DNA of 64,000 nucleotides from NCBI GenBank assembly GCA_937625935.1, contig OW569359.1, positions 310,001-374,000 on the forward strand. The letters are read 5' to 3'. Under the pieces are notes generated by a model. The model was given only the letters and a program-made list of their open reading frames with translations, made no database searches and was not told where the DNA came from. Origin of the DNA: Tetramitus jugosus (taxonomy: Eukaryota; Protista; Heterolobosea). The position numbers and the translations under genes were made by a program. This document shows positions 1 to 64,000 of this stretch, in pieces (the stretch's first letter is position 1; every line of letters starts with the position of its first letter).

Positions 1-183
1 TTCAGGCGAGGGCAGGCCCATTTGCAACTTTCTGATTATGAGAAGACACGAGAGGACCTGACATTAGCCAAGCAGATCTCACCCGATAACAAGGCTGTAG
101 CAGCAGAACTTCGAAAACTTCAGCAGGAAGAAGATGCCTACAAGAGAAAATTGAAGAAAATGTATTCGAACATGTTCGATTGA
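1..183 (+). CDS. 3' end of TPR-containing immunophilin-like protein (Cyp40/FKBP-type C-terminus), partial
   Basis: Frame 1 reads FRRGQAHLQLSDYEKTREDLTLAKQISPDNKAVAAELRKLQQEEDAYKRKLKKMYSNMFD*: a last TPR plus the KKMYxNMF tail typical of TPR immunophilins. Confidence 0.75.
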   Translation, partial: FRRGQAHLQLSDYEKTREDLTLAKQISPDNKAVAAELRKLQQEEDAYKRKLKKMYSNMFD

Positions 184-217
184 GTACACACTATTTATGC
201 AAAAAATGGAAGTTGTT

Positions 218-1701
218 TTATGGTGCCTCCTTGTGTATTATGCTAGGTCCATGCTCTTCAAAGTCCTTCTTTGAGATGAACATGGGCTGGAAGGTACCCA
301 AGCTGGCCAGAATGGATCCTCCGATCCAAGTACTGAACTTTCTCTCAACAGGCAATTGAGATGCAGCCAACGGTGCCTTGACTCTAATGTTGCTTGGTGC
401 TCTGGCAATCAACTCCTTTTCCATTCTCTTGGGCAGTCCATTGAACAGTGTTGTACCACCTGCGAGTATAGTGCTGCCAAATAGTTCCTTCCTCACATCG
501 GCATCACATCTCATAATACTCTCGTAGGCCAAGTGATGCAACGCGGTCGTGTTCTCCAACATTTCACCAATCGGTTCACTTGGAGATGGTTGGGCGTGAC
601 TGTGTTGTGACTCTTGATACACTGGTTGATTGCTACCAGCAAGGATCGAACTAGGCTTGAACAAAGTTTCAATAAACGAATATCTCTCTGCTCCCAATGT
701 TACATTGACTCCATCATTCATCTCGAATGCAATCTTTGGAGTGTTTTCATGTTCCGTAAATGGAGTTTCCGTCACTCGGAACATGGATTCCTTCACTTCA
801 TTCACCACACTCATGGCAGCATATTGTCGATACGAGTTTGTGGCATTGGGGAACGATTGTTCATGAATCTTGAATCGATCTTGAGTCACTTTTTCTCTCC
901 GAATCATATAACTTGGCTTCACGGGACATCCACGCTCCTTCTCCAACAGATTGAGAATATTGTTGGACAGTGCATCTCCACCATACAAGTTTCTAACGAT
1001 TCCCCTGGTCATGACATAACCGTCAATCACTGGCGTAACGCACGTACCACTCGCACCACACTCAACCACAAGTGCAGTGTACTTTGCGTTTGCAAACGCA
1101 GACAGGACTGGACTCTTGGCCAAGAAGATGGCTGGACTCTGGAACGTTTCAAACAAGAGACTTGCCATTTTTTCCCTGTTGAGTCTGCTATTGTACGACG
1201 GTTCAGCCATCAACAGTGGATGTTCATTGGAACGGACACCTAATCGATCATTCAACGCATAATCAATCAATTTTTCAGTGAGTTCCCAGTTTTCAATGAG
1301 TCCTGTTTGTGAGTTGAATGGTGATTCGACTTCCATGAAATCTCTGGGAAAGTTGAGTGCTTGTGATCCTACAAAGTACTCCTCTGTGGAACCTACTGTA
1401 GTTGATGTAGTAGTGGTTGCTGATGATGTTGTTGTTGTTGTTGTTGTTGATGATGATGATTGTTGATCCTTGTTGTGATAAACGACACCGACGTGCTGTG
1501 AAAAAGTCAAAAAAAAATTGAAATCATGCGTCAGCTTTTTGGTTGTTTTTCTCAGAGTATGACACAATCACGAAGAGAGCAACATACAGATGGAAAGATG
1601 GCTTTTGGTGTATCTTCGCCAGCAAAGCCAGCTTTTGTGGTTCTGGTGCCAATATCCATGACAATGGCGCCAATTTCATCTCCTCCTTCGAACAGCGACA
1701 T
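218..1701 (-). CDS. ARP4: Actin-related protein 4 (Arp4/BAF53-like), 2 exons, intron 1496-1587
   Basis: Exon 1 [38 protein letters not shown] (ATG 1701) joins through a GTATGT...CAG 92-nt intron to an actin fold with HPLLMAEP and [20 protein letters not shown]. Confidence 0.88.
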
Positions 1702-1762
1702 TTTGTGTTTTGGTTTTCTTTCTTTTTTTCGATGATCAAAATTCTCGTTTATTTTTCTCCGA

Positions 1763-3439
1763 CTAGCATTTGAAGATTAGATTGAGAATAAAGCGGAATA
1801 GGCCACTGAATACAACGACCGCAGGGGCTGTGACATCTGCAATGTGGAGCAGAGCAAAATCGATAATCACTGTAACGATAGACAGGGTAATGGAGTCGTT
1901 TGATTTTTCACTCGATACAGATGTCCACAGCAGGTACACAGAAGCATAAACCAATCCAACTGCAACTGCGTTGACTCCTACTAGCACTCGCTGGATGATA
2001 GGTTTTTCACGATATCGAGACCAAAATGGCAGTACACCCCAAATGAAGGCAAATGCGGGTGTGAACAAGCCAACAAATGAGACTATAGCTCCAGGCACAC
2101 CGTACATGATCGCACCTAGATAAATGGAGAGATTGAACATTGGACCTGGGAGTGCAGAAGCGATTGCAAAACCATTCATAAATTGATCCTTGGTCATAAA
2201 GTGATTCTTCTCTGAAAACTCTACCATGATCAAGGGCAATACCACTTGTCCTCCACCGACAATGTAACTACCCATTCGAAGGAATCCTTCGAACAGTGCA
2301 AGAAGTTTCCACTCCACAAATTGTCTCAAGACAATTGATGAAACTAGGATTGTGATGAATGAAATGGCAATGATGACACCAGAGCTTGGACGGAACGGAA
2401 TAGACAAGTACAAATTGGAGGGTTGTTGCTCTTTCTTTGCTTTGGCTGGTTTCTCATCAGTTATTTCCTCTTCTTCGTCGATTGGACTTTCTTGTGCTTC
2501 ACTAGGTTGAGCTTCTTCCAAGTCATCAGCTGTTGATGATTTCTTGAATGATCGTAAAAGTTTAACAAATAGTTTAACTCTTTCCATCCATGAGTAAGAT
2601 TGTTGCTCGTTTAGCTGCAAACGATTACTGACTAGTTCTGATACTTTGATATGAATGAGACCATAAAGACCACCTGCAACTAACAAAATCGGTAACATCC
2701 ATGCCTTTCTGTATGCGATCGTAGAAACAGCACCGAAAATGAGCAACAACCTGGTAAACATTTTGTCAATCTTTGACGACAATTTCCATGCTGCTGCTGC
2801 AACAAGAGCTACAGCACAGCACGACAATCCGTGCTGGATCCAAATGGTCCACTCAGGAATCGTAGGATTCTCTCCCATACCATAATACATGCCACAGCCC
2901 AACACAAACAACACAGTCATTCCTGGAAGACCAAACATGAAAAAGGTCAAGAGTCCTCCCAAGTACCCTGCTCGAATCGTTCCAATCGCAATCGCAACTT
3001 GTGTGCTTGTAGGCCCAGGAAGTGCCTGTCCCAGAGCAAACAGCTCTACGAACTGATCATTGGTGAGCCATTGTTTCGTGTGCACAAATTTAGCCTGAAG
3101 TAAACCAATGTGAGCCTGAGGTCCTCCAAACGTAATGAAACCCATGGGCAGAAAAGCAAAAAATATTTCCTTGAGCCGATGCAACAAATCAACGATTCCA
3201 AAAGATGAATTGTTTGTGTTATTGTCTTCTCCATCATCATCATCACCCATCTCTATCACTTCATTGTCGTCATGAACGATATTTGCCTCAGAATGGAGTG
3301 AAATTTCTTTCATCTCGTGACGAGTCAATTGAAGCTCTTCACTGTCATGTTCGACTGGACTATCTGCTGAAGACTGGTCCGATGACCAAACGATATTTGT
3401 GTTAGCCTCAGGTGTTGTTGTGGTAAGTCGTTTGTTCAT
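1763..3439 (-). CDS. Chromate ion transporter (CHR family), two-domain
   Basis: [25 protein letters not shown] and GGGQVVLP...ALPGPMFN motifs, many TM helices; first ATG at 3439. Confidence 0.9.
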
Positions 3440-3571
3440 ATGAACGTGTGAATTTGTTTCTTCCAACTGAAACACCGACGGCGCCTCAATCGCATAAATT
3501 TCAGGCTCGAGTCATTTCCGATGACGCGATGGAAGTCACGGAACCCTTGCTAAGTAAGGTTTATTCTAGCT

Positions 3572-4387
3572 CTAGTAATATAGTTTACTTCGGCTATTCT
3601 TGCCGGTATGTAGTGTATGAATATCGACCAAATGAGAGAAAGCTTGATCTGTGATCTGATTACAACCACTCATAATGAGTGTATGAATTCCAGTCAAATA
3701 AATGAAGGCACCATCTGTGATTTGGTTACAAATACTCAAATGAAGTGTGTGAATACCAGCCAAATGAGAAAAAGCTTGGTCTGTGATTCGATTGCCACTC
3801 ACATAGAGTGTGTGAATGCCAGTCAAGTGAGAAAACGCTTTGTCTGTGATTCCATGGCAATACTCCATATTGAGTGTGTGAATACCGACTAAATGAGAGA
3901 AGGCTTGATCTGATATTCGATTACAGAACCTCATGTAAAGCGTATGAATGCCAGTCAAGTAAGGAAATGCGTTGTCTGTGATTTGAGTGCAATGAGAAAT
4001 ATCGAGAGTGTGAATTCCAGTCAAATGAGCAAGTGCTTTGTCTGTGATTTGATCGCAGTTATCCATCTCAAGTGTATGAATGCCCTTCAAATATTGAAAA
4101 TGCTCATCTGTCACATGCGAATGCCAACTGAGACAAACATTGAACAGTGTTCCTTTGGCCAATCGAAACCAGTGTTCAATTTTATGGCTATCCAAATTGC
4201 CTTTTAATGTCCTCTGTTTGTTGCACATGAGATCTCGATCAAATTTCTTTTGATTTATTCCTTTGCAAGTGTAACTCAAGTGCAGCCATTCTCTAGTGTC
4301 ACAAAACGGAATGATAATCGACCATACATCTTTGCAAAGCATGGAACCAATTTCAAGCGCCGCTTCTTCTTCGCATGATTGCTCCAT
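3572..4387 (-). CDS. F-box/leucine-rich repeat protein
   Basis: F-box-like LCKDVWSIIIPFC...LSYTCK followed by about 7 25-aa repeats LxGIHTLxMxxCxQITDxAFxH; ATG 4387 avoids overlap with the neighbouring gene. Confidence 0.8.
   Translation of the reverse strand: MEQSCEEEAALEIGSMLCKDVWSIIIPFCDTREWLHLSYTCKGINQKKFDRDLMCNKQRTLKGNLDSHKIEHWFRLAKGTLFNVCLSWHSHVTDEHFQYLKGIHTLEMDNCDQITDKALAHLTGIHTLDISHCTQITDNAFPYLTGIHTLYMRFCNRISDQAFSHLVGIHTLNMEYCHGITDKAFSHLTGIHTLYVSGNRITDQAFSHLAGIHTLHLSICNQITDGAFIYLTGIHTLIMSGCNQITDQAFSHLVDIHTLHTGKNSRSKLYY
3600..4120. repeat. ~75-bp tandem repeat encoding the LRR units
   Basis: GTGTGAATxCCAGTCAAATGAG-like unit recurs with ~75-bp period. Confidence 0.8.
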
Positions 4388-4587
4388 GCTCGTTTCTAGT
4401 GTTGGAAATCTATTGAGCTTCAGAACACAAAACTTTTCTCCGAAATCATCCAATAAAAAAGAAGATGATGATGGATGAGGATGTTTCTTCATTTCCTCAA
4501 CAATTCTTTCGTCAGCAACAACAGAACACCAGTGGTTTCGACCATTTTTATGTGCAAGAGGAAGAAGAACTTTCTCTCCCGACAATT

Positions 4588-6597
4588 ATGCCGTCGGAGA
4601 GCATGAATGCCGCCGTAGATGACCAACATTTGTTTTGCGCGATTGGAAATGTTGGTTGTGGAATTACGACTCTTGTTCAACACTCTCAGCTGCTATTGGA
4701 TGACTGTAGTCATTCACAGTCTTCTCAAGTGGTGAACTTTGTTGATTTGAGTGATGCCAGTGAGCCCAACCGACTTTACTCTCATTTGTGCAACAAGTTA
4801 ACTCAGGGATGGAGTTTCAGTCCTGTGAATGCTACTATCGGTGGTGCAATGTTCATTTTTGATGCTTCAAACGCTGATAGCTTCCATTGTATTCCTCATT
4901 GGATCGATAGCTATTTCGAATGCTTAGAAGCGAGTGAGTGGTGTGAAGAAGTGAAACAGCAACCAAGAGAAAATCAAATCATATGCATTGTGGCATGCAA
5001 GCTAGATTTGGTGCCTCGTTTCTGTTCGACAAGAGAGGAGGATTATCAGAGCTACAAGTTGCTGTGTCAAGCTCGTGATTTTGCTCGCAACAAGGGATAC
5101 ATGTACGCTGAGGTTTCCTCTATTGAAAGCTATCAGTTGACTGACTTGCGGCAAAAACTATTTCAGTGTATTTTACAAAAAAATAATGGAGTGAACCAGA
5201 ATGGGCATGTGACTATGAGTCAAACAGAGAGTGCAGTATCTGATGTAGCAGATTGTAGGGATGCTCCAAGATCTTCATCTTCACTCAACGTGGGCATGAT
5301 AACTATGATTGGTGATTATCTCTCGTACATACATAGGAGTTTGTCTGGGAATCACTTTGTATATGCCACATTGAGAACAAAGAAGAGTCGTCAGAGTATT
5401 CCAGCTCTCTTTCTCACTGATAGACAATACAGGCCTCACACTGTTGTGATTGAGAGATTGGGCAGTGGTATAATGGATAGCAGTCGAAAATTGTTCTTGA
5501 AAATGACTGAGCAGTCCGAGATCTGGTTGAACAATTCAGGTTTGTTGATCTATCTGAAACAAAAATCATCTGAGCACATATCCTATGTAATTAAGCTCGC
5601 GAGTGTCGATAATTTCGATTGTCTGGTGTCATTTTTGGCTCACATTCATCCACTTGGACCAAGTTGTATACGCGAGATTACTCTTTCGAGACAAATTGAA
5701 GATTGTGTGCGGACATATCATGTTCATTGTGAGGACAGAAAGATAGAGCCAAATGAGGATGTCATCTCTCGTATCAAACTACTTAGCAATACATTTACAC
5801 TAAACTTGAATGGGCTTCACCTTGGTTCAACACATATTCAGATCGTCCTTGAGGCGATCAAGTGGAGCAGCGATCTGGTTCAGACGATCGATTTATCGGA
5901 CAATAATCTAGTTGATAATGGACTTGAGAGTATTGTAGCCAGCTTGAGTGGAATGAATCGACTGAATCAATTGAGTTTGAGGCACAACTGTATAACACAT
6001 GTGGGTATTCGAGTATTGTGCACGAAGTGGATTCGATCTCGTTATCCCATTGTACCTCACCCTGCAATCGTACTTGATCATTTGGATTTGAGTTACAATG
6101 CCAGCATAGGAGATATTGGATGTAATCTATTGTTGCGAGTTTTAAGCTGGCAAAAGTTGCAAGAAGAGTCCTACGAACAATACAAGACGGCAAACAATAC
6201 CGTCATTGTTCGAACATTGGACCTCAGTCACAACCAACTCAGCGACAAAATATTGCCGTTGGCTTGTGAGTCTATTCACAACCATTGCCTTGATAAATTA
6301 AATCTGAGTGGTAATTGCATCTCAGGTCACCTGCATCTGAGACTAGGTAGCAAACAATTGACGGAGGGCGAAGAAAAGAAACGGAGCAGGAGCGACAGTG
6401 CATCGTCATTATCGCAAGATAGTGAAGATGAAGCAGACGCCCACGAGAATAGCCACTTGTCTCAATCCGATACATCCTCATTAGTAGGAGCTGGTTGGTT
6501 CTCCTCCGCAGCGAAACGATCTCGTTTCAGTATCACCGAGTTTCTCATCGAGGAACGAGCTCAGGCTCTCGACTTGACAGATCAGACGATACGATAA
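4588..6597 (+). CDS. Degenerate Ras/Rab-like GTPase domain fused to RNI-type LRRs
   Basis: IGNVGCGITTLV (P-loop-like), GAMFIFD, VACKLDL, YAEVSS; C-terminal IDLSDNNL/LSLRHNCI/LDLSYN/LDLSHNQL/LNLSGNCI repeats; start codon uncertain (4465-4603). Confidence 0.65.
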   Translation: MPSESMNAAVDDQHLFCAIGNVGCGITTLVQHSQLLLDDCSHSQSSQVVNFVDLSDASEPNRLYSHLCNKLTQGWSFSPVNATIGGAMFIFDASNADSFHCIPHWIDSYFECLEASEWCEEVKQQPRENQIICIVACKLDLVPRFCSTREEDYQSYKLLCQARDFARNKGYMYAEVSSIESYQLTDLRQKLFQCILQKNNGVNQNGHVTMSQTESAVSDVADCRDAPRSSSSLNVGMITMIGDYLSYIHRSLSGNHFVYATLRTKKSRQSIPALFLTDRQYRPHTVVIERLGSGIMDSSRKLFLKMTEQSEIWLNNSGLLIYLKQKSSEHISYVIKLASVDNFDCLVSFLAHIHPLGPSCIREITLSRQIEDCVRTYHVHCEDRKIEPNEDVISRIKLLSNTFTLNLNGLHLGSTHIQIVLEAIKWSSDLVQTIDLSDNNLVDNGLESIVASLSGMNRLNQLSLRHNCITHVGIRVLCTKWIRSRYPIVPHPAIVLDHLDLSYNASIGDIGCNLLLRVLSWQKLQEESYEQYKTANNTVIVRTLDLSHNQLSDKILPLACESIHNHCLDKLNLSGNCISGHLHLRLGSKQLTEGEEKKRSRSDSASSLSQDSEDEADAHENSHLSQSDTSSLVGAGWFSSAAKRSRFSITEFLIEERAQALDLTDQTIR

Positions 6598-6702
6598 GAA
6601 GATGATTTGCAGAGCAACGACTTTCTGCTTTCGGAAGGAAACTAAATGCGATGACAATATTTACGAGCTTGTCCTCCACATCTTGGCGTTACGGTAAGGT
6701 AA

Positions 6703-9700
6703 TCACTTTTTTATTGCATCTAGCTCTGTTGTTATTTCTTCAAACGACGGTCTTTTGCTGACATCTGCATCCCAACACCGTGTGACAAGACTGTAAAAAC
6801 CTTGCACAACAAGGGGAATATCAGAAGGAAGCATGTTCGTTGTGTTGCTCTGTAAGAAGAAATCCACAATGAGGTTATTCGATTCTGTATTGGACGGATC
6901 GAACCGCAGAGGAGGTCTCAAACCTTTCACTATATCTAATCCAAGTGTAAAAACTGATGAATATTCATGCTGTGCGTACGGAGGTGCCAATATAAACATT
7001 TCATGCATAATAATACCAAAACTGTAGATATCAACCCTTTCATCGTGTCCTTGATGTGTCAAGAGCTCTGGAGCACAGTACTCTATTGTTCCATAAGATC
7101 TTCCCATTGTAAAAGAAGAATCAGTCATCTTACTCAGACCAAAGTCACATATTCTGACGTGATTATTCTCGCCCAACAAAATATTCTGAGGTTTCAAGTC
7201 TCTGTGAACAATTCGAGGACTTCTTCCATGCAAATAAGCCATGGTATCAGCAATCTGACATAAGATATTCATCTTTCGATCAAAGGCCCTGAGAGATTGG
7301 TTTCCCTTGTGGTAAAGAACCTTGTCCAAACTGCCATTCACAGCATATTCAGTAATCAAAAATTTGTCTCCACTGTCATTTGAGGAGTAACCGTACAAGT
7401 AGAGAATATTAGGATGACGTAAACTCTGGAGAATTGAAACTTCCTTGATAAATGATTCATCATCAGATACTTTCATCTTCTTCACTGCTACCAAATTACT
7501 CTTCCACTCTCCTTTGAATACAACTCCGAATGCTCCTTCTGAAATACGACTGATCAGTTTGATCTCTTTCATATCAATGAAAAAATCGCCTCTTTCAATG
7601 TTTTCATCGTACTCACCCATTTCTTCCAATAAACATGCTTTAAGTTCGGACTTCATTTGTTCTTCTCTTCTCCTCCTTCTGATTTGTAATCCAACCACAC
7701 TAATAACAATACTGAGGGCTATTAGCAAAAGAAATCCTGACATTGGCAATGTCCATAGAAATCTCAAGTTAGAAGTGCATGTCTCACCACGATATCCATA
7801 ATTACAAACACACTTGTTTGGACTTTGACATACTCCGTTTGATGAACAAACGTTTTTGTCAATGCTCGAAAGTCCATTGCAAATTGGATAGGAGCAATTC
7901 ATCCCGGTGAATCCTTGAATGCACTCACACACATCTAAATCAACACAGAATCCGTTCCCTGAGCAAACTCTTTTCTCATCCTTGGATTCTATGCCGTAAC
8001 AATCGAAAAGCTCGCAATCTTGACCATAGTATCCTCGCTCACACGTTACTCCTAGGAATCCCATGGTGCCCATACCGAGGAATAAACTCGTTATGCTATG
8101 CTCGGGGTCAACATTACTCGTGCTGACCCAAGTTGAATAGTTACCTCGAACATCCCAATAACCTACCTTTCCATCCTTGGTTAGAGCGATCATATAATCA
8201 TCATTCACGACGAATTGAGATACTGCTTTCCCATTCAACAACCCATTCATGCTCAATCTTGCAGGTCGATTCTCAAACGGTACCGGAATACCAAAATCAC
8301 TTAAACCCCAAGAGTATATTTGATCATCACTTGTCAAAATCGTTGTGTGAACTTCCCCTGCAGTCATATGCGTTATGTTTTTATCTTTCAAAAGGTCATT
8401 CTTGTCAACTTCGTGTGGAAATGTTCTATACTCGTTTATGCCAATCTTAAGCATGCCACAGGAATTGAGACCCCAGACGTAAAGCATTCCATCACTCGCC
8501 AAAGCGACTGTGTGGTGAGAACCTGCTGCAACTTGTACTATCCTCTTATCCTTCAATTGACCTTTCATCACCACTGAAACTGGGAGCTTTCTGGTTCGAG
8601 TTGTTTCATCTCCGAGTTCGCCTTCGTAATTGTATCCCCAAGAATACATCTTACCATCGTTCGCGATCGAAACAACATGCCAGCTCCCTGTGACAACTTT
8701 AGTAATCGTCTTACCGCTCAACAGACCATCCATGAAAACAGCCACAGGCTGATATCTGCCCTGAGATGAGAAATCTCCCAATTGACCAAGATTATTAGCC
8801 CCCCAGGAATACAATGTTCCATCATCCGCTCTTGCAACAGTAAAGCAATCACCGAGAGTGATTTGTGAAATGATCCTGTCTTTCAAAACACCACTCATCT
8901 CAACACTCACGGGAAATCGTTTTGTGATAGTTGTTCCATCTCCAACTTCCCCCATTACATTTGTGCCCCAAGAATATATACTTCCATCGTCCGTCCAAAC
9001 AACAAAGTGTTCTGTTGCATCTCTATCCCTCATTCTCGCTCTTGCTACAATATTGGTAATTGTCTTATTATTCAATGCACCAGACATACCGACTGCCTCG
9101 GTACTGGAACTAAATTCTTTTCTTCCATTTCCTAACTGGCCTTCTTCATTCTTCCCCCACGAATAACTCTTGCCGTTACTTGTTAATACCATGGTATGAT
9201 CTTCACCAGCCACAATTTGAGTAACGGAGTAATTCAAAGTATTGAATAACGTATTAAATTCGAGAAGAGCAGGACGGTAGTGATTGTTGAATGTATTGTC
9301 AAGCTGCCCTTCCTGGTTTTTCCCCCAACCATACAATAGGCCATCACTCGTCAAAGCCAGAGTATGATATCCTCCAGCTGCAATTTGCACCACTATTTTT
9401 CCAGATAATTGACCACTCATGTCCACTGCAACACTATCCTCTACTGGCACAACTCTATTCTTTGCATCTGGATTTCCTAGCTGCCCATGCTCACCCGAAC
9501 CCCAAGCATACATCTTGGAGTCATTTGTTAGAATCACTGTGTGCGAGTATCCAACAGTAATTTGAGTGACAATGTTTCCCTGCAACACATTGCTGAGATC
9601 GAGAGCAATAGGAACCAGTGAACTCAAGTCTTCTCTCAGGCCGTTTGATCCCCAAAAATATACTGTACCATCACTCGCAAGAGCCATTGAGCGATCATCA

Positions 9701-10416
9701 TTGGCAGCAATCTGAGTAATCACCTTATCATTAAATGCACTCATATCGGCAGCAACAGGTACCGCTGTAGCGGTCCCCTCTAAATCTCCATCTCCCAGTT
9801 GTCCTTGATAACTCTGGCCCCATCCAAAGATCATGCCATCGCTCGTCAATACGAGTGTATGAGCATCACCTGCTGCCATCTGAGTAACCACTTTGCCATT
9901 CAATACACCATCCATCTTGACTGGTACAGGGATACTACTAAATTTGACCGATGAATCATCACCTAACTGCCGTACATGGTTTGCACCCCAGGAATACAAC
10001 TTTCCATCGCTTCTCAACATCACCATGTGGTTGTAACCAGACACCAATTGCACAACAGAAAAGGGAGTATGTTTGAGGAAATCCATGGGAGTGGGGACCG
10101 TTCGATCCACCGTTGTCTTATCTCCCAATTGGCCAAAATTGTTGTTTCCCCAAGTGTAAACAGTGCCTTGAGAATCCACTGCTGCGGAATGTGACTTTCC
10201 TGCATTGATCATTGTTAAATTGACCTCATGAAAGAATGAGCTCACCAAATCCATGGGCCTGACCTCAGGAGTATCACTCCGATTGTTGTTGTTCCATGAG
10301 TAAACTACAGATGATGCCACTCTTCTCCTTCTTGTACATTCTACGGTGAGTACAGGCCAGAAGAACAAAATGAGAAACAGGAAGCAAAAAAGTGACCCCT
10401 GTCGTGTCACAATCAT
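6703..10416 (-). CDS. Receptor-like TKL protein kinase with RCC1-repeat and EGF-like ectodomain
   Basis: Signal peptide, >12 RCC1 repeats (YSWGxNxxGQLG), Cys-rich EGF repeats (CSGNGFC...CECIQGFTGMNC), TM helix plus RRRRR, kinase motifs VAVKK, HRDLKPQN, DFG, APE. Confidence 0.92.
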   Translation of the reverse strand: MIVTRQGSLFCFLFLILFFWPVLTVECTRRRRVASSVVYSWNNNNRSDTPEVRPMDLVSSFFHEVNLTMINAGKSHSAAVDSQGTVYTWGNNNFGQLGDKTTVDRTVPTPMDFLKHTPFSVVQLVSGYNHMVMLRSDGKLYSWGANHVRQLGDDSSVKFSSIPVPVKMDGVLNGKVVTQMAAGDAHTLVLTSDGMIFGWGQSYQGQLGDGDLEGTATAVPVAADMSAFNDKVITQIAANDDRSMALASDGTVYFWGSNGLREDLSSLVPIALDLSNVLQGNIVTQITVGYSHTVILTNDSKMYAWGSGEHGQLGNPDAKNRVVPVEDSVAVDMSGQLSGKIVVQIAAGGYHTLALTSDGLLYGWGKNQEGQLDNTFNNHYRPALLEFNTLFNTLNYSVTQIVAGEDHTMVLTSNGKSYSWGKNEEGQLGNGRKEFSSSTEAVGMSGALNNKTITNIVARARMRDRDATEHFVVWTDDGSIYSWGTNVMGEVGDGTTITKRFPVSVEMSGVLKDRIISQITLGDCFTVARADDGTLYSWGANNLGQLGDFSSQGRYQPVAVFMDGLLSGKTITKVVTGSWHVVSIANDGKMYSWGYNYEGELGDETTRTRKLPVSVVMKGQLKDKRIVQVAAGSHHTVALASDGMLYVWGLNSCGMLKIGINEYRTFPHEVDKNDLLKDKNITHMTAGEVHTTILTSDDQIYSWGLSDFGIPVPFENRPARLSMNGLLNGKAVSQFVVNDDYMIALTKDGKVGYWDVRGNYSTWVSTSNVDPEHSITSLFLGMGTMGFLGVTCERGYYGQDCELFDCYGIESKDEKRVCSGNGFCVDLDVCECIQGFTGMNCSYPICNGLSSIDKNVCSSNGVCQSPNKCVCNYGYRGETCTSNLRFLWTLPMSGFLLLIALSIVISVVGLQIRRRRREEQMKSELKACLLEEMGEYDENIERGDFFIDMKEIKLISRISEGAFGVVFKGEWKSNLVAVKKMKVSDDESFIKEVSILQSLRHPNILYLYGYSSNDSGDKFLITEYAVNGSLDKVLYHKGNQSLRAFDRKMNILCQIADTMAYLHGRSPRIVHRDLKPQNILLGENNHVRICDFGLSKMTDSSFTMGRSYGTIEYCAPELLTHQGHDERVDIYSFGIIMHEMFILAPPYAQHEYSSVFTLGLDIVKGLRPPLRFDPSNTESNNLIVDFFLQSNTTNMLPSDIPLVVQGFYSLVTRCWDADVSKRPSFEEITTELDAIKK

Positions 10417-10549
10417 TTGGTACTTTGCTGAGATGGTTTCCGGAAAAAACTCCGAGATGATGAACTAGCTTTCTGAAAGGTTTGATTCTCCACTTGGAAA
10501 CCAAATATTCCGCTCCAATACATCATTACTTTACCTAGTTAATTAATAA

Positions 10550-11490
10550 GGTGTTTCTCCAACTGTCAGATCAACAACGAATGGATTCTTGAGAAAATCT
10601 AACTGATTCTTCCTACAGACTTCTTCATCCCGTTAAGCACCAATCCATCTGTTTCCTGCTCGATGGCATCTACCTCGATGCCCATCATTCCTTGAAGGTA
10701 TTCTTTGCTGGTTTTCTTGATAGGTCTTCGCGACTATTTGCCTTTCCTCAGTATCAAATTGTCAAACCAGATGTCGATATAACTCTCTCGTGCCACTCCT
10801 AGATCCACTTACTCGTCTCCTACTGTCATTGCAAGTAATCTTCGACTTTTAACTGCTCTGGGGCAGTCGATAAGACAATGAAGGACTTTCAGTTTCAATT
10901 TGACCCCAACACAATTTTTGGGCTTCTCAGATGTGTTGAAAAGGTAGTGTACAACTTCTTCTGTGTGTAATGTGCCACTTTATTGATTATCATTCTTTCA
11001 AGTAGTTTCTCTTAAGAACCTTCTGAGAATATAAGGAAGAGCGGCACTTCTACTTCCTTTCAGTCACGCTCGAAGAGCGTTACTGCTTTTTGTAGTCTTT
11101 TGATTGCTGGAACCATTCCAACTGACGATCTATCGCAAACGGGTTCTTGAGAAACTCGAATTGGTTCTTGTGCTCCATTGCGGCAGATTGTAACCACCAC
11201 TCTGGATAAATTGTAGCCTTTCGTTCCCGGAAGAACATTCTCTATAGTAATCTCGGCCTCTGGCGTGTTGCCCATGGAACTGTGGTCCTCCATTCTCTTG
11301 TGGATGATAGGGAGAGTGACATTTTGGTTTCCTCCTTCCATACTCAGGCAAACCTTAGAAAGGAGATCCATTTCTTGATTTTCTGAGAGCGGCTAACCGT
11401 TGCCGCAGACAGTGCAGATGTGCTAATCGCCACTAACGGACTCAGCAACGGTTTACGGGCTACCCGATAGGAACAAACCCGCCTAAGTTC
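10550..11490 (-). mobile_element. Degenerate, internally deleted L1-like retrotransposon remnant upstream of tRNA-Gly
   Basis: 10550-10980 translates, with stops, to SGTLHTEEVVHYLFNT...IDIWFDNL...RPIKKTSKEYLQGMMGIEVDAI, homologous to the ORF2 C-terminus at 34760-35120; 11060-11371 may be an ORF1 piece; boundaries approximate. Confidence 0.7.
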
Positions 11491-11524
11491 GCTGAAAATA
11501 TTAAAAATATTGTGTTGGATATGA

Positions 11525-11595
11525 GCATCTGTAGTGTAGGGGTATCATGCAGCGTTGCCATCGCTGCGACCCGGGTTCGAATCCCGGCAGATGCA
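11525..11595 (+). tRNA. tRNA-Gly(GCC)
   Basis: Acceptor GCATCTG/CAGATGC, anticodon arm CAGCG-TTGCCAT-CGCTG, T arm CCGGG-TTCGAAT-CCCGG, TTTTT terminator. Confidence 0.95.
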
Positions 11596-11639
11596 TTTTT
11601 ACCTTTTTTGCGTTTCTGTTGCGCAAACACCAACAAAAC

Positions 11640-14600
11640 ATGATCAACACGAGATCTCTCTCAAGATGCCTGTCCTCATCAAGGTCTCCTCACTTGTTAA
11701 AGCAGCAGCAACCATCTCATCGCATCACCCTCAGCCATGACTTTTCAATCACTCCCAGTGCCTTGCTTCGAAATTATCATCACCATTATTTTTCACATAT
11801 TGTCTCCCCTGCTACTACTATAACACCCACTACTCATTCATCACTGATTCATTTTCAGTATCGATCCTATCATCAACAACCTCCTCGTCTTGCAAAACGA
11901 TCAGAGGATTCATCATCAACAGCATCATCATCATCATCTGCAGAAGAGATGACAATGAGTCATCATGATGATGACAACACTGCAGTGAAAAAAAAGCCTA
12001 CGAAACGCAGTAGCAGCGGCAGCACGAGTGGAGGAGATTCAACCACAACAACTACTACTACAAGTGCCAAAAAAGCAATTCAACAATTGTCGTCTCAAAT
12101 CGAGTCCATTGCCAAAGGCAGAAAAGTCAGTTTGTTGATTGATGGAACACCATTGATTGTCAAGGCGTATCACGGCACAAGCAAAACTCTTTTGTCGACC
12201 AATGGTATACCCATCAATGCAGTGTTCACCTACGTCAAGACACTGTTGGGCATTGTGCAGAATTATCATGAATGGTTTGATCATGTAGGTGTGTTTTTTG
12301 ATTCTGGTAGGCCATCCTTTCGTGCTACGATTGATGAAAACTACAAGGGAAATCGTAGTGAGTCCGATTCGAATCTCAAGGTGCAATTTCCAATTGCAAA
12401 GAGAGCAACTGAGCTCATGGGACTGCCAGTGATTGAGAAGAGTGGATTTGAGAGTGATGATTTAATTGCAACGTTTGCAACAAGGGCAAAGGAAGAAGGA
12501 CATCTCGTGGTCATTCTGGGATCAGACAAGGATTTGATACAGCTCGTGAGTCAAGATCAAGTCATTGTTTTGAATCCAACAACAAACACAATTGTTCAGA
12601 GTGATGATGTCTCTCTAAAGTATGGCGTTCCACCGGAAAAGTTTACTTTTTATCAGGCACTTGTCGGTGATGCTGTTGACAATGTGAAGGGAGTGCCTAG
12701 TATTGGACCACTAACGGCACCAAAACTTGTCTCTCAATTCAATGACATTGAAGATATGATCCACCGAATTGCAGATACGCCATCTGTTTCGGCACGTTTG
12801 AGAAATTTGGTATTGAACCATCAAGAGAACGCGAGAATGGCTCACTTGTTAGTTACCCTTGATAGAAATGTGGAAACGGAGCAGACATTGAACGATTTAG
12901 ACGCTAGTCGTTTGAATTTGGAAAACTTGGCCAGCAATGAAGAATTTTTAGCATTTTTGAGGAATTACGAGTTCAAATCGATCATTAATCAGTTGACAAA
13001 TGTTGGAAAGAAAGGTAGCAGCGCTGCCGATACAAAAATTAACAAGTCATTATCTGTTGATGAATATGAATTGATTGACTGTGATGAGAAATTGGATCAG
13101 TGGATAAATACTATCAAACAAAAGAAGGTAGTCAGTTTTAAGACGCAATTATCAGTACACAAAATGCACGAGAATAACTTGATTGGTGTATCATTCGCGG
13201 TCGACCCAAAACACGCTTGCTATATTCCGCTGCAAGTAGGGGAAGATATTGATTTTCTAACATCAAAAAACACTCTGGCATCGAACCAATGGTTTCAACG
13301 AATTGCGAGAGAAGTGTTTGAAGATGCAAGTATTCAAAAGGTTGGACATAACGTCAAGGAAAATATTAAGAATCTGCATCCATATGGGGTCAAAATTAAC
13401 AACTTTGACGATATCATGGTTATGTCGTATGTGTTAAACTGTGGAAAACATAACCATGATTTCGACACTCTAATTCAACACAAACTGGGCGAAGACCCAA
13501 AAGAAACATTAATACCTGAGAAAGAAGTGTTAGGTATCGGAAAAAAGAAAGTGTCTTTCGCTATGGCACCTATATCCTATGTCACACATTTTGTTGGACA
13601 ACAAGCAGATTATACATGCAGAATATATGACAAGTTACAACCAGAGCTCTCAGGTAATAAGAAGTTGACAATTTTCTATAACGAGATTGAGAAGCCGTTG
13701 GTTTCCACCTTAGCCGCCATTGAATTAAAGGGTGTATGTGTGGATCAACCAGGATTAGAGAGAATGCAGAATGAATATGCTGAGAAAATTTTTGAAACGG
13801 CCAATCTTATTCGTAAAGAAGCTGGATATCCAGAGATTTCGAAAGAAGAACTTCATATTCCCTCCGAGGATGAAGATCCTGATGCAAAACCTTCCAAGAG
13901 TGAAACTAGCGAGGAATTTAATGTTAACTCGAACAGACAATTAGGTGATGTGATTTTCAATAAGTTAGGATCTGGCAAGGAGTACGCAAAGCGATCTCAA
14001 AAGTCAAACGATTATGTTTTGAACTCTGAAACACTTCAACTCTTATCATCAAAAGGCATCGCAATCGCTGATTTCATTCTGCAGTACAGAGCCATGACCA
14101 AACTTTACAGCACCTATATATTTGGTTTGCAGCAACACATCAACCCTTATACGAACCGAATTCACACGACATTCCAAAATGCACTCACGGTTACTGGTCG
14201 ATTAAGTTCTGTATCTCCCAATCTCCAAAATATACCAATCAGAACAGCAGAAGGAAAAATGATTCGTCGTTCCTTTATTGCTCCTGAGGGTCATGTTATC
14301 ATGAAAGTGGATTACTCCCAGGTTGAGTTAAGAATTTTAGCCCATATCGCTCGAATTGATGTACTTAGAGATGCTTTTAAAAATGGCAAGGATGTGCATG
14401 CAATTACTGCCAGTCAAGTTTTTAAGGTTCCTGTCCAAGGAATGGACAAGAGTCTCAGAAACAAAGCCAAAGCTATTAACTTTGGTATTATTTATGGAAT
14501 GAGTGAGTATGGATTAGCGAAGCGAATTGACGTAGAAGTTGCAGAAGCCAAAAGATTTATCAACTCCTATTTCCAACAATATCCAGGAATTCAAAAGTAC

Positions 14601-14999
14601 ATGGAGAACACCAAATCGTTCTGCCGTGAACATGGCTATGTCAATACTCTGTTTGGTCGAAAGTGTTGGATTCCAGACATTAATAGCGAGAATGGAAGCA
14701 AGAGAGGTTTTGCAGAAAGAACATGCATCAACACGCCCATTCAAGGTACTTCAGCTGACATCACAAAGATTGCCATGAATCGTCTCTACGCAAAGTTCAC
14801 TGAACTTCAGTTGAAAACCAAAATGATCATTCAAGTGCACGATGAAATTGTGTTCGAAGTTCCGCTCGATGAAGTAGAAATTGTGAAACCAATTATCCGA
14901 GAACTCATGGAAGGAGCCGCCAATGAAGTCAACTTTAGTGTTCCCTTAACTGTGGATATTGACGTGTCACAAAGGTGGTTAAACGATCAAGGAGAATAA
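11640..14999 (+). CDS. polA: Family A DNA polymerase I-like, probably mitochondrion-targeted (5'-3' exo + 3'-5' exo-like + polymerase)
   Basis: LLIDG, YKGNR, FESDDLIAT, ALVGDAVDNVKGV; TGRLSSVSPNLQNIP, DYSQVELRILAH, KAINFGIIYG, QVHDEIVFE; Arg/Ser-rich acid-poor N-terminus from ATG 11640. Confidence 0.93.
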   Translation: MINTRSLSRCLSSSRSPHLLKQQQPSHRITLSHDFSITPSALLRNYHHHYFSHIVSPATTITPTTHSSLIHFQYRSYHQQPPRLAKRSEDSSSTASSSSSAEEMTMSHHDDDNTAVKKKPTKRSSSGSTSGGDSTTTTTTTSAKKAIQQLSSQIESIAKGRKVSLLIDGTPLIVKAYHGTSKTLLSTNGIPINAVFTYVKTLLGIVQNYHEWFDHVGVFFDSGRPSFRATIDENYKGNRSESDSNLKVQFPIAKRATELMGLPVIEKSGFESDDLIATFATRAKEEGHLVVILGSDKDLIQLVSQDQVIVLNPTTNTIVQSDDVSLKYGVPPEKFTFYQALVGDAVDNVKGVPSIGPLTAPKLVSQFNDIEDMIHRIADTPSVSARLRNLVLNHQENARMAHLLVTLDRNVETEQTLNDLDASRLNLENLASNEEFLAFLRNYEFKSIINQLTNVGKKGSSAADTKINKSLSVDEYELIDCDEKLDQWINTIKQKKVVSFKTQLSVHKMHENNLIGVSFAVDPKHACYIPLQVGEDIDFLTSKNTLASNQWFQRIAREVFEDASIQKVGHNVKENIKNLHPYGVKINNFDDIMVMSYVLNCGKHNHDFDTLIQHKLGEDPKETLIPEKEVLGIGKKKVSFAMAPISYVTHFVGQQADYTCRIYDKLQPELSGNKKLTIFYNEIEKPLVSTLAAIELKGVCVDQPGLERMQNEYAEKIFETANLIRKEAGYPEISKEELHIPSEDEDPDAKPSKSETSEEFNVNSNRQLGDVIFNKLGSGKEYAKRSQKSNDYVLNSETLQLLSSKGIAIADFILQYRAMTKLYSTYIFGLQQHINPYTNRIHTTFQNALTVTGRLSSVSPNLQNIPIRTAEGKMIRRSFIAPEGHVIMKVDYSQVELRILAHIARIDVLRDAFKNGKDVHAITASQVFKVPVQGMDKSLRNKAKAINFGIIYGMSEYGLAKRIDVEVAEAKRFINSYFQQYPGIQKYMENTKSFCREHGYVNTLFGRKCWIPDINSENGSKRGFAERTCINTPIQGTSADITKIAMNRLYAKFTELQLKTKMIIQVHDEIVFEVPLDEVEIVKPIIRELMEGAANEVNFSVPLTVDIDVSQRWLNDQGE

Positions 15000-15194
15000 A
15001 GAAACATTTATACCTGCGGGATGTTACTGCGTAATCAAGAACATGCGCAGAAACCCCTTGCGCACAAAATCTTCCTATTTCATGACCGGGTCAAGAATCT
15101 CCAGTTCCTTCATCAGGCAATAACAAAGAAAAACAACGGAAGTGGAACAAACAACAGACACAACAACATTGAGCTATTTATTGATAAAATCAGC

Positions 15195-15821
15195 ATGTCA
15201 TCCATTATTGCCCAACAACTCGGTAAACCCCAAGGCTTTCTATCAAGGATCGCAGCATGGTTCTTCACAATCAACAACGACTCCAACACCAAATGGGTCA
15301 TTCAACAATTGGATGTCCAACCAGGATCTAAAGTGTTGGTCATTGGCTTTGGCACAGGAACAGACATCTCTGAATTTGTTGAAAGAGTTGGATCTACCGG
15401 CTTGGTCTACGGTGTTGAAGTTTCAGAAGACATGCTGCATGTAGCATCAGACAAGAACAGAGAAGCAATCGATCAAGGAATTGTAAAACTTTCGATTGCA
15501 GACGCACAAAAACTTGCAGCAGAAGACTACCCAAAATTCGACTACATTTTCCATGCCAATGTCATCTATTTCTGGGATGAACCCGTGGAGGTATTCAAGA
15601 GCCTCAGTCACTTGCTCAACGATCAAGGAAAGATTGTTTCGTGTGTCATTGGTGAGACCCTGATGACAAAAGTGGCCACAAAGCATTTCAAGAGGCAAGC
15701 TCTGGATGATGCCAATCAGATTGAGCAGTACGGCATACAGGCCAATCTCAATCACACTAACACTGACACCAACTCGCACATATCCTATGTCATTCACACT
15801 CAACCATCCAATAAACAATAA
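15195..15821 (+). CDS. Class I SAM-dependent methyltransferase
   Basis: VLVIGFGTG motif I, VYGVEVSEDML, FDYIFHANVIYFW, LLNDQGKI. Confidence 0.85.
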   Translation: MSSIIAQQLGKPQGFLSRIAAWFFTINNDSNTKWVIQQLDVQPGSKVLVIGFGTGTDISEFVERVGSTGLVYGVEVSEDMLHVASDKNREAIDQGIVKLSIADAQKLAAEDYPKFDYIFHANVIYFWDEPVEVFKSLSHLLNDQGKIVSCVIGETLMTKVATKHFKRQALDDANQIEQYGIQANLNHTNTDTNSHISYVIHTQPSNKQ

Positions 15822-15949
15822 AATTGTAAAATCTGATTACTCCTTCTTTGTTTCGCTTCCAGCAAATTCTGGAAGAATCACCACAATCTCAAGTTGTTCC
15901 AACCAAAAATCAACAACGAGAAGCATTTTTGTTAGTGTGGCATTATGTA

Positions 15950-18739
15950 ATGGCTCGCGGATCCAGCAGAAAGAGGACCAACAACAACAATAGAAGCAAT
16001 AGCTCCAGTAGCAGCAATCACTCCCAAGCTGATGCCATAACAAACAGCATCAATCCAACCATCCTTCAATGCCTTCAAGAGTTTGAACAAGAAGCTCAAC
16101 AGAGAAATCAAGACAAGTATCTGTTTACGATACGTAAGGCCATTCGTTCCGTCCAAAAGTATCCTCTTCCTCTTCTGAATGGTCAACAGTGTCGCATGCT
16201 CGAAGGCATTGGACCTGTTCTCGCTCAAAAAATTGATTTCTGGTTGAAGAAGAAGGGATTGTGGCAAGAGGAGCCACAAGAAAAAGAGCAACAAGAAGAA
16301 GAGGAAGCATATAATGGAGACGGTGCTGATGACTATCATCATGGTGGTTCAAGTCAAGCAACAAATGCATCCTCACAACAACAGAGCCAACGAGCAGAAG
16401 AGTCTCAATCTTCGCAACAGCAGCACACCATGTCACAGCAACAAGCAAGTGCTTCTCGTGCGTCCAGCAGGCAACAATCCAGTACTGCGTTGGTTCCACC
16501 GCCAAAGAAAGCAAAGAGCAATAGAAAATATATTCCCAAGTTCAAGTCTGCACCATGGGCAATGCTCATTGCGCTATATAGACACTACAAGAAGGATAAG
16601 AAGAGTAAGCAGAAGAGTCCTGCTGGACTGACAAAATCGGAACTGATTGCTCAGTGTAGTCACATGTCAGACACTCCCATGGTGGCTGCGTCGTCCGGTA
16701 AACGCAAGACTTATAGCTATTGTGGATGGAACTCGATGAAATCGACACTCATGGAAAAGAAACTTGTGTCAAAGGGTAGAGGAAGATCTCATCGGTTTGC
16801 ACTAACTCCCGATGGATTAAAACTAGCCAGAAAATTACATATTGGTGCTCTTGAGCTGTTTGATAAGCGCAGGGATGACGATGATGAATGGAGTGATGCA
16901 ACTGATGTGGAGGATAGTGAATCGAGTGAAGAAGAGAACGAAAGTGAGGAAGAAACAGAAAGTCGACAGCTATCTCCACAGAAACGTGTGAGTCGCTGTG
17001 TAGCTCGTTCACCATTGCCTTCGTTGAGCACAGCGAATACTGCATCGAGTAGTACTGATATTTTGGAGATTAATAGTGATGATAGCGAAGACGATCAAGA
17101 CATGATGGATACAAATCTACTATCACATATCGCTTCACAGCCACGTGATACGAACCAACGCGCATCATCTATCGTTCGTCAATCCTCTTCTTCTCAAGTA
17201 ATCAGTCCCAAATCTCCTACTACCAATCGTGATAAGGTTTCCCCTCAAGAAAAACTGCGGATGAGCTATTTGAATGCCTCTCACAAACCAGTTCCTTTCA
17301 AGGATCAAGCACAAGTGCATATTAGTAGTGAGCTTGGCCTTGTGTTTCTATGCCAGATTGTTGTTCCATCACACAATACAATTGACGAGTCAAAATTGGA
17401 AGAAAATCTAATCTCACTGAACAATAAGACTTCTTCTGCATTTATTGATATAGATCTGATGAAACGATTCCGAGAGCAAGATCAAAAGGAAGGATATGAG
17501 ATATTACTATGGTTGAGTGATGATGCCTGTGGAGAGTCTAGCGCTGATTTAGCGGAGCGGTTTTTCACTAATAAGCAGTCCCTCAAACTGTTCACTTCAT
17601 CTCATAGTATCACTACCCAGAACTCTCAAAGTGCTCACACTCTTCCATCATCACAACCAATACAAACAACATCAACTGCCCCTGTTTTCTTGTCTCAGAA
17701 AACAACATCAACCGAAACTAACAAGAAAAGAAAACGAAAACATGATGAATCAATTAATCTGGAGCTGACACAAATGGAGGATGTTTTCGATTTCCAGACC
17801 TATACTCAACCTAGTCAACAACCCTCGCATGGCGAGCCATCGTCTCAGCGGAGAAGGCTATCAAACTTCTCGGAAAACTATCAACTTATTTTAGTGGTCG
17901 ATCAAAGAGAGCGACATAATAATGATAGATCTTATATTGTACAACAATTAGAGAAGACTGGTATTAACGTAGAGTCTAGTCAACTTGGAGTTGGTGATTT
18001 CCTATGGATAGCCAGGTCAAAGGACCAGAAAGAAGAACACGTTCTAAACTTTATTATCGAGAGAAAGGCAGTAGATGATCTTGCGGCCAGTATTGTTGAT
18101 GGCCGGTACAAAGAGCAAAGATTCAGATTGCGACAGATTTCAGAAGACCAACAAGCCGGACATGACCTCACACCCGCTTCAGCATCTTGCTTAAATGTAA
18201 TTTATCTCATTGAGGGTGAATACAGTCGTCAAAAGCGACTTCCTGTCAAAAATATTCAGAATGCCCTGGTCAGACTTCAAGTATCAGATCAATTCCAGGT
18301 TAAACAAACCCTTAGTATTGCTCAATCTATAGAATATCTAGCGAATATGACAAAAGTTATGGAAAAACTATTGCAAGACAAAGGATTAGATTACTGTCGT
18401 TTAGTTTTGGAGGATGATGGTGAGATATTTGAACCTAACTTAAGACAATTTAATTGTTATGCAACCAAATCGGGTTCTGATCAAAGAAATTTATCACCAT
18501 CACATCTGTTCGCTAGACAACTTTGTTGTATCCATGGTTGTTCGCCTCAGATCGCCAAAGCAATCATCGAGAGATTCGCAAGTAATGCCAGGGATTTTAT
18601 AGAAAAGGTGAGTTCGAAAGAAGGAATTGAACAACTGAGCAATGTCAAGATACCCTGTGGCCGGTTTCAGGGAGTTAGTGTCCGCAAAATTGGTCCTGCC
18701 CTCAGCAAGTCACTAGCTTCTTACTACACCTCTTCGTAA
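15950..18739 (+). CDS. MUS81: Crossover junction endonuclease MUS81
   Basis: N-terminal HhH (KYPLPL...LEGIGP), winged helix (YIPKFKSAPWAML), ERCC4 nuclease GDFLW...IIERKAVDDLAASIVDGRYKEQRFRL, C-terminal HhH (RKIGPALS). Confidence 0.93.
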   Translation: MARGSSRKRTNNNNRSNSSSSSNHSQADAITNSINPTILQCLQEFEQEAQQRNQDKYLFTIRKAIRSVQKYPLPLLNGQQCRMLEGIGPVLAQKIDFWLKKKGLWQEEPQEKEQQEEEEAYNGDGADDYHHGGSSQATNASSQQQSQRAEESQSSQQQHTMSQQQASASRASSRQQSSTALVPPPKKAKSNRKYIPKFKSAPWAMLIALYRHYKKDKKSKQKSPAGLTKSELIAQCSHMSDTPMVAASSGKRKTYSYCGWNSMKSTLMEKKLVSKGRGRSHRFALTPDGLKLARKLHIGALELFDKRRDDDDEWSDATDVEDSESSEEENESEEETESRQLSPQKRVSRCVARSPLPSLSTANTASSSTDILEINSDDSEDDQDMMDTNLLSHIASQPRDTNQRASSIVRQSSSSQVISPKSPTTNRDKVSPQEKLRMSYLNASHKPVPFKDQAQVHISSELGLVFLCQIVVPSHNTIDESKLEENLISLNNKTSSAFIDIDLMKRFREQDQKEGYEILLWLSDDACGESSADLAERFFTNKQSLKLFTSSHSITTQNSQSAHTLPSSQPIQTTSTAPVFLSQKTTSTETNKKRKRKHDESINLELTQMEDVFDFQTYTQPSQQPSHGEPSSQRRRLSNFSENYQLILVVDQRERHNNDRSYIVQQLEKTGINVESSQLGVGDFLWIARSKDQKEEHVLNFIIERKAVDDLAASIVDGRYKEQRFRLRQISEDQQAGHDLTPASASCLNVIYLIEGEYSRQKRLPVKNIQNALVRLQVSDQFQVKQTLSIAQSIEYLANMTKVMEKLLQDKGLDYCRLVLEDDGEIFEPNLRQFNCYATKSGSDQRNLSPSHLFARQLCCIHGCSPQIAKAIIERFASNARDFIEKVSSKEGIEQLSNVKIPCGRFQGVSVRKIGPALSKSLASYYTSS

Positions 18740-18809
18740 ATCGATTGCGGCAACTAAAGGTAACAAAACAAACTCTTTCTTTTTTATATGTACATTTTAT
18801 CTTTGAGAA

Positions 18810-20238
18810 TTATTCCAAGCAAACAATGGATACATCTGAGAAGGGAATATCGTTCTCCCTGGCAATGAGTTGTTCAAAGTTCCTTCTTTGATAGATTCCC
18901 AATGCACCTCCGTTGCTGTACCCATCGAAGCACTCGCTATTGCAGAGCAGAATATAGTCACTTGTGGCATCCAATTGTTTCACATCTTTCTTCCTGACAA
19001 TGGTTAACTCTTTTGGTGTGTAGACATTCATCTTGCTCTCGAATCCCAATCGTCCCTGCTCTCCTTTACCCCAAGTGAACACTCGACCGTCGTGAGTCAG
19101 TGCGGCCATATGATTCGATCCACAACAAATCTTGTTGACTTCGGTCAATGATGCGACTCTGGTTGGTTCCTTGACATAGTTTCGAGCATTGTTACCTAAT
19201 TGACCATAGGAATCATCTCCAAACGTGTACAACTCATCCGTGCTTGTGATTAAACCGGTAAAGAAATCACCACCCGATATGTATCGCACACGAGTGTTAA
19301 TGGTGAGCTTCACGGGAACCATTTGATCCTCTCCCCGGTACTTTCCCATAATGTACACAGTTCCAGAGCTATCCAACACCAACGAGTTATTGCATGCACA
19401 AGACACTTGCTCCACTCTCAAATAGTTTCTTCTGGCGGTTTCTCCGTTGAACAAGTGTTCAAAGAATTCTACTCTGGAAGGGTGGATCTGCGTTTCGAGG
19501 TTTGCATGTCCCAATCGACCATATTTTCCACTTCCAAACGTGTACACATGATAACTGCTGGCTGCTATACTGTGGCACGTACCAGTGGCAACAAACTTTA
19601 TCTCCGAGTCCATTTCAGCTAAAGATTTGATCACGGTGGGAACTTTGACGGGATTGGTGACATCTTCGTGTCCACATTGACCATAATCATTTTGTCCAAA
19701 GCTAATGACCTTTCCAGTATTCGTCACAAGAAGATTATGCCATCCTTTTAATAGAACAATACATGTGTTGCGAATCGCGTCGTGGTTGGTTAGTGATTAG
19801 GCACAACTTTGTCAACCGACAAAAAAATTGATATTAATAATAAAAAGACAAACCCTTGGTCGCAATCTCAACAATTCTTTCTGAGCCTTCACAAATCTTG
19901 TGTGTAATGTTGACAACTTGATCCATTGCGGCATCAAAGTTTCCAATTCCGTATCCCTTTCCCATAATATACAATTGATAATCTTCAGAGAGAATGAGCT
20001 GATGAGAAGCTCCAGCTTTAATCTTCCTTATCCTAAGGTTGTTGAAGAAGGGCTTGTACCTCTCAAAATGATGCCTGCTACCACCAAAGAAAAACAGTTC
20101 GTGCTTGTATTGTTTTTCATCAGCGGTCGGTGAAGTGGACTCTATGGCTTGATCCGCATCGGTCTGAGAATTGGAGGCAGCATTCGGCGCCGGTTGTGAT
20201 GACGCTGTCGTGATCACATGTAAATTTCGATTGTTCAT
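18810..20238 (-). CDS. RCC1-repeat protein, 2 exons, intron 19745-19853
   Basis: ORFs 19834-20238 and 18810-19727 join in frame through a GTTTGT...AAAG intron (IATKG|WHNLLVTNTG); repeats FGQNDYGQCG, FGSGKYGRLG, WGKGEQGRLG. Confidence 0.85.
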
Positions 20239-20517
20239 TTGGTTTTTGCTTATTGCTGTTGAAAATAGAGGTTAAGTGTTTGCGCAAACCTTGTTCAGAG
20301 TTAGGATAGATACTAAGTGTTTGTTATTCGTTGTCTGAGAGTACTCAACGTAGCTGATCCGAGTATTTTAAGTCAGAGGTGAGTTATGTTGATTATTTTC
20401 TTTTGGAATTTTAGCAAGTGATTAGAATTGTATAGTTTATAGTTCTGGCAAGCCGGCCAACCAAAACAAAAAAAAGAATTCCGCTCAAGTAAAAAAAGAA
20501 TTATTTTCTCCAAAATT

Positions 20518-20632
20518 ATGGCATCAGATCCAATCTCTCGCTTGCCTGGCATCCAAGGAGGATTGTAGGGAGAGGATGCCGTTTGAATCGCAAGATTAAA
20601 GGGGTGAATGGGCAGTGAGAGATGAGCTTTTT
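20518..20632 (+). ncRNA. Candidate structured small RNA (possibly Pol III), family unknown
   Basis: Terminal stem ATCTCTCGCTTGCCT/GGGCAGTGAGAGAT, hairpin GGCATCC..GGATGCC, AATC-GCAA-GATT GNRA hairpin, B-box-like GTTTGAATC, then TTTTT. Confidence 0.4.
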
Positions 20633-20686
20633 ATGTAAAATTGTGCTTTGACAAACGTACAATGGATGTCAACGGTCCAAATGTGT

Positions 20687-23600
20687 TTAGAGAACGAGGC
20701 CTCCTGGACTCTCTGATCCAAAGATATACTTCTTTCTCAGCTCATCACTGATTAGCATTGTGTGAGACTTATTGTACAATCTCTGAAGTGCGAACAGACC
20801 AGTTGTGAAGTGTTCGGCAGTGATCGATTCCTCATCATCACTGGACTCTTCATTGTTGCTGTCCTCGTCACTTTCAGAATCTTCGACTACTTCTCTTGGT
20901 GAGTACTCTCTCATGATCGCTCTCTGATACACTGTTCTGTATTGGAGCAACTCCGCAATCAACAGATCCTTTGCTCTGACCAAAACAAGTCTTGAACTAT
21001 CCAAGGCATGGGACTTGCAGTGGAACCAGAGTGGGCCATAGTTTGGATCAGCATTCACGCACAATTGCTCAATGTGAATGTTGCCCTCTTCTTCTTCCTT
21101 GCCAAAGTCACCATCTACGCTGTAGTGATGTTTGCCCATTCTTGGACCCTTACTCAACAGCTCCAATCTCAAGTACTCAATGAAGGAGTCACCGTATTGA
21201 GGAGTGAACTTGATAGCAAACTCCAGATATTGTCTGGCCTTTTGGAGATGGAATCTTGGAGATAGAGGATTCAATCGGATTCTTGCACCCTCACACCAAA
21301 CTTCTCCTGATTTAGGTACTTCACTCAAAGCTTGCTTAAAGACCCTCATTTGCTCCTCTTCTCCTTCACATTGCTTCAATTGGATGAGAACAGCCCAGAG
21401 TCTACCAGTTGATCTGTGAATCTCCAATGCTTTCTCAGCCTCAGCAATCGCTCTTTGAATTTGACCGGCTCTCATTTCCAGAAGAATACTCTCCAAGTAG
21501 ACCTTCCATTCATGTCTGGCCTCCTTTTGAGCTCTCTGTAAGTATTCGCGAGCCTTATTGATGTCAGATGAGTATTCCTCGAGTCTTGCACACTCAATGA
21601 GAACTACAGCCTTGGTCTTGGCTGGAACTTCAGTCAGAGCTCTACTGAGCAACATTCTGCTAATTTCCATGTTGCCAAAATTCAATTCAGTTCTGGAACC
21701 AGCGAGCCAGACTTTCCATCTCAGATTCTTCATACATGTCATGACAGACCTAGTGTATGATTTTCGAGAGAGATCCAAGTTACCAGCGCGTTCTTCGATT
21801 TGGGCACTTTCGAACCAAACCTTCCAAATGAGCTCCTTTGAAATGTTTTCAACAGCTCTTTGGATGCAATCTCTCACTTTTGTGAGATCAATCTTTGAAT
21901 TGTCGCTGTTGCATGCAATGAGAGCAAGCTTTTCATAGAGACGGAGAGCAGCGAACCAAAGAGGTCCATATCTTGGGTTGGCAAAGAGTCCCTTCTCAAC
22001 GATTTGAAGAGCACGATCATATTGTTCCATGCGTTCTTCCAATCGATACGCTTCATAGTACACAGGTCCGTGTCTTGAAACATTTTGCATCAAGTGCTTG
22101 AAAACTCTGCGAGCAATTTGAATGTTTCCGACTCTAGATTCAAGCAGAGCACCCTCGAGCATAATCTTCCAGCATTTTTCAAGTGGAACACCACGGAGTC
22201 TAGACAACAATGCTCTTGCTCCATTCATGTCATTCAATTGTTCAGCATATTGCTTGATACCCTTGATCAACAAATTTTCATTTGTTTGACAGTACTGAAG
22301 GCCACAGTTGATGAGATATTTGCATCTCTGCAAATTACCACACTCTTCCTCTAGCTTAGCATGCTCTAACCAACCCTGACTGGCTGTTGGTTGCAAAGTG
22401 TTCACCTTCTTGTAAAAGTTTCTTGCTTCAGTGATGAAATTGTGGCGCTTTGCATGTTCAGCCAAGAACAAGTAAACTCTCCACCAAATTGTGTTTGGAA
22501 CTCTTGCTTCAATGTTGTCAACAACAAACTGCTTCAGTGTTTCAAACACGTCTTCGTCTTCACCCTTTGCTTCTTCCAAAATTTGCTTCATGTCCTTCAG
22601 GAAATCCTTGTACATTTGACGACAATGGCTTGTTTCAACTGGAGGTGCATTGACAAGTGTGTCTGGTTCTGCGTTGAAGCTGAGAACTCTTGCTGGCTTT
22701 CCTCTGTTGTTACCAGCATTCTTGTTCTGTCCAGATTTTGAAGGAGAGCCTTGACCCTTGTTGTTCACATTGTGAACAGCATTGGAAGCTTGATTGTGGG
22801 CATTTGGACTTGAAGGTCCCTGACTGCTTCGTTTAATGTTCTCAAACCAGTCACGAGAAGGTGATTGAGGAGCGGTCTTGGGAACAAATGGTTGAATGAA
22901 AGGTTGAGCATTGTAATTGAGCTTGGAGGAAGCGGCGCTCGATTTCTTGGGGGAGGCCATTTTTTCCATGTCGGCGACTGGAAGGGGGACCTCTGTTGGA
23001 GCAAAAGTTTGCATGCTGTTCTCAGTCATCAAAGGCAAACTACCACCATTAGCTGACGAAAAAGCAAAAGTCTGACTACCAGTTCCAACAAATGGTTGAG
23101 CGCATTGAGAGATGATTGGTTGAGAAGGTTCATTGCCCTCAGGTAAGCTAAAAGGAATTGCATTCACAATTGATTGTTGCTTATTGTTGTTGCGTTGAGG
23201 TTGACCCCAAGTTCCCTCATTTGCAGCACCAGTCGTAGACCACCATTTGTTGTTGCTCTTGTTAGGAGGGGAACTAGGCTCAGAAAAAGTATGAGAGGAC
23301 CACATGTTAAAATTGGTCTGAGGACTCTGATGACTTGACTTACTTGTCCAAGGATCATAGCTTGTGAGTGTTGTAGGACCAGAGGAACTGAGTGGAGTAG
23401 CAGTTGGGTTCTGCGCATCAGAGGATGATGCAAAGCTTTGATGGAACAAAAGCTTTGACTGATATGGTTGTTGTTGTTGCTGCACTTGACTCAAATGATG
23501 TCTATGCATGGACACTGGAGAGCTCTTACTGAAAAAGCTATTGTTGATATCAGTAGAGGGCGCAGCCATTGACAAGTGTTGAGACGTCCATTGAGCATGA

Positions 23601-24154
23601 TCTTCGAATGATGATGATGATGATGGTTGATATGGAGGAGGAACATGATGAGGTTGAACATGCATCATTGGGCCATTCGTCGCATTCTGTCTCAACTGTC
23701 TTGGGAATTGCTGATTCGAATGGAAACCTAGATTGGAAGAACTCTGATGTAACTGTTGTGGTTGTTGATAGTGCTGATCAAATGACGTTGATTGTGGTTG
23801 CATCATATGATGAGGGTTGTTATTGTTGTTGATGTTAGGATAGTGGTTCAACAACACATTGTTAGATGGGTGATAAAGCTCTTGAGGTGTAACCTGATGA
23901 TGATATTGTTGTTGATGAGCGCGATGCAATTGTTGTTGTTTCATCAACATTAGTGCAGTCGAGTTGTTTGATTGGTGATGTTGTTGTTGTTGTGGAAGAG
24001 TGTTGCTCACGTTATTCATTTGAGGAGCTCTCAAGAGTTGTGCGCTGCCCATGGATTCTGGTGCGAAATGAGCTTGATGATTCTGATTTTGGATCATTGT
24101 TGGATAAAAACTGGTGCTTTGCGTCGATAGTTTAGTTGAGTTTCCTGTCGTCAT
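20687..24154 (-). CDS. HAT/TPR-repeat protein (Prp6-like C-terminal repeats) with Q/N/H-rich N-terminus and PAM2-like motif
   Basis: WLEHAKLEE, WFESAQIEERAG, EVPKSGEVWCEGAR and ADPNYGPLW repeats; SKLNYNAQPF...FVP. Confidence 0.75.
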   Translation of the reverse strand: MTTGNSTKLSTQSTSFYPTMIQNQNHQAHFAPESMGSAQLLRAPQMNNVSNTLPQQQQHHQSNNSTALMLMKQQQLHRAHQQQYHHQVTPQELYHPSNNVLLNHYPNINNNNNPHHMMQPQSTSFDQHYQQPQQLHQSSSNLGFHSNQQFPRQLRQNATNGPMMHVQPHHVPPPYQPSSSSSFEDHAQWTSQHLSMAAPSTDINNSFFSKSSPVSMHRHHLSQVQQQQQPYQSKLLFHQSFASSSDAQNPTATPLSSSGPTTLTSYDPWTSKSSHQSPQTNFNMWSSHTFSEPSSPPNKSNNKWWSTTGAANEGTWGQPQRNNNKQQSIVNAIPFSLPEGNEPSQPIISQCAQPFVGTGSQTFAFSSANGGSLPLMTENSMQTFAPTEVPLPVADMEKMASPKKSSAASSKLNYNAQPFIQPFVPKTAPQSPSRDWFENIKRSSQGPSSPNAHNQASNAVHNVNNKGQGSPSKSGQNKNAGNNRGKPARVLSFNAEPDTLVNAPPVETSHCRQMYKDFLKDMKQILEEAKGEDEDVFETLKQFVVDNIEARVPNTIWWRVYLFLAEHAKRHNFITEARNFYKKVNTLQPTASQGWLEHAKLEEECGNLQRCKYLINCGLQYCQTNENLLIKGIKQYAEQLNDMNGARALLSRLRGVPLEKCWKIMLEGALLESRVGNIQIARRVFKHLMQNVSRHGPVYYEAYRLEERMEQYDRALQIVEKGLFANPRYGPLWFAALRLYEKLALIACNSDNSKIDLTKVRDCIQRAVENISKELIWKVWFESAQIEERAGNLDLSRKSYTRSVMTCMKNLRWKVWLAGSRTELNFGNMEISRMLLSRALTEVPAKTKAVVLIECARLEEYSSDINKAREYLQRAQKEARHEWKVYLESILLEMRAGQIQRAIAEAEKALEIHRSTGRLWAVLIQLKQCEGEEEQMRVFKQALSEVPKSGEVWCEGARIRLNPLSPRFHLQKARQYLEFAIKFTPQYGDSFIEYLRLELLSKGPRMGKHHYSVDGDFGKEEEEGNIHIEQLCVNADPNYGPLWFHCKSHALDSSRLVLVRAKDLLIAELLQYRTVYQRAIMREYSPREVVEDSESDEDSNNEESSDDEESITAEHFTTGLFALQRLYNKSHTMLISDELRKKYIFGSESPGGLVL

Positions 24155-24581
24155 TCTCGATTGTGAGCGCGTGTGATAGTTTTATGGCGGTTTGTTCTGT
24201 GCGAAGAATGCGTGAGTGTAGTGTCAGATAGAAGTAGAAGCAGGAGCAGTACTGAAGAGATTTGCAGTACTTTGCGAGTTGAATGCTTTGTTTGCTAAGG
24301 TGGTCTGGGTTTTCTTTTCGTAACCGTCGTTTGCCGACGAAAATATTGCTAATTTTAAAGGGTTTGTGGAACCAAGTGACAGTTACGCGACAAATCTCCT
24401 TCATGGGAAATGGTCACTGAAAAAAAACACATAACAGCTTTTGCCGTTAATTTCTGGAAGTGTTCATTTTTTGCTTGAATTTGTTCAATGAAACTTTACA
24501 AAATTTAGCTTTTTGTTGATTGATTCTTCCGACAGAAGACAGAACCTTTTGCTTCTCCGCGAGTTTTGAACGCATCAACAC

Positions 24582-27500
24582 ATGGGAAAGGATAAGGATT
24601 TGGAGAGGACTATCAAAGAGGTTCTCAAAGAGATTCCTCAGGATTACAGAGACAAGAACTTCTCTCATATTGCCATTGTGGCCAATGCATTGAAGAGAGA
24701 TCGTCCGGAGCATGTGTTGAAGCGATTGGACGAGTACTACACGAATTTGAATGAGGCAGTCACAGATATTGTTGACGTAAACTTTCATAGCTTCAATCAG
24801 AGCATTAAAAACTTTTCCGATATTTTGAACAATTTGAATCAAAGTCAGAAGAAGATTGAGAGCTTGGAGAAGGATATTGAAGACTGCAAGGACTTATTGA
24901 CATCGAGAGCGACTGATTTGAAGCAATTGTACGAAAATTATTTGCAACACACTGAGTTTTTGAATATTTTGAAGCAAGTCGAAGAAGTGAAATCTGTTCC
25001 CGATCAATTGAATCAAGCAATTGAGACCAAACATTATTTGTATGCTGTAAAATTGATACTAAAGTATTCGGAGGTATTGAAGAGACCTCAGCTCAGAAGT
25101 ATTAAGGCATTGAATTCGATTAGAACGAGATTAGTCGATATTCAGAGTGATTTGCCAGATACACTGGTCGAGGAGTTGAATAGACACATCTATAATGGAG
25201 AAATTGTCTCAAGATCCACAATTAGTGATATTTTGTCAATGTTCAACAGGAATATGGGCCTCAAATTGAGTGAGGAGAGCAGTGGTAATGATTCAAGTCG
25301 GAGGAATGAAGTATTGTCTCCAGGCTCTGGTGAGCAATCACCAGGCACGCCAAACAGTCGGTTGTCGATGCGAATGCGAATGAATCGAATCTTGAGCCCA
25401 AAGACTTCAAACGAAGGCGCCTTTTCTTCCTCATTTGACATGAATGCAATGGATAGAAAGGATTCTGAAAGTGACACACTATTGGAGGATGATTTGTCAA
25501 TTGATCCTGAATTTGATTCTCATTATTTTTTGATGCTCATTATTGAGACTTTGTACAAATTGGATCGTTTGGGTGAAGTGCAATCCCGTTTAATTCAAAG
25601 CTTAAGATATGAATTGAGATCACTGATTGAAAATCACATTGCCGAATATGCGAATAATTTGGAAACCAACCAACTAAAGAAAGCATCAGATTCATCAAAT
25701 GGTTCTCAATCGATGGGAGACATGCAGTTTTCTTCTCTATTTGATGGATTGAACAAAGCTGTGACTATTAGTCCCGAGGAAAAGAGTAATATTTTGTGGG
25801 CGATTATTCAGAGTAAGAAAATGACTCTGTCATCAGTTACATCTGAAAGCGATGCAGATGTTGTAAAAAAGGCAGTTCTACAAGGAACGTTGTTGAGTGA
25901 GTGTTTGAATTCATTGTTTGCGAAGATGACTGGCGTTTTATGGAACTTCAAATTTGTTGTAGATGTAATGGAGATGAAGTTTAAGAAGGACAAGAAACCA
26001 TTCAAACACACGGACTCTGATGATTTTGATGATAGTCTGAACATTAAACTCACTCCTGTACTTTTATCTAGAGTTAGAGATACAGTGCGATTGAAGCTTG
26101 ACGACTTGCGAAACAATCCCAGATCAGATCCAGTTTATCTGTCTGCACTGGAGGATCTCCTCTACAATTTTATTGACAAAACAGCGAGTCAATTCGGAAT
26201 GGGTAATACCGGTACTCAGAGGACAAATACCTCTACATCAACAAACCCTACCTTGAATGAGCTCAAGGTGAGAAAGGTACCAGAAATGTTTACTGAAATG
26301 GTGAACACCCAGATCAAGTTAAAGGCTGCTGATGATCCTTCTGCAAGCATCCGTGCAAGCATGATTACTCAAGATTTTCAGGCCAGTATGCTTCACACGT
26401 TCAAGTCAGCCGATGGTGCAAGGCTTCTGACTGGTAGTCATGTCTGGAAAACGATTCAAAATGAGTTAAAAACAGTGCTAAAGGACGTGTTGGGTGTCAC
26501 AGCTGAGGAAATGGAGTTTTTCACTTCTGGAGGTTTCAATCAAGAAGCTTCACCGATTTCAACTGCACTATTAACATCTACTCCATTGGAAAAGAAGAAG
26601 AAAAAGAAGAAGGGGAACAGCGAGTACAGGTTCCGTTTTAGATTTGGCACAAACATTGAAAGTGTTATGCCCGTACAGAATTCATCGGATGACCGCTCAG
26701 CGGCTGCATCTGATCAAAAGGCAGGATTTTCAAAGATTACTGTCCCATTACTGAACTACTTCTTCTTTACTCCATACAATATGATATGGATGTACAGATT
26801 GGTGCGCGAGTTTTGCAGTGAATGTCAGCAGATAGTTGGAAATAGTTCTCTGCAGAATGCTTCTAACAATGGTGAGGTTGTAAATAAGATTTTTGACTCC
26901 TTCGAGAACATTACGTCAAATGATACAGATGCGTTGCCAGAACCAAAAGTTGATATTCTTCAGGAGTTTATGGTCGATTCAATTCAACATTCACTTATTG
27001 CCCGAGTTCGAAGAGATTATCGAGCAAAAATCACTGAGATGCTGCAGAGTAATGATGCCTTTAGACCAAAAGAGTTCCTCTACACTAAAACAAATGCCAC
27101 CTACTCTGGTGAGAGTAAATTTAGACCATTGCTTTCTAGTGCAGTCAGCCTGAGTCAGTGGATAAGCGAACTCTACCAGTTTGCTAATGCAATTCCTCCG
27201 AACCGGTCTGAATTCTTCTCAATCATGGAGATTCTATTGAAGAGATATTTGGATGAATGTCGAACGCACTTTGATGAGAAGATGAGTGGAAAGTATGTCT
27301 GGGATTGTCTCATGAACCGAACCGATCTTTTACCAATTTTAGAGTTAGACAGAGAATGGCAATCCCTTTATGTGTCCTCCTTGGCCTCAGATTCTAACAG
27401 TATGTTCCCTAAACTTGTGACAACAACTGACATCAAATCGTTGGAGAGAAGGATGGAAGAGATGGAGGTTGATCTGTTCACATTGGACCACAACCTGGTC

Positions 27501-28529
27501 CAGCACACGAACATGGACAGAGTTCTAATCATGGATCGGGCCAGTTCTACAATTTTGTTGTGCAACTTGAATGATTCTTTAGAGTGGCTTGCAGATCAGA
27601 TATCACAAATGTCAAAGTCCAGTTTCAGCAATTCCATGGAGGCAATGATGCCTCGCTCACAGTCATTCTCCTCGTTTATTGGCATGGCGAGCCCCAAAAT
27701 CACACCTGCAATGTACTCTAATGAAACGCTCAAGGACTACTATCGGAAGTATAAGCTATTGGCAAATCAATGCCTATTTGCTCTCAAGATTGATATCCGT
27801 GCACACTGTTACTTCTTCTTGAGTGATATTAAGAACTCTGTTTACGAGTGTGAGGAAGAAGCCTCTGAGCCAGAGTACTTTGTGACTCAATTCAACACTG
27901 ACATGCAACAGTTGCAGAGGTATACTGTCACTTACATGCCAATCAACAAGAAGAACTACTTGTTCCAGGGTATTGCTCCACTCGTTGCCAAAATTCTCAT
28001 CTTCTCTCTACCAAAGATCAAGCATCAGAGATTTAACAAGAATGGTGTGGCCAAAATGGGTCGAAACATTTTCGCACTACAGCAGAACATTACAAGTATT
28101 ACGCACTCGACCATGTTACTCAACAACTCATCTAACGAAAGCACGTCACCATACACGGCATCATCTCCTTCCATGCTCGATGCGATGGACAGTAGCTCCA
28201 TGGAGAAGAATGTGTATTTTTATCGTGTTCGTCTCTATTATTCACTATTGGGAATGACAATCAAGGAATTGTTTGCTCACTTGCGAAGTGACGATGTTCT
28301 ATTGTACCTGTACAATGAATACGGTGAAATGTATTCAGGTGTCGATCTGTTTAGCTTAGAAGAATATTTGGCTGTTCTGGAAACGAAATTTACAACAGAG
28401 GACGAACCACAGAGAGAAAAGAACAGAAATATTGTCAGAAGCTTGTATGAACAGATGCAACAAGAGGTTGCAGATATTCTAGCTGATAATCATCACGAGT
28501 ATGAAGATGACAATGTTCAAATGCTATGA
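24582..28529 (+). CDS. SEC8: Exocyst complex component Sec8 (EXOC4)
   Basis: N-terminal VDVNFHSFNQSIKNFSDIL coiled coil and VPDQLNQAIETKHYLYAVKLI; C-terminal CLFALKIDIRAHCYFFL and GVAKMGRNIFALQQ. Confidence 0.85.
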   Translation: MGKDKDLERTIKEVLKEIPQDYRDKNFSHIAIVANALKRDRPEHVLKRLDEYYTNLNEAVTDIVDVNFHSFNQSIKNFSDILNNLNQSQKKIESLEKDIEDCKDLLTSRATDLKQLYENYLQHTEFLNILKQVEEVKSVPDQLNQAIETKHYLYAVKLILKYSEVLKRPQLRSIKALNSIRTRLVDIQSDLPDTLVEELNRHIYNGEIVSRSTISDILSMFNRNMGLKLSEESSGNDSSRRNEVLSPGSGEQSPGTPNSRLSMRMRMNRILSPKTSNEGAFSSSFDMNAMDRKDSESDTLLEDDLSIDPEFDSHYFLMLIIETLYKLDRLGEVQSRLIQSLRYELRSLIENHIAEYANNLETNQLKKASDSSNGSQSMGDMQFSSLFDGLNKAVTISPEEKSNILWAIIQSKKMTLSSVTSESDADVVKKAVLQGTLLSECLNSLFAKMTGVLWNFKFVVDVMEMKFKKDKKPFKHTDSDDFDDSLNIKLTPVLLSRVRDTVRLKLDDLRNNPRSDPVYLSALEDLLYNFIDKTASQFGMGNTGTQRTNTSTSTNPTLNELKVRKVPEMFTEMVNTQIKLKAADDPSASIRASMITQDFQASMLHTFKSADGARLLTGSHVWKTIQNELKTVLKDVLGVTAEEMEFFTSGGFNQEASPISTALLTSTPLEKKKKKKKGNSEYRFRFRFGTNIESVMPVQNSSDDRSAAASDQKAGFSKITVPLLNYFFFTPYNMIWMYRLVREFCSECQQIVGNSSLQNASNNGEVVNKIFDSFENITSNDTDALPEPKVDILQEFMVDSIQHSLIARVRRDYRAKITEMLQSNDAFRPKEFLYTKTNATYSGESKFRPLLSSAVSLSQWISELYQFANAIPPNRSEFFSIMEILLKRYLDECRTHFDEKMSGKYVWDCLMNRTDLLPILELDREWQSLYVSSLASDSNSMFPKLVTTTDIKSLERRMEEMEVDLFTLDHNLVQHTNMDRVLIMDRASSTILLCNLNDSLEWLADQISQMSKSSFSNSMEAMMPRSQSFSSFIGMASPKITPAMYSNETLKDYYRKYKLLANQCLFALKIDIRAHCYFFLSDIKNSVYECEEEASEPEYFVTQFNTDMQQLQRYTVTYMPINKKNYLFQGIAPLVAKILIFSLPKIKHQRFNKNGVAKMGRNIFALQQNITSITHSTMLLNNSSNESTSPYTASSPSMLDAMDSSSMEKNVYFYRVRLYYSLLGMTIKELFAHLRSDDVLLYLYNEYGEMYSGVDLFSLEEYLAVLETKFTTEDEPQREKNRNIVRSLYEQMQQEVADILADNHHEYEDDNVQML

Positions 28530-28633
28530 GACTTAGCATGCCAAACTGACATTGCCACATCTTGAGATAGAGAATCCACACTCATCCATGCATATGCACT
28601 CTCCATATCAAAAATGTAAACCTTATTTATTCT

Positions 28634-28806
28634 TCATTTATTGCAATTCACACAAAGATAACGTTTGTGCATTATTCCCCTCGAGAGAAAGCTGTGAAAT
28701 CAATCAGTTCGTTGTTTTGAATCCCAATGGATGCTCACCACATGGCATAGTAAAGATAATAATCTTCAATCAATTTGATCAAATCCAGTTCGAGTTCTTG
28801 ATTCAT
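28634..28806 (-). CDS. Possible 41-aa spliced microprotein (intron 28692-28738)
   Basis: CA-rich leader like other host genes, ATG, GTGAGC...ACTGAT...CACAG 47-nt intron, stop followed by AATAAA; MNQELELDLIKLIEDYYLYYAMCFLSRGIMHKRYLCVNCNK. Confidence 0.3.
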
Positions 28807-28904
28807 GATTGTGTTGTTTTGTTTGTCGCTTGTTTTTGGATTTTGTTGGATTCTGTTTTTGGATGTTTTGGCCAAAGAGTTTATTTGCTATTCTGAGATT
28901 TGGG

Positions 28905-29993
28905 TTATCGTCCCTTGTGTGGTTTCTCAATACCAAACAAGTTTCTCAGGAGTCCATACACTGTAAATACAATCATGTTCGAGGGTACAGTCTTGAGCAA
29001 TGAAGGATAAAAGCCCTTGTACAGCCCATACACTCCCTCATGCTTGATCGTTGCTCTCGCCACATCCAGCACTCCTCCACTATAGATTGCATTCTCTGCA
29101 GCTGTCATTCCGAGATATTGATTCGTACTGAAGCCAGGCATGTTGTGCATGATCATTCGAGCTTTGATTGTTCTGACTGGATAGACAACAACCTGCGAGA
29201 ATACAGCACTCGTTCCACCAGAGACCATGAGACCTAATGTAGTTGCCAACGAATTTTTTCCATCCGCAGGCACCAAAAAGTTCTTCATCACTTCATACAT
29301 CATGAGATTGATGCCAGAGTGAGGTATCGTACTGGCCATTGAGGCTGTAAAGCCTCTATAAAACGAATAGATGCCCTCATGCTTTAGTGTTCTTGTAAAA
29401 CAATCCACAATTCCATTATATGTACCAGTTGTAGCTACAGCAAGCCTCGTTTTCACAACTTCGAGTGGAAAGGAGACAAAGTGACCAGCTACACCACTGA
29501 TGCTACCACAGATAAAGAGCTGAGTCGCCGATGGGTCAGTGCTATCCGGGTATCTCGTTTCATTCCATTGTCTCATCCATCTCTTGGTCGCTTCGAACGT
29601 GTAGAGCTTTACAGCTGATTCTGGCGCAATTTTCAATAGATTGGCGCCATTTCCTTTCCACATGCCCCGAAGTCCGCTCTCCGCGTACATGTTTCGTATT
29701 CCCTGTATGACAGAGGGGGGTTTGGAGTGTGTCTGTACCTGGTATAGAATTTTGAGCCTTTCAAGAGGCGCAGTCCCCGTTCGTGAAGCCATACCCGCCA
29801 GAGCTCCTATCGAAAGCTGTGTGAGGCTATTCTTCAAGAATTGGTCGTCATTGGAAGATGATTTGTGATCTTGTTCTGTTGGTAGATCGCTCAGGTTGTC
29901 GCCCATTCTTTTCTTTCTGGGAAGAACTTTGTCTGATTGTTGTGTTTTGGTTGGTTTGTGCAATGCAGAACTTCGATTTCGTTCGGGGCTCAT
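28905..29993 (-). CDS. Mitochondrial carrier (SLC25 family)
   Basis: Three carrier repeats with PLERLK, PLEVVKTR and PVRTIKAR signatures; GLRGMWKGNGANLLKIAPESAVK. Confidence 0.93.
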   Translation of the reverse strand: MSPERNRSSALHKPTKTQQSDKVLPRKKRMGDNLSDLPTEQDHKSSSNDDQFLKNSLTQLSIGALAGMASRTGTAPLERLKILYQVQTHSKPPSVIQGIRNMYAESGLRGMWKGNGANLLKIAPESAVKLYTFEATKRWMRQWNETRYPDSTDPSATQLFICGSISGVAGHFVSFPLEVVKTRLAVATTGTYNGIVDCFTRTLKHEGIYSFYRGFTASMASTIPHSGINLMMYEVMKNFLVPADGKNSLATTLGLMVSGGTSAVFSQVVVYPVRTIKARMIMHNMPGFSTNQYLGMTAAENAIYSGGVLDVARATIKHEGVYGLYKGFYPSLLKTVPSNMIVFTVYGLLRNLFGIEKPHKGR

Positions 29994-30133
29994 GGTTATG
30001 CAAATCGGACCAAAGTGAGATATTCTTGGGACGTCTGCGTGTTCAACTGAGGAAATCGATTGGGATCTGTTGAAAGAAGATTCAAAGATTTTTTATGAGC
30101 CAAATACAGACAGGAGAACACTCAGGTCTTCCT

Positions 30134-31381
30134 TCACTTTGCTCTTATGGCAGTTGGCCTGAGGAGCAGTGTTCGCCTCAGTTGATGTATTCCAAGAAGA
30201 AAGATTGTCACGGAGAATACATATTTGAGTGTTTCTTCGTCCAGCACTCTTCCACCCAGATATCCACCAGTCAAACCTCCCATCATTGCTCCTAACACGA
30301 GGAATGGAGCAATTCTCGTCACAACATTACCCATACGGTAGTGAGCAAAGCAAGCGACAGCACTTGGAACAGTCATTGAGGCAAGCGAGGTTCCAATCAC
30401 AGTCTTTTGAGTCTTATCAGGATGAGTAGCCCAGATGAATGAGAGTGCAGGAATCATCAAGATGCCTCCCCCCACACCTAAGATACCTGTCATCAACCCA
30501 ACTATAGTACCAATTGCAGCATAAGAGGCAGTATTCATATCGATTGGAAAGAGTTCAGGTTGAGAGCTCTCAATCAATTGCTGAGTTTGAGACTGGAATC
30601 GATTGGCATAATCCTTTATAAACGGAGAAGCAGGAGCAATCGACAACATGAAAGACGATAAGATGAGCTTTAGCTTATAATCACTCATACGGTTAGCTAT
30701 TCTGGCACCAAAAGGGGCAACTATACACGCTAGAGAGCCGATAATTACTGCAGCGAGCCAATCCACATTTGCAGTTGGTTTTGTTTTCGTATTCGTCTTG
30801 ATTGCTTGACCATCATCGATATTAGTCTCGTCACTGTTCTGTTCCTTGCTTAACTGATACAACGTTAAGCTACCTACCAACCCTGATGCCACTACACACA
30901 CCAAGCAAGTGGCATTTACTTGTTTCTGCGTAAATTGAAACGACTCCCCAGAATTGTTGTTTGCTCTTTGCTTGGAAATGGAAGCCAACACAGAAGTCAG
31001 CAATGGAATCAATACGATATTACCACCCAAACCGACCAATGAACCAAATGTTCCTCCAGATAACCCCACAAGAACAAACTTTAGCAGGTCAGACTTTGTA
31101 AACTGTACAGCGGAAACGGACTTTTTTGATTCGCCGCTTTCAACAACTGATGAAACTTGTTCTTCCGGTGTTGCTCTCGCTTGAAGGACCTGATCCGCAG
31201 GTACGGTAGAAGTGATTGTTTGGGGAATTAGCTCATGGGACAAATCTGGTTTCTGCAATCGACAACCAGAGAGGGAATGAAAACGAGCAATTTGGTTTGA
31301 GGAAAGGCACAGAGGTTTCTTGAAGTTTCTTGGTGATAAGAGGCCTTTTGATTGTGTAAGGATGTTTCGATATGAGCGCAT
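30134..31381 (-). CDS. TauE/SafE (DUF81) sulfite-exporter family membrane protein with presequence-like N-terminus
   Basis: Duplicated GSLVGLGGNIVLIPLL / GILGVGGGILMIPAL motifs, GTSL; probable ATG at 31381. Confidence 0.85.
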   Translation of the reverse strand: MRSYRNILTQSKGLLSPRNFKKPLCLSSNQIARFHSLSGCRLQKPDLSHELIPQTITSTVPADQVLQARATPEEQVSSVVESGESKKSVSAVQFTKSDLLKFVLVGLSGGTFGSLVGLGGNIVLIPLLTSVLASISKQRANNNSGESFQFTQKQVNATCLVCVVASGLVGSLTLYQLSKEQNSDETNIDDGQAIKTNTKTKPTANVDWLAAVIIGSLACIVAPFGARIANRMSDYKLKLILSSFMLSIAPASPFIKDYANRFQSQTQQLIESSQPELFPIDMNTASYAAIGTIVGLMTGILGVGGGILMIPALSFIWATHPDKTQKTVIGTSLASMTVPSAVACFAHYRMGNVVTRIAPFLVLGAMMGGLTGGYLGGRVLDEETLKYVFSVTIFLLGIHQLRRTLLLRPTAIRAK

Positions 31382-31491
31382 GTTGTGGTGGAAGTCTTTG
31401 AAAATGGTTGCATACTCTGCTAAATGAGAAACAATTGGCTTGAGGAGAATTTGCGCCATCCGCATAAGTCCGTTCGAAGTGTAAAAGGAGT

Positions 31492-31574
31492 CGCACTCTG
31501 TAGGATTTGAACCTACGCACGGTTTCCCGTACCTGATTTCTAGTCAGGCTCCTTGACCGCTCGGACAAGAGTGC
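31492..31574 (-). tRNA. tRNA-Ser(AGA)
   Basis: Minus strand GCACTCT/AGAGTGC acceptor, CCTGA-CTAGAAA-TCAGG anticodon arm, long variable arm, GGTTCAAATCC, G73, TTTT downstream. Confidence 0.95.
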
Positions 31575-31618
31575 TTGATGCTCAGATTCAACTTATAATT
31601 ATACCATTCTAATCTGCA

Positions 31619-33189
31619 TTCTTAACAGGTTGAAGGTGTTGAGACTGGGGCCAGCTCAGGTTGCCAGGGTCGTGAACACTTGTATTCACCCAATCTTTCT
31701 CTATGCATCGGAGTTTACCAACTGGCCAAAAAGGTGGCTTAACGAGGTAAATGGCATGGGACGTAAAGCTGTGAAGTACGGATCAAGAGCCTTGAAGAGG
31801 TACCCGTCGGCACTTCTCGCTATCGGCCGGGAAAGTGGTGGAATTGGACTGTGCGAGTTCAAGGAGTCCCTCACCACTAGGATTGCCGCGTTCATATTCG
31901 GAATGCTACAAGGGAAGAGAGACGCGGAAGCGCGTACACTGTTGTTGGATACGCTTGATGATGTCAAGCAAAATCACCTACTCACCCAATTGAGTATCTT
32001 CCAATCCTGCAACAGGCTGGATCAAGTTAAGAAATCATACTTGGTTTGGTGTGCAAAGCTCCTACATGAATCCAACATCACCATCGGTGATGCATCTCTG
32101 CATGAGTGTCAAGGATGCAATGTAGCTTTTCACCTCCCCTTGAGTGAAGCTAGAGTTCTCAAGGCAAACGGAGTACACAGAAATGAACAGCTATATCAAG
32201 AAGGCAGCATCATGTCTTATGAGAAAGCTAAAAGTCTCTACGGTCTAAAAGGCTTGGGACCAAAGAAATACCGACACGTACAGTTCTATATGGAACTGTC
32301 GGGCGCTCCTTGCGCCCGGGTGAATATACCAATGACCGAAATCGTTCACGAACTCTTCATCGATGGAGTCCGAACCGTGGATATCCATGCTAAGAGCCAC
32401 CTGGCTAACTTCCATCGACATAAAAGAGAGAAGGAGGTCTTGAGAAACAGTACGTGGTGGCTTGATGCAGAACTCACAAAGTGGAGTGGGTGGAATACAT
32501 TTCTGAAGTGTCCCTTTGGCCTCGACAGAAGAGAACTTTGGTTTTACCATCAGGTGAGGAGTGGCACCTTGCATACTCTTTCAGTGATGCAGAGTTTATA
32601 TGGTGGTTTTCGTGGCACGACGTGTACTTGTTGTGGAGAAGAAGATGATACAATCATTCATCTCCTAGTTGAGTGTTCATCCGCACAAGAGGCCAGAAAG
32701 AGAATGTGTATGTCATTGAGCGATAGACTCAACAAATTAAGGCTGCCAAAAGACACAAAGGTGGAAGTCTGGTTCGACAGTTACTTGTACTGTAATGGTA
32801 GCTTGATCAAAAGAAATGCTGCCATGTCTTCACATGATATTTTGGCTGGTCTGATGGGGAAGGAAGTAGAGGCAAGGGAGGACATTCTCAATGCTCTCAT
32901 CAAGACGGGATGCAAAAAGAAGATCGCAGAAAAAAGGACTGCGAGTGTAATCGACTGCACCAAGAGAGAGTGTGTTAAGGAGCTGCACAAGCTGTTCATT
33001 AGGTCTAAGGAGAGGTGGAGGGAAACGATGCTCTGCACCGTGCCGGTGCAGAGCAACACAACAACTACCAGTCCCCATGGACTTGACAGGGCAAGGGAGT
33101 GACCTAGCACTCTGCACCGTGCCGGTGCAGAGCAGCATCACTCCCAGTAACAAGGTGAAATGAATAAAGAGGCAACTCATGTTGTATGG

Positions 33190-33228
<39 letters not shown>
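31619..33228 (+). mobile_element. 5'-truncated L1-like retrotransposon (subfamily 1), poly(A) tail, 15-16-bp TSD
   Basis: Open ORF2 C-terminal part (31630-33102) with CTCC...HLLVEC zinc finger; ~39-nt poly(A) 33190-33228; TSD (a)ccattctaatctgca at 31603-31618 and 33228-33243. Confidence 0.93.
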
Positions 33229-33230
<2 letters not shown>

Positions 33231-33250
33231 ATTCTAATCTGCAGGTGGTG

Positions 33251-35371
33251 GGAGGAAGTTCCGTGATATTAGAGAGAAACTCTCGATTATCAGAGGGGTG
33301 ATTGACTCGGCCAACCGGCATGACAAACAACTGTATCTGTTGTTAACCGACATCTCTAAAGCCTTCGATTCGGTGCCACATAATGCAATCGAAGCGGTGT
33401 ATAGGTTCTTTGGTTTCCCGGAAGGAATTGTAAGACTTGTGAGTGGAATGGTTAGAGACAATTTTGCGCGAGTGCTTACGTCATCCTTGTCACGGAGGTT
33501 CCATATAGGTAAGGGAACGAGACAGGGTGATTCCCTCTCACCAACAACATATGTGCTGGTACATCAAACAGTGCTGATGTATGTTAACAAAAGAATGGAT
33601 GGATACAGGGCTATGTCACAAAGGCTGTGGAATGCTGCATATGTAGATGACTGCAACTTGTTCGCTGAGTCCAGAGCAGACATAGAAAGAGCTGCAGAAG
33701 CGATGTCCTCAGTTCTCGGATCACTTAGGATGACCATGCATCCTGACAAGCTGGAACTGTATGTGAGAAAGTCGGAAGACGACAATTGTCATGACATAGC
33801 GGTGAATGATAATTTGGTAAAAGCGCGAAATCGGAGAGAAGTGTTCAGAGCTCTAGGTCTGTTCACCAATCTTCAGGGTGATACTAAGAAACCGTGAGCA
33901 AGCTTGGCAGAAGGCTCAAAGGGTGGTTGTCAGGCTGAAGTTGATGAAACTGACATCTAGACAAGTGAGCAGAGTTGTCAACACTTGCATTCACCCGATA
34001 TTCACATATGCCTCTGAGTTCACAGACTGGTCAGCAGAATGGTTTGATAAAGTAAATTTGCTGGGCAGAAGTCTAGTGAGGCATGGATCTACTGCTATGC
34101 CGCGATTTCCAGTGGATCTTCTCTCAATAGGAGACGAAAAGGGGTTGATGGGCTTGAGGGACATCGAGGAGACCATCACGACCCGTACTTCGTGGTTCGT
34201 GTACTCGATGATAATTGGGAAGAGGGACACCGAGGCTAGACAACTGTTTCTTGGCACGCTTGAGGAAATCAAGCAAACACAAACATTCCAAAATGAGAAT
34301 GTATTCCAGTCAAGAAACAGGCTTGAATTTGTCAAGCACTCCTACCTCAAGTGGTGTGCATGCAGAATGCACAAGCATGAAATACGTGTCACCAAAACTA
34401 ATCCCTGTGATAGTTGTTGGTTGGCCAGGTATGTACCAAGTGCAATTCTCAAGAAGCTCTACAAGGCAGGTATCACAAGCCGTGAGCAACTAATGGTGGA
34501 CGATCACCCACTGTGTCTGAAGGAATTTAAACATATTTTTCCCTCCTGCAAGGTCGGAGCAATGTCGTTTGAGGTGCTGAAAGTGTTAATATCCCAAATG
34601 AGTGGGTGTGGATGCGAAGGGAAGAGGTCCATCGAAGGTGCAGAGCCGGACTTGTACAAAGGAAATCTGCATGTGGAAAGTAGATCGCATCTACAGTCGC
34701 TGTTTGATCAAATACCCCATGGTATAGACAGGAAGCTGGAATGGTTTCATGCACAGGTACGCAGTGGAACACTCCACACAGCAGAAGTTGTACAATATCT
34801 ATACAACACTGGTGAGGAACAGATCATGTGCAGCTGGTGTCAGAGTGAGCCCGAAAGTGTGCTACATTGTTTGATCAGGTGTCCAAGGGCCATTATGATT
34901 AGAAGGCAATTGGCTGTGAAAGTGGGGCATGAGCTCAAGAATATGGGAATTCCGGACTCTGCCTACGCCAATGTTTGGTTTGATGAGGTGCGACTGAAGG
35001 AAGGAAAGGTTGTGAGGCAACCAATCAAAAAGTCTAGCCGTGAACTGCTGCAAGGAATGATGGGCATAGAAACGGACGCCATCATGGAGGTCGCTGAGGG
35101 TCTTATGTCTGGAGGAATGAAGAAGCCACTGGCACAGAAGAAAGCCAAAACATATGTGAATAGTGTCAAGAGGAGATGTCTTAAGACTCTCCACCACCTG
35201 TTCACTACAACGAAGGATAAATGTAATCAACGGCCATGACCCTCTCCGAGAATCATTGCCTACCAACTGGTAACTAACCAGGGCCTACGCTCTTCGAGCG
35301 TAGGCAAGTGAATAAGCAAGACAATAAAAAGAGCAACCGAAATGGTTGTATTTAAAAAAAAAAAAAAAAAA
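33251..35371 (+). mobile_element. 5'-truncated L1-like retrotransposon (subfamily 2), one frameshift, poly(A), 12-bp TSD
   Basis: RT motifs DISKAFDSV, GTRQGDSLSP, AYVDD; CSWC...HCLIRC finger; frameshift near 33890; poly(A) 35354-35371; TSD ctgcaggtggtg at 33239-33250 and 35372-35383. Confidence 0.92.
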
Positions 35372-35383
35372 CTGCAGGTGGTG

Positions 35384-35830
35384 ATATGGAACTTATCGGC
35401 AAGCCGTGTGATGAGGCATTTCTTGCAAGCATTCCTCGAGGAGTTCAGAGGGAATTGGTTGTAACGGTGAGGGATGTTAGAATTGACAATCCTAACATCA
35501 GAGAAGGTCTGACGGAAGAGCTTAAGAAGGCTAGAGCTGAAGCAATTGGTACGAACAAGAATTGGTGGTTGGAATCTGAAATGTCGAAGGAAACAACCAC
35601 GAAATGTCAAGCGATCCTCTGAAGGACTGTTAGAGGGACTAATGGGCAAAGAGGGGGACTTTAGGAAAGAACTATTGGATGAAATTGTGCGCTCCGGCAG
35701 GAAACAAAGGGAAGCAGAGAAGGTGATAAGAGGTATGGTGGATTCCATGAAGAGGGCCTGTGTCAAGGCACTTCACAAGTATATTAATTCTGTGGTGAAG
35801 AGGAGTGAAGCACTGCTCAGCACCTGGCCG
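35384..35830 (+). mobile_element. Older, internally deleted 3' fragment of an L1-like element
   Basis: NPNIREGLTEEL...WWLESE and LEGLMGKEGD...SMKRACVKAL match the ORF2 C-terminus of the full-length copy; right boundary approximate. Confidence 0.8.
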
Positions 35831-35941
35831 CCCGATTCTGACTTCGATGGTGCTCAATGCATGACCGCGAAATTTCTTGACTATCCGATCTACTTCAACT
35901 TCTCGCGAACAACACAGAGAGAACAAAAAGCAGACTACTCG

Positions 35942-37318
35942 ATGACCAGAAAGAAGCGTATTGTGAAGAAAACGGGAAAAACAGAGTTGCCTTTGGATTC
36001 AAAGTCAAGTCTAGAAACTCAACAACTTCTCTGTGATGTTCGATTTGTTTGGTTGAGCGAGGGGTTGGTCGACAAGGAAAATTGTGACACCAGTACTTGC
36101 GATGGTGGTAGTAGTACTGTGAAGGAATTGATGGCAAATCGAACGAAATTGGCTCAGGGATGTCCAGTGTTTCGATCCATGTTTACGAGCAACATGCGAG
36201 AGAGTCAGTCAGAAACCATGATTGACATTGTCATTCACAACTACTCCTATGACTCCTTTCATGCCTTCATCAACTATTTATACACTGGAGCGATAAAGAT
36301 AACTACTGGCAATGCTGTTGAGTTGTTGGCCATTAGTTCCGAATATATGACGAATGACTTGAGAGATCGGTGCTCGTCGACAATCTTGTCGCTAGTAGAC
36401 TATGAATCATCATTGTGTCAAATGTTTGATCTTGTGGGCAAGTTTGACTCCGCACTGGAGAAACAACTATTGAACTTGATTGCGAATCATACTCAAACCG
36501 TAATCCAAAGTCGTGCCTTCCTGGAATTAACTGAGGAATCCGTACATCTAATATTGAGTAACAAGATCTTGGCGATTAATTCTGAAGTTCACTTGTTAAG
36601 GGCAGTGATTGCTTGGGCACACTATCAACTCTATGGAACAGAACTTGCAATCAAGGAACTGGCACTTGAAAATGAAGAGGAATATTTGTCTGATGAAGTG
36701 TTATCCAAGGCAGAGGATTTGATTGGTTTGATTCACTTTGATGTTCTAGATACAGTGTATCATAAGAAACTCCAGGAGTTTGTTGGTACACAGGATCGAG
36801 ATCGTACATGCCTTCGAACCGTTCCATTCAACAAGATGTTTCTCGAATCCTCCTTTGGGGAGGATCATTGGGTAATCAAACACAGTGCCTCGACTTGGCG
36901 ATCCTATCCTCTACCACCTATCACTATCAAAGGTGCACAAGTGTTTGCTCTATCATTTACCATCGACGAGTGTGACCATCACAGTAATGTTCGCATCGGG
37001 TTGTTGTCCACACCAAACCAGTATCGCTATTGGTTCTACGGCTATAACGGAGGCTTCTATATTGGGGTAATGATGAACGCAAATCTCAAGTTTGGAAGAG
37101 GAGATCGCGTGACTCTTCTTGTGGACCACAAAAACCAAAGGATGGCCCTCTTCAGGGATGATAGCGATTTGGACCAGATTTTCTATTGCCAAAAGAAATC
37201 CTTACCATTTGACGCCACATTCAGGCCATTTGTGGAGCTCTATTCTCCTGGAGATTCTGTCCGCATTCACAAGACTATTAGCTCTGCTGCCCTCCACAGA
37301 ATTGCAGCGAACTATTAA
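35942..37318 (+). CDS. BTB/POZ-BACK-SPRY-like protein
   Basis: LCDVRFV, CPVFRSMFTSNMRES, FINYLYTG (BTB); FLELTEE...SEVHLLRAVIAW (BACK); VRIGL...GDRVTLLVD...FRPFVEL (SPRY-like). Confidence 0.85.
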   Translation: MTRKKRIVKKTGKTELPLDSKSSLETQQLLCDVRFVWLSEGLVDKENCDTSTCDGGSSTVKELMANRTKLAQGCPVFRSMFTSNMRESQSETMIDIVIHNYSYDSFHAFINYLYTGAIKITTGNAVELLAISSEYMTNDLRDRCSSTILSLVDYESSLCQMFDLVGKFDSALEKQLLNLIANHTQTVIQSRAFLELTEESVHLILSNKILAINSEVHLLRAVIAWAHYQLYGTELAIKELALENEEEYLSDEVLSKAEDLIGLIHFDVLDTVYHKKLQEFVGTQDRDRTCLRTVPFNKMFLESSFGEDHWVIKHSASTWRSYPLPPITIKGAQVFALSFTIDECDHHSNVRIGLLSTPNQYRYWFYGYNGGFYIGVMMNANLKFGRGDRVTLLVDHKNQRMALFRDDSDLDQIFYCQKKSLPFDATFRPFVELYSPGDSVRIHKTISSAALHRIAANY

Positions 37319-37428
37319 TCAACAAATTCGAGTGCATATCGATGTAACATCACCAAGGTCAGATGGATTGTCCTTGACGCCGAAAAAAGCACTGAATAAA
37401 AACAAAACTTGAGCTGTCCTGAGTGTTT

Positions 37429-39084
37429 TTATTCACTACAGAGGATCATTGTATCAACGAATGTCAGAGAAGTAGTTTGTTTGAGCATTTTCCTGCCCAT
37501 CTCTCCAAGATGTTGTTCGTTCATCTTCAACGAGATGATAATTTCTTGGTTTCTGTATGTTGAGCAAATTGACGCGACAGTCCACTTCTTTGCTATTCTC
37601 GGCATAGACAACTGAGTGGGTGCAAACACACTGTGAGTATCCTCGCGCATGGTTGTATTCTTCTCTAAAATCATATAGTTATCATTGTCTCCAAACATGT
37701 ACACGCCATTGCTTTGACTTACGATCGCAGTCGTGTATTCACAACAGAATACTCCTGTAATTGGCTCAGAAAAATCGACCTTACGAGGAGGAGTGACATG
37801 AATACTACCACCGTGAGAGCATTGACCGAAATTGTTGTTTCCACACATAAAAACTTCTCCGTTCTCTGTCAAGAATGCACTATGATCTGATTTGGTCGAT
37901 ATCTGGATTACCTTTGCCTTAATCGGTATGATTGTTGGTTTCGTGACACGCTTGTTTAGCTTGTCGAGCCCTAGTTGACCTAGACTATTCTTTCCAAAGC
38001 CATAGACTGTTCCTTGACGTGTCAAACAGAGTGTGTGATCACTACCACATCGAACATCAACAATAAATGCCTCTTCGTCCTGTTCAAACTCAATCTTTTT
38101 AGGAACACACACTCTGCTCAAATCGCCCAAGCCCAGTTGGCCAAACTCTGCCAGACCACAACTGTACGCAGATCCATGTTGAGTAATAAATATCGTATGT
38201 CCATTGCCTGTTGCAATCTTGACAATGGTTTCTCCTTCTTGCAGAAACGTTTCCGAGTGAACCTTGGTGGGGAACATGCAATCTACGGTGAGTGAAGTGG
38301 CCAATTGACCACCAGCGTTTGATCCTTGGCCAAAACAGACTCCATTCTTGGACAGATACATTGTGTGAGCACCAATGTACAAATCTGATGCCGTCTCTAC
38401 TTGCACAATCTCTTCTCCATCGAACGAAGGTGTAGGAGAGACACTATAGAATGAATTCAATGATTCAAGTTGAGCAACATTCCACAATGGAAACGATTCC
38501 AGATCCATGTTCGGTATGCGCAACACATTGGCACTTGCATCACTCAAATACACGTGGTACCGATTGGATGTCATGTGATGAGCCTGGTGGGGAATTTCTG
38601 TAACCTTGTGATAATATTTATGAATAGTACTACTGCTGTTCACACTGGCATCATCACCAGCTGGATTATTATTATTATTATTATTATTATTATTGTTCAT
38701 GTTGGCCATGACATGAGAAAAGGGACATGCATTACCCTTGAAACAACCACTCTTTGAAAAAAAGAATTTACAAGTCATGTTCTTCCGATAGTCTATTGTT
38801 GTTGTTGTTGTTGTTGTAATAGTAGTAGCAGTAGCAGAGGTAGAGTTATTGTGGTTGTTAATGAGGAGAGGATCATGAGAAAAGCGACAATTGTCACCGT
38901 ACATGCATGAACCATTGCGTTGATAGAAACGACATGGGATAGTTTTGGAGGAGACATAGGAGAGAGGTTGTTGTTGTGGTTGTGGTTGTGGTTGACTACT
39001 ACTGATATTGCTATTCGTGTTGGTCGTGTTGGTTTTGAGGTCATTTTTGGTGACGAGCAAAAGTTTATATTGATCTAGTGTCAT
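37429..39084 (-). CDS. Tandem CCCH zinc finger + RCC1-repeat protein
   Basis: CRFYQRNGSCMYGDNCRFSH and CKFFFSKSGCFKGNACPFSH; RCC1 repeats GSNAGGQL, CGLAEFGQLG, FGKNSLGQLG, CGNNNFGQC. Confidence 0.88.
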   Translation of the reverse strand: MTLDQYKLLLVTKNDLKTNTTNTNSNISSSQPQPQPQQQPLSYVSSKTIPCRFYQRNGSCMYGDNCRFSHDPLLINNHNNSTSATATTITTTTTTTIDYRKNMTCKFFFSKSGCFKGNACPFSHVMANMNNNNNNNNNNNPAGDDASVNSSSTIHKYYHKVTEIPHQAHHMTSNRYHVYLSDASANVLRIPNMDLESFPLWNVAQLESLNSFYSVSPTPSFDGEEIVQVETASDLYIGAHTMYLSKNGVCFGQGSNAGGQLATSLTVDCMFPTKVHSETFLQEGETIVKIATGNGHTIFITQHGSAYSCGLAEFGQLGLGDLSRVCVPKKIEFEQDEEAFIVDVRCGSDHTLCLTRQGTVYGFGKNSLGQLGLDKLNKRVTKPTIIPIKAKVIQISTKSDHSAFLTENGEVFMCGNNNFGQCSHGGSIHVTPPRKVDFSEPITGVFCCEYTTAIVSQSNGVYMFGDNDNYMILEKNTTMREDTHSVFAPTQLSMPRIAKKWTVASICSTYRNQEIIISLKMNEQHLGEMGRKMLKQTTSLTFVDTMILCSE

Positions 39085-39366
39085 GTGTAAAGTTAAGATA
39101 TATATTCTTGTTGTTGATGTTGTTAGTTGGATTTGTTGTTGTGTTGTTTGTTACTCAGGATTTTATGTGTTTATGTGAATAATTATTGGTACTCTTGGAA
39201 CTCTGGTCCGCCGATGGAGGATCAAAATGGAGTTGAATACAGACTTTCAACTCTGAGCTGGAACTCTGTATTCCAGTTTCTCCTTCTGTTTTGGCGCCAA
39301 AATTTTCAACATGTTCGATGGAACATCAAATATTTTGACAAGGGAGAAAACAACCAACCAACAAGC

Positions 39367-40653
39367 ATGACAGACTCACCTTCTATTCAGCACCACCATC
39401 TTCTCATTGTTATCCCTGGTATGGGTGCTCGATCCTCAGATGACAAACAAGTTCTCCCCAAGCAAATTCCCTTCTCTGAATGGTTCAGTACGCGTCATTG
39501 CTGCTCTCAACTGCAATCATGCATGGAAAACGAGTTGAAACTCATTCAAAAGTACAGCCAACAATTCAAGTGTCCTCTACCACACTCTCACTATGGACAA
39601 CATGATGACATGATGTTCCAAGTGGGTTCAATAGACTATTCTTCAAGTGTTCGATCAGAGCACGGTATGGACAAGTTGTTGGGTATGGTGACTCCAAAGA
39701 CGGGTGTTCCTTATTTGAGACAAGTGGCCAATCAGACGTGCATTGATGTGTTGGCCTATGTGAGCAGTGAGACGATTTCGGCTCAAGTGAGACAGGTTGT
39801 TACAAGGGAGGCCAATCGAATCTATCATGAATTTTGTGAGAAGAAGAGGAATTTGGGCGATCAGCAGCAGCAGCAGCAGCAACAAGTGATCAAGGTGTCC
39901 ATTGTGGCTCATTCGTTGGGAACAGTAGTCGCCTATGATTTGCTCAAGCAAATGGAGAATGTGCAACAGGAGGAGCAAGAGGAAAGGATGAACACTTTGT
40001 CATCGACAGACGAACAACCGCACCAACAACGAGAAAGCAATGGTCAGAATGGTTATAAGATGTTGGATTTCCAGGTCGATAATTTGTTCCTATTGGGTTC
40101 ACCACTGGGACTATTCTTGGCGATGAGAGAAGGTGCAAAAAACATGTCTGGAGATGTTGTCAATTCTAATCTGATACCTACTCAATCGAATCAATTATTG
40201 TTGAATTCCAAGGTGTATCATATATATCATCCCTACGATCCTGTGGCTTACCGTATCGAGCCACTACTTGATTCGAGAATGGCTGATATTAATTCCGTTG
40301 GTCTCGCTGCGCTGGATCTGAAGAAGATTTTACAGCAAAAAGCCACAGAACTTGGCACGATAAAACCAAGTGAACTTGAGATGAAATGGAATTCACTTCT
40401 TAATGACATGTACAATGGTGTTCAGAGCGTTCAGTCGCAATTTTCCTTTAAGAGTGGCAGTTCATCCGAGGATGCCGTAAAGAAAAATCAAATTGATCAG
40501 GTTCTCTCTGAATTTGGTGAAAGAATCGATTATGTATTACCTGCTGACACTGTATTGAATGAGTACTTGGTTAGCACGGAAGTTCACTTAAAGTATTGGA
40601 TGAGTCCTGTTATTGCACACTTCATCATTCAAAAGCTGGGATTCCTTCAATAA
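39367..40653 (+). CDS. DDHD-domain phospholipase A1
   Basis: IVIPGMG, lipase AHSLG, LGSPLGLFL, HPYDPVAYRIEPLL, RIDYVL, HxxYW. Confidence 0.9.
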   Translation: MTDSPSIQHHHLLIVIPGMGARSSDDKQVLPKQIPFSEWFSTRHCCSQLQSCMENELKLIQKYSQQFKCPLPHSHYGQHDDMMFQVGSIDYSSSVRSEHGMDKLLGMVTPKTGVPYLRQVANQTCIDVLAYVSSETISAQVRQVVTREANRIYHEFCEKKRNLGDQQQQQQQQVIKVSIVAHSLGTVVAYDLLKQMENVQQEEQEERMNTLSSTDEQPHQQRESNGQNGYKMLDFQVDNLFLLGSPLGLFLAMREGAKNMSGDVVNSNLIPTQSNQLLLNSKVYHIYHPYDPVAYRIEPLLDSRMADINSVGLAALDLKKILQQKATELGTIKPSELEMKWNSLLNDMYNGVQSVQSQFSFKSGSSSEDAVKKNQIDQVLSEFGERIDYVLPADTVLNEYLVSTEVHLKYWMSPVIAHFIIQKLGFLQ

Positions 40654-40689
40654 AGATGAAGAGCCTAGGTGATTAATCACATTAAGAAC

Positions 40690-43600
40690 GATAATATTTG
40701 TGAAATCTGGTGTTTAGAGTTTGTGGCAAAGAGAAGTTGTTTGGTGAACGAAGCGTATCCAACAGAAGTGTTCGTTCTTCAGTGTCTCTTTTTCCATGCA
40801 GCATCCCAGCGATGAATGCTGATATCTTGGACGTAAGACTCACTTTGAACTCATTGAGCCTATTCCTCCTTTGTCCCTCTCTACTGATAGCAACATTGAG
40901 GGGAATCTCTTCATGACATTTGATCCATGCTTCATACCTTGCGACCAATGCCTTCTATCTCGTTCATCCACTTCTTTGGCCAGTGTGTGAACTCCTAAGC
41001 GAACAGAAATACAGGATACACGCAAGTGTTAACAATTATGGCTTGGTGATCTAAGTTTTGCATAGAGCAACGAGCTGATGATAGGTACGTTGTGTTCCAA
41101 TGGTTGCCATATTCCAGCATGTTACTGACAAGATTTTTTTAATACAACCATTGCGGTTGCTCACTTTATTATCAATACAATTCGAGCGATGGTTCTTGGT
41201 CGCCTGTTTAATTCCCAATTACGCTCGCAGCATCTTCCTGGCAATTTTTTTTAATACAACCAATGGTTGTGCTGTTTATTCGTTGTTGATTCTCTTTACA
41301 TGATGTAACTGTTTCGTTTATGACGGCAGAATGCCGTCACTGTTGCATTGTTTGTTGCTGGTGCTCGCAGAGCATCAGCAACCAGCCATCTCCTTGGAGC
41401 TGCTTGCGTTTCCACACCTAACATACCTAACATGTATTGTTTCCCTGTCTTCCTTTGCTCGTTAGTTGTGCGCCTTCCGTTGCACTGTTGGTTATAACCA
41501 TATGTCCACACATTGTGACTTGTGCAGTCCCATTGAGCTCAGTTTCACACAACCTCCTTTGTCAGCAAGATGGGAGGCGCACATCCCTATTAAATCTCTG
41601 TCTGGTTAACACATTCCAGATCTGCTTTTTTACCGTAACTTCAAAATTATCCCTGCCCATAAGTATCGGCGGAGCTGCGGTCCTGTGCTCGTGTGTTTCA
41701 TTGCACTACAGTATTTCTAGATCCAAGAGAATGTTCCTGTATCGCCGTGCGCTGATTCCGAAGTTGCCGTGAACTTTGACTAGCTCACTGTGCTTAATCC
41801 ATATACCTTCTCTTCATCAACAAATGCAATTGTTAAATAGTTGTTGTGCATCCGCTCCGCACACCATTTGAGGTAAGTGTGCTTGACCAACTCCAAACTA
41901 TTGTTGACTGAAAGACATTCTCCCTTTGGAAGTTTGTTGAAGCTTGATCTCCTCAAGCGAGTCCAACATTAGCTTGTGAGCTTCGGTGTCACTATTTTCT
42001 CTCATCATCTCCTTGATGAACCAGGCGGTTCTCATAAGAATTGACTGCTCGATTTTGCGCAGACCAAATCCACCATTTTCACTTGTGATCTGCAACAAAT
42101 CAGACGGGCACCGCTTCATTGCAAAAGAACCTTGTTTGATGAGCGCTTTTCACATCTGGTTCACCATAAATGACAAGTTTTTTGTCATTATCGAGCCCTC
42201 TCTTGATAAATGCTTTGGTATTTTTCACACACTTCTCTTTACACTAGGTAACTAGTATGATTGTGGCGGCAAAATGCCGTCACTGTACAATTGTTTTTGT
42301 TGCTGATGCTCGCATCACTTCCTTCTTGATTCCACTCTTCTTGAGCCCTTTTGTCACTTGCTTAACAGCTTGAGTTTCTGCCCCTAACATTTCTATCAAA
42401 TAGTCTTTGCCTGTATTTCTCTGCTCGTTTCATTGTTCGTTTTCCATTGCACCACTGCTAGTTATCAAACCCAATATCGACTTTTGCAGACCCATAGAGG
42501 ATTTTGTGTGAAGTGTTTGGCTTTTGATTTGTGCAACGAACCATTCAAGCTTTCTATCAACCTAAAGGGGCATTTCATAAAGGAGAAGTCTGTTGCACCG
42601 CCCATAACTTCTCTCGACCAATCAGATATCGATACTACCGAGTGAAAACATGCAAGCTCTGCTGTTTTTCTATCACTTCATACTCTTCACCTTTTCGAGT
42701 GCCTGCTCCTTTCGTCTTGTCGTACCAGGCTCTAACTCGGGTACCAGGCTCGTGAAGAAGAGTCCTAATGCCCTGAAAGTTCTTTCACTTCCATTTGCAG
42801 GCACAACAACATTATTAACCGTTATGTTGTGTTCTGATCTACTCTGCCCATCTTCCTGACATAGAGTTCCAATTTGTTTGGGTGCATGCTCAACACTTCA
42901 TTCATTTTGTTTGCAGTCTTCTCAATGGCTTCACTGCTATTGGACATTAGGTTGCAGTCATCCACGTACGCTACATTCCAAATTTATTGCCAGTTGCCAT
43001 GTCGTGAACCAAATTGACAATGTTCTCCGGGGATCCAAAGAACGAATACACTTCCTTAATGGCATTATGGGGAACAGAGTCGAAAGCCTTTGCGATATCA
43101 GTCAGGAGGAGGTACAATTGACCATCATTCCTCTGAACTTTCGCCCTCCCCCTTGAGTGTTCGTAAACAAAGAGGCAGCCTCTGCTGCCTTTGACACTCG
43201 GGCATTGAGTAGCCTTGTGAAGAGCTTCGACAGAGCGCTAAACAGGCATATGGGTCTGTAATTTGAAATATCTTGCGCATCGCCTTTCTTATAGGCAGGA
43301 ACGATCGTGCATTCCTTCCACCTGTTAGGAAACGACCCACTCTCCAGGATATTGTTGAAGAACCGACAGCTCCCAGCTGTAGTCCTGGTAACTTCAACAT
43401 TTCATTGTGGACCCCATCAGGTCCAGGACACTTTTTGTTTCTAAGTATCCGATTGCCTCGCGCACCTCCTCTGTTGTAATCAGCGTGAATTAGAACATCT
43501 TGAGCACTCGGAGGTGGGATAGTCCTGAGATAGGACATGTCCGCCGTTTCCTGTGAAAACGCAGATTCAAAGTAACATGCTTTTTCCCACACTTTCACTA

Positions 43601-44030
43601 TCAGTATGTGTCATGTTTCCTTCATTAACTGTGTTGAGTCTGATGCGGATGGCCTTCTTCGCACTTGCAGCAGAGTAGAATCGTCGGGTTTACAAACTCC
43701 GATGTTCTGGCTGCCCACTCCCACGTTCTGAACTTTTTGTTCCTGGCTCTCTCCCCATGCGGCCTTCCGATCAACTACTCTCAGTGCAATCCATACCGAG
43801 TCCTTGGTTCTCCGTAGTGATAAAACACTTTGAAAGTTCTTTCAGTTGTCTCTCCCCTCACTAGATATCTCAACAACAGTTCTCTGGTGTTCAGTAACAC
43901 GAAGGCTGTTGTTGCCCCTGGTTTCTTTGCTCTTGCGACCAAAATTCTCTATCGACCTATTTCTTGATCAAGCTATTGGTGACATCACATTGCTCGTCAG
44001 GGTCACTCATTCTTTCAACTCGATGTTTTG
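40690..44030 (-). mobile_element. Stack of at least 3-4 degenerate L1-like copies upstream of tRNA-Tyr
   Basis: Fragmented ORF2 homology (GKRDTEERTLLLDTL; KKCPGPDGVHNEMLKL; TDIAKAFDSVPHNA); poly(A)/3' ends at ~41134, ~41245 and ~42178, each next to a copy of the target sequence agcatgttcctgacaag (44031-44047). Confidence 0.85.
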
Positions 44031-44087
44031 AGCATGTTCCTGACAAGGCCGAAAGCGAGGAGTAGACTCGGAATTATGGTCCATACT

Positions 44088-44160
44088 CCTCTGATAGCTC
44101 AGATGGTAGAGCATGAGACTGTAGATCTTGTGGTCGCGTGTTCGAGTCACGCTCGGAGGA
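44088..44160 (+). tRNA. tRNA-Tyr(GTA), intronless
   Basis: CCTCTGA/TCGGAGG acceptor with C1-G72 and A73, GCTC/GAGC D stem, CTGTAGA loop, GCGTG-TTCGAGT-CACGC, T-run terminator. Confidence 0.9.
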
Positions 44161-44274
44161 ACTTTTTAATTAATAAAAATTAATTAGCCAATTTCCTTGT
44201 TTTTGAAATTTTCCCTTGTCCCTTTTTTTTCGTGACACAAAAAATGTAAAATATAGTAAAAATAATAATAGGAA

Positions 44275-44558
44275 ATCCCCAAAGAGATCTTAGACTTCAC
44301 TAGACTGAACAAATATATTCTTGATGCTGCGTGTTGTCAAACCGTCATTCTCTCAAAGGAATTCACTGTTGTATTTGGATGATTTCCTTCTGTTCAGCAA
44401 TAGAATATTAAGCACAAAGGCTCCAAGACCAAGTATTGACGCTTGAGAGAAATGGCTTGCCGATCAATGCTTCCAAGTCGGTGTTAGTATCACAACAAGA
44501 GATCACATTCTGTGGTTACTTGTTGCATTTTGGAGAGAACAATGGTGTCTTCACAACG
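44275..44558 (+). mobile_element. Remnant (copy C) of the DIRS-like RT / GIY-YIG element
   Basis: Deleted, near-identical match to RT sequence at 56150-56635 (gagatcttagacttcac..., tatttggatgatttcc..., gcttgccgatcaatgcttccaagtcgg). Confidence 0.88.
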
Positions 44559-44559
44559 T

Positions 44560-44982
44560 TCTCTTGATAGCATTGTGGGGCACAGAGTCGAATGCTTTAG
44601 CAATCAGTTAGCAGTATGTAAAGATGTGAGTCGTTTCTGTTAGCGTGGTCGATAACTCCTTTCACTATTGACAGCTTCTAGTGAATGTCCCTGAACTTTC
44701 GACCACCTCCTTGAGTGTTCGTAAAAAGTGATGCAGCCTATTCTACTTTAGACACTCTCACATTCAACAATCTTGTAAACAACTTTGAGAGTGAGCTAAG
44801 AAGGCATATAGGCCTGTAGTTTTCCAGGTCCTGTGCACTTCCTTTCTTGTAAGCCGGAATGATATTCTTTCCTGGGAACACTCCGCTCACGAGTATATTA
44901 TTGAAAAGGAGCATAGCACTTCTGCAAATTCCATTGAAAATCTCTGTTCTCAGTGCTTGGCATCTTGATGTGCTCGCGTTTT
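44560..44982 (-). mobile_element. Internally deleted L1-like remnant retaining the 5' terminus
   Basis: IIPAYKKGSAQDLENYRPICLLSSLSKLFTRLLNVRVS; begins AAAAACGCGAGCACAT like the full-length copy; 5' junction about 43 nt before the tRNA-Trp stub. Confidence 0.8.
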
Positions 44983-45039
44983 TAAATAAACCGGGCGAGA
45001 ACGAATCCCTGATTTTCTGTGTACGGGGGGTTAGCTCAG
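44983..45039 (+). repeat. tRNA-Trp upstream flank + first 15 nt of the tRNA (stub 1)
   Basis: taaataaaccgggcgagaacgaatccctgattttctgtgtacGGGGGGTTAGCTCAG, nearly identical to 57072-57128. Confidence 0.92.
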
Positions 45040-48000
45040 GTTTATTACATCTCTCTTGGAGCATTGTACAAATGGTTGTTTGGTCAACGCGCTGGCGCGA
45101 ATTCAACCAACCTAACCGAGGGAATAAACTGTTGTTTTTTTTTTGGTGTTTGTCTTTTTTTGTTTTTTTTTTGTTAATGTAACATTTGAGACTCAATATA
45201 CTTGACAACATCAGCTCTTGTTCGATTCACAATCCATCCAGTTATTATTGTTGCTCCCATCTCGACTGATTCTACTGTGGTGTCATACAAAAGTAGACCC
45301 ACATTGTATGCATCTAGAGTGCAATGAGTGTGGAGACTACCTGAGATGTACCTTTCGAACCATGTACGAGGGCATTCAGCGGAGTAAAAAAACACCCGGT
45401 TGATACCAGGAACCGACAGAACAACTAAATGGGTGCGTTCCGGGAGGGGAAGAGTCAGGAATTACGCAGGAGGCCGGTGGACCCCAAACAACGCTCGTTA
45501 TTCAATGTGACTAGCCCCATAATAGAATTTTTTCTTTTTAAAGGGCAAATTTTATTATTTTACAATGGGAGGTCCACCCCCCTTCCGCCCGTTATTTAAA
45601 TGTTGTCTAACCCCAAAAAGTCCGTTATTAGTAATTCCTGACTCTTCCCGAGGGACACTTGTTGCACCATTGACAAAAAGAGAGAAGTATCTTGAGCGGA
45701 CTGGAAGCAATGCATTGGTGTCCAATTGCATCTTCAAACAACGTCCTACGCTTTCCAGGGCAACTTCACGACATATTGAATACTTCCCCGGCGATCAGTT
45801 CATGTCTGAGCCAACTGTGTATAAATCTCTCCCATTTACGACAGTTTCGCAATTCCATCACATCCAAATAAAGTTCCAATACTAACACCTTGCACCTTAG
45901 CTTCTTCAGTCTCTTATGAACATTTCTACTCTGTCCTATTTTTGAGCCGTTGCATTCATTTGATGAGAGCACCTATGTTCTTTAATTGTGGTGCACATTG
46001 ACTGTAATAAAACAGTGAATGTAATTAACATATGATTTAGCTCACCCTCAACACCCAAAGCATCCTTCAGGGTTTTGATATCGTTCACTGGTTTGGGCAA
46101 TTTAATTGTCTCTTTTCCATGACTAAAAATGGATTTAAGCCAAACAGAGTCAATTTCTGGAGGAAACAAAATGTTTTGGATTCTCTTGTCTTCCACGTCA
46201 CGTCCGAACCAATTTAGGGTAGCAATCGCCACTGCCTTATTGTTTATCATCAATATAACCTCATCTCCAGTCTCCAAGTGGTTTAAATAAATATGATTTG
46301 ATTTTTTTTCTTTATTGCTATTATTATTATTGTTATTATTATTGGTACCCGCTAGAGACATGTTTGCACCATCGGTAAGAGCGTGTTCAAGTCGCGACTT
46401 GCGTATCTTCATGGCGCTTGAAGTTTTGGAAAAAAATGGAATTGAAGTTACAAGCTTCATCGACATGAACGGTACTGGCGTCTCCAGAAGTACCACGAAT
46501 TCTGCAACCATATCAACCAATTGGTGGTCGGAAAATCACTCGGGAATGATGGAACATTTTTCCGAAAGTTTCTGCTTCAGTCTATGTTAAGTATTATCGA
46601 GAGAGATTGACGAATACCGAAGGGCTATTTGATGGAGTCATTGTTCAACAAGTAGTAAATTTGTGAACGATCAACTCTCTTTTTTGCACGTTTTGGAGTG
46701 ATGATTGGACTTCTAGAATCACAAATGTAATTACTGTTGTTAGTAAAAAAGTGTCGACATAAAGATCGTATAACTCTTGGTTCGTCATGGGTCGATCAAA
46801 GAGAAACTCGATTATGATGGTGGTGGTGAAAGTGGTGGTGGTGATGATAATCGAGTATTATTGTCACTGTTGGGATCTCGACTTTGTCTTGTTGTATGGC
46901 ATGGTATGGATTTGTAAATGGTGATGAGTGTGGTTGTTGTTGAAGAGGACAAGTTGTCGTTTGATATTATTTGATGTTTTTGTGTTTGTGTGAGTAAAGT
47001 GTTTGAGGAAAATGAAACATACCACAGCACCACACCAAATCGCCATAAATTTTCTTTTTTTCGGTTGTGTCAAAAAACAAAACAACCTCATTGAACAAAC
47101 AAAAGAAAAAAAATTTGTTATTATTGAGTTAACGTGGTAGTGTCTTGTTTTATTTTTTTGTTTTTATATCTTGTTGTTTGTGATGGATTGATGTCATGAT
47201 GGGTTGATGGGATCAACAGAAACAAAAAAACAAACAACAAGAAGTACTTCAACATGTCTAGCGGTCAGTGGCAGACTATAAGTTTTCATTTGCTGAGAGC
47301 ATTGAGTGCAAAGATGGTACAGAGTGCTTTGGGGAGCGTTGACGCCGGAGAGGTGAATGTGACGGTGAGAGAGTCTGAGAGTCATGGATCGAAGCACTTG
47401 TGTGGAGAAAAGATCTGGGGGGACAAGCGAAGAGCCACATAAAGGTACCGCTATAGATCAACCAATTAATGAAGAAAGGTCTGTGCTTACACAAAAAGGG
47501 AAGTGCGCATTGGTTCAACTGAACAGCGCAACACCTAGCACAAACCGTATCAAAGGAAATCAGTGTAGGGGGAAAAAGGGTCCAAAGGTGCTCTCCAAAC
47601 CATATTGGCAAGAACCTTCTGAGATTATCCAAGAGGGAATGACAATCAGGTTCTACAGCAATGAAGAAGAAGTACGCTCCAAGCTTCGTCATTTCATTTT
47701 GAATAAGATTAAGCCTGAGCACGGATGATAGAATCAAGGAGTATGTGGTCAGTGGTGTTCTAATTGAGATTCCAATGGAACAAGCATTGTTTATTGCTTC
47801 CATAGCAATGATTCCTCGTGAAGCAGATGCGACTCGCCCCAGAGAGATCTTGGACTTCACAAAACTGAACAAGTACATTCTTGATGCTGACTGTCGTTTG
47901 CCATCTAGGGGCGATCTGGTCTCGTTGGTGAACAATTACTCATTTGCGGCCTCTGTGGACATCAAGCCTTGCTACACCAACATCAAACTGCATCCAGACT

Positions 48001-48763
48001 ATCCAGCCTACTGTTGTATCAGCTGGAGAAAGAAGGTGTACAAGTTTACGAGTGTTCCCTTTGGAATCAAGTGCGCGCCGGCGTGTTGCCAAACTGTCAC
48101 ATCCTTTCTCTCAAAGGAATCCACTGTTGTTTATTTGGATGATTTCCTTCTGTTCAGCAATAGTGAAGAAGATTTAGCACAAAGGCTCCAAGACCAAGTA
48201 TTGACGCTTGAGAGAAATGGCTTGCCGATCAATGCTTCCAAGTCGGTGTTAGTACCACAACAAGAGATCACATTCTGTGGTTACTTGATGCGTTTTTGGA
48301 GAGAACAAGGGTGTCTTCACAACGGATAAGCACCTCAAAGACCTTTCGTTGTATGTCAAACTCTTGTCGACAAAGGAGAGTATTGACTTGATCACCTGGC
48401 GAAGTTTTGTTGGCAAATACAACTGGTGTCAGGAGGACGAGAGAGTCCATGCAAAGCTTGTTGCACTCATGAATGAGTGCGACAGCTCCACTAACCACAT
48501 TGTGCTCGATCATGTCGCCAGAGCCATGCTCGACAATATGGTCGCCCAATGTTCTCTTCCTTTTAACTATTGATTTTGTGTGGTAGGTGCTTGGTCAGTC
48601 AGGAACGAATTTGTCCTCGTCAATTCGGCTGCTCTAGACAGCTGTAAGTGACAAGGAAGTCAATGGGCCAATAGGGAGTGAGAACAAATTCGTTCTTGAG
48701 TGATGGAGCATCAACTGTTGCAAACAAAACAAAAAAAACAAAAAAAATTACGACTGTTTGTAA
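45040..48763 (+). mobile_element. Copy A of the DIRS-like RT / T5orf172 element (degenerate; right end displaced to 54493-54551 by L1 insertions)
   Basis: Colinear with 54552-57070; RT 47384-48573 with frameshifts; nuclease gene on minus strand broken by a MITE and small deletions; has ~1.07 kb (46021-47088) that copy B lacks. Confidence 0.88.
45447..45649. mobile_element. 203-bp MITE with 19-bp TIRs and 3-bp TSD (PIF/Harbinger-like)
   Basis: TIR GGGAAGAGTCAGGAATTAC / GTAATTCCTGACTCTTCCC, TSD GAG; empty site in copy B (ccgggagggacac at ~54954-54966). Confidence 0.92.
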
Positions 48764-49526
48764 TTTTTTTTTAATACAACAAATGGTGGAGTGGCAGGCC
48801 TACGCAACAGGATTCATTCTCTTCTTGGAATGTTGTTTTGATCCCTTCTTCAGGGATTCGTTGCGAGGGCCTCCACTACCATCTGGAGCACCACTGGTGA
48901 GGTCAGATGGCTCCGTAGTCCTAGCCAGTTGGTAGGACCTACGGAGAGCACCTGACTTGATACTGGCCAACCTGGCCGGGATCTTGTTGGCAGCAGTGTC
49001 ACCAACGGTGACACGTGCTGATCGCTTCTTGTGTTCGTTGAGTTGGGGACTCTGTAACTCACAGTCGGGGTTACTGAGATCCAACTCAACTGGATTTTCT
49101 TCGGTGGTTGTGCTTCTTGCACGGTCCATGATTGCTCGGGCAGCAATCTCTTTCTTGACTTTCTTGAACACCTCGGAGGTGTTCAATACTAGCTCGAGGA
49201 TTGCTCTGTTACGAGCATCCTCATCAATGGTGTTGTTGGTTGGCTCTTGGGTGACCGTAGTTGGAGTGGCGGGATGGGACTCCGGCATGATCGACTCCCA
49301 GTCATCGGTCGTAGACGGAGTCGAAGGTTCGAATTCAGAGATTCGCTCCGGCGTCCTTGGAGACGGGGATGCGAGGGGAATCCGGTTGACGGAAGCCATA
49401 TCTTTTAACACACTGACTTGGTGGCGCAGGTCGTCCACCACAGCCAGTAGCTCTTGGTACATCTTGGTCAGCCTCTTGCTGGCAGCCTTGACCGGATCAC
49501 GTGGGCGTGGAAGGCCTCTGCGTTTT
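48764..49526 (-). mobile_element. Short non-autonomous poly(A) retroelement with a 220-aa ORF (48800-49462)
   Basis: L1-type 5' end AAAACGC, 3' end GTTGTATT-(A)9, short TSD ttgtaa; ORF has a coiled-coil start and an S/T/P-rich body with no RT or APE motifs. Confidence 0.65.
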
Positions 49527-49638
49527 TTGTAAATAAACGGGGCTTTTTTTTTTTTTTTTTTTCCATACAACATTTGTTGCCACTTTATTCTATGCACTAC
49601 AGTGAGACGTGTTGTCGCTCAGAACCGCAGGTTCTGAG

Positions 49639-52600
49639 CTATTGTTCACCTCTCTTCGCTACTGAGTCTTTCCAGACTTTATATAACCGTTTGATGCAAG
49701 ACCTCTTCATTGCATTCACCAGCCTTTTAACCTTTGTTTTCCTCTTCTTGCGACCATACACAACCAGCTCCTTCATCAATACATCCTTCTGATCATCCTC
49801 TTTTCCCATTAACCCTGCTAGGATTTCTTCAGTGGTTCGACTTGGGCTTAGTGATACCAATTTCCCGTCATCGTAAACCACATCATCGAACCATATCTTT
49901 AGCTTGACTGGTCTCATAAACTCCAGCTTGTCCAATTTGGCTTTAAATTCCTCCACCAGTCCTTTCCTTACCCTTTTGGCTTCATCACATTCCACTAGTA
50001 AGTGGCTGATCGTCTCCGGCGCATTCGCACAGTGAGCACACACGACCTCCATCGACGGCTCATACAAGTCACGCAGCACAGTCTTTGTGTGGAGCGTACC
50101 ACTTCTAACTTGATGGTAAAACCACAATTCACTTCTTTCCAGGCCGAACGGACACTTTAGAAATTCATTCCACTCTTTTTCTTGTAGTTCAGCCTCCAAT
50201 CTCCATTCAGACTCTGATTCTATCGATTTTGTCCTCACCTGCACGAAGTGTTCCACGAGACCTTCTCTGACATTTGGGTTGCTCAATGCTTTGTCACCCA
50301 CCGACACTTCCAGAGTGTCATTCAGTGTTCGCTCCCTCCATCTCTTTTCATTACCCTTACCAAGAATTTCCAGGTAAGCCCTTATCCTTGAGTACCTTGC
50401 TGGGCCAATGCCCTTCAACTTGAACTTCATCTTTGCTTCCTCAAACGGGATAACCATTATCCCATCCTCATCGAAGAGTTGGGAGTTTTTGGAAATTCCA
50501 CTTTGAATGAGTAGTTTTGCGTCTCCCGTAGGGAGATGCCACCCAATACTGCATTTCTCACATTCATGATCTCCTTTGGGACCTACTTTAACCTTCGAGC
50601 CATGTAGAAGTTTGGCGCACCAAGACAGGTAAGAGTGTTTGGTCTCACGAAGACGATTGTTGGATTGAAATATGCTCGACCGAACGAGCGTTTGCGATTG
50701 CTTGACATCATCAAGCGTATCCAACAGAAGTGTCCGTGCTTCCGTGTCTCTCTTACCTTGCAGCATCTCCACGACAAAGGCAGAGATCTTAGCCGTCAGA
50801 CTCTCTTTGAATTCATTGAGTCCAATACCTCCTTTGTCCCTCTCCACTGACAGCAGCAAAGAGGGAAACCTTTTCATGGCACTCGATCCATGTTTCACTG
50901 CCTTGCGTCCAATACCCTCGATTTCGTTTAGCCATTTCTTTGGCCAATGGGTAAACTCTGAAGCAAACAAGAATACAGGATGGATACAGGTGTTCACTAT
51001 CCTCGCTGCCTGACTTGGTCCCAGTTTCAGCATCCTCAACCGATTCAGGATTCTCGATACCTTCTGCTTTGCTTGTTTCTTCTGGGCCTCTGTGTCCCCA
51101 TTGAGGTTTGTAAACAGCCCAAGTGCTCTAAAGCCCGTGTGTTTGTCCTTTGCAGTAATCACCTTATCAGCCACTCTGATCGTCACAGGAGCTTCACCCA
51201 CTTTTCTTGCAAAGAACTCCAGCTTGTCTGGGTGCATACTCAGACCAACCCACTTGAGCCCCCTGTACATATCATTAGCCGTCGACTGGATGTCCTGGAG
51301 ATCATCACTGAAAAGGTTACAGTCATCTACGTAAGCTACATTCCAGATTCTCTGGCTCATGGCTTGGTAGCCGCTTGCTCTTAGCTTTGCATACAGCAAC
51401 ACTAGCTGATGGACTATCACATAAGTCGTGGTGGACAATGAGTCCCCTTGCCTCGTGCCTCTGTTGATATCAATCGACCGGGATGTGTGTTGTGTACCGA
51501 CTGTTGCCACATTCGATTCCAACATGTTCCTGACGAGCGTGATGATACCCTCTGGGAAGTTGAAAAACCGGTAGGCAGCAGTGACGGCATTGTGTGGTAC
51601 ACTGTCGAATGCCTTCGAGATGTCGGTAAGCAGAAGATACAACTGCTTATCATTTCTATTTGCGTGATCGATCACTCCTCTAATGATGGACAGCTTTTCT
51701 CTGATGTCACGCATTTTACGACCCCCACCTTGTGTGTTGTTGAATACACACATTTTCTCAGCAGCAGCTGACACTCTTTGGTTAAGCAACCGAGTGAAAA
51801 CCTTTGATAGACCGCTGAGCAGGCATATAGGGCGAAAGTTCCCTATCATCATAGGGCAGCCCTTCTTGTACGCCGGAACTATAACACACCTCTTCCATTC
51901 ACACGGGAATTGCCCGGTCTCTAATATTCTATTGAAGAAAGTCATCAGCGCCTCTGCGAACTCAACTCTATAGTCTCTTTCCTTGGTGTGTCTCAATTTG
52001 AGCATTTCATTGAATATCTTGTCGACCCCCGGTGCCTTACCGTTTCGCAGCCACTTTAAGGATTGCAGCACCTCCTCCAACTTGAACGGGGGAAAAATAT
52101 CCTCCATACTCTCAGTTCTGCATCTCATCTCGTCTAGGAACGTCATGTCTGCAAATTCTTGTTCAAACACCTCCTCAAAGTAATCAGCAGCATGCTCAGC
52201 TACCTTTTCCGGGGCAGTGATCACCTTTTCTCCACTCTTGTAACTCTTGAATCTTAGCCTCAGTGCCTTCTTGCCTGTGGCAGCATTGAAGAAGAATCGG
52301 GGGTCCACGAATTCTGTGGTTCTGGCTTTGTACAACCACTTGGAAAACCTCTTGTTAGCCCTACGGGCTCTTTCAACTTGTACAAGCCCATCGACAATCT
52401 TCAGTGATGCCAAAATACCTCTCAGAGTACAGTCCTCCTTGTACGCCTTGCAAACCCTCATGAGTTTCGGTGAACCGGTGTCATGGGAAGACAGCCGCTC
52501 CACTAAAACCATTCTATCCTTCAGCCAAGGTTTTACTCTGCGGTTGTCAATTCCTCTCGCAATTGGTTTACACTTAGGAAACCTCTTTGCACTTTCCTTT

Positions 52601-53472
52601 AAGATCATAGTGATCCGGTCACATTGTTCATCAACATCCATTTCCGCCATGTTGATTTTATCTAGCTCCTCAACCACCTCTTTAGAGTACTCTATCCACA
52701 TCTTGCTGTCCCTCTTTGGGAACTTGGGCTTTTCTTCCGTGGGCCCTTGTGCCTCCACCTTTGTCCACCATACCTTTACCATCGTAGGTATGTGATCACT
52801 CCTTACCCCATTGGCTGTGTACTTTTCCACATCTCTAACAATGTCAGCGGCTGGTGAATTGCACCAGACTGAGTCGATGCGAGAAGAGAACTCGCCTCTA
52901 AAGAACGTGTGAAAATGGGGTGTGTCTGTAACCGTATTAACATCGCTCAATTGTAACCCTTCCACCATTGCCTTAAAATGGGCACTATTGTCATCTAACC
53001 TTCCAGAGGTCCGCTCAGTACTGTTTATCACTGTATTGTGATCCCCACCAAACAATAGTTTTCCCCTGCATGAGAGCACTCTCAATGCCTCATTGACCAT
53101 CACATAGTGATGTCCGCCTTCAGCTCTTTTGTGAGGTCCGTAATGATTGACCAGGGTGACTCGCAGGTCTCCGCTTGCCACCTCTACAGCCAACAATCTT
53201 TGGTTCGTCAACAGTGTTCTGTACTCTTGAATACTCTCTCTTCTTAATATCGTCATTATTCTGTCATCTGTGTTGGTGTGTATCAACATACACCCGGCAT
53301 ACTCCAGCTGCTTTTCAAAAGTCGCCTTGAACTTTTCGCTCTTGCAACTAGCCTCTTGCAGCATCAGAACATCAATCCTTGGGAGGATCGTCTCCATCAT
53401 GGCAACAACATCGTTTCGTTTCCCTCCTAACCCTCTGATGTTGTACCAAACGACATTGAGTGTCGTACTCAT
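49639..53472 (-). CDS. ORF2: APE endonuclease - reverse transcriptase - CCHC zinc finger
   Basis: WYNIRGL, LMLQE, NHYGP, GGDHN, SRIDSV, SDHIP (APE); KAPGVD, FRPICLL, DISKAFD, GTRQGDSLS, YVDD (RT); CAHC...HLLVEC. Confidence 0.96.
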   Translation of the reverse strand: MSTTLNVVWYNIRGLGGKRNDVVAMMETILPRIDVLMLQEASCKSEKFKATFEKQLEYAGCMLIHTNTDDRIMTILRRESIQEYRTLLTNQRLLAVEVASGDLRVTLVNHYGPHKRAEGGHHYVMVNEALRVLSCRGKLLFGGDHNTVINSTERTSGRLDDNSAHFKAMVEGLQLSDVNTVTDTPHFHTFFRGEFSSRIDSVWCNSPAADIVRDVEKYTANGVRSDHIPTMVKVWWTKVEAQGPTEEKPKFPKRDSKMWIEYSKEVVEELDKINMAEMDVDEQCDRITMILKESAKRFPKCKPIARGIDNRRVKPWLKDRMVLVERLSSHDTGSPKLMRVCKAYKEDCTLRGILASLKIVDGLVQVERARRANKRFSKWLYKARTTEFVDPRFFFNAATGKKALRLRFKSYKSGEKVITAPEKVAEHAADYFEEVFEQEFADMTFLDEMRCRTESMEDIFPPFKLEEVLQSLKWLRNGKAPGVDKIFNEMLKLRHTKERDYRVEFAEALMTFFNRILETGQFPCEWKRCVIVPAYKKGCPMMIGNFRPICLLSGLSKVFTRLLNQRVSAAAEKMCVFNNTQGGGRKMRDIREKLSIIRGVIDHANRNDKQLYLLLTDISKAFDSVPHNAVTAAYRFFNFPEGIITLVRNMLESNVATVGTQHTSRSIDINRGTRQGDSLSTTTYVIVHQLVLLYAKLRASGYQAMSQRIWNVAYVDDCNLFSDDLQDIQSTANDMYRGLKWVGLSMHPDKLEFFARKVGEAPVTIRVADKVITAKDKHTGFRALGLFTNLNGDTEAQKKQAKQKVSRILNRLRMLKLGPSQAARIVNTCIHPVFLFASEFTHWPKKWLNEIEGIGRKAVKHGSSAMKRFPSLLLSVERDKGGIGLNEFKESLTAKISAFVVEMLQGKRDTEARTLLLDTLDDVKQSQTLVRSSIFQSNNRLRETKHSYLSWCAKLLHGSKVKVGPKGDHECEKCSIGWHLPTGDAKLLIQSGISKNSQLFDEDGIMVIPFEEAKMKFKLKGIGPARYSRIRAYLEILGKGNEKRWRERTLNDTLEVSVGDKALSNPNVREGLVEHFVQVRTKSIESESEWRLEAELQEKEWNEFLKCPFGLERSELWFYHQVRSGTLHTKTVLRDLYEPSMEVVCAHCANAPETISHLLVECDEAKRVRKGLVEEFKAKLDKLEFMRPVKLKIWFDDVVYDDGKLVSLSPSRTTEEILAGLMGKEDDQKDVLMKELVVYGRKKRKTKVKRLVNAMKRSCIKRLYKVWKDSVAKRGEQ

Positions 53473-54479
53473 AGCTCACTATGTCCGTGCTCTTGTGGTG
53501 GAACCACACTCTCTTGAGTACTGTTCACTCGAATAGTTCCATTAGGGGAATTAGTCATAATTATCTTCCTTTGTACCTCTTCATCGTCGACTTCCCTAGC
53601 ATCTCGCTTCTTTCCTCTGTTGTTTACAAAATCATCCATTCTCCTCTGACCTTTATCAATCATTAGTTTCCCTCTGTTTTTTATCTGGGCTACTGGTGTG
53701 CTCACCGGATCATCCTCCATCGTTTGCACTGCATTTTGTGGTTCCTCCAGTGTGTCCCTAGGTGTAGTTACTTTCTCTTGTATGGTGCTTTTGTTCGCTC
53801 CATCCAGCTTACTCACCCGAAGTCTCATCTTCATCATTTCCGACTTAAGAAATCGAATTTCTTCCACACTCCTCCTGTAATCATCTAGCATCTTGTTCAT
53901 GTCTCTTTGAAGCTGAGCTACACTTCTCTTCAATAAATCCATTGGTTCGAGTGTTTTGTGAACAAATTTCCTAGTCTTGGTGTTGCCCATGGGTGGCTTT
54001 TCGAGAAGTGCATTCACATAACTAGGGCCTTTGGTGGATACAATGGCTGAGTTCCCTCTTAATTCCACTCTTTGCACGTTATCCCGACCAGCCCAAGTTT
54101 CAATATCTTCCTTGATGATCTTCCCAGCTCCGGAAATTACTACGTCATGTGTCGCTCTCATTCTTCCATTGACACTTGCAGTGGAATCCTTCAACACTTT
54201 TGTGCAGTTGAACCACTGAATGAATTCCCAAACTTTGTCATCTCTGACAATTATCCACGCCTTGTAGCTTTCACCTCTCCTAACTACTTGTACCCTCTCT
54301 ACCCACTCCGAGCAGCCTGCAACTAGTTTGTTTGCTATTGCTTCTGGAGTTACATTGCTGCACCTCCCAGTGACGACTACTTCATCTCTCTTCGTAGCTG
54401 CTTCTTTGCTCATCTTTGTCCATACAACATATTGACTTCTGCGGATCATTACCGCCTGTACTGACGGTCCTTGTGACAT
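53469..54479 (-). CDS. ORF1: putative RNA-binding protein (two RRM-like folds + coiled coil)
   Basis: Directly upstream of ORF2 with an ATGA stop/start overlap; beta-alpha patterns EVVVTG...VERVQVV...KAWIIV and DVVISG...VQRVELRGNSAIVS; heptads LLKRSVAQLQRDMNKML. Confidence 0.75.
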   Translation of the reverse strand: MSQGPSVQAVMIRRSQYVVWTKMSKEAATKRDEVVVTGRCSNVTPEAIANKLVAGCSEWVERVQVVRRGESYKAWIIVRDDKVWEFIQWFNCTKVLKDSTASVNGRMRATHDVVISGAGKIIKEDIETWAGRDNVQRVELRGNSAIVSTKGPSYVNALLEKPPMGNTKTRKFVHKTLEPMDLLKRSVAQLQRDMNKMLDDYRRSVEEIRFLKSEMMKMRLRVSKLDGANKSTIQEKVTTPRDTLEEPQNAVQTMEDDPVSTPVAQIKNRGKLMIDKGQRRMDDFVNNRGKKRDAREVDDEEVQRKIIMTNSPNGTIRVNSTQESVVPPQEHGHSEL

Positions 54480-54492
54480 GTGTTCGCGTTTT

Positions 54493-54551
54493 TTGTAAAT
54501 AAACGGGGCGAGAACGAACCCCTACCTTTCTGTGTCCGGGGGGTTAGCTCA
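54493..54551 (+). repeat. tRNA-Trp upstream flank + first 14 nt of the tRNA (stub 2)
   Basis: ttgtaaataaacggggcgagaacgaacccctacctttctgtgtccGGGGGGTTAGCTCA. Confidence 0.92.
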
Positions 54552-54681
54552 TGTTTATTGTATCTCTCTTGGAGCATTGTACAAATGGTTGTTTGGTCAA
54601 CGCGCTGGCGCGAATTCAACCTGGATAAACTGTTTTTGGGTTTTTTTTTTTTTGGTGTTTGTTTTTTTTTTTTTTTTTTTG

Positions 54682-55383
54682 TTAATGTAACATTTGAGAC
54701 TCAATATACTTGACAACATCAGCTCTTGTTCGATTCACAATCCACCCAGTTATTATTGTTGCTCCCATCTCCTCGACTACTGATTCTACTGTGGTGTCAT
54801 ACACAAGTAGACCCACATTGTATGCATCTAGAGTGCAATGAGTGTGGAGACTACCTGAGATGTACCTTTCGAACCATGTTCGAGGGCATTCAGCGGAGTA
54901 CAATAACACCCGGTTGATCCCAGGAACCGACAGAACAACTAAATGGGTGCGTTCCGGGAGGGACACTTGTTGCACACCATTGACAAAAAGAGAGAAGTAC
55001 CTTGAGCGGACTGGAAGCAATGCATTGGTGTCCAATTGCATCTTCAAACAACGTCCTACGCTTTCCAGGGCAACTTCACGACATATGTTGAATACTTCCC
55101 CGGCGATCAGTTCATGTCTGAGCCAACTGTGTATAAATCTCTCCCATTTACGACAGTTTCGCAATTCCATCACATCCAAATAAAGTTCCAATACTAACAC
55201 CTTGCACCTTAGCTTCTTCAGTCTCTTATGAACATTTCTGCTCTGTCCTATTTTTGAGCCGTTACATTCATTTGATGAGAGCACATAAATGCACTCCCCT
55301 ATGTTCTTTAATTGTGCATAATTTGCCACCTTACCATTGACTGTAATAAAACACTGAATCATTGAACAAACAAAAGAAAACAA
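54682..55383 (-). CDS. T5orf172/MUG113-type GIY-YIG nuclease domain protein (N-terminal exon deleted in this copy)
   Basis: CIYVLS...KIGQSRNVHKRLKKL...WERFIHSWL...GEVF fits the T5orf172 pattern IY..KIG.S.N..RL..L..E..IH..L..GE.F. Confidence 0.78.
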   Translation of the reverse strand: MFSFVCSMIQCFITVNGKVANYAQLKNIGECIYVLSSNECNGSKIGQSRNVHKRLKKLRCKVLVLELYLDVMELRNCRKWERFIHSWLRHELIAGEVFNICREVALESVGRCLKMQLDTNALLPVRSRYFSLFVNGVQQVSLPERTHLVVLSVPGINRVLLYSAECPRTWFERYISGSLHTHCTLDAYNVGLLVYDTTVESVVEEMGATIITGWIVNRTRADVVKYIESQMLH

Positions 55384-55544
55384 ATAGTTATTATTGAGTT
55401 AACGTGGTAGTGTCTTGTTTTATTTTTTTGTTTTTATAGCTTGTTGTTTGTGATGGATTGATGTCATGATGGGTCGAGGTTCAGTGTATCTATATAGGTT
55501 GAGGATCAACAGAAACAAAAACAAACAACAAGAAGTACTTCAAC

Positions 55545-56892
55545 ATGTCTAAAGGTCAGTGGCAGACTATAAGTTTTCATTTGCTGAGAGCATTGAGTGC
55601 AATGATGGAAGTACAGAGTGCTTTGGGGAGCGTTGACGCCGGAGAGGTGAATGTTGGCTCCGATATGACGGTGAGAGAGTGTCTGAGAGTCATGGATCGA
55701 AGCACTTGTGTGGAGAAAAGATCTGGGGAGACAAGCGAAGAGCCACATAAAGGTACCGCTACTATGGATCAACCAATTAATGAAGAAAGGTCTGTGCTTG
55801 CACAAAAAGGGAAATGCGCATTGGTTCAACTGAACAGCGCAACACCTAGCACAAACCGTGTCAAAGGAAATCAGCGTAGGGGGAAAAAGGGTCCAAAGGT
55901 GCTCTACAAACCATATTGGCAAGAACCTTCTGAGATTATCCAAGAGGGAATGACAATCAGGTTCTACAGCAATGAAGAAGAAGTACGCTCCAAGCTTCGT
56001 CATTTCATTTTGAATAAGATTAAGCCTGAGCACGGATGATAGAATCAAGGAGTATGTGGTCAGTGGTGTTCTAATTGAGATTCCAATGGAACAAGCATTG
56101 TTTATTGCTTCCATAGCAATGATTCCTCGTGAAGCAGATGCGACTCGCCCCAGAGAGATCTTGGACTTCACAAAACTGAACAAGTACATTCTTGATGCTG
56201 ACTGTCGTTTGCCATCTAGGGGCGATCTGGTCTCGTTGGTGAACAATTACTCCTTTGCGGCCTCTGTGGACATCAAATCTTGCTACACCAACATCAAACT
56301 GCATCCAGACTATCAAACCTACTGTTGTATCAGCTGGAGAAAGAAGGTGTACAAGTTCACGCGTGTTCCCTTTGGAATCAAGTGTGCGCCGGCGTGTTGC
56401 CAAACTGTCACATCCTTTCTCTCAAAGGAATCCACTGTTGTTTATTTGGATGATTTCCTTCTGTTCAGCAATAGTGAAGAAGATCTAGCACAAAGGCTCC
56501 AAGACCAAGTATTGACGCTTGAGAGAAATGGATTGCCGATCAATGCTTCCAAGTCGGTGTTAGTACCACAACAAGAGATCGCATTCTGTGGTTACTTGTT
56601 GCGCTTTGGAGAGAACAAGGGTGTCTTCACAACGGATAAGCACCTCAAAGACCTTTCGTTGTATGTCAAGCTCTTGTCGACAAAGGAGAGCATTGACTTG
56701 ATCACCTGGCGAAGTTTTGTTGGCAAGTACAACTGGTGTCGAGCCAGACAAGAGGACGAGAGAGTCCATGCAAAGCTTGTTGCACTCATGAATGAGTGCG
56801 ACAGCTCCACTAACCACATTGTGCTCGATCATGTCGCCAGAGCCATGCTCGACAATATGGTCGCACAATGTTCTCTTCCTTTTAACTATTGA
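55545..56892 (+). CDS. DIRS-like reverse transcriptase split over two frames (55545-56039 and 56014-56892), no RNase H
   Basis: W..SEIIQEGMTIRF; then GVLIEI, REILDFTKLNKYI, SVDIKSCY, YKFTRVPFGIKCAP, VYLDDFL, INASKSVLVPQQEIAFCG, RSFVGKYNW, stop ~45 aa later. Confidence 0.85.
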
Positions 56893-57113
56893 TTTTGTGT
56901 GGTAGGTGCTTGGTCAGTCAAGAACGAATTTGTCCTCGTCAATGCGGCTGCTCTTGACAGCTGTAAGTGACAAGGAAGTCAATGGGCCAAGAGGGAGTGA
57001 GAACAAATTCGTTCTTGAGTGATGGAGCATCAACTGTTGCAAAACAAAACAAAAAAAATTACGACTGGTTGTAAATAAACCGGGCGAGAACGAATCCCTG
57101 ATTTTCTGTGTCC

Positions 57114-57185
57114 GGGGGGTTAGCTCAGCGGTAGAGCATCTGACTCCAGATCAGCAGGTCGGGCGTTCAATTCGCTCACTCCTCA
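57114..57185 (+). tRNA. tRNA-Trp(CCA)
   Basis: GGGGGGT/ACTCCTC acceptor (two G-U pairs), GCTC/GAGC, CTGA-CTCCAGA-TCAG, GGGCG-TTCAATT-CGCTC, TTTTT at ~57195. Confidence 0.92.
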
Positions 57186-57268
57186 AGAAGAATATTTTTC
57201 ATTCTTTTTGACTGCTTCCTCACAAAACGTTTCAAATTTTTAACAGATCGCACCTGTGGTTGGATAGT

Positions 57269-60200
57269 ATGATTCATCGTCCAATAAGGGCTCAGAGTTT
57301 AGTTTTTATCGAACCTGAATTGTACCATGACTCTGTTCGTTCTCCTTCCCACTCAGACGATGAAGATGACACTGAAGTGACCAGTTTGATAATAAAACGA
57401 CTCTCAACTCATTTAGAAGCTCTAAAAATTGAAATAATGAAGCGTTTAGGGCTGTTCATTAGTGAAGAAGAGCTACTAGAGTTGAAGGATATGAACACAA
57501 TCGAGAGAGACCAGTCTCTAGTAACAAGTATGTTTCTTCTCGATGATGAAATCAAATTACTGCTTAAATATTGGAAAGAAGAAGTCGTTTTGAGAGTCAA
57601 GAGTGGAATGATAAGGAAGGAAGATCAAGAATCATACCTTCAACAACAATTCATGTCGAGCGATACATCCGAGATGGAAAAACAGATTGCCCTCTTGACC
57701 CAAAGTATCAAAGTATGATGTTTGATTGTTGTGAGTGTGCAGTAGCAACCATAGTACTCAATACGCCCTAACTTTGCTCCCTTGTTCGATCATTATGATA
57801 ATAGGATCAAGAACAACTGACGAACAAACAATCAACAGACATAATGCTTCTGTCCTCTTTGATCAATAGACGAGAACAAATGTTGGATATCCAGCGAAAA
57901 CAATATTTACAGGAAGTAATGCTCCTTGAGAGTGAGAAGAAAAGAAATACAAATGTAAATCCGATTCCATCCAAGAAACCGCCCGCACAATCAGATTTGC
58001 ATAACATGATACACTGTCTCCATCAGAGTTTGGTTCAGAAAATGAAAGACGTAGGAATACTAGTGAACAGATTGAGGGTTGTTTCGAATGACATAGATCT
58101 TAACTTTAATAGTAACCTATCACCTAGGAAGAAAAAGAACTGGGAGAATGAAATTGAGAGTATTGAACGAGAATCCGAGAACCTTGCGACTCTACCTGTA
58201 CGATGCAAGGAATGTGAACAATTCAAGGAGATAATAGAGTCACTTCGAAGAGAACTATCGAACGAGAGGTTGATTGGAAAACTACGATTCGAGAATGTTC
58301 AGCAACAAAAACTATTGAACAAAACTCAGGAGAAAAGAGTTCAAGATGAAGATGAAGAAGAGAAAGTTAGAAGACGAGATCAAAGTGCTCTTGTATTCAA
58401 GTTGCAGGAGAGAATATCTAGAATGTCAGCGATTATTAATGCGAAAAACAACGAACTTGATGAGAAAGGGAAAGAAATTGACAACTTAAATCAAAAAAAT
58501 AAGAAGCTGCAGAGCAGAGTCCGTATTCTGACAACCGATCTCCAGAAAACCACACAAGATCGAGATCATGAAAAAAGCAAGTTCGAGGATTCAATGGTAT
58601 CTTATCATCGATTGTTAATGATGAAGGAGGATCTTCTATCGAGACTTGTACTCGCACAGAGGGACATTGACACAATAATAGTGGAGAAAGAGAGACTCGA
58701 ATCAGAAAGAGAACCAAAGAATGACGTTAGAGAAATGTTTTCTCAAACAGATTCCACAGTTGAAATGTTGAGAACGATACACAAAGAGAGTCAAGTGGAT
58801 TTTATTACAAGGAATGAAGTGCATGACTCAGAAACACAAACGAGTATCATTAACATTGAAGAGCTAGAGTATCTTTCTACCTCAAGAGTATCAAAGAACT
58901 CAATCGACGATATTATTCATCTACCAAATTCTAATCTCCCATTACCACTAACCTCTCCAAAAAGGTCCAACCACAGTACACATCTATTTCCGCCTTCCAA
59001 CGATCCCAATAATTCAAACCCCATTTCCGAACTGGATTTCAAACATGAAACTGAATCTCAACAAAGGAAGAAGGTTAAGAAGCCCAAACATAGTCCGATA
59101 ATATCCCTCACCGAGCAGCTTCTGAAGTTCAAACCAGAGGAAAATGATTGTGTTACTAGTTTAGAGAGATGTAAGACGCATGATCGAAAGTTTGAAGAGT
59201 CAATTATGTGTTCAGATATGTGTAATCTAGACTCAATAGAGAATGAATCTCTCTCAACAAGAGAGAGTACGAAAAGTGAATGGAATCAACCCATAGAAAA
59301 AATCAAAGAGGATTGCACCGAAGTTGAGAATGAAGAAACTTTAATCAATGATAAATATGTAGACAGTGAGACAACAGTCAGTACTCCCAGAAAGAAAACT
59401 CTTGATGGACTTAAGTCAACAATTGTTGTTCAAGATATTAACATTCCTAAGGGAAACATGGGAATTGAAGAAGCACGAAATATCTTTTCGCTTAAGAACA
59501 ACGCGAAGATCATTCAAGAAGAACCAGTAATCCCAGAAGATGTTAAGATCAATTCAGTGCAATATCAAGGGATGAGTCAGCCTCGGAAACGCCTCACCAT
59601 GATAGACGACACTAGCGGCGAAGAAAAAACAGACCAGCTACTTCTCGCGTCTGATACTGATTCTTTCTCAGATGAGAGTGATGACATCGAGTTGGTAGGG
59701 CATGGTGTACCTACTTCAGCTCTTATGGTAACGAGTGAGAAGCATTTCTATCAATTAACGGAACAAAAAGAAGCCACTCAATCTGAAACGAACTGCTCTC
59801 ATCTGGAAGAGACAACAAAGAATGAAAAATATATGGCTATCGAAGATGATAAGAAAATGTTAAAATCATTCGTGGGAGAAGATCGGTTGACAAGTACCCC
59901 TTTTTCCGTTTCGATTCGTCGTAAGAAAGAAAGTAAGGCATCCCGCAACAAAATGGAGAAGTTAATATCTCATGTTGTTGATATCAGGAATGGGTTGAGA
60001 GAGCTCAACAATGTGAAACAGGAAGCGAGAGATGTTTTTTCTAAAACAGAAGGATTCAATCATGAGAACCAGCATAGAACTGAAGAAGATGTCAAGTTGC
60101 TCTTTGAGAAAGAACTCCAAACACTCGAGAAAATAGAAGCTAGGACTCGACAAATGTATCAAAAGATTGCCTATCGGAAAAGAAAGCTGATTCAAGAACA

Positions 60201-60894
60201 ACAAAAGAAATGGGAGATGGTGTTGAGTGCCTCCAATACTATGTCACAAATGAATTCAGAAGAAAGAAATCGAATATTTTTGTTCCTCCAAGATGAAGAA
60301 GAGGATGAAGAAGATGAAGAAAGGGCAATGAAAGACCATAGGAAAGATGGAGATGATACTTTAGAAAGGAACAATCCAAAGAGACTCAGAAAACTCAACA
60401 GTTCATTTTTGTTTCGAGAGACAGACAATCAAGAGAGGCTGGATGATTCTAACATTCTGGAGGGACATTCACTAAATCCCAACCACCTAAAGTCAGCAAA
60501 CAGACTCTATACCTCTACCAACTCCATTGACATATCGAACCAAAAGGTCAACTCAAACCAGATATTTTGTTCACCCCCAAAAGAATTGCCCAGAATATTT
60601 TCTGAGAGACCTCAGTCAGCAGTTTTAATCCTGAAAGATGTAGATTTAAGTTTCAAGATTCGTGGAAAGAATGCTCTGTCGACTAAGAAGAGTGTTGACC
60701 AGACAACCTTGACAAGAAAACTTCCAGTTCAACTGAAAAAAGTCAACCCCACTGACAGACTGCCTCGAGTGACATCCGCAATGAGTTATTACGACCAACA
60801 TGGAGAAAGTAAAACGAATAACTACCTAAAGGAGAAACCTATACCTCCTGCTCGGCGTTCACAGAGCGTTCCTCTGACAGATCGGCCCCGCTGA
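57269..60894 (+). CDS. Large coiled-coil protein of unknown function, 2 exons, intron 57713-57804
   Basis: GTATGA...CCTAAC...ATAG 92-nt phase-0 intron joins ORFs 57260-57718 and 57844-60894 in frame; E/K-rich heptads. Confidence 0.7.
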
Positions 60895-60915
60895 CAAATA
60901 CCTGTGATAATAATG

Positions 60916-63474
60916 TTATTTATTTTCTTGTTGTTCAGGAGATAGTAGTAGTTTAGCTCGCTGATTATTCTTTGTGAGTTGACTGATAAGAAGTCTAAGA
61001 TTGTTAGAATTATCAGATCCTTGTACAGTTGTCGATATCGCTTGATCTAACCGCTTCGAATCAGATCTAATCTCATTTAGCACGTTCTTCAGCTTCGATA
61101 CGACATTCTTTTGATTTAGCAATTTCTCCAAGTCCTTCTCTAGAGACCTGTTTGCAAACAATAAATGTTCGTTCTCGGTGCGCAAACGATTTATATCTTT
61201 TTCGCTAGTTTGAAGGAGCATGTGCTGCTTTTCAAGTTGTTTTTCCCTCTCTTCGATCGTACTAACCAAATAGTTGTAAGGTTGAGAGACCTTGTCAAGT
61301 TGAACTTTTGATCTCCCCAGTTGTTCCGTGAGTACAGCAATATTATCATCTTTCTTTGATAGTAAATTCTGTTGCTCCTGAATCAACTTCTCTAAATCAG
61401 ATACTTTTCTCACCAGGTATAAACTGTACTTCATTCTCCTTGTTGCGTTCGAAGGAATCAAGGTCGTCATATCACTTGCCATCCTCCGATCAATATCGTC
61501 CTTGAAGGAACCCATGCCCTCTAAAGCTTTGTCTAATTCGGTTTCTATATTTTTGTAATTACTTAATTCCTTCGACAAGGAATCCAATTGAGTTTCAAGT
61601 TGAGCAATTCTCCTCTCACTATCAGTTTGCAACTTGTAATATCCAGATTTTAGTACGTCAATTTTTTTTCTCATCACCTCGTTTTCACCTTGGTATTGTT
61701 TTAGGTTATTGTTGGCTTCAATTAAAGAGACATTCAGAGTTTCATTTTTAAATGTCTTTAAATTCAACTGTGAATTCAACTCGTTCAATTGCTTCTCCAA
61801 AGTATTCTTTAGTGTTGTGTACTCCATGCTGAGTTGTTCGTGGGTTTCGTTAGCTTCACGAAGCTGACTACGCAACTTATCGCATCGACCCTCAACTTGC
61901 TCCTTGGCCTCTCTTAACATTCGGCTTTCTCTCTCAAAAGTTTCTTGAGTGTTTTGCTTGATGGCCGCTAACTCTTTCTTCATCTTTTCTCTCATGCGTT
62001 TGACTTCGGCATGCATATTCCGGTCTGCATCAATTTTAGTTTCATCCTTGAAACTTAGAAGTCTCTCATAGAACTCCTTCTTCTGTTTCTTTGTCTCTCT
62101 ATATCTTTCATCCAGTCTATCGTAATCGTCTTGCAATTTGGTCATGCGTGAGTTTAATTGTTCATTCTCCTTAGTCAAATACATCTTATCGTTCTTCAAT
62201 AGTTCCAGTTGTTGCGTCAGAGATGTGACCTTCTTCACAAATTCATCATTTTCACTCTCTGTCTTGTGTAACTTCATTTCTAGAACCTCCATATGATGTT
62301 GCTGCTTGTTGTAATTTGATTCACAATCCTCTAATTTGTGTTTGACTTCGTCGAATAGCTCTGCTTTCGCTTTGCATTCCTCATACAACATTATTTTTTC
62401 CGTTAAATCATGGGACAGCCTCTCATACTTTGCGCCCTCTAACTCCAACTCAGTTCTGTATTGACGATCCATCTCTTCTTTCAACTTGCTCAAATACTGT
62501 GATTGATTCCTCAACTTCTCAAACTCGCCCACTGTTCTCTGAAGGTTCTCATTCAGTATGGAGTTTTCCTTCCTCAATGATGAAAGATCGTGTTTTAACT
62601 CGGTGGTGATTTCATATACTTTACACTGAACAAATTCCTTCACTGTTTGTTCTTCTTCGAGCGTTTTTTTAATCTCAATGTATTCAACATCCGTGACCAG
62701 TATTTCATCCTTCAAAATTTGTTTCAAATGCTCGTTCACTGGTCTCTCCCGTTCAAGTTTTGATATCTTCTCCTGTAATTCCTCCACCTTCCTCCTTGTT
62801 TGAATTTGTATTTGTTGGACATTTTTCTCATTATGTTGTACAATGGCATTCAATCTAATTGCCTCAATCTCGTATTGATGTTTCTCGGCGTCAAAACGAG
62901 CTTCCATCTCTGATATCTTAGCCTGGTAGTCACGATGCACTTTGTCAAGCTCCAATTTTTTCTGTTGTAACTCTTGTTGTAACGTATTGGAATAGGAATC
63001 CAGCTTGTACCGCGTGGAAGAAAACTTCATTTTTGGTGATAGCATACTCATGTTTGGTGTCTTCAGCTCGGACAAATCTCCACCCATAACATTCGGTGAG
63101 TGAATACCAATACTCGATGGAGAGCTAATCAACACACTTTCAGAAGGTCGTACCATTGGAATCAATCCGACTCCTCCAACAAATCCATCCAATGAATGAA
63201 TAGATGAAGGACTCGCGAAATAGCTCAAAATAGGCTCTTCTTGATGACTACCGCTATTGTTGCTTGTGTCACCCTCTTCGTGCGTGTAATACTCCTTGTC
63301 CGCGAAGCTAGCTTCCTCTTCCTCTGTCTCTGCTTCACTGTTTGAGCTAATGTCCTTGAGCAATTTGTCATACTCATCCTGATTCAAGGGAGTCTCTATT
63401 TGGGTTCTCTTCAGTATGCGATCCAGCAAATTTTTATGATACTGACTGTGATCACTGTTACTATGCCGACTCAT
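60916..63474 (-). CDS. PIBF1: PIBF1/CEP90-like centriolar coiled-coil protein
   Basis: Long coiled coil with EFVQCKVYE, LKNDKMYL, IPSNATRRMKYSLYLVRKV and SQPYNYLVSTI motifs characteristic of PIBF1. Confidence 0.8.
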   Translation of the reverse strand: MSRHSNSDHSQYHKNLLDRILKRTQIETPLNQDEYDKLLKDISSNSEAETEEEEASFADKEYYTHEEGDTSNNSGSHQEEPILSYFASPSSIHSLDGFVGGVGLIPMVRPSESVLISSPSSIGIHSPNVMGGDLSELKTPNMSMLSPKMKFSSTRYKLDSYSNTLQQELQQKKLELDKVHRDYQAKISEMEARFDAEKHQYEIEAIRLNAIVQHNEKNVQQIQIQTRRKVEELQEKISKLERERPVNEHLKQILKDEILVTDVEYIEIKKTLEEEQTVKEFVQCKVYEITTELKHDLSSLRKENSILNENLQRTVGEFEKLRNQSQYLSKLKEEMDRQYRTELELEGAKYERLSHDLTEKIMLYEECKAKAELFDEVKHKLEDCESNYNKQQHHMEVLEMKLHKTESENDEFVKKVTSLTQQLELLKNDKMYLTKENEQLNSRMTKLQDDYDRLDERYRETKKQKKEFYERLLSFKDETKIDADRNMHAEVKRMREKMKKELAAIKQNTQETFERESRMLREAKEQVEGRCDKLRSQLREANETHEQLSMEYTTLKNTLEKQLNELNSQLNLKTFKNETLNVSLIEANNNLKQYQGENEVMRKKIDVLKSGYYKLQTDSERRIAQLETQLDSLSKELSNYKNIETELDKALEGMGSFKDDIDRRMASDMTTLIPSNATRRMKYSLYLVRKVSDLEKLIQEQQNLLSKKDDNIAVLTEQLGRSKVQLDKVSQPYNYLVSTIEEREKQLEKQHMLLQTSEKDINRLRTENEHLLFANRSLEKDLEKLLNQKNVVSKLKNVLNEIRSDSKRLDQAISTTVQGSDNSNNLRLLISQLTKNNQRAKLLLSPEQQENK

Positions 63475-63585
63475 TCTCTCCCCAATGTCTCCACGATCAA
63501 TCGTAAATGACAGAAGAAAAAAGCGCGCCAAACGATGGAGGAAAAATTTTACTTGAATTATCCTTCGTGCTGAGTATCTTCCATC

Positions 63586-64000
63586 CTAATTGTTCTTCTT
63601 TGTTGATGCTGGGGTTGTTGGGCTGGCTGCTGGAGAGCTAGTAATGGTGGTGGTGGTGGTGGTTGGAGAGGTAGTCTCACCACGAACCATCTTTGCTTCC
63701 TTGACTCTTGCGTGCAGATCCAAATTATCTTGATAAATGGCGGCCAATCGCACCAAAACAATCGCCAGAGTAAAGCTCATGATGGACATGTAAAAATTTC
63801 TCTGATTTCTAAAGACTTTGGTCTGATGCAAGATCATGGTTTCAAAATTGTTTGAATTGAGAGGAGCACCCTTTTGAATTCCCAATTGCTTATCACTGAA
63901 TGAGAGATAGGATTGGAAGGCCAGGAGAGCACTGATTCCAGCGATCACAAACAGTGCATTTCTCAGTCTGTTCACTCCCTTGATCATGGCACGTCTCAGA
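63586..64000 (-). CDS. BAP29/BAP31 family ER membrane protein, partial (5' end outside window)
   Basis: TM helix, KVFRNQRNFYMSIMSFTL (FRxQRN motif), C-terminal KKNN dilysine signal. Confidence 0.75.
   Translation of the reverse strand, partial: LRRAMIKGVNRLRNALFVIAGISALLAFQSYLSFSDKQLGIQKGAPLNSNNFETMILHQTKVFRNQRNFYMSIMSFTLAIVLVRLAAIYQDNLDLHARVKEAKMVRGETTSPTTTTTTITSSPAASPTTPASTKKNN

Follow-up and report, generated by a model that had tools for sequence, protein, structure and literature searches.

What occupies a tRNA-Trp gene that breaks off twice after 14-15 nt and is complete only behind the last of several related sequence units? This arrangement is found in a 64,000-nt stretch of the Tetramitus jugosus genome (contig OW569359.1, positions 310,001 to 374,000; hereafter the window), and a preliminary description made from the sequence alone attributed it to a retroelement that enters the tRNA gene and rebuilds it. 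The best reading of the present analysis is that these units are probably copies of a new site-specific retroelement.

Element copies and tRNA-Trp sequences in the window

Repeat analysis and BLAST identified three head-to-tail copies (C, A and B) of an element of ~2.5 kb, all on the same strand, in agreement with the preliminary description (Table 1). Copy A, previously treated as a plain copy, is a copy but a composite one: it consists of the copy B sequence plus two foreign inserts (45449-45649 and 46021-47087) and is parted from its tail by a LINE. The remnant of copy C aligns with positions about 2798-3285 of copy A. A block of 59-60 nt that comprises 45 nt followed by GGGGGGTTAGCTCA(G) is present at 44980-45039, 54493-54551 and 57069-57128, and the third block alone continues into a complete tRNA-Trp, as originally noticed. 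In the 26-Mb genome, GGGGGGTTAGCTCA occurs nine times, namely in seven tRNA-Trp genes and in the two stubs of the window (the reversed-pattern control gave 0 matches in the same genome). The repeated 45-nt sequence had been taken for a flank, but it is the element's own 3' tail: it is kept at all three element-occupied tRNA-Trp loci and missing from the four unoccupied ones, where similarity ends exactly at base 1 of the gene.

Table 1. Coordinates of the element copies, tRNA-Trp sequences and LINEs within the window
Feature	Position	Strand	Remarks
Copy C remnant	44277..44558	+	Internal RT fragment, Trp-family; BLAST 85-91% to A and B
LINE fragment	44559..44979	-	5'-truncated, diverged subfamily; tblastn/blastn, repeat family; not part of the element
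45-nt 3' tail of copy C	44980..45024	+	Begins TTTTAAATAAAC; contains AATAAA signal
tRNA-Trp stub 1	45025..45039	+	Gene nt 1-15
Copy A body	45040..48763	+	Degenerate; nuclease ORF broken
Full-length non-LTR retrotransposon (LINE)	48764..54492	-	TRE5-like; separates copy A from its own tail; not part of the element
45-nt 3' tail of copy A	54493..54537	+	
tRNA-Trp stub 2	54538..54552	+	14 nt identical; 15th base G>T
Copy B body	54552/54553..57068	+	Base form of the element; 5' end GTTTATT
T5orf172/GIY-YIG-like nuclease ORF of B	54682..55383	-	233 aa, intact; antisense to RT
RT gene of B	55545..56892	+	Two frames: 55545-56039, 56056-56892
45-nt 3' tail of copy B	57069..57113	+	Abuts base 1 of tRNA
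Complete tRNA-Trp(CCA) gene	57114..57185	+	ARAGORN; Rfam 61 bits

The full LINE encodes an ORF1 of 336 aa and an ORF2 of 1277 aa (APE+RT+zf), has a T9 tail on the plus strand and a TSD of about 6 nt (TTGTAA), with its 5' end 46 nt upstream of stub 2. The LINE fragment, which corresponds to ORF2 aa 510-630 and shows 62% aa and about 70% nt identity to the full LINE, is located at the same offset (-46) from stub 1; this is the offset from live tRNA genes typical of the LINE type in the window. Units C and A each contain one LINE, from different subfamilies, and unit B contains none. Because LINEs at -46 target live tRNA genes, each rebuilt tRNA was active before the next copy arrived, and the sequences argue for sequential insertion of C, A and B rather than a single event. 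Plain segmental duplication, the alternative raised in the preliminary description, is disfavored by these two different LINE insertions at -46. The junctions between the A end and the LINE and between the C remnant and the LINE fragment were found in short-read contigs of runs X1-X3, which may derive from the sample used for the assembly.

A divergent pair of nuclease and reverse transcriptase genes

The element carries two outward-facing genes, a T5orf172/GIY-YIG gene of 230-250 aa on one strand and an RT-only gene of ~410 aa on the other, each ending at an AATAAA signal near its own element end. Both ORFs are under purifying selection, with pN far below pS and dN/dS of about 0.1-0.4. The proposed identity of the nuclease, a divergent T5orf172-type GIY-YIG protein, is upheld by Pfam (PF10544, 1.1e-7 in copy B) and by structure search; only the strand had to be corrected, to antisense relative to the RT. 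The residues R, E, GE-F and N are invariant in the family alignment, and the top of the structure search is filled by GIY-YIG nucleases (HIGLE, Z 6.0; Slx1, 5.1; UvrC, 4.6; I-TevI, 4.4; EndoII, 4.1). These structural matches are modest (Z 6 or below), which counts against the best reading.

The RT domain of copy B (RVT_1, 1.7e-19 in Pfam) is interrupted by one frameshift when compared with the intact RTs (410-436 aa) of sister copies, and the YLDD and remaining RT motifs are invariant across the element family. The RT is indeed related to DIRS and ends before any RNase H. Its nearest relatives outside the family are DIRS-type RT-RNaseH-Dam-like methyltransferase proteins of 600-720 aa, and the phylogeny places the family RTs in a clade of their own apart from this cluster (SH-aLRT 94, quick tree). 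Target-primed synthesis is not known from the LTR/DIRS-like class to which this RT belongs, and the class, together with the missing RNase H, counts against the best reading.

The pairing of T5orf172 (-) with RVT_1 (+) is found in copy B, in copies at tRNA-Lys genes, and in the environmental contigs L045/L060/L067 (51% RT identity) and L062 (32%). In agreement with the absences originally listed, searches of the element revealed neither a recombinase nor an integrase, LTR or poly(A); ribozymes (hammerhead included), long terminal repeats and internal complementary regions were likewise not found. In six-frame searches of the whole genome, there was no match to Phage_integrase (Pfam), and the RT search yielded only family copies of the ~2.5-kb format, none of them longer with YR or RNase H.

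tRNA gene targets across the genome

A tRNA gene is close by at all RT-bearing loci fetched from the genome (15/15); full copies adjoin it with nucleotide precision, and remnants lie within about 0.4 kb. The tRNA targeting proposed from the window recurs at many separate loci and in further organisms, and each subfamily is tied to one tRNA gene type. The Trp subfamily occupies three of the seven tRNA-Trp genes, a sister lineage in antisense orientation is present at at least seven tRNA-Lys(CTT) genes, and remnants are located at Lys(TTT) (two), Thr (two) and Ala genes. In L045/L060/L067, the target is tRNA-Asn, after which the two-gene layout is placed; the L045 copy is flanked by a perfect 24-nt direct repeat identical to the last 24 nt of tRNA-Asn. 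Stub length is 14-15 nt in the Trp subfamily, and the Lys lineage has an 11-12-nt tRNA-Lys stub at every 5' junction, including two leftmost junctions that non-element DNA precedes. Head-to-tail arrays with precise tail-stub-leader junctions are found in the window and at loci C30, C15 and C23, and copies nest into each other at locus C14.

Between C15 and C40, both at tRNA-Lys(CTT), identity is 92-100% in the nuclease gene and in the final 150 nt, whereas RT identity is just 28-80%; the nuclease gene and tail, not the RT, track the target tRNA. About 100% identity is also seen between the copies at C15 and C30, although the flanks of the two loci differ; judging from these sequences, the element has been mobile recently. 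Over its last 10-18 nt, the Lys tail looks like the trailer that tRNA-Lys genes without an element naturally have, a likeness that fits an element-borne homology segment as well as a TSD.

Insertion mechanism and relation to known elements

We favor an autonomous, site-specific retroelement of ~2.5 kb for which the nuclease probably makes a staggered cut that is filled in, rebuilding the tRNA gene; the RNA intermediate, the cutting agent and cut position, and the priming of cDNA are the parts that we infer. Each subfamily would recognize its tRNA gene type, presumably through the nuclease protein, and a cut staggered by 12-24 bp would open the DNA at the very 5' end (Trp) or 3' end (Lys, Asn) of this gene. 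The copy made by reverse transcription would then be joined into the cut, and fill-in would duplicate the terminal tRNA segment, leaving a short stub on one side and a complete tRNA gene on the other. What the surviving gene loses would be replaced by the element ends, which supply a 45-nt upstream flank (Trp) or a TTTT terminator (Lys, Asn). The rebuilt gene would remain a target, so that repeated hits would produce head-to-tail arrays such as C-A-B. Since the two genes diverge from the central region, a central promoter would yield RNAs each missing half of the element, and full-length RNA would accordingly need a 5' promoter or a tandem or circular template. This counts against the favored reading, as does the result that a search for 5'-truncated copies carrying a stub of their own gave none.

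Possible, although we consider it rather unlikely, is an att-like integration of extrachromosomal cDNA. Off-chromosome reverse transcription has been proposed for DIRS elements, to which this RT is related, and it would yield linear or circular DNA holding the tail-stub-leader junction, in which 12-30 nt match the tRNA gene edge exactly. The nuclease would break the tRNA gene and the cDNA would be joined via homology or by a trans-acting recombinase; the direct repeats would be duplicated attachment cores rather than fill-in TSDs, and the arrays concatemers or products of repeated integration. The precise junctions in the arrays fit this scheme, as do the divergent genes with outward poly(A) signals, from which unit-length RNA is most easily obtained on a tandem or circular template, the Lys tail, which extends target homology past the stub, and the lack of 5'-truncated insertions with stubs in the search. 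However, the element lacks a recombinase, the genome a Phage_integrase match, and the copies the complementary regions and long terminal repeats; furthermore, the Trp tail is unlike the upstream flanks that tRNA-Trp genes naturally have, and 12-24 nt of homology is short for recombination.

Local amplification of one insertion by unequal crossing-over or replication slippage, first between the 15-nt stub and the first 15 nt of the tRNA and later between element copies, is doubtful. Stub-to-tRNA exchange predicts the same junctions as re-insertion, and identity within loci (A-B, 97.3%; A-C, 95.8%; the two C14 copies, 98.9%) exceeds that between loci (about 91%), so that local duplication or gene conversion may help to build arrays. 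Nevertheless, duplication of a LINE-bearing unit cannot give different LINEs in C and A and none in B, each LINE marks a stage at which the present stub was still a complete tRNA, and more than 12 separate occupied tRNA loci would be left unexplained even if amplification held for the window.

Still less probable is a DNA-level cassette, that is, a homing-type or cut-and-paste element with short inverted termini moved by the GIY-YIG nuclease, with the RT as cargo or serving elsewhere, for instance in defence or repair. Free-standing selfish genes of the T5orf172 type are common in viruses and mobile DNA (PMC12220804), the flanking direct repeats resemble transposon TSDs, and all three families have inverted termini of 7-11 nt (GTTTATT ... 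AATAAAC). These termini, however, coincide with the two outward AATAAA signals (the 3' one 10-38 nt inside the element end) and are better explained as poly(A) signals. Moreover, the RT catalytic motifs are all kept under purifying selection, the RT-nuclease linkage is held from 32% to 100% RT identity, the duplication varies (12, 15, 24 nt) in contrast to fixed transposase TSDs, and homing requires long flanking homology whereas the flanks differ between loci. A deletion derivative trans-mobilised by a full-length DIRS element with RNase H and tyrosine recombinase, suggested by the nearest RT relatives, is largely refuted and very improbable given the exclusively short family copies, the lack of a Phage_integrase match, the separate RT clade, the same two-gene unit conserved in other organisms, and the target duplication and tRNA gene choice, neither of which is known for DIRS elements.

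The favored retroelement shares its RT class with DIRS-1, Ngaro and PAT, and a tendency of copies to cluster with DIRS-like elements, but is devoid of RNase H, methyltransferase, tyrosine recombinase, inverted or split terminal repeats and an internal complementary region, and has instead a 12-24-nt flanking duplication, tRNA gene specificity and a GIY-YIG-type nuclease gene. EN+ Penelope-like elements (PLEs) likewise combine an RT with a GIY-YIG nuclease in the absence of LTRs and integrase, and PLEs are often arranged head-to-tail or in partial tandem, with presumed nuclease-initiated insertion and variable TSDs; their RT, however, is telomerase-like, their nuclease is fused into the RT ORF and does not belong to the T5orf172 subfamily, unlike the separate antisense gene here, and the present element gave no hammerhead ribozyme hit. 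Dada DNA transposons reportedly occupy a fixed position within tRNA or snRNA genes or directly at them, preserve one working copy of the gene and are bound, family by family, to one RNA gene type, all as seen here, but they use a DDE transposase, TIRs and short fixed TSDs and have no RT. Bacterial integrative islands and phages that enter tRNA genes also carry or regenerate the displaced tRNA end, keeping the gene whole between direct repeats of tRNA sequence, but these are DNA elements of another domain of life, with tyrosine or serine integrases and no RT.

The preliminary interpretation is supported, and its sequence-level claims appear to have held up throughout; the insertion itself may proceed by nicking and priming or by way of a circular or homology-guided cDNA. 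We found no paper describing this element, and the pairing of a DIRS-like RT with a separate GIY-YIG-type nuclease is apparently undescribed until now. For tRNA-targeting retrotransposons, tRNA genes are safe havens in a compact genome (PMC5006619), a use that the element shares with TRE5, TRE3, DGLT-A, Skipper-2 and Ty3. These are guided by the Pol III machinery and integrate 15-100 bp away from tRNA genes of any type, and the window LINEs behave like TRE5; the element, in contrast, has a fixed insertion nucleotide within the edge of the gene for a single tRNA species, part of that gene being duplicated. With 12-24 bases duplicated at insertion, the whole tRNA gene survives each landing.

Element copies at tRNA-Trp and the limits of the element

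Three copies of the element (A, B and C) are arranged head to tail on the same strand at tRNA-Trp (Table). A block of 59-60 nt, in which 45 nt precede the initial 14-15 nt of tRNA-Trp, starts at positions 44980, 54493 and 57069; the first two blocks run directly into the next element copy (GTTTATT...), and in the third the tRNA-Trp sequence continues to the end of the gene. The initial 14-mer of tRNA-Trp occurs at 9 sites in the 26.35-Mb genome, namely in 7 tRNA-Trp genes and in the two stubs of the window, that is, the short tRNA-gene segments left at the 5' junctions of the element. Repeat finding, BLAST and this 14-mer count agree with the preliminary description, according to which two of the three tandem copies are followed by a truncated tRNA-Trp and the last one by a complete gene. 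A few of the junctions were recovered in short contigs assembled from four sequencing runs. All copies in the window are damaged: C is a remnant, B carries a frameshift in the reverse transcriptase (RT), and A, which is disrupted, corresponds to B with two unrelated inserts (A positions 410-610 and 982-2048) that have their best matches on other contigs.

Table. Features of the window (C4 and C24 are other contigs of the same genome)
Feature	Position	Strand	Evidence or remark
LINE copy or fragment (APE and RT)	31628-33386		at tRNA genes
LINE copy or fragment (APE and RT)	40751-41036		at tRNA genes
LINE copy or fragment (APE and RT)	42690-43770		at tRNA genes
tRNA-Tyr	44087-44162		ARAGORN and Rfam
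Copy C, remnant	44277-44558	same as A and B	repeat finding and BLAST
5'-truncated LINE of another subfamily	44559-44979	minus	between C and its tail; ORF2 residues 510-630, 62% identity
Copy A, long	45040-48763	same as B and C	repeat finding and BLAST
Insert in A	45449-45649		200-bp piece, 96% identical to C24:416621-416774
Asn-run ORF	45936-46520	minus	mostly inside the larger insert in A; last ~85 nt are element sequence
Insert in A	46021-47087		1.07-kb piece, block matches of 94-97% to C4:682.5-684.3 kb
Full-length non-LTR retrotransposon	48764-54492	minus	between the body of A and its 45-nt tail
Copy B, shorter, ~2.5 kb, base form	54552-57068	same as A and C	repeat finding and BLAST
tRNA-Trp(CCA), complete	57114-57185		ARAGORN and Rfam

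The repeated sequence of ~45 bp was originally taken for a flank; the repeat is indeed present, but it is the element's own end. When the 45 nt were searched together with the tRNA, they were found at 3 of the 7 tRNA-Trp genes (in the window and on contigs C28 and C14), which are exactly those that carry the element, and in the remaining four the similarity does not extend upstream beyond base 1 or -1. Because, in addition, the tail of the sister lineage at tRNA-Lys opens with the same TTGTAAATAAA motif as the Trp-lineage tail, the element can be delimited as extending from GTTTATT to the base preceding the tRNA. Read on the other strand, the conserved 5' terminus GTTTATT gives the AATAAAC of the nuclease gene described below. 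Apart from these AATAAA-type inverted termini of only 7-11 nt, the element contains no long direct terminal repeats, no split or inverted repeats and no internal complementary region, and the flanking duplication is 12-24 nt. The predicted hairpins in the tail differ from copy to copy. No hammerhead ribozyme was detected, the Rfam E-value scan of 43900-57400 yielding only the two tRNAs, and there is no poly(A) tail on the element; the neighboring LINE has an A-tail.

Coding capacity and affinities of the reverse transcriptase

On the minus strand of copy B lies an ORF of 233 aa with matches to Pfam T5orf172 (1.1e-7) and MUG113, and the plus strand encodes the RT (RVT_1, 1.7e-19), broken by a single frameshift. 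Both ORFs are intact in sister copies, with RTs of 410-436 aa and nucleases of ~240 aa. A central spacer lies between the two genes, which point away from each other and terminate at AATAAA, each near its own end of the element. The nuclease, of the T5orf172 subfamily, is a separate gene on the strand opposite to the RT and not a fusion with it. Matches to PF10544 were obtained in four lineages (1e-7 to 3e-5, all above the curated cut-off), and in the alignment the IY...KIG...R...E...GE-F...N pattern is kept, with R47, E74, G88-E89-F91 and N113 invariant. The AlphaFold (AF2) model of the nuclease has a pLDDT of 80, with block means mostly of 86-94 in the N-terminal domain. A Foldseek search of the PDB with this model gave no match, and GIY-YIG folds emerged only from the exhaustive VIA-align search, in which the best matches, with modest Z scores, were HIGLE (6.0), Slx1 (5.1 and 4.8), UvrC (4.6), I-TevI (4.4) and T4 EndoII (4.1). 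Pfam, the invariant residues and the structure search are thus in line with the divergent T5orf172-type GIY-YIG ORF recognized previously, and the protein can be assigned, as a predicted nuclease, to the T5orf172 branch of the GIY-YIG superfamily. The C-terminal domain of ~120 aa may bind DNA, by analogy with GIY-YIG homing endonucleases.

Across lineages, pairwise Nei-Gojobori comparison of both ORFs gave pN of 0.03-0.36, pS of 0.17-0.88 and dN/dS of ~0.1-0.4, and the RT retains YLDD along with a set of family-specific invariant motifs. Judging by pN well below pS and by the motifs kept, both genes appear to be functional.

With a length of 410 aa, the RT protein extends no further than a helical thumb-like region and has RVT_1 as its only Pfam domain, just as the earlier reading of an RT that stops before any RNase H implied. 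No RNase H, methyltransferase, integrase (rve), protease (RVP) or gag domain was detected in the element with Pfam; it contains neither a tyrosine recombinase nor an APE or RLE endonuclease, the T5orf172 gene being the only ORF besides the RT, which is not of the LINE type. The reported lack of a tyrosine recombinase, integrase, LTR and poly(A) accordingly stands, none of these having been detected. The six-frame genome search with the RT matched copies of this family only, none of them a longer copy with a tyrosine recombinase or RNase H, and the six-frame whole-genome search with PF00589 (Phage_integrase), a profile that could miss divergent eukaryotic tyrosine recombinases, was without a match.

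By both sequence and fold, the closest RTs of solved structure are those of foamy virus, CaMV, Ty3 and HIV; the RT model is of low confidence (pLDDT 58.6), and its fold matches were used for the broad RT class alone. The ESM Atlas search with the RT returned generic RT clusters only. The consensus of the nearest RT neighbors outside the family is of the RT-RNase H type and includes TDAS..GWG and AD..SR, motifs that we take to be typical of the DIRS RNase H, and 9 of the 66 nearest non-family neighbors contain a Dam-like methyltransferase domain, as in the DIRS pol architecture. In a quick, unrooted maximum likelihood tree, which was built with unlabelled database neighbors and no named DIRS, Ngaro, VIPER, PLE or Ty3 references, the family forms one clade (SH-aLRT 94) outside the RT-RNase H-methyltransferase cluster. 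Taken together, the DIRS-like neighbors, the relatives of solved structure and the separate clade suggest that the RT is best described as probably DIRS-related and devoid of RNase H; membership in DIRS itself fails on every other defining feature.

Relatives of the RT are very few among 5.8 billion proteins, with six matches below 1e-30 in the exhaustive search followed by a broad cloud at ~1e-20. A 409-aa homologue (P0007; 40% identity) with a Cys-rich N-terminal extension is encoded at 890-2119 of a JGI metagenome contig (L055), which is eukaryotic and where it adjoins an IML1/DEPDC5-like gene. No tRNA and no recognizable T5orf172 gene were detected on this contig (a partial upstream ORF lacks nuclease similarity), and its RT may be a domesticated or differently organized relative. 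The closest non-family clades consist of short RTs (321 aa) or of RTs of 607 aa (P0013 on contigs L057-L059 and P0024 on L056). The ORFs on either side of them are on the same strand and have no Pfam match, and these RTs appear to represent uncharacterized retroelement types near the DIRS cloud.

The family and its tRNA targets

A tRNA gene is close to each of the 15 RT-bearing loci examined in this genome; full copies adjoin it with nucleotide precision, and remnants lie within ~0.4 kb. The Trp lineage, 86-94% identical to copy A, is found at tRNA-Trp in the window (contig C16) and on C28 and C14, and a lineage ~69% identical is found at tRNA-Lys(CTT) on C15, C30, C23, C40, C35, C37 and C8. 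The search with the Lys tail plus tRNA-Lys gave seven full matches, including C8:418650, which is known from this search alone; the tail on C37 is degraded. Diverged remnants are present at tRNA-Lys(TTT) on C18 and C7, and also near tRNA-Thr and tRNA-Ala. The Thr and Ala loci were considered as precise junctions and rejected, since they contain only degenerate RT remnants and the same repeats flank both Thr loci.

The Lys lineage is antisense to the tRNA, with the tail directly adjoining the 3' end of a complete tRNA-Lys gene. In each 5' junction of this lineage, the last bases of the tRNA recur in reverse complement as a stub of 11-12 nt; upstream of the stub in two leftmost junctions lies non-element DNA with an apparent original trailer and a T-run. 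As to the question whether every copy lies between a 14-15-nt stub and a complete tRNA, the tRNA association held, but a stub of 14-15 nt is specific to Trp. In 13 element-free tRNA-Lys(CTT) genes, 10-18 nt of the 3' trailer are shared with the end of the element tail; this likeness could be either a feature kept in the tRNA-Lys gene family or one captured or left by the element.

The copies on C15 and C30 are ~100% identical and their far flanks differ, a pattern that indicates recent mobility; given such intact, near-identical sister copies, the family appears to have been recently active. No 5'-truncated insertion with its own stub was found within the loci examined. Two rearranged copies were noticed. 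In the otherwise intact Lys copy on C40 (L036, ~7050-7225), the first ~170 nt (the leader and 9 nt of the stub) are inverted. In a Trp copy at C14:165990-170063 (L032/L039), a fragment of the same lineage (98.9% identical), which is truncated at both ends and lies in the opposite orientation, breaks the sequence near position 2850, with ~27 nt duplicated at the breakpoints; here one element has entered another, distant from any tRNA.

Two of the Lys copies are mosaics. The nuclease genes of the C15 and C40 copies, both at Lys(CTT), are 92-97% identical and the last 150 nt are 99-100% identical, with RTs only 28-80% identical and the C15 RT nearer to that of the Trp copy than to that of C40. 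Target choice thus seems to follow the nuclease and the tail, and the mosaics suggest that it resides in a swappable module formed by these two parts. If so, the small size of the whole unit (2.5 kb, ~640 codons) would make the family attractive for the development of site-specific insertion tools.

The same organization is found beyond T. jugosus. The closest RT (51% identity, 410 aa) is encoded on a 3-kb soil metagenome contig along with the same divergent T5orf172 gene. This contig begins within tRNA-Asn, the element starts right after the last base of the gene, and its 3' end is followed by a perfect copy of the last 24 nt of tRNA-Asn and then by unrelated DNA with a T-run. A second environmental contig shows a complete tRNA-Asn at the gene/element junction, and a third, from another assembly and with a different upstream flank, contains another Asn-associated copy. 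The divergent layout of the nuclease and RT genes is kept even on a contig where RT identity is just 32%.

Insertion and relation to known retroelements

The direct repeats measure 24 nt in Asn, 14-15 nt in Trp and 11-12 nt in Lys. All of them are located at the very end of the gene, and hence one complete tRNA is always left. The end of the element that abuts the complete gene provides a new upstream flank in the case of Trp; a TTTT run lies 6 nt beyond the gene in Lys, and a T9 run ~20 nt beyond it in Asn. We favor a nuclease-initiated insertion as the mechanism that might best account for these junctions. The lineage-specific GIY-YIG protein would make staggered cuts, 12-24 bp apart, at the edge of the tRNA gene, the RT would provide element cDNA, and gap fill-in would produce the duplication of the tRNA segment.

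Several observations weigh against nuclease-initiated insertion. With the two genes diverging, it is difficult to see how a full-length RNA would arise, unless from an internal 5' promoter or by transcription across a tandem or circular copy; we know of no target-primed synthesis by RTs of the DIRS/LTR class; insertions that are 5'-truncated and have their own stub are lacking at the loci examined; and natural tRNA-Lys trailers are similar to the end of the Lys tail. Because of these weak points, the main rival is a DIRS-style extrachromosomal cDNA that carries a short tRNA-identical attachment segment and is joined at a nuclease-made break. Fill-in and cDNA attachment differ in the predicted positions of the nicks and in whether the duplicated bases come from the target or from the donor.

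The LINEs in the window, which are separate from the element, bear on the history of the array. The full-length LINE encodes intact ORF1 (336 aa) and ORF2 (1277 aa, with APE, RT and a zinc-knuckle) and has a T9 run (T9/A9 tail) at its 3' junction and a target site duplication of ~6 nt. Both this LINE and the 5'-truncated one have their 5' ends 46 nt upstream of a stub and facing it, as do the clustered LINEs with respect to the tRNA genes at which they reside (~46 nt), and LINE and gene likewise face each other head to head at the occupied tRNA-Trp loci on C28 and C14. TRE5-type elements of amoebae are located upstream of tRNA genes with the 5' end toward the gene (PMC5006619), and the 46-nt offset, judged on position and orientation, fits the TRE5-like range of ~44-50 bp. 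Given that such LINEs target live tRNA genes, two different LINEs at -46 of the stubs suggest a sequential order of insertion, namely C, LINE, A, LINE and B, in which each rebuilt tRNA would have been a working Pol III gene between events. Simple duplication of one unit is argued against by the two LINEs belonging to different subfamilies; the copies are more alike within loci than between them, which fits gene conversion but also re-insertion next door.

Retrotransposon orders are defined by an RT lineage together with an integration enzyme, such as integrase in LTR elements, tyrosine recombinase in DIRS, APE or RLE in LINEs and GIY-YIG in Penelope-like elements, and the present family falls outside each of these. 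Penelope-like elements share with it the pairing of an RT with a GIY-YIG enzyme but have a PLE/telomerase-like RT, a fused nuclease and a hammerhead ribozyme, none of which is found here. DIRS elements are probably related in RT ancestry and differ in everything else: RNase H/methyltransferase, tyrosine recombinase, inverted or split repeats and no target duplication. The element also lacks the LINE-type RT, APE/RLE and poly(A) or simple-repeat 3' end of LINEs, and the LTRs, gag, protease and integrase of LTR retrotransposons (Ty3/gypsy and others). Dada transposons and bacterial tRNA-integrating islands reach the same outcome, with one RNA gene type per family and preservation of the gene. 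The element belongs to none of Dada, the bacterial islands, Penelope and DIRS.

The family is real and well supported, and the restoration of the tRNA proposed in the preliminary description holds; movement as a retroelement is probable. It is apparently undescribed: a full-text literature search, with subscription journals and Repbase outside its scope, yielded no description of such an element, and a survey of tRNA-targeting retrotransposons in social amoebae, which used known element types as queries only, lists nothing like it (PMC5006619).

The union of an LTR/DIRS-class RT with a nuclease of the T5orf172 type, which to our knowledge has not previously been tied to retroelements, is thus a second, independent RT/GIY-YIG combination. 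We consider it an even call whether the family represents a new order of eukaryotic retrotransposons, characterized by a DIRS-related RNase-H-less RT, a stand-alone sequence-specific T5orf172 homing-type nuclease, exchangeable nuclease and tail modules for retargeting, and termini that give the gene back its promoter-proximal flank or its Pol III terminator. If it does, it would provide a natural, compact and modular system for scarless safe-harbor insertion. Other elements use the Pol III machinery as a guide and settle next to tRNA genes. Entering the edge of the gene for one tRNA species and rebuilding that gene is a new way to gain a safe haven in a compact genome, in which a retroelement has arrived at the strategy known from Dada and bacterial tRNA-integrating islands.

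Follow-up and report, generated by a model that had tools for sequence, protein, structure and literature searches.

Known tRNA-linked elements of eukaryotes either insert beside the tRNA gene, as TRE5 does, or split it, as Dada does. TRE5-A is described as inserting ~45-50 bp upstream of tRNA genes with its 5′ end toward the gene, and as requiring a functional B box (PMC3159450). Among nucleases, the GIY-YIG protein SegB of phage T4 is reported to cut tRNA genes and to leave 2-nt overhangs (PMC2330249). SegB is also mentioned in a review of 2026, according to which Dada elements are not reported to have any homing-type nuclease (PMC13565253). The element described here sits inside the tRNA gene, leaves that gene complete and swaps its upstream flank for element DNA. 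It encodes a reverse transcriptase (RT) and a GIY-YIG nuclease; a full-text search of mostly open-access literature returned no description of such a pair at tRNA genes.

The window, the whole 64,000-nt stretch of DNA analysed, is gene-dense eukaryotic DNA. A stack of insertions spans the interval from a tRNA-Tyr gene (44088-44160) to a tRNA-Trp gene (57114-57185) and contains, in order, an element fragment (copy C), an L1 relic, a flank (F1) with a tRNA-Trp stub, element copy A, a short L1-like insert, a full-length L1, a second flank (F2) with a stub, element copy B, a third flank (F3) and the intact tRNA-Trp gene. Copy C (44277-44558, + strand), the oldest, is a deleted RT fragment that shares 85-90% identity with the RTs of A and B and has an in-frame stop. 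The L1 relic (44560-44981, − strand), detected by tblastn with ORF2, adjoins F1 with its 5′ end at about −43, and this junction was also seen in contigs of the public run X1. Sequence comparison places F1 and a stub of tRNA-Trp +1 to +15 (45025-45039) at 44983-45039 (+ strand). In copy A (45040-48756) the RT is frameshifted and the nuclease gene is broken by two inserts. The first, of 200 bp, is MITE-like (45449-45650) with a perfect 17-bp terminal inverted repeat; the second, of 1.07 kb (46020-47088), lies just past the start codon of the nuclease gene, and its ORFs had no Pfam match.

The right flank of A is interrupted twice. The short L1-like insert (48757-49532, − strand) has a poly-A tail, one ORF, a nick at −40 and a 7-bp target-site duplication (TSD) at 48757-48763 and 49526-49532; its body (48764-49525), which is non-autonomous, gave no tblastn match to ORF1 of the neighbouring L1. 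The full-length L1 (49527-54509, − strand), TRE5-like in position and orientation, has an ORF1 (53469-54480) and an ORF2 (49639-53475) that are both open, and is bounded by identical 17-bp TSDs covering −45 to −29 of the F2 stub. F2, the right end of A, and its stub of tRNA-Trp +1 to +14 (54538-54551) occupy 54493-54551 (+ strand), as established by comparison and by a junction in a public contig. Copy B follows and ends in F3 (57069-57113, + strand; it may reach back to 57059), the flank that we assign to the element. F3 leads into the target, the intact tRNA-Trp(CCA) gene (57114-57185, + strand; ARAGORN; 61 bits in Rfam).

The three flanks were aligned in register (F1 44980-45024, F2 54493-54537, F3 57069-57113), with positions numbered from tRNA +1. 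F2 stood apart from F1 and F3 alike by five differences, at −33 (G versus C), −19 (C versus T) and −14/−13/−12 (ACC versus GAT). F1 and F3 differed at 2 of 60 positions, −43, which lies beside an L1 junction, and −2. These data bear out the preliminary description of this DNA, which had the flanks on the two sides of B differing and the right one resembling F1. It was also correct that the G variant is present in both TSD copies of the full-length L1: the two copies (49527-49543 and 54493-54509) match at 17/17 positions, or 18/18 with one more T, and both have G at −33. Since GAT/ACC forms one cluster, the five differences between F2 and F3 amount to three events, in line with the 6.6% synonymous divergence of the A and B RT cores (P of ≥3 events in 45 = 0.58). 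The flank diverges about as fast as the synonymous sites of the adjacent RT, and the divergence between F2 and F3 is not what a fresh TSD would give. One public contig of organism A contains the F2 junction too, in its expected surroundings and with 5 differences relative to F3. The contig speaks against an assembly error; it is not independent biology, because its run may be the window's own source. A simple tandem duplication of one copy was rejected, as it predicts a middle flank of the F1/F3 type and the RT cores differ at the synonymous sites given above. F1, now cut off by the L1 relic, probably belonged to copy C.

The L1s provide a relative chronology, because each marks a time at which its flank preceded a functional tRNA gene; the stack thereby keeps a record of insertion order. 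L1 nicks lie at −29 (full-length L1) and −40 (short insert) upstream of tRNA-Trp and, for two L1s, at −30 and −40 upstream of tRNA-Ser; in an X1 contig a further poly-A tail lies within an element flank, at −41. The neighbouring L1s resemble TRE5-A in lying at a fixed distance upstream of tRNA genes with the 5′ end facing the gene, a likeness of behaviour. Elsewhere in the window, a stack of 5′-truncated L1 copies (31575-35809) lies upstream of the tRNA-Ser gene, their 5′ ends facing it and their TSD nicks being those at −30 and −40; decayed L1 ORF2 fragments in the same orientation lie upstream of tRNA-Tyr (40751-43768), and a further weak L1 fragment upstream of tRNA-Gly (10629-10979). In the tRNA-Trp stubs we found no B-box match above chance. 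Because this L1 family nicks upstream of tRNA genes, TRE5-A is described as needing the B box (PMC3159450) and the stubs have none above chance, B likely arrived after a young, intact L1, as had been proposed. By inference, F1 and F2 would each have preceded an intact gene when their L1s arrived, with A and B coming later. The two open ORFs and identical TSDs of the L1 at F2 indicate that B is recent. A TSD copy of F2 should then still match F2, and F3 does not.

We then compared this locus with public contigs. Of the 15 runs listed, four were compared with the whole element and two with the right junction, X7 to X15 holding small shares; for the right junction, 16 of 32 matching pieces and 10 of 11 loose ends were listed. 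Contig depth serves as a rough guide and not as a copy number, and upstream and downstream flanks cannot be phased across the 72-bp gene. The records listed for X1 include three flank variants, with 0, 5 and 6 differences, that each lead into an intact tRNA-Trp start. Their depths sum to 87 (47.1+23.8+16.4), against 34.9 at the downstream flank of the window and 246 at the tRNA core; on this rough scale of contig depth, flank-bearing intact tRNA-Trp starts account for ~2.5 of the ~7 single-copy units. An unrelated flank adjoins at least one tRNA-Trp gene (an X1 record with 255 nt of flank). In X4, a run from another study, one record runs from an element end through an F3-type flank into the tRNA; in another, the element end is diverged and is followed by a flank piece with 10 differences. 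Among the records listed, the F2 letter at −12 recurs in three others, and two downstream flanks besides that of the window were seen. Two flank-bearing records (X1 from 57059; record 11 of X4) begin in sequence other than the element end; their two junction motifs are absent from the window, and they may represent truncated insertions or the host locus of flank capture. The three X1 variants at tRNA-Trp starts and the joint divergence in X4 speak for the expectation that unrelated tRNA loci share the flank; the two odd-start records blur this picture. No left junction at a naive locus, with an outermost stub beside a locus-specific flank, came to light among the records listed. Read depth was higher over the RT half of the element than over its left end, which would fit 5′ truncation, but contig depth cannot rank the parts.

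These observations bear on whether the repeated flank is a TSD. A true 59-bp duplication, blurred by gene conversion, with the shared flanks arising from duplicated host tRNA loci, would resemble the long TSD of SLACS/CRE elements in spliced-leader genes. The near-identity of F1 and F3 would suit it, and the low synonymous divergence in the N-terminal part of the RT hints at conversion between A and B; moreover, for CRE-clade elements the reported insertion point in small RNA genes is nt 11/12 (PMC5814959). F2, the flank behind which B inserted, nevertheless differs from F3, flank-bearing intact genes amount to ~2.5 loci against a single window-type downstream flank, and the flank diverges together with the element end in X4. 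We regard this explanation as improbable. The 45-55-bp flank therefore belongs to the element, as its right end, and travels with it rather than being a TSD: B likely came after a young L1 and yet F3 differs from F2, flank variants precede other tRNA-Trp genes, and the flank in X4 has diverged along with its element.

The preliminary description had assigned both the flank and the tRNA 5′ segment to the element. The first half of that proposal is upheld by the order of insertion and by the other loci; for the second half, carriage of tRNA +1 to +14 gives the same picture as a 14-bp TSD, because these bases are identical in every copy. It is possible, though we favour it considerably less than carriage, that +1 to +13/14 is an ordinary short TSD, produced by staggered nicks at about −1 and +14 and target-primed reverse transcription, with the flank as the element terminus; the duplication, and no carried sequence, would then restore the gene. 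A nick exactly at the tRNA 5′ end would then be needed in all three insertions, and an RT of the LTR/DIRS class would be expected to need a base-paired primer. A stagger of 2 nt, as reported for SegB (PMC2330249), is also too short to make a 14-bp TSD. The short duplication nonetheless predicts the same anatomy as a cut in the A box; the GIY-YIG nuclease of Penelope-like elements is described as making TSDs of variable length (PMC8557442), and Dada as duplicating tRNA nt 8-13 at the same A-box site (PMC8869645).

Copy B, of ~2.5 kb, has two divergent genes, for a nuclease on the − strand and for an RVT_1 protein on the + strand, both starting near the middle. Its left end (54552-54681, + strand) starts with a 9-nt motif that also occurs 2 nt behind the tRNA-Asn gene of the relative L001. 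The nuclease gene, open in B (54682-55362, − strand), encodes a T5orf172/MUG113 protein of the GIY-YIG superfamily (Pfam E 1e-7); homologs (2 of 252 candidates) were 52-61% identical. This assignment is a Pfam domain match only, the predicted fold having a pLDDT of 33, and a search against solved structures gave one chance match (E 0.68). T5orf172 genes are described as common in polinton-like viruses (PMC12220804). The RT gene (55545-56892, + strand; N-part 55545-56039, core 56014-56892) is DIRS-like, stops after the thumb without an RNase H domain and has a frameshift in common with A. The interval from the RT stop to the flank holds a stable 3′ hairpin, with arms at 56902-56937 and 56999-57034, and behind it an A-rich tract; together they occupy 56902-57058 (+ strand). 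The hairpin scores on both strands (z −6.9 on + and −5.7 on −), so it weakly supports plus-strand polarity. Within the flank, at 57086-57095, a 9-nt match to the hairpin's left arm might base-pair with the right arm. The left end of B and the flank fold no better than shuffled sequences. Among the ORFs of B, Pfam revealed no integrase, recombinase or DDE transposase, and there was no gag-like ORF; Rfam, searched to E 5, gave no ribozyme in B. The only direct repeat found in B was the 59-bp one, and apart from the hairpin and A/T tracts no complementary repeats, terminal or internal, were seen. The left end has a weak likeness to the rest of tRNA-Trp, but a reading of the stub plus left end as a decayed whole tRNA had borderline support (p 0.04-0.11, no Rfam match, no B box above chance) and is not adopted.

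In a word-based search, 7 of 633 candidates were RT homologs, 40-60% identical. The RTs of B, P0001, P0002, P0004 and P0007 all end at one motif right after the thumb; the absence of RNase H is hence a trait of the family and not the product of decay. Sister RTs of ~315 aa (P0022, P0040, P0056) seemingly also end after the thumb, possibly forming a wider clade that lacks RNase H. The best matches among solved structures were RTs of the LTR/caulimovirus class, such as 8r0s, 4ol8 and Ty3, and the nearest RT sequences carry DIRS- or gypsy-type motifs, from which their group labels (DIRS and others) are taken. In a quick tree of 51 of 155 RT cores, with no PLE RT included, the family formed its own clade (SH-aLRT 98) far from gypsy polyproteins; the deeper branches had values of 86-88, with DIRS groups labelled by the same motifs. 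Relative to P0016 (90-95% identical), A and B have a common RT frameshift, a form also present in an X1 contig. Purifying selection acts on the RT core, in which A and B differ by 12 synonymous and 6 nonsynonymous changes over 281 codons (Fisher p 4e-5). For both genes, the codon-position identities between B and L001 are typical of such selection. The N-part of the RT (55545-56036), unlike the core, has 1 synonymous and 7 nonsynonymous changes between A and B, a pattern that hints that the copies may be mosaics.

How, then, might B have entered the tRNA-Trp gene? The explanation that we place at about an even chance combines the element's own flank with a cut at the A box of tRNA-Trp and a copied-in template that rebuilds the gene from the element copy. 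It starts from observations, namely the anatomy, the stacking, the flank shared among tRNA-Trp genes and two conserved genes, and infers every catalytic step. The GIY-YIG protein would cut tRNA-Trp genes at the A box (+13/+15). The template would be a plus-strand read-through RNA running through the flank into the tRNA gene; its 3′ hairpin would be recognised by the RT, and its tRNA part would anneal to the cut bottom strand and prime cDNA synthesis. This would leave a 5′ stub to the left of the insertion and, to its right, a complete gene behind a new flank. The rebuilt gene would work and remain a target, so that copies would stack from C to A to B, with L1s entering each new flank in between. 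A and B, with their common frameshift, would have been moved by RT supplied in trans. An A-box cut with RNA copying is favoured by the hairpin at the 3′ end, the conservation of the RT, the 2-nt overhang reported for SegB and the expected need for a paired primer.

The frameshifted RT in B, which is late and has an open nuclease gene, would suit homing from DNA, in which the cut tRNA-Trp gene is repaired from another element locus through the stub (or flank and stub) and the 3′ part of the tRNA, with no role for RT. Such homing, described for SegB (PMC2330249), also predicts a flank derived from the donor and stacking at flank-bearing loci. It would leave unexplained why the RT is kept across lineages at 40-60% identity and under purifying selection between A and B, and a naive locus would offer only 14 bp of homology on the left; we consider it unlikely. 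The likeness of the RT to those of DIRS-type elements, which are thought to integrate circles by tyrosine recombinase, raises a further alternative, the Campbell-type integration of a circular cDNA whose attP consists of the flank and the tRNA 5′ core, with a tyrosine recombinase in trans and the GIY-YIG protein as accessory. Divergent ORFs would suit a circular template; however, neither B nor the available part of L001 encodes a recombinase, and the complementary repeats found in B are limited to the hairpin and A/T tracts. This possibility appears very remote. The term 'attP-style', used earlier for the carried segment, is apt for the anatomy, but the unit encodes no recombinase in B or in the available part of L001. 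A cut at the A box followed by RNA copying remains our preferred reading.

A search for related loci yielded 2 of 44 pattern matches in metagenome contigs, 0/65 and 0/23 in viral contigs, and 0/6 and 0/20 in prokaryote genomes. The first, L001, has an RT 60% identical to that of B and the same divergent two-gene layout. Its left end lies directly behind an intact tRNA-Asn gene (relative 461-567, 33 nt behind), beside a host Nuf2 gene, and the element opens with the 9-nt left-end motif of B; the contig stops short of the right end. In its available 3′ region there was no strong hairpin, in its available ORFs no recombinase was evident, and the 3′ non-coding ends of B and L001 had no significant likeness (shuffle p 0.31). 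The second, L002, is a partial element without a tRNA gene. tRNA linkage appears in the window and in L001 alike, with differing geometry, and L001 speaks against a universal stub rule.

The gene combination fits none of the tested families (Penelope-like, DIRS/Ngaro, Dada, CRE/R2), and we propose the element as a candidate new kind of tRNA-targeting retroelement. Dada is described as inserting at tRNA nt 8-13 (TAGCTC) in the A box, and the stubs here end at +14/+15, after TAGCTC; Dada, however, encodes a DDE transposase, makes a 6-7-bp TSD and leaves the tRNA gene split (PMC3706591, PMC8869645). T4 SegB offers a parallel as a free-standing GIY-YIG nuclease reported to cut tRNA genes and to spread together with them, but it is described as a phage gene without an RT, recognising a T-loop motif and homing as DNA (PMC2330249). 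CRE/SLACS/CZAR and R2 elements also have a fixed insertion base within a multicopy gene for a small RNA (PMC5814959, PMC12278014). They differ in combining a non-LTR RT and an RLE nuclease in one protein, and their duplication is described as a TSD and not as a carried flank; B has no ORF joining a non-LTR RT to an RLE or APE nuclease. The likeness to DIRS/Ngaro lies in the DIRS-type motifs that many of the nearest labelled RTs carry. As those elements are described (PMC5006619, PMC6681497), B differs from them in having no recombinase, RNase H, gag-like ORF, ITR/ICR or split direct repeats.

The EN+ Penelope-like elements share the combination of RT and GIY-YIG nuclease, tandem arrays and presumed target-primed insertion (PMC8557442). 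Their RT is telomerase-like, whereas that of the present element belongs to the DIRS/LTR class, and they have one ORF where B and L001 have separate ORFs on opposite strands. The present element further differs by its T5orf172-type nuclease and its fixed tRNA site, and neither a pLTR nor a hammerhead was found in B. Tentatively, and with somewhat less than even confidence, these differences may define a new order of eukaryotic retroelement, in which a DIRS-derived RT would have lost RNase H and exchanged its recombinase for a homing-type GIY-YIG nuclease. Such an element would retro-home into tRNA genes and rebuild every such gene out of a promoter-proximal flank and a tRNA 5′ end that it brings along, constituting a natural safe-harbour insertion system of ~2.5 kb and a eukaryotic counterpart of prophage attP repair. 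If so, a DIRS-type RT would work without RNase H and recombinase, the system would be very compact and sequence-specific, and RT and GIY-YIG nuclease would have been paired a second time, independently of the Penelope-like elements.
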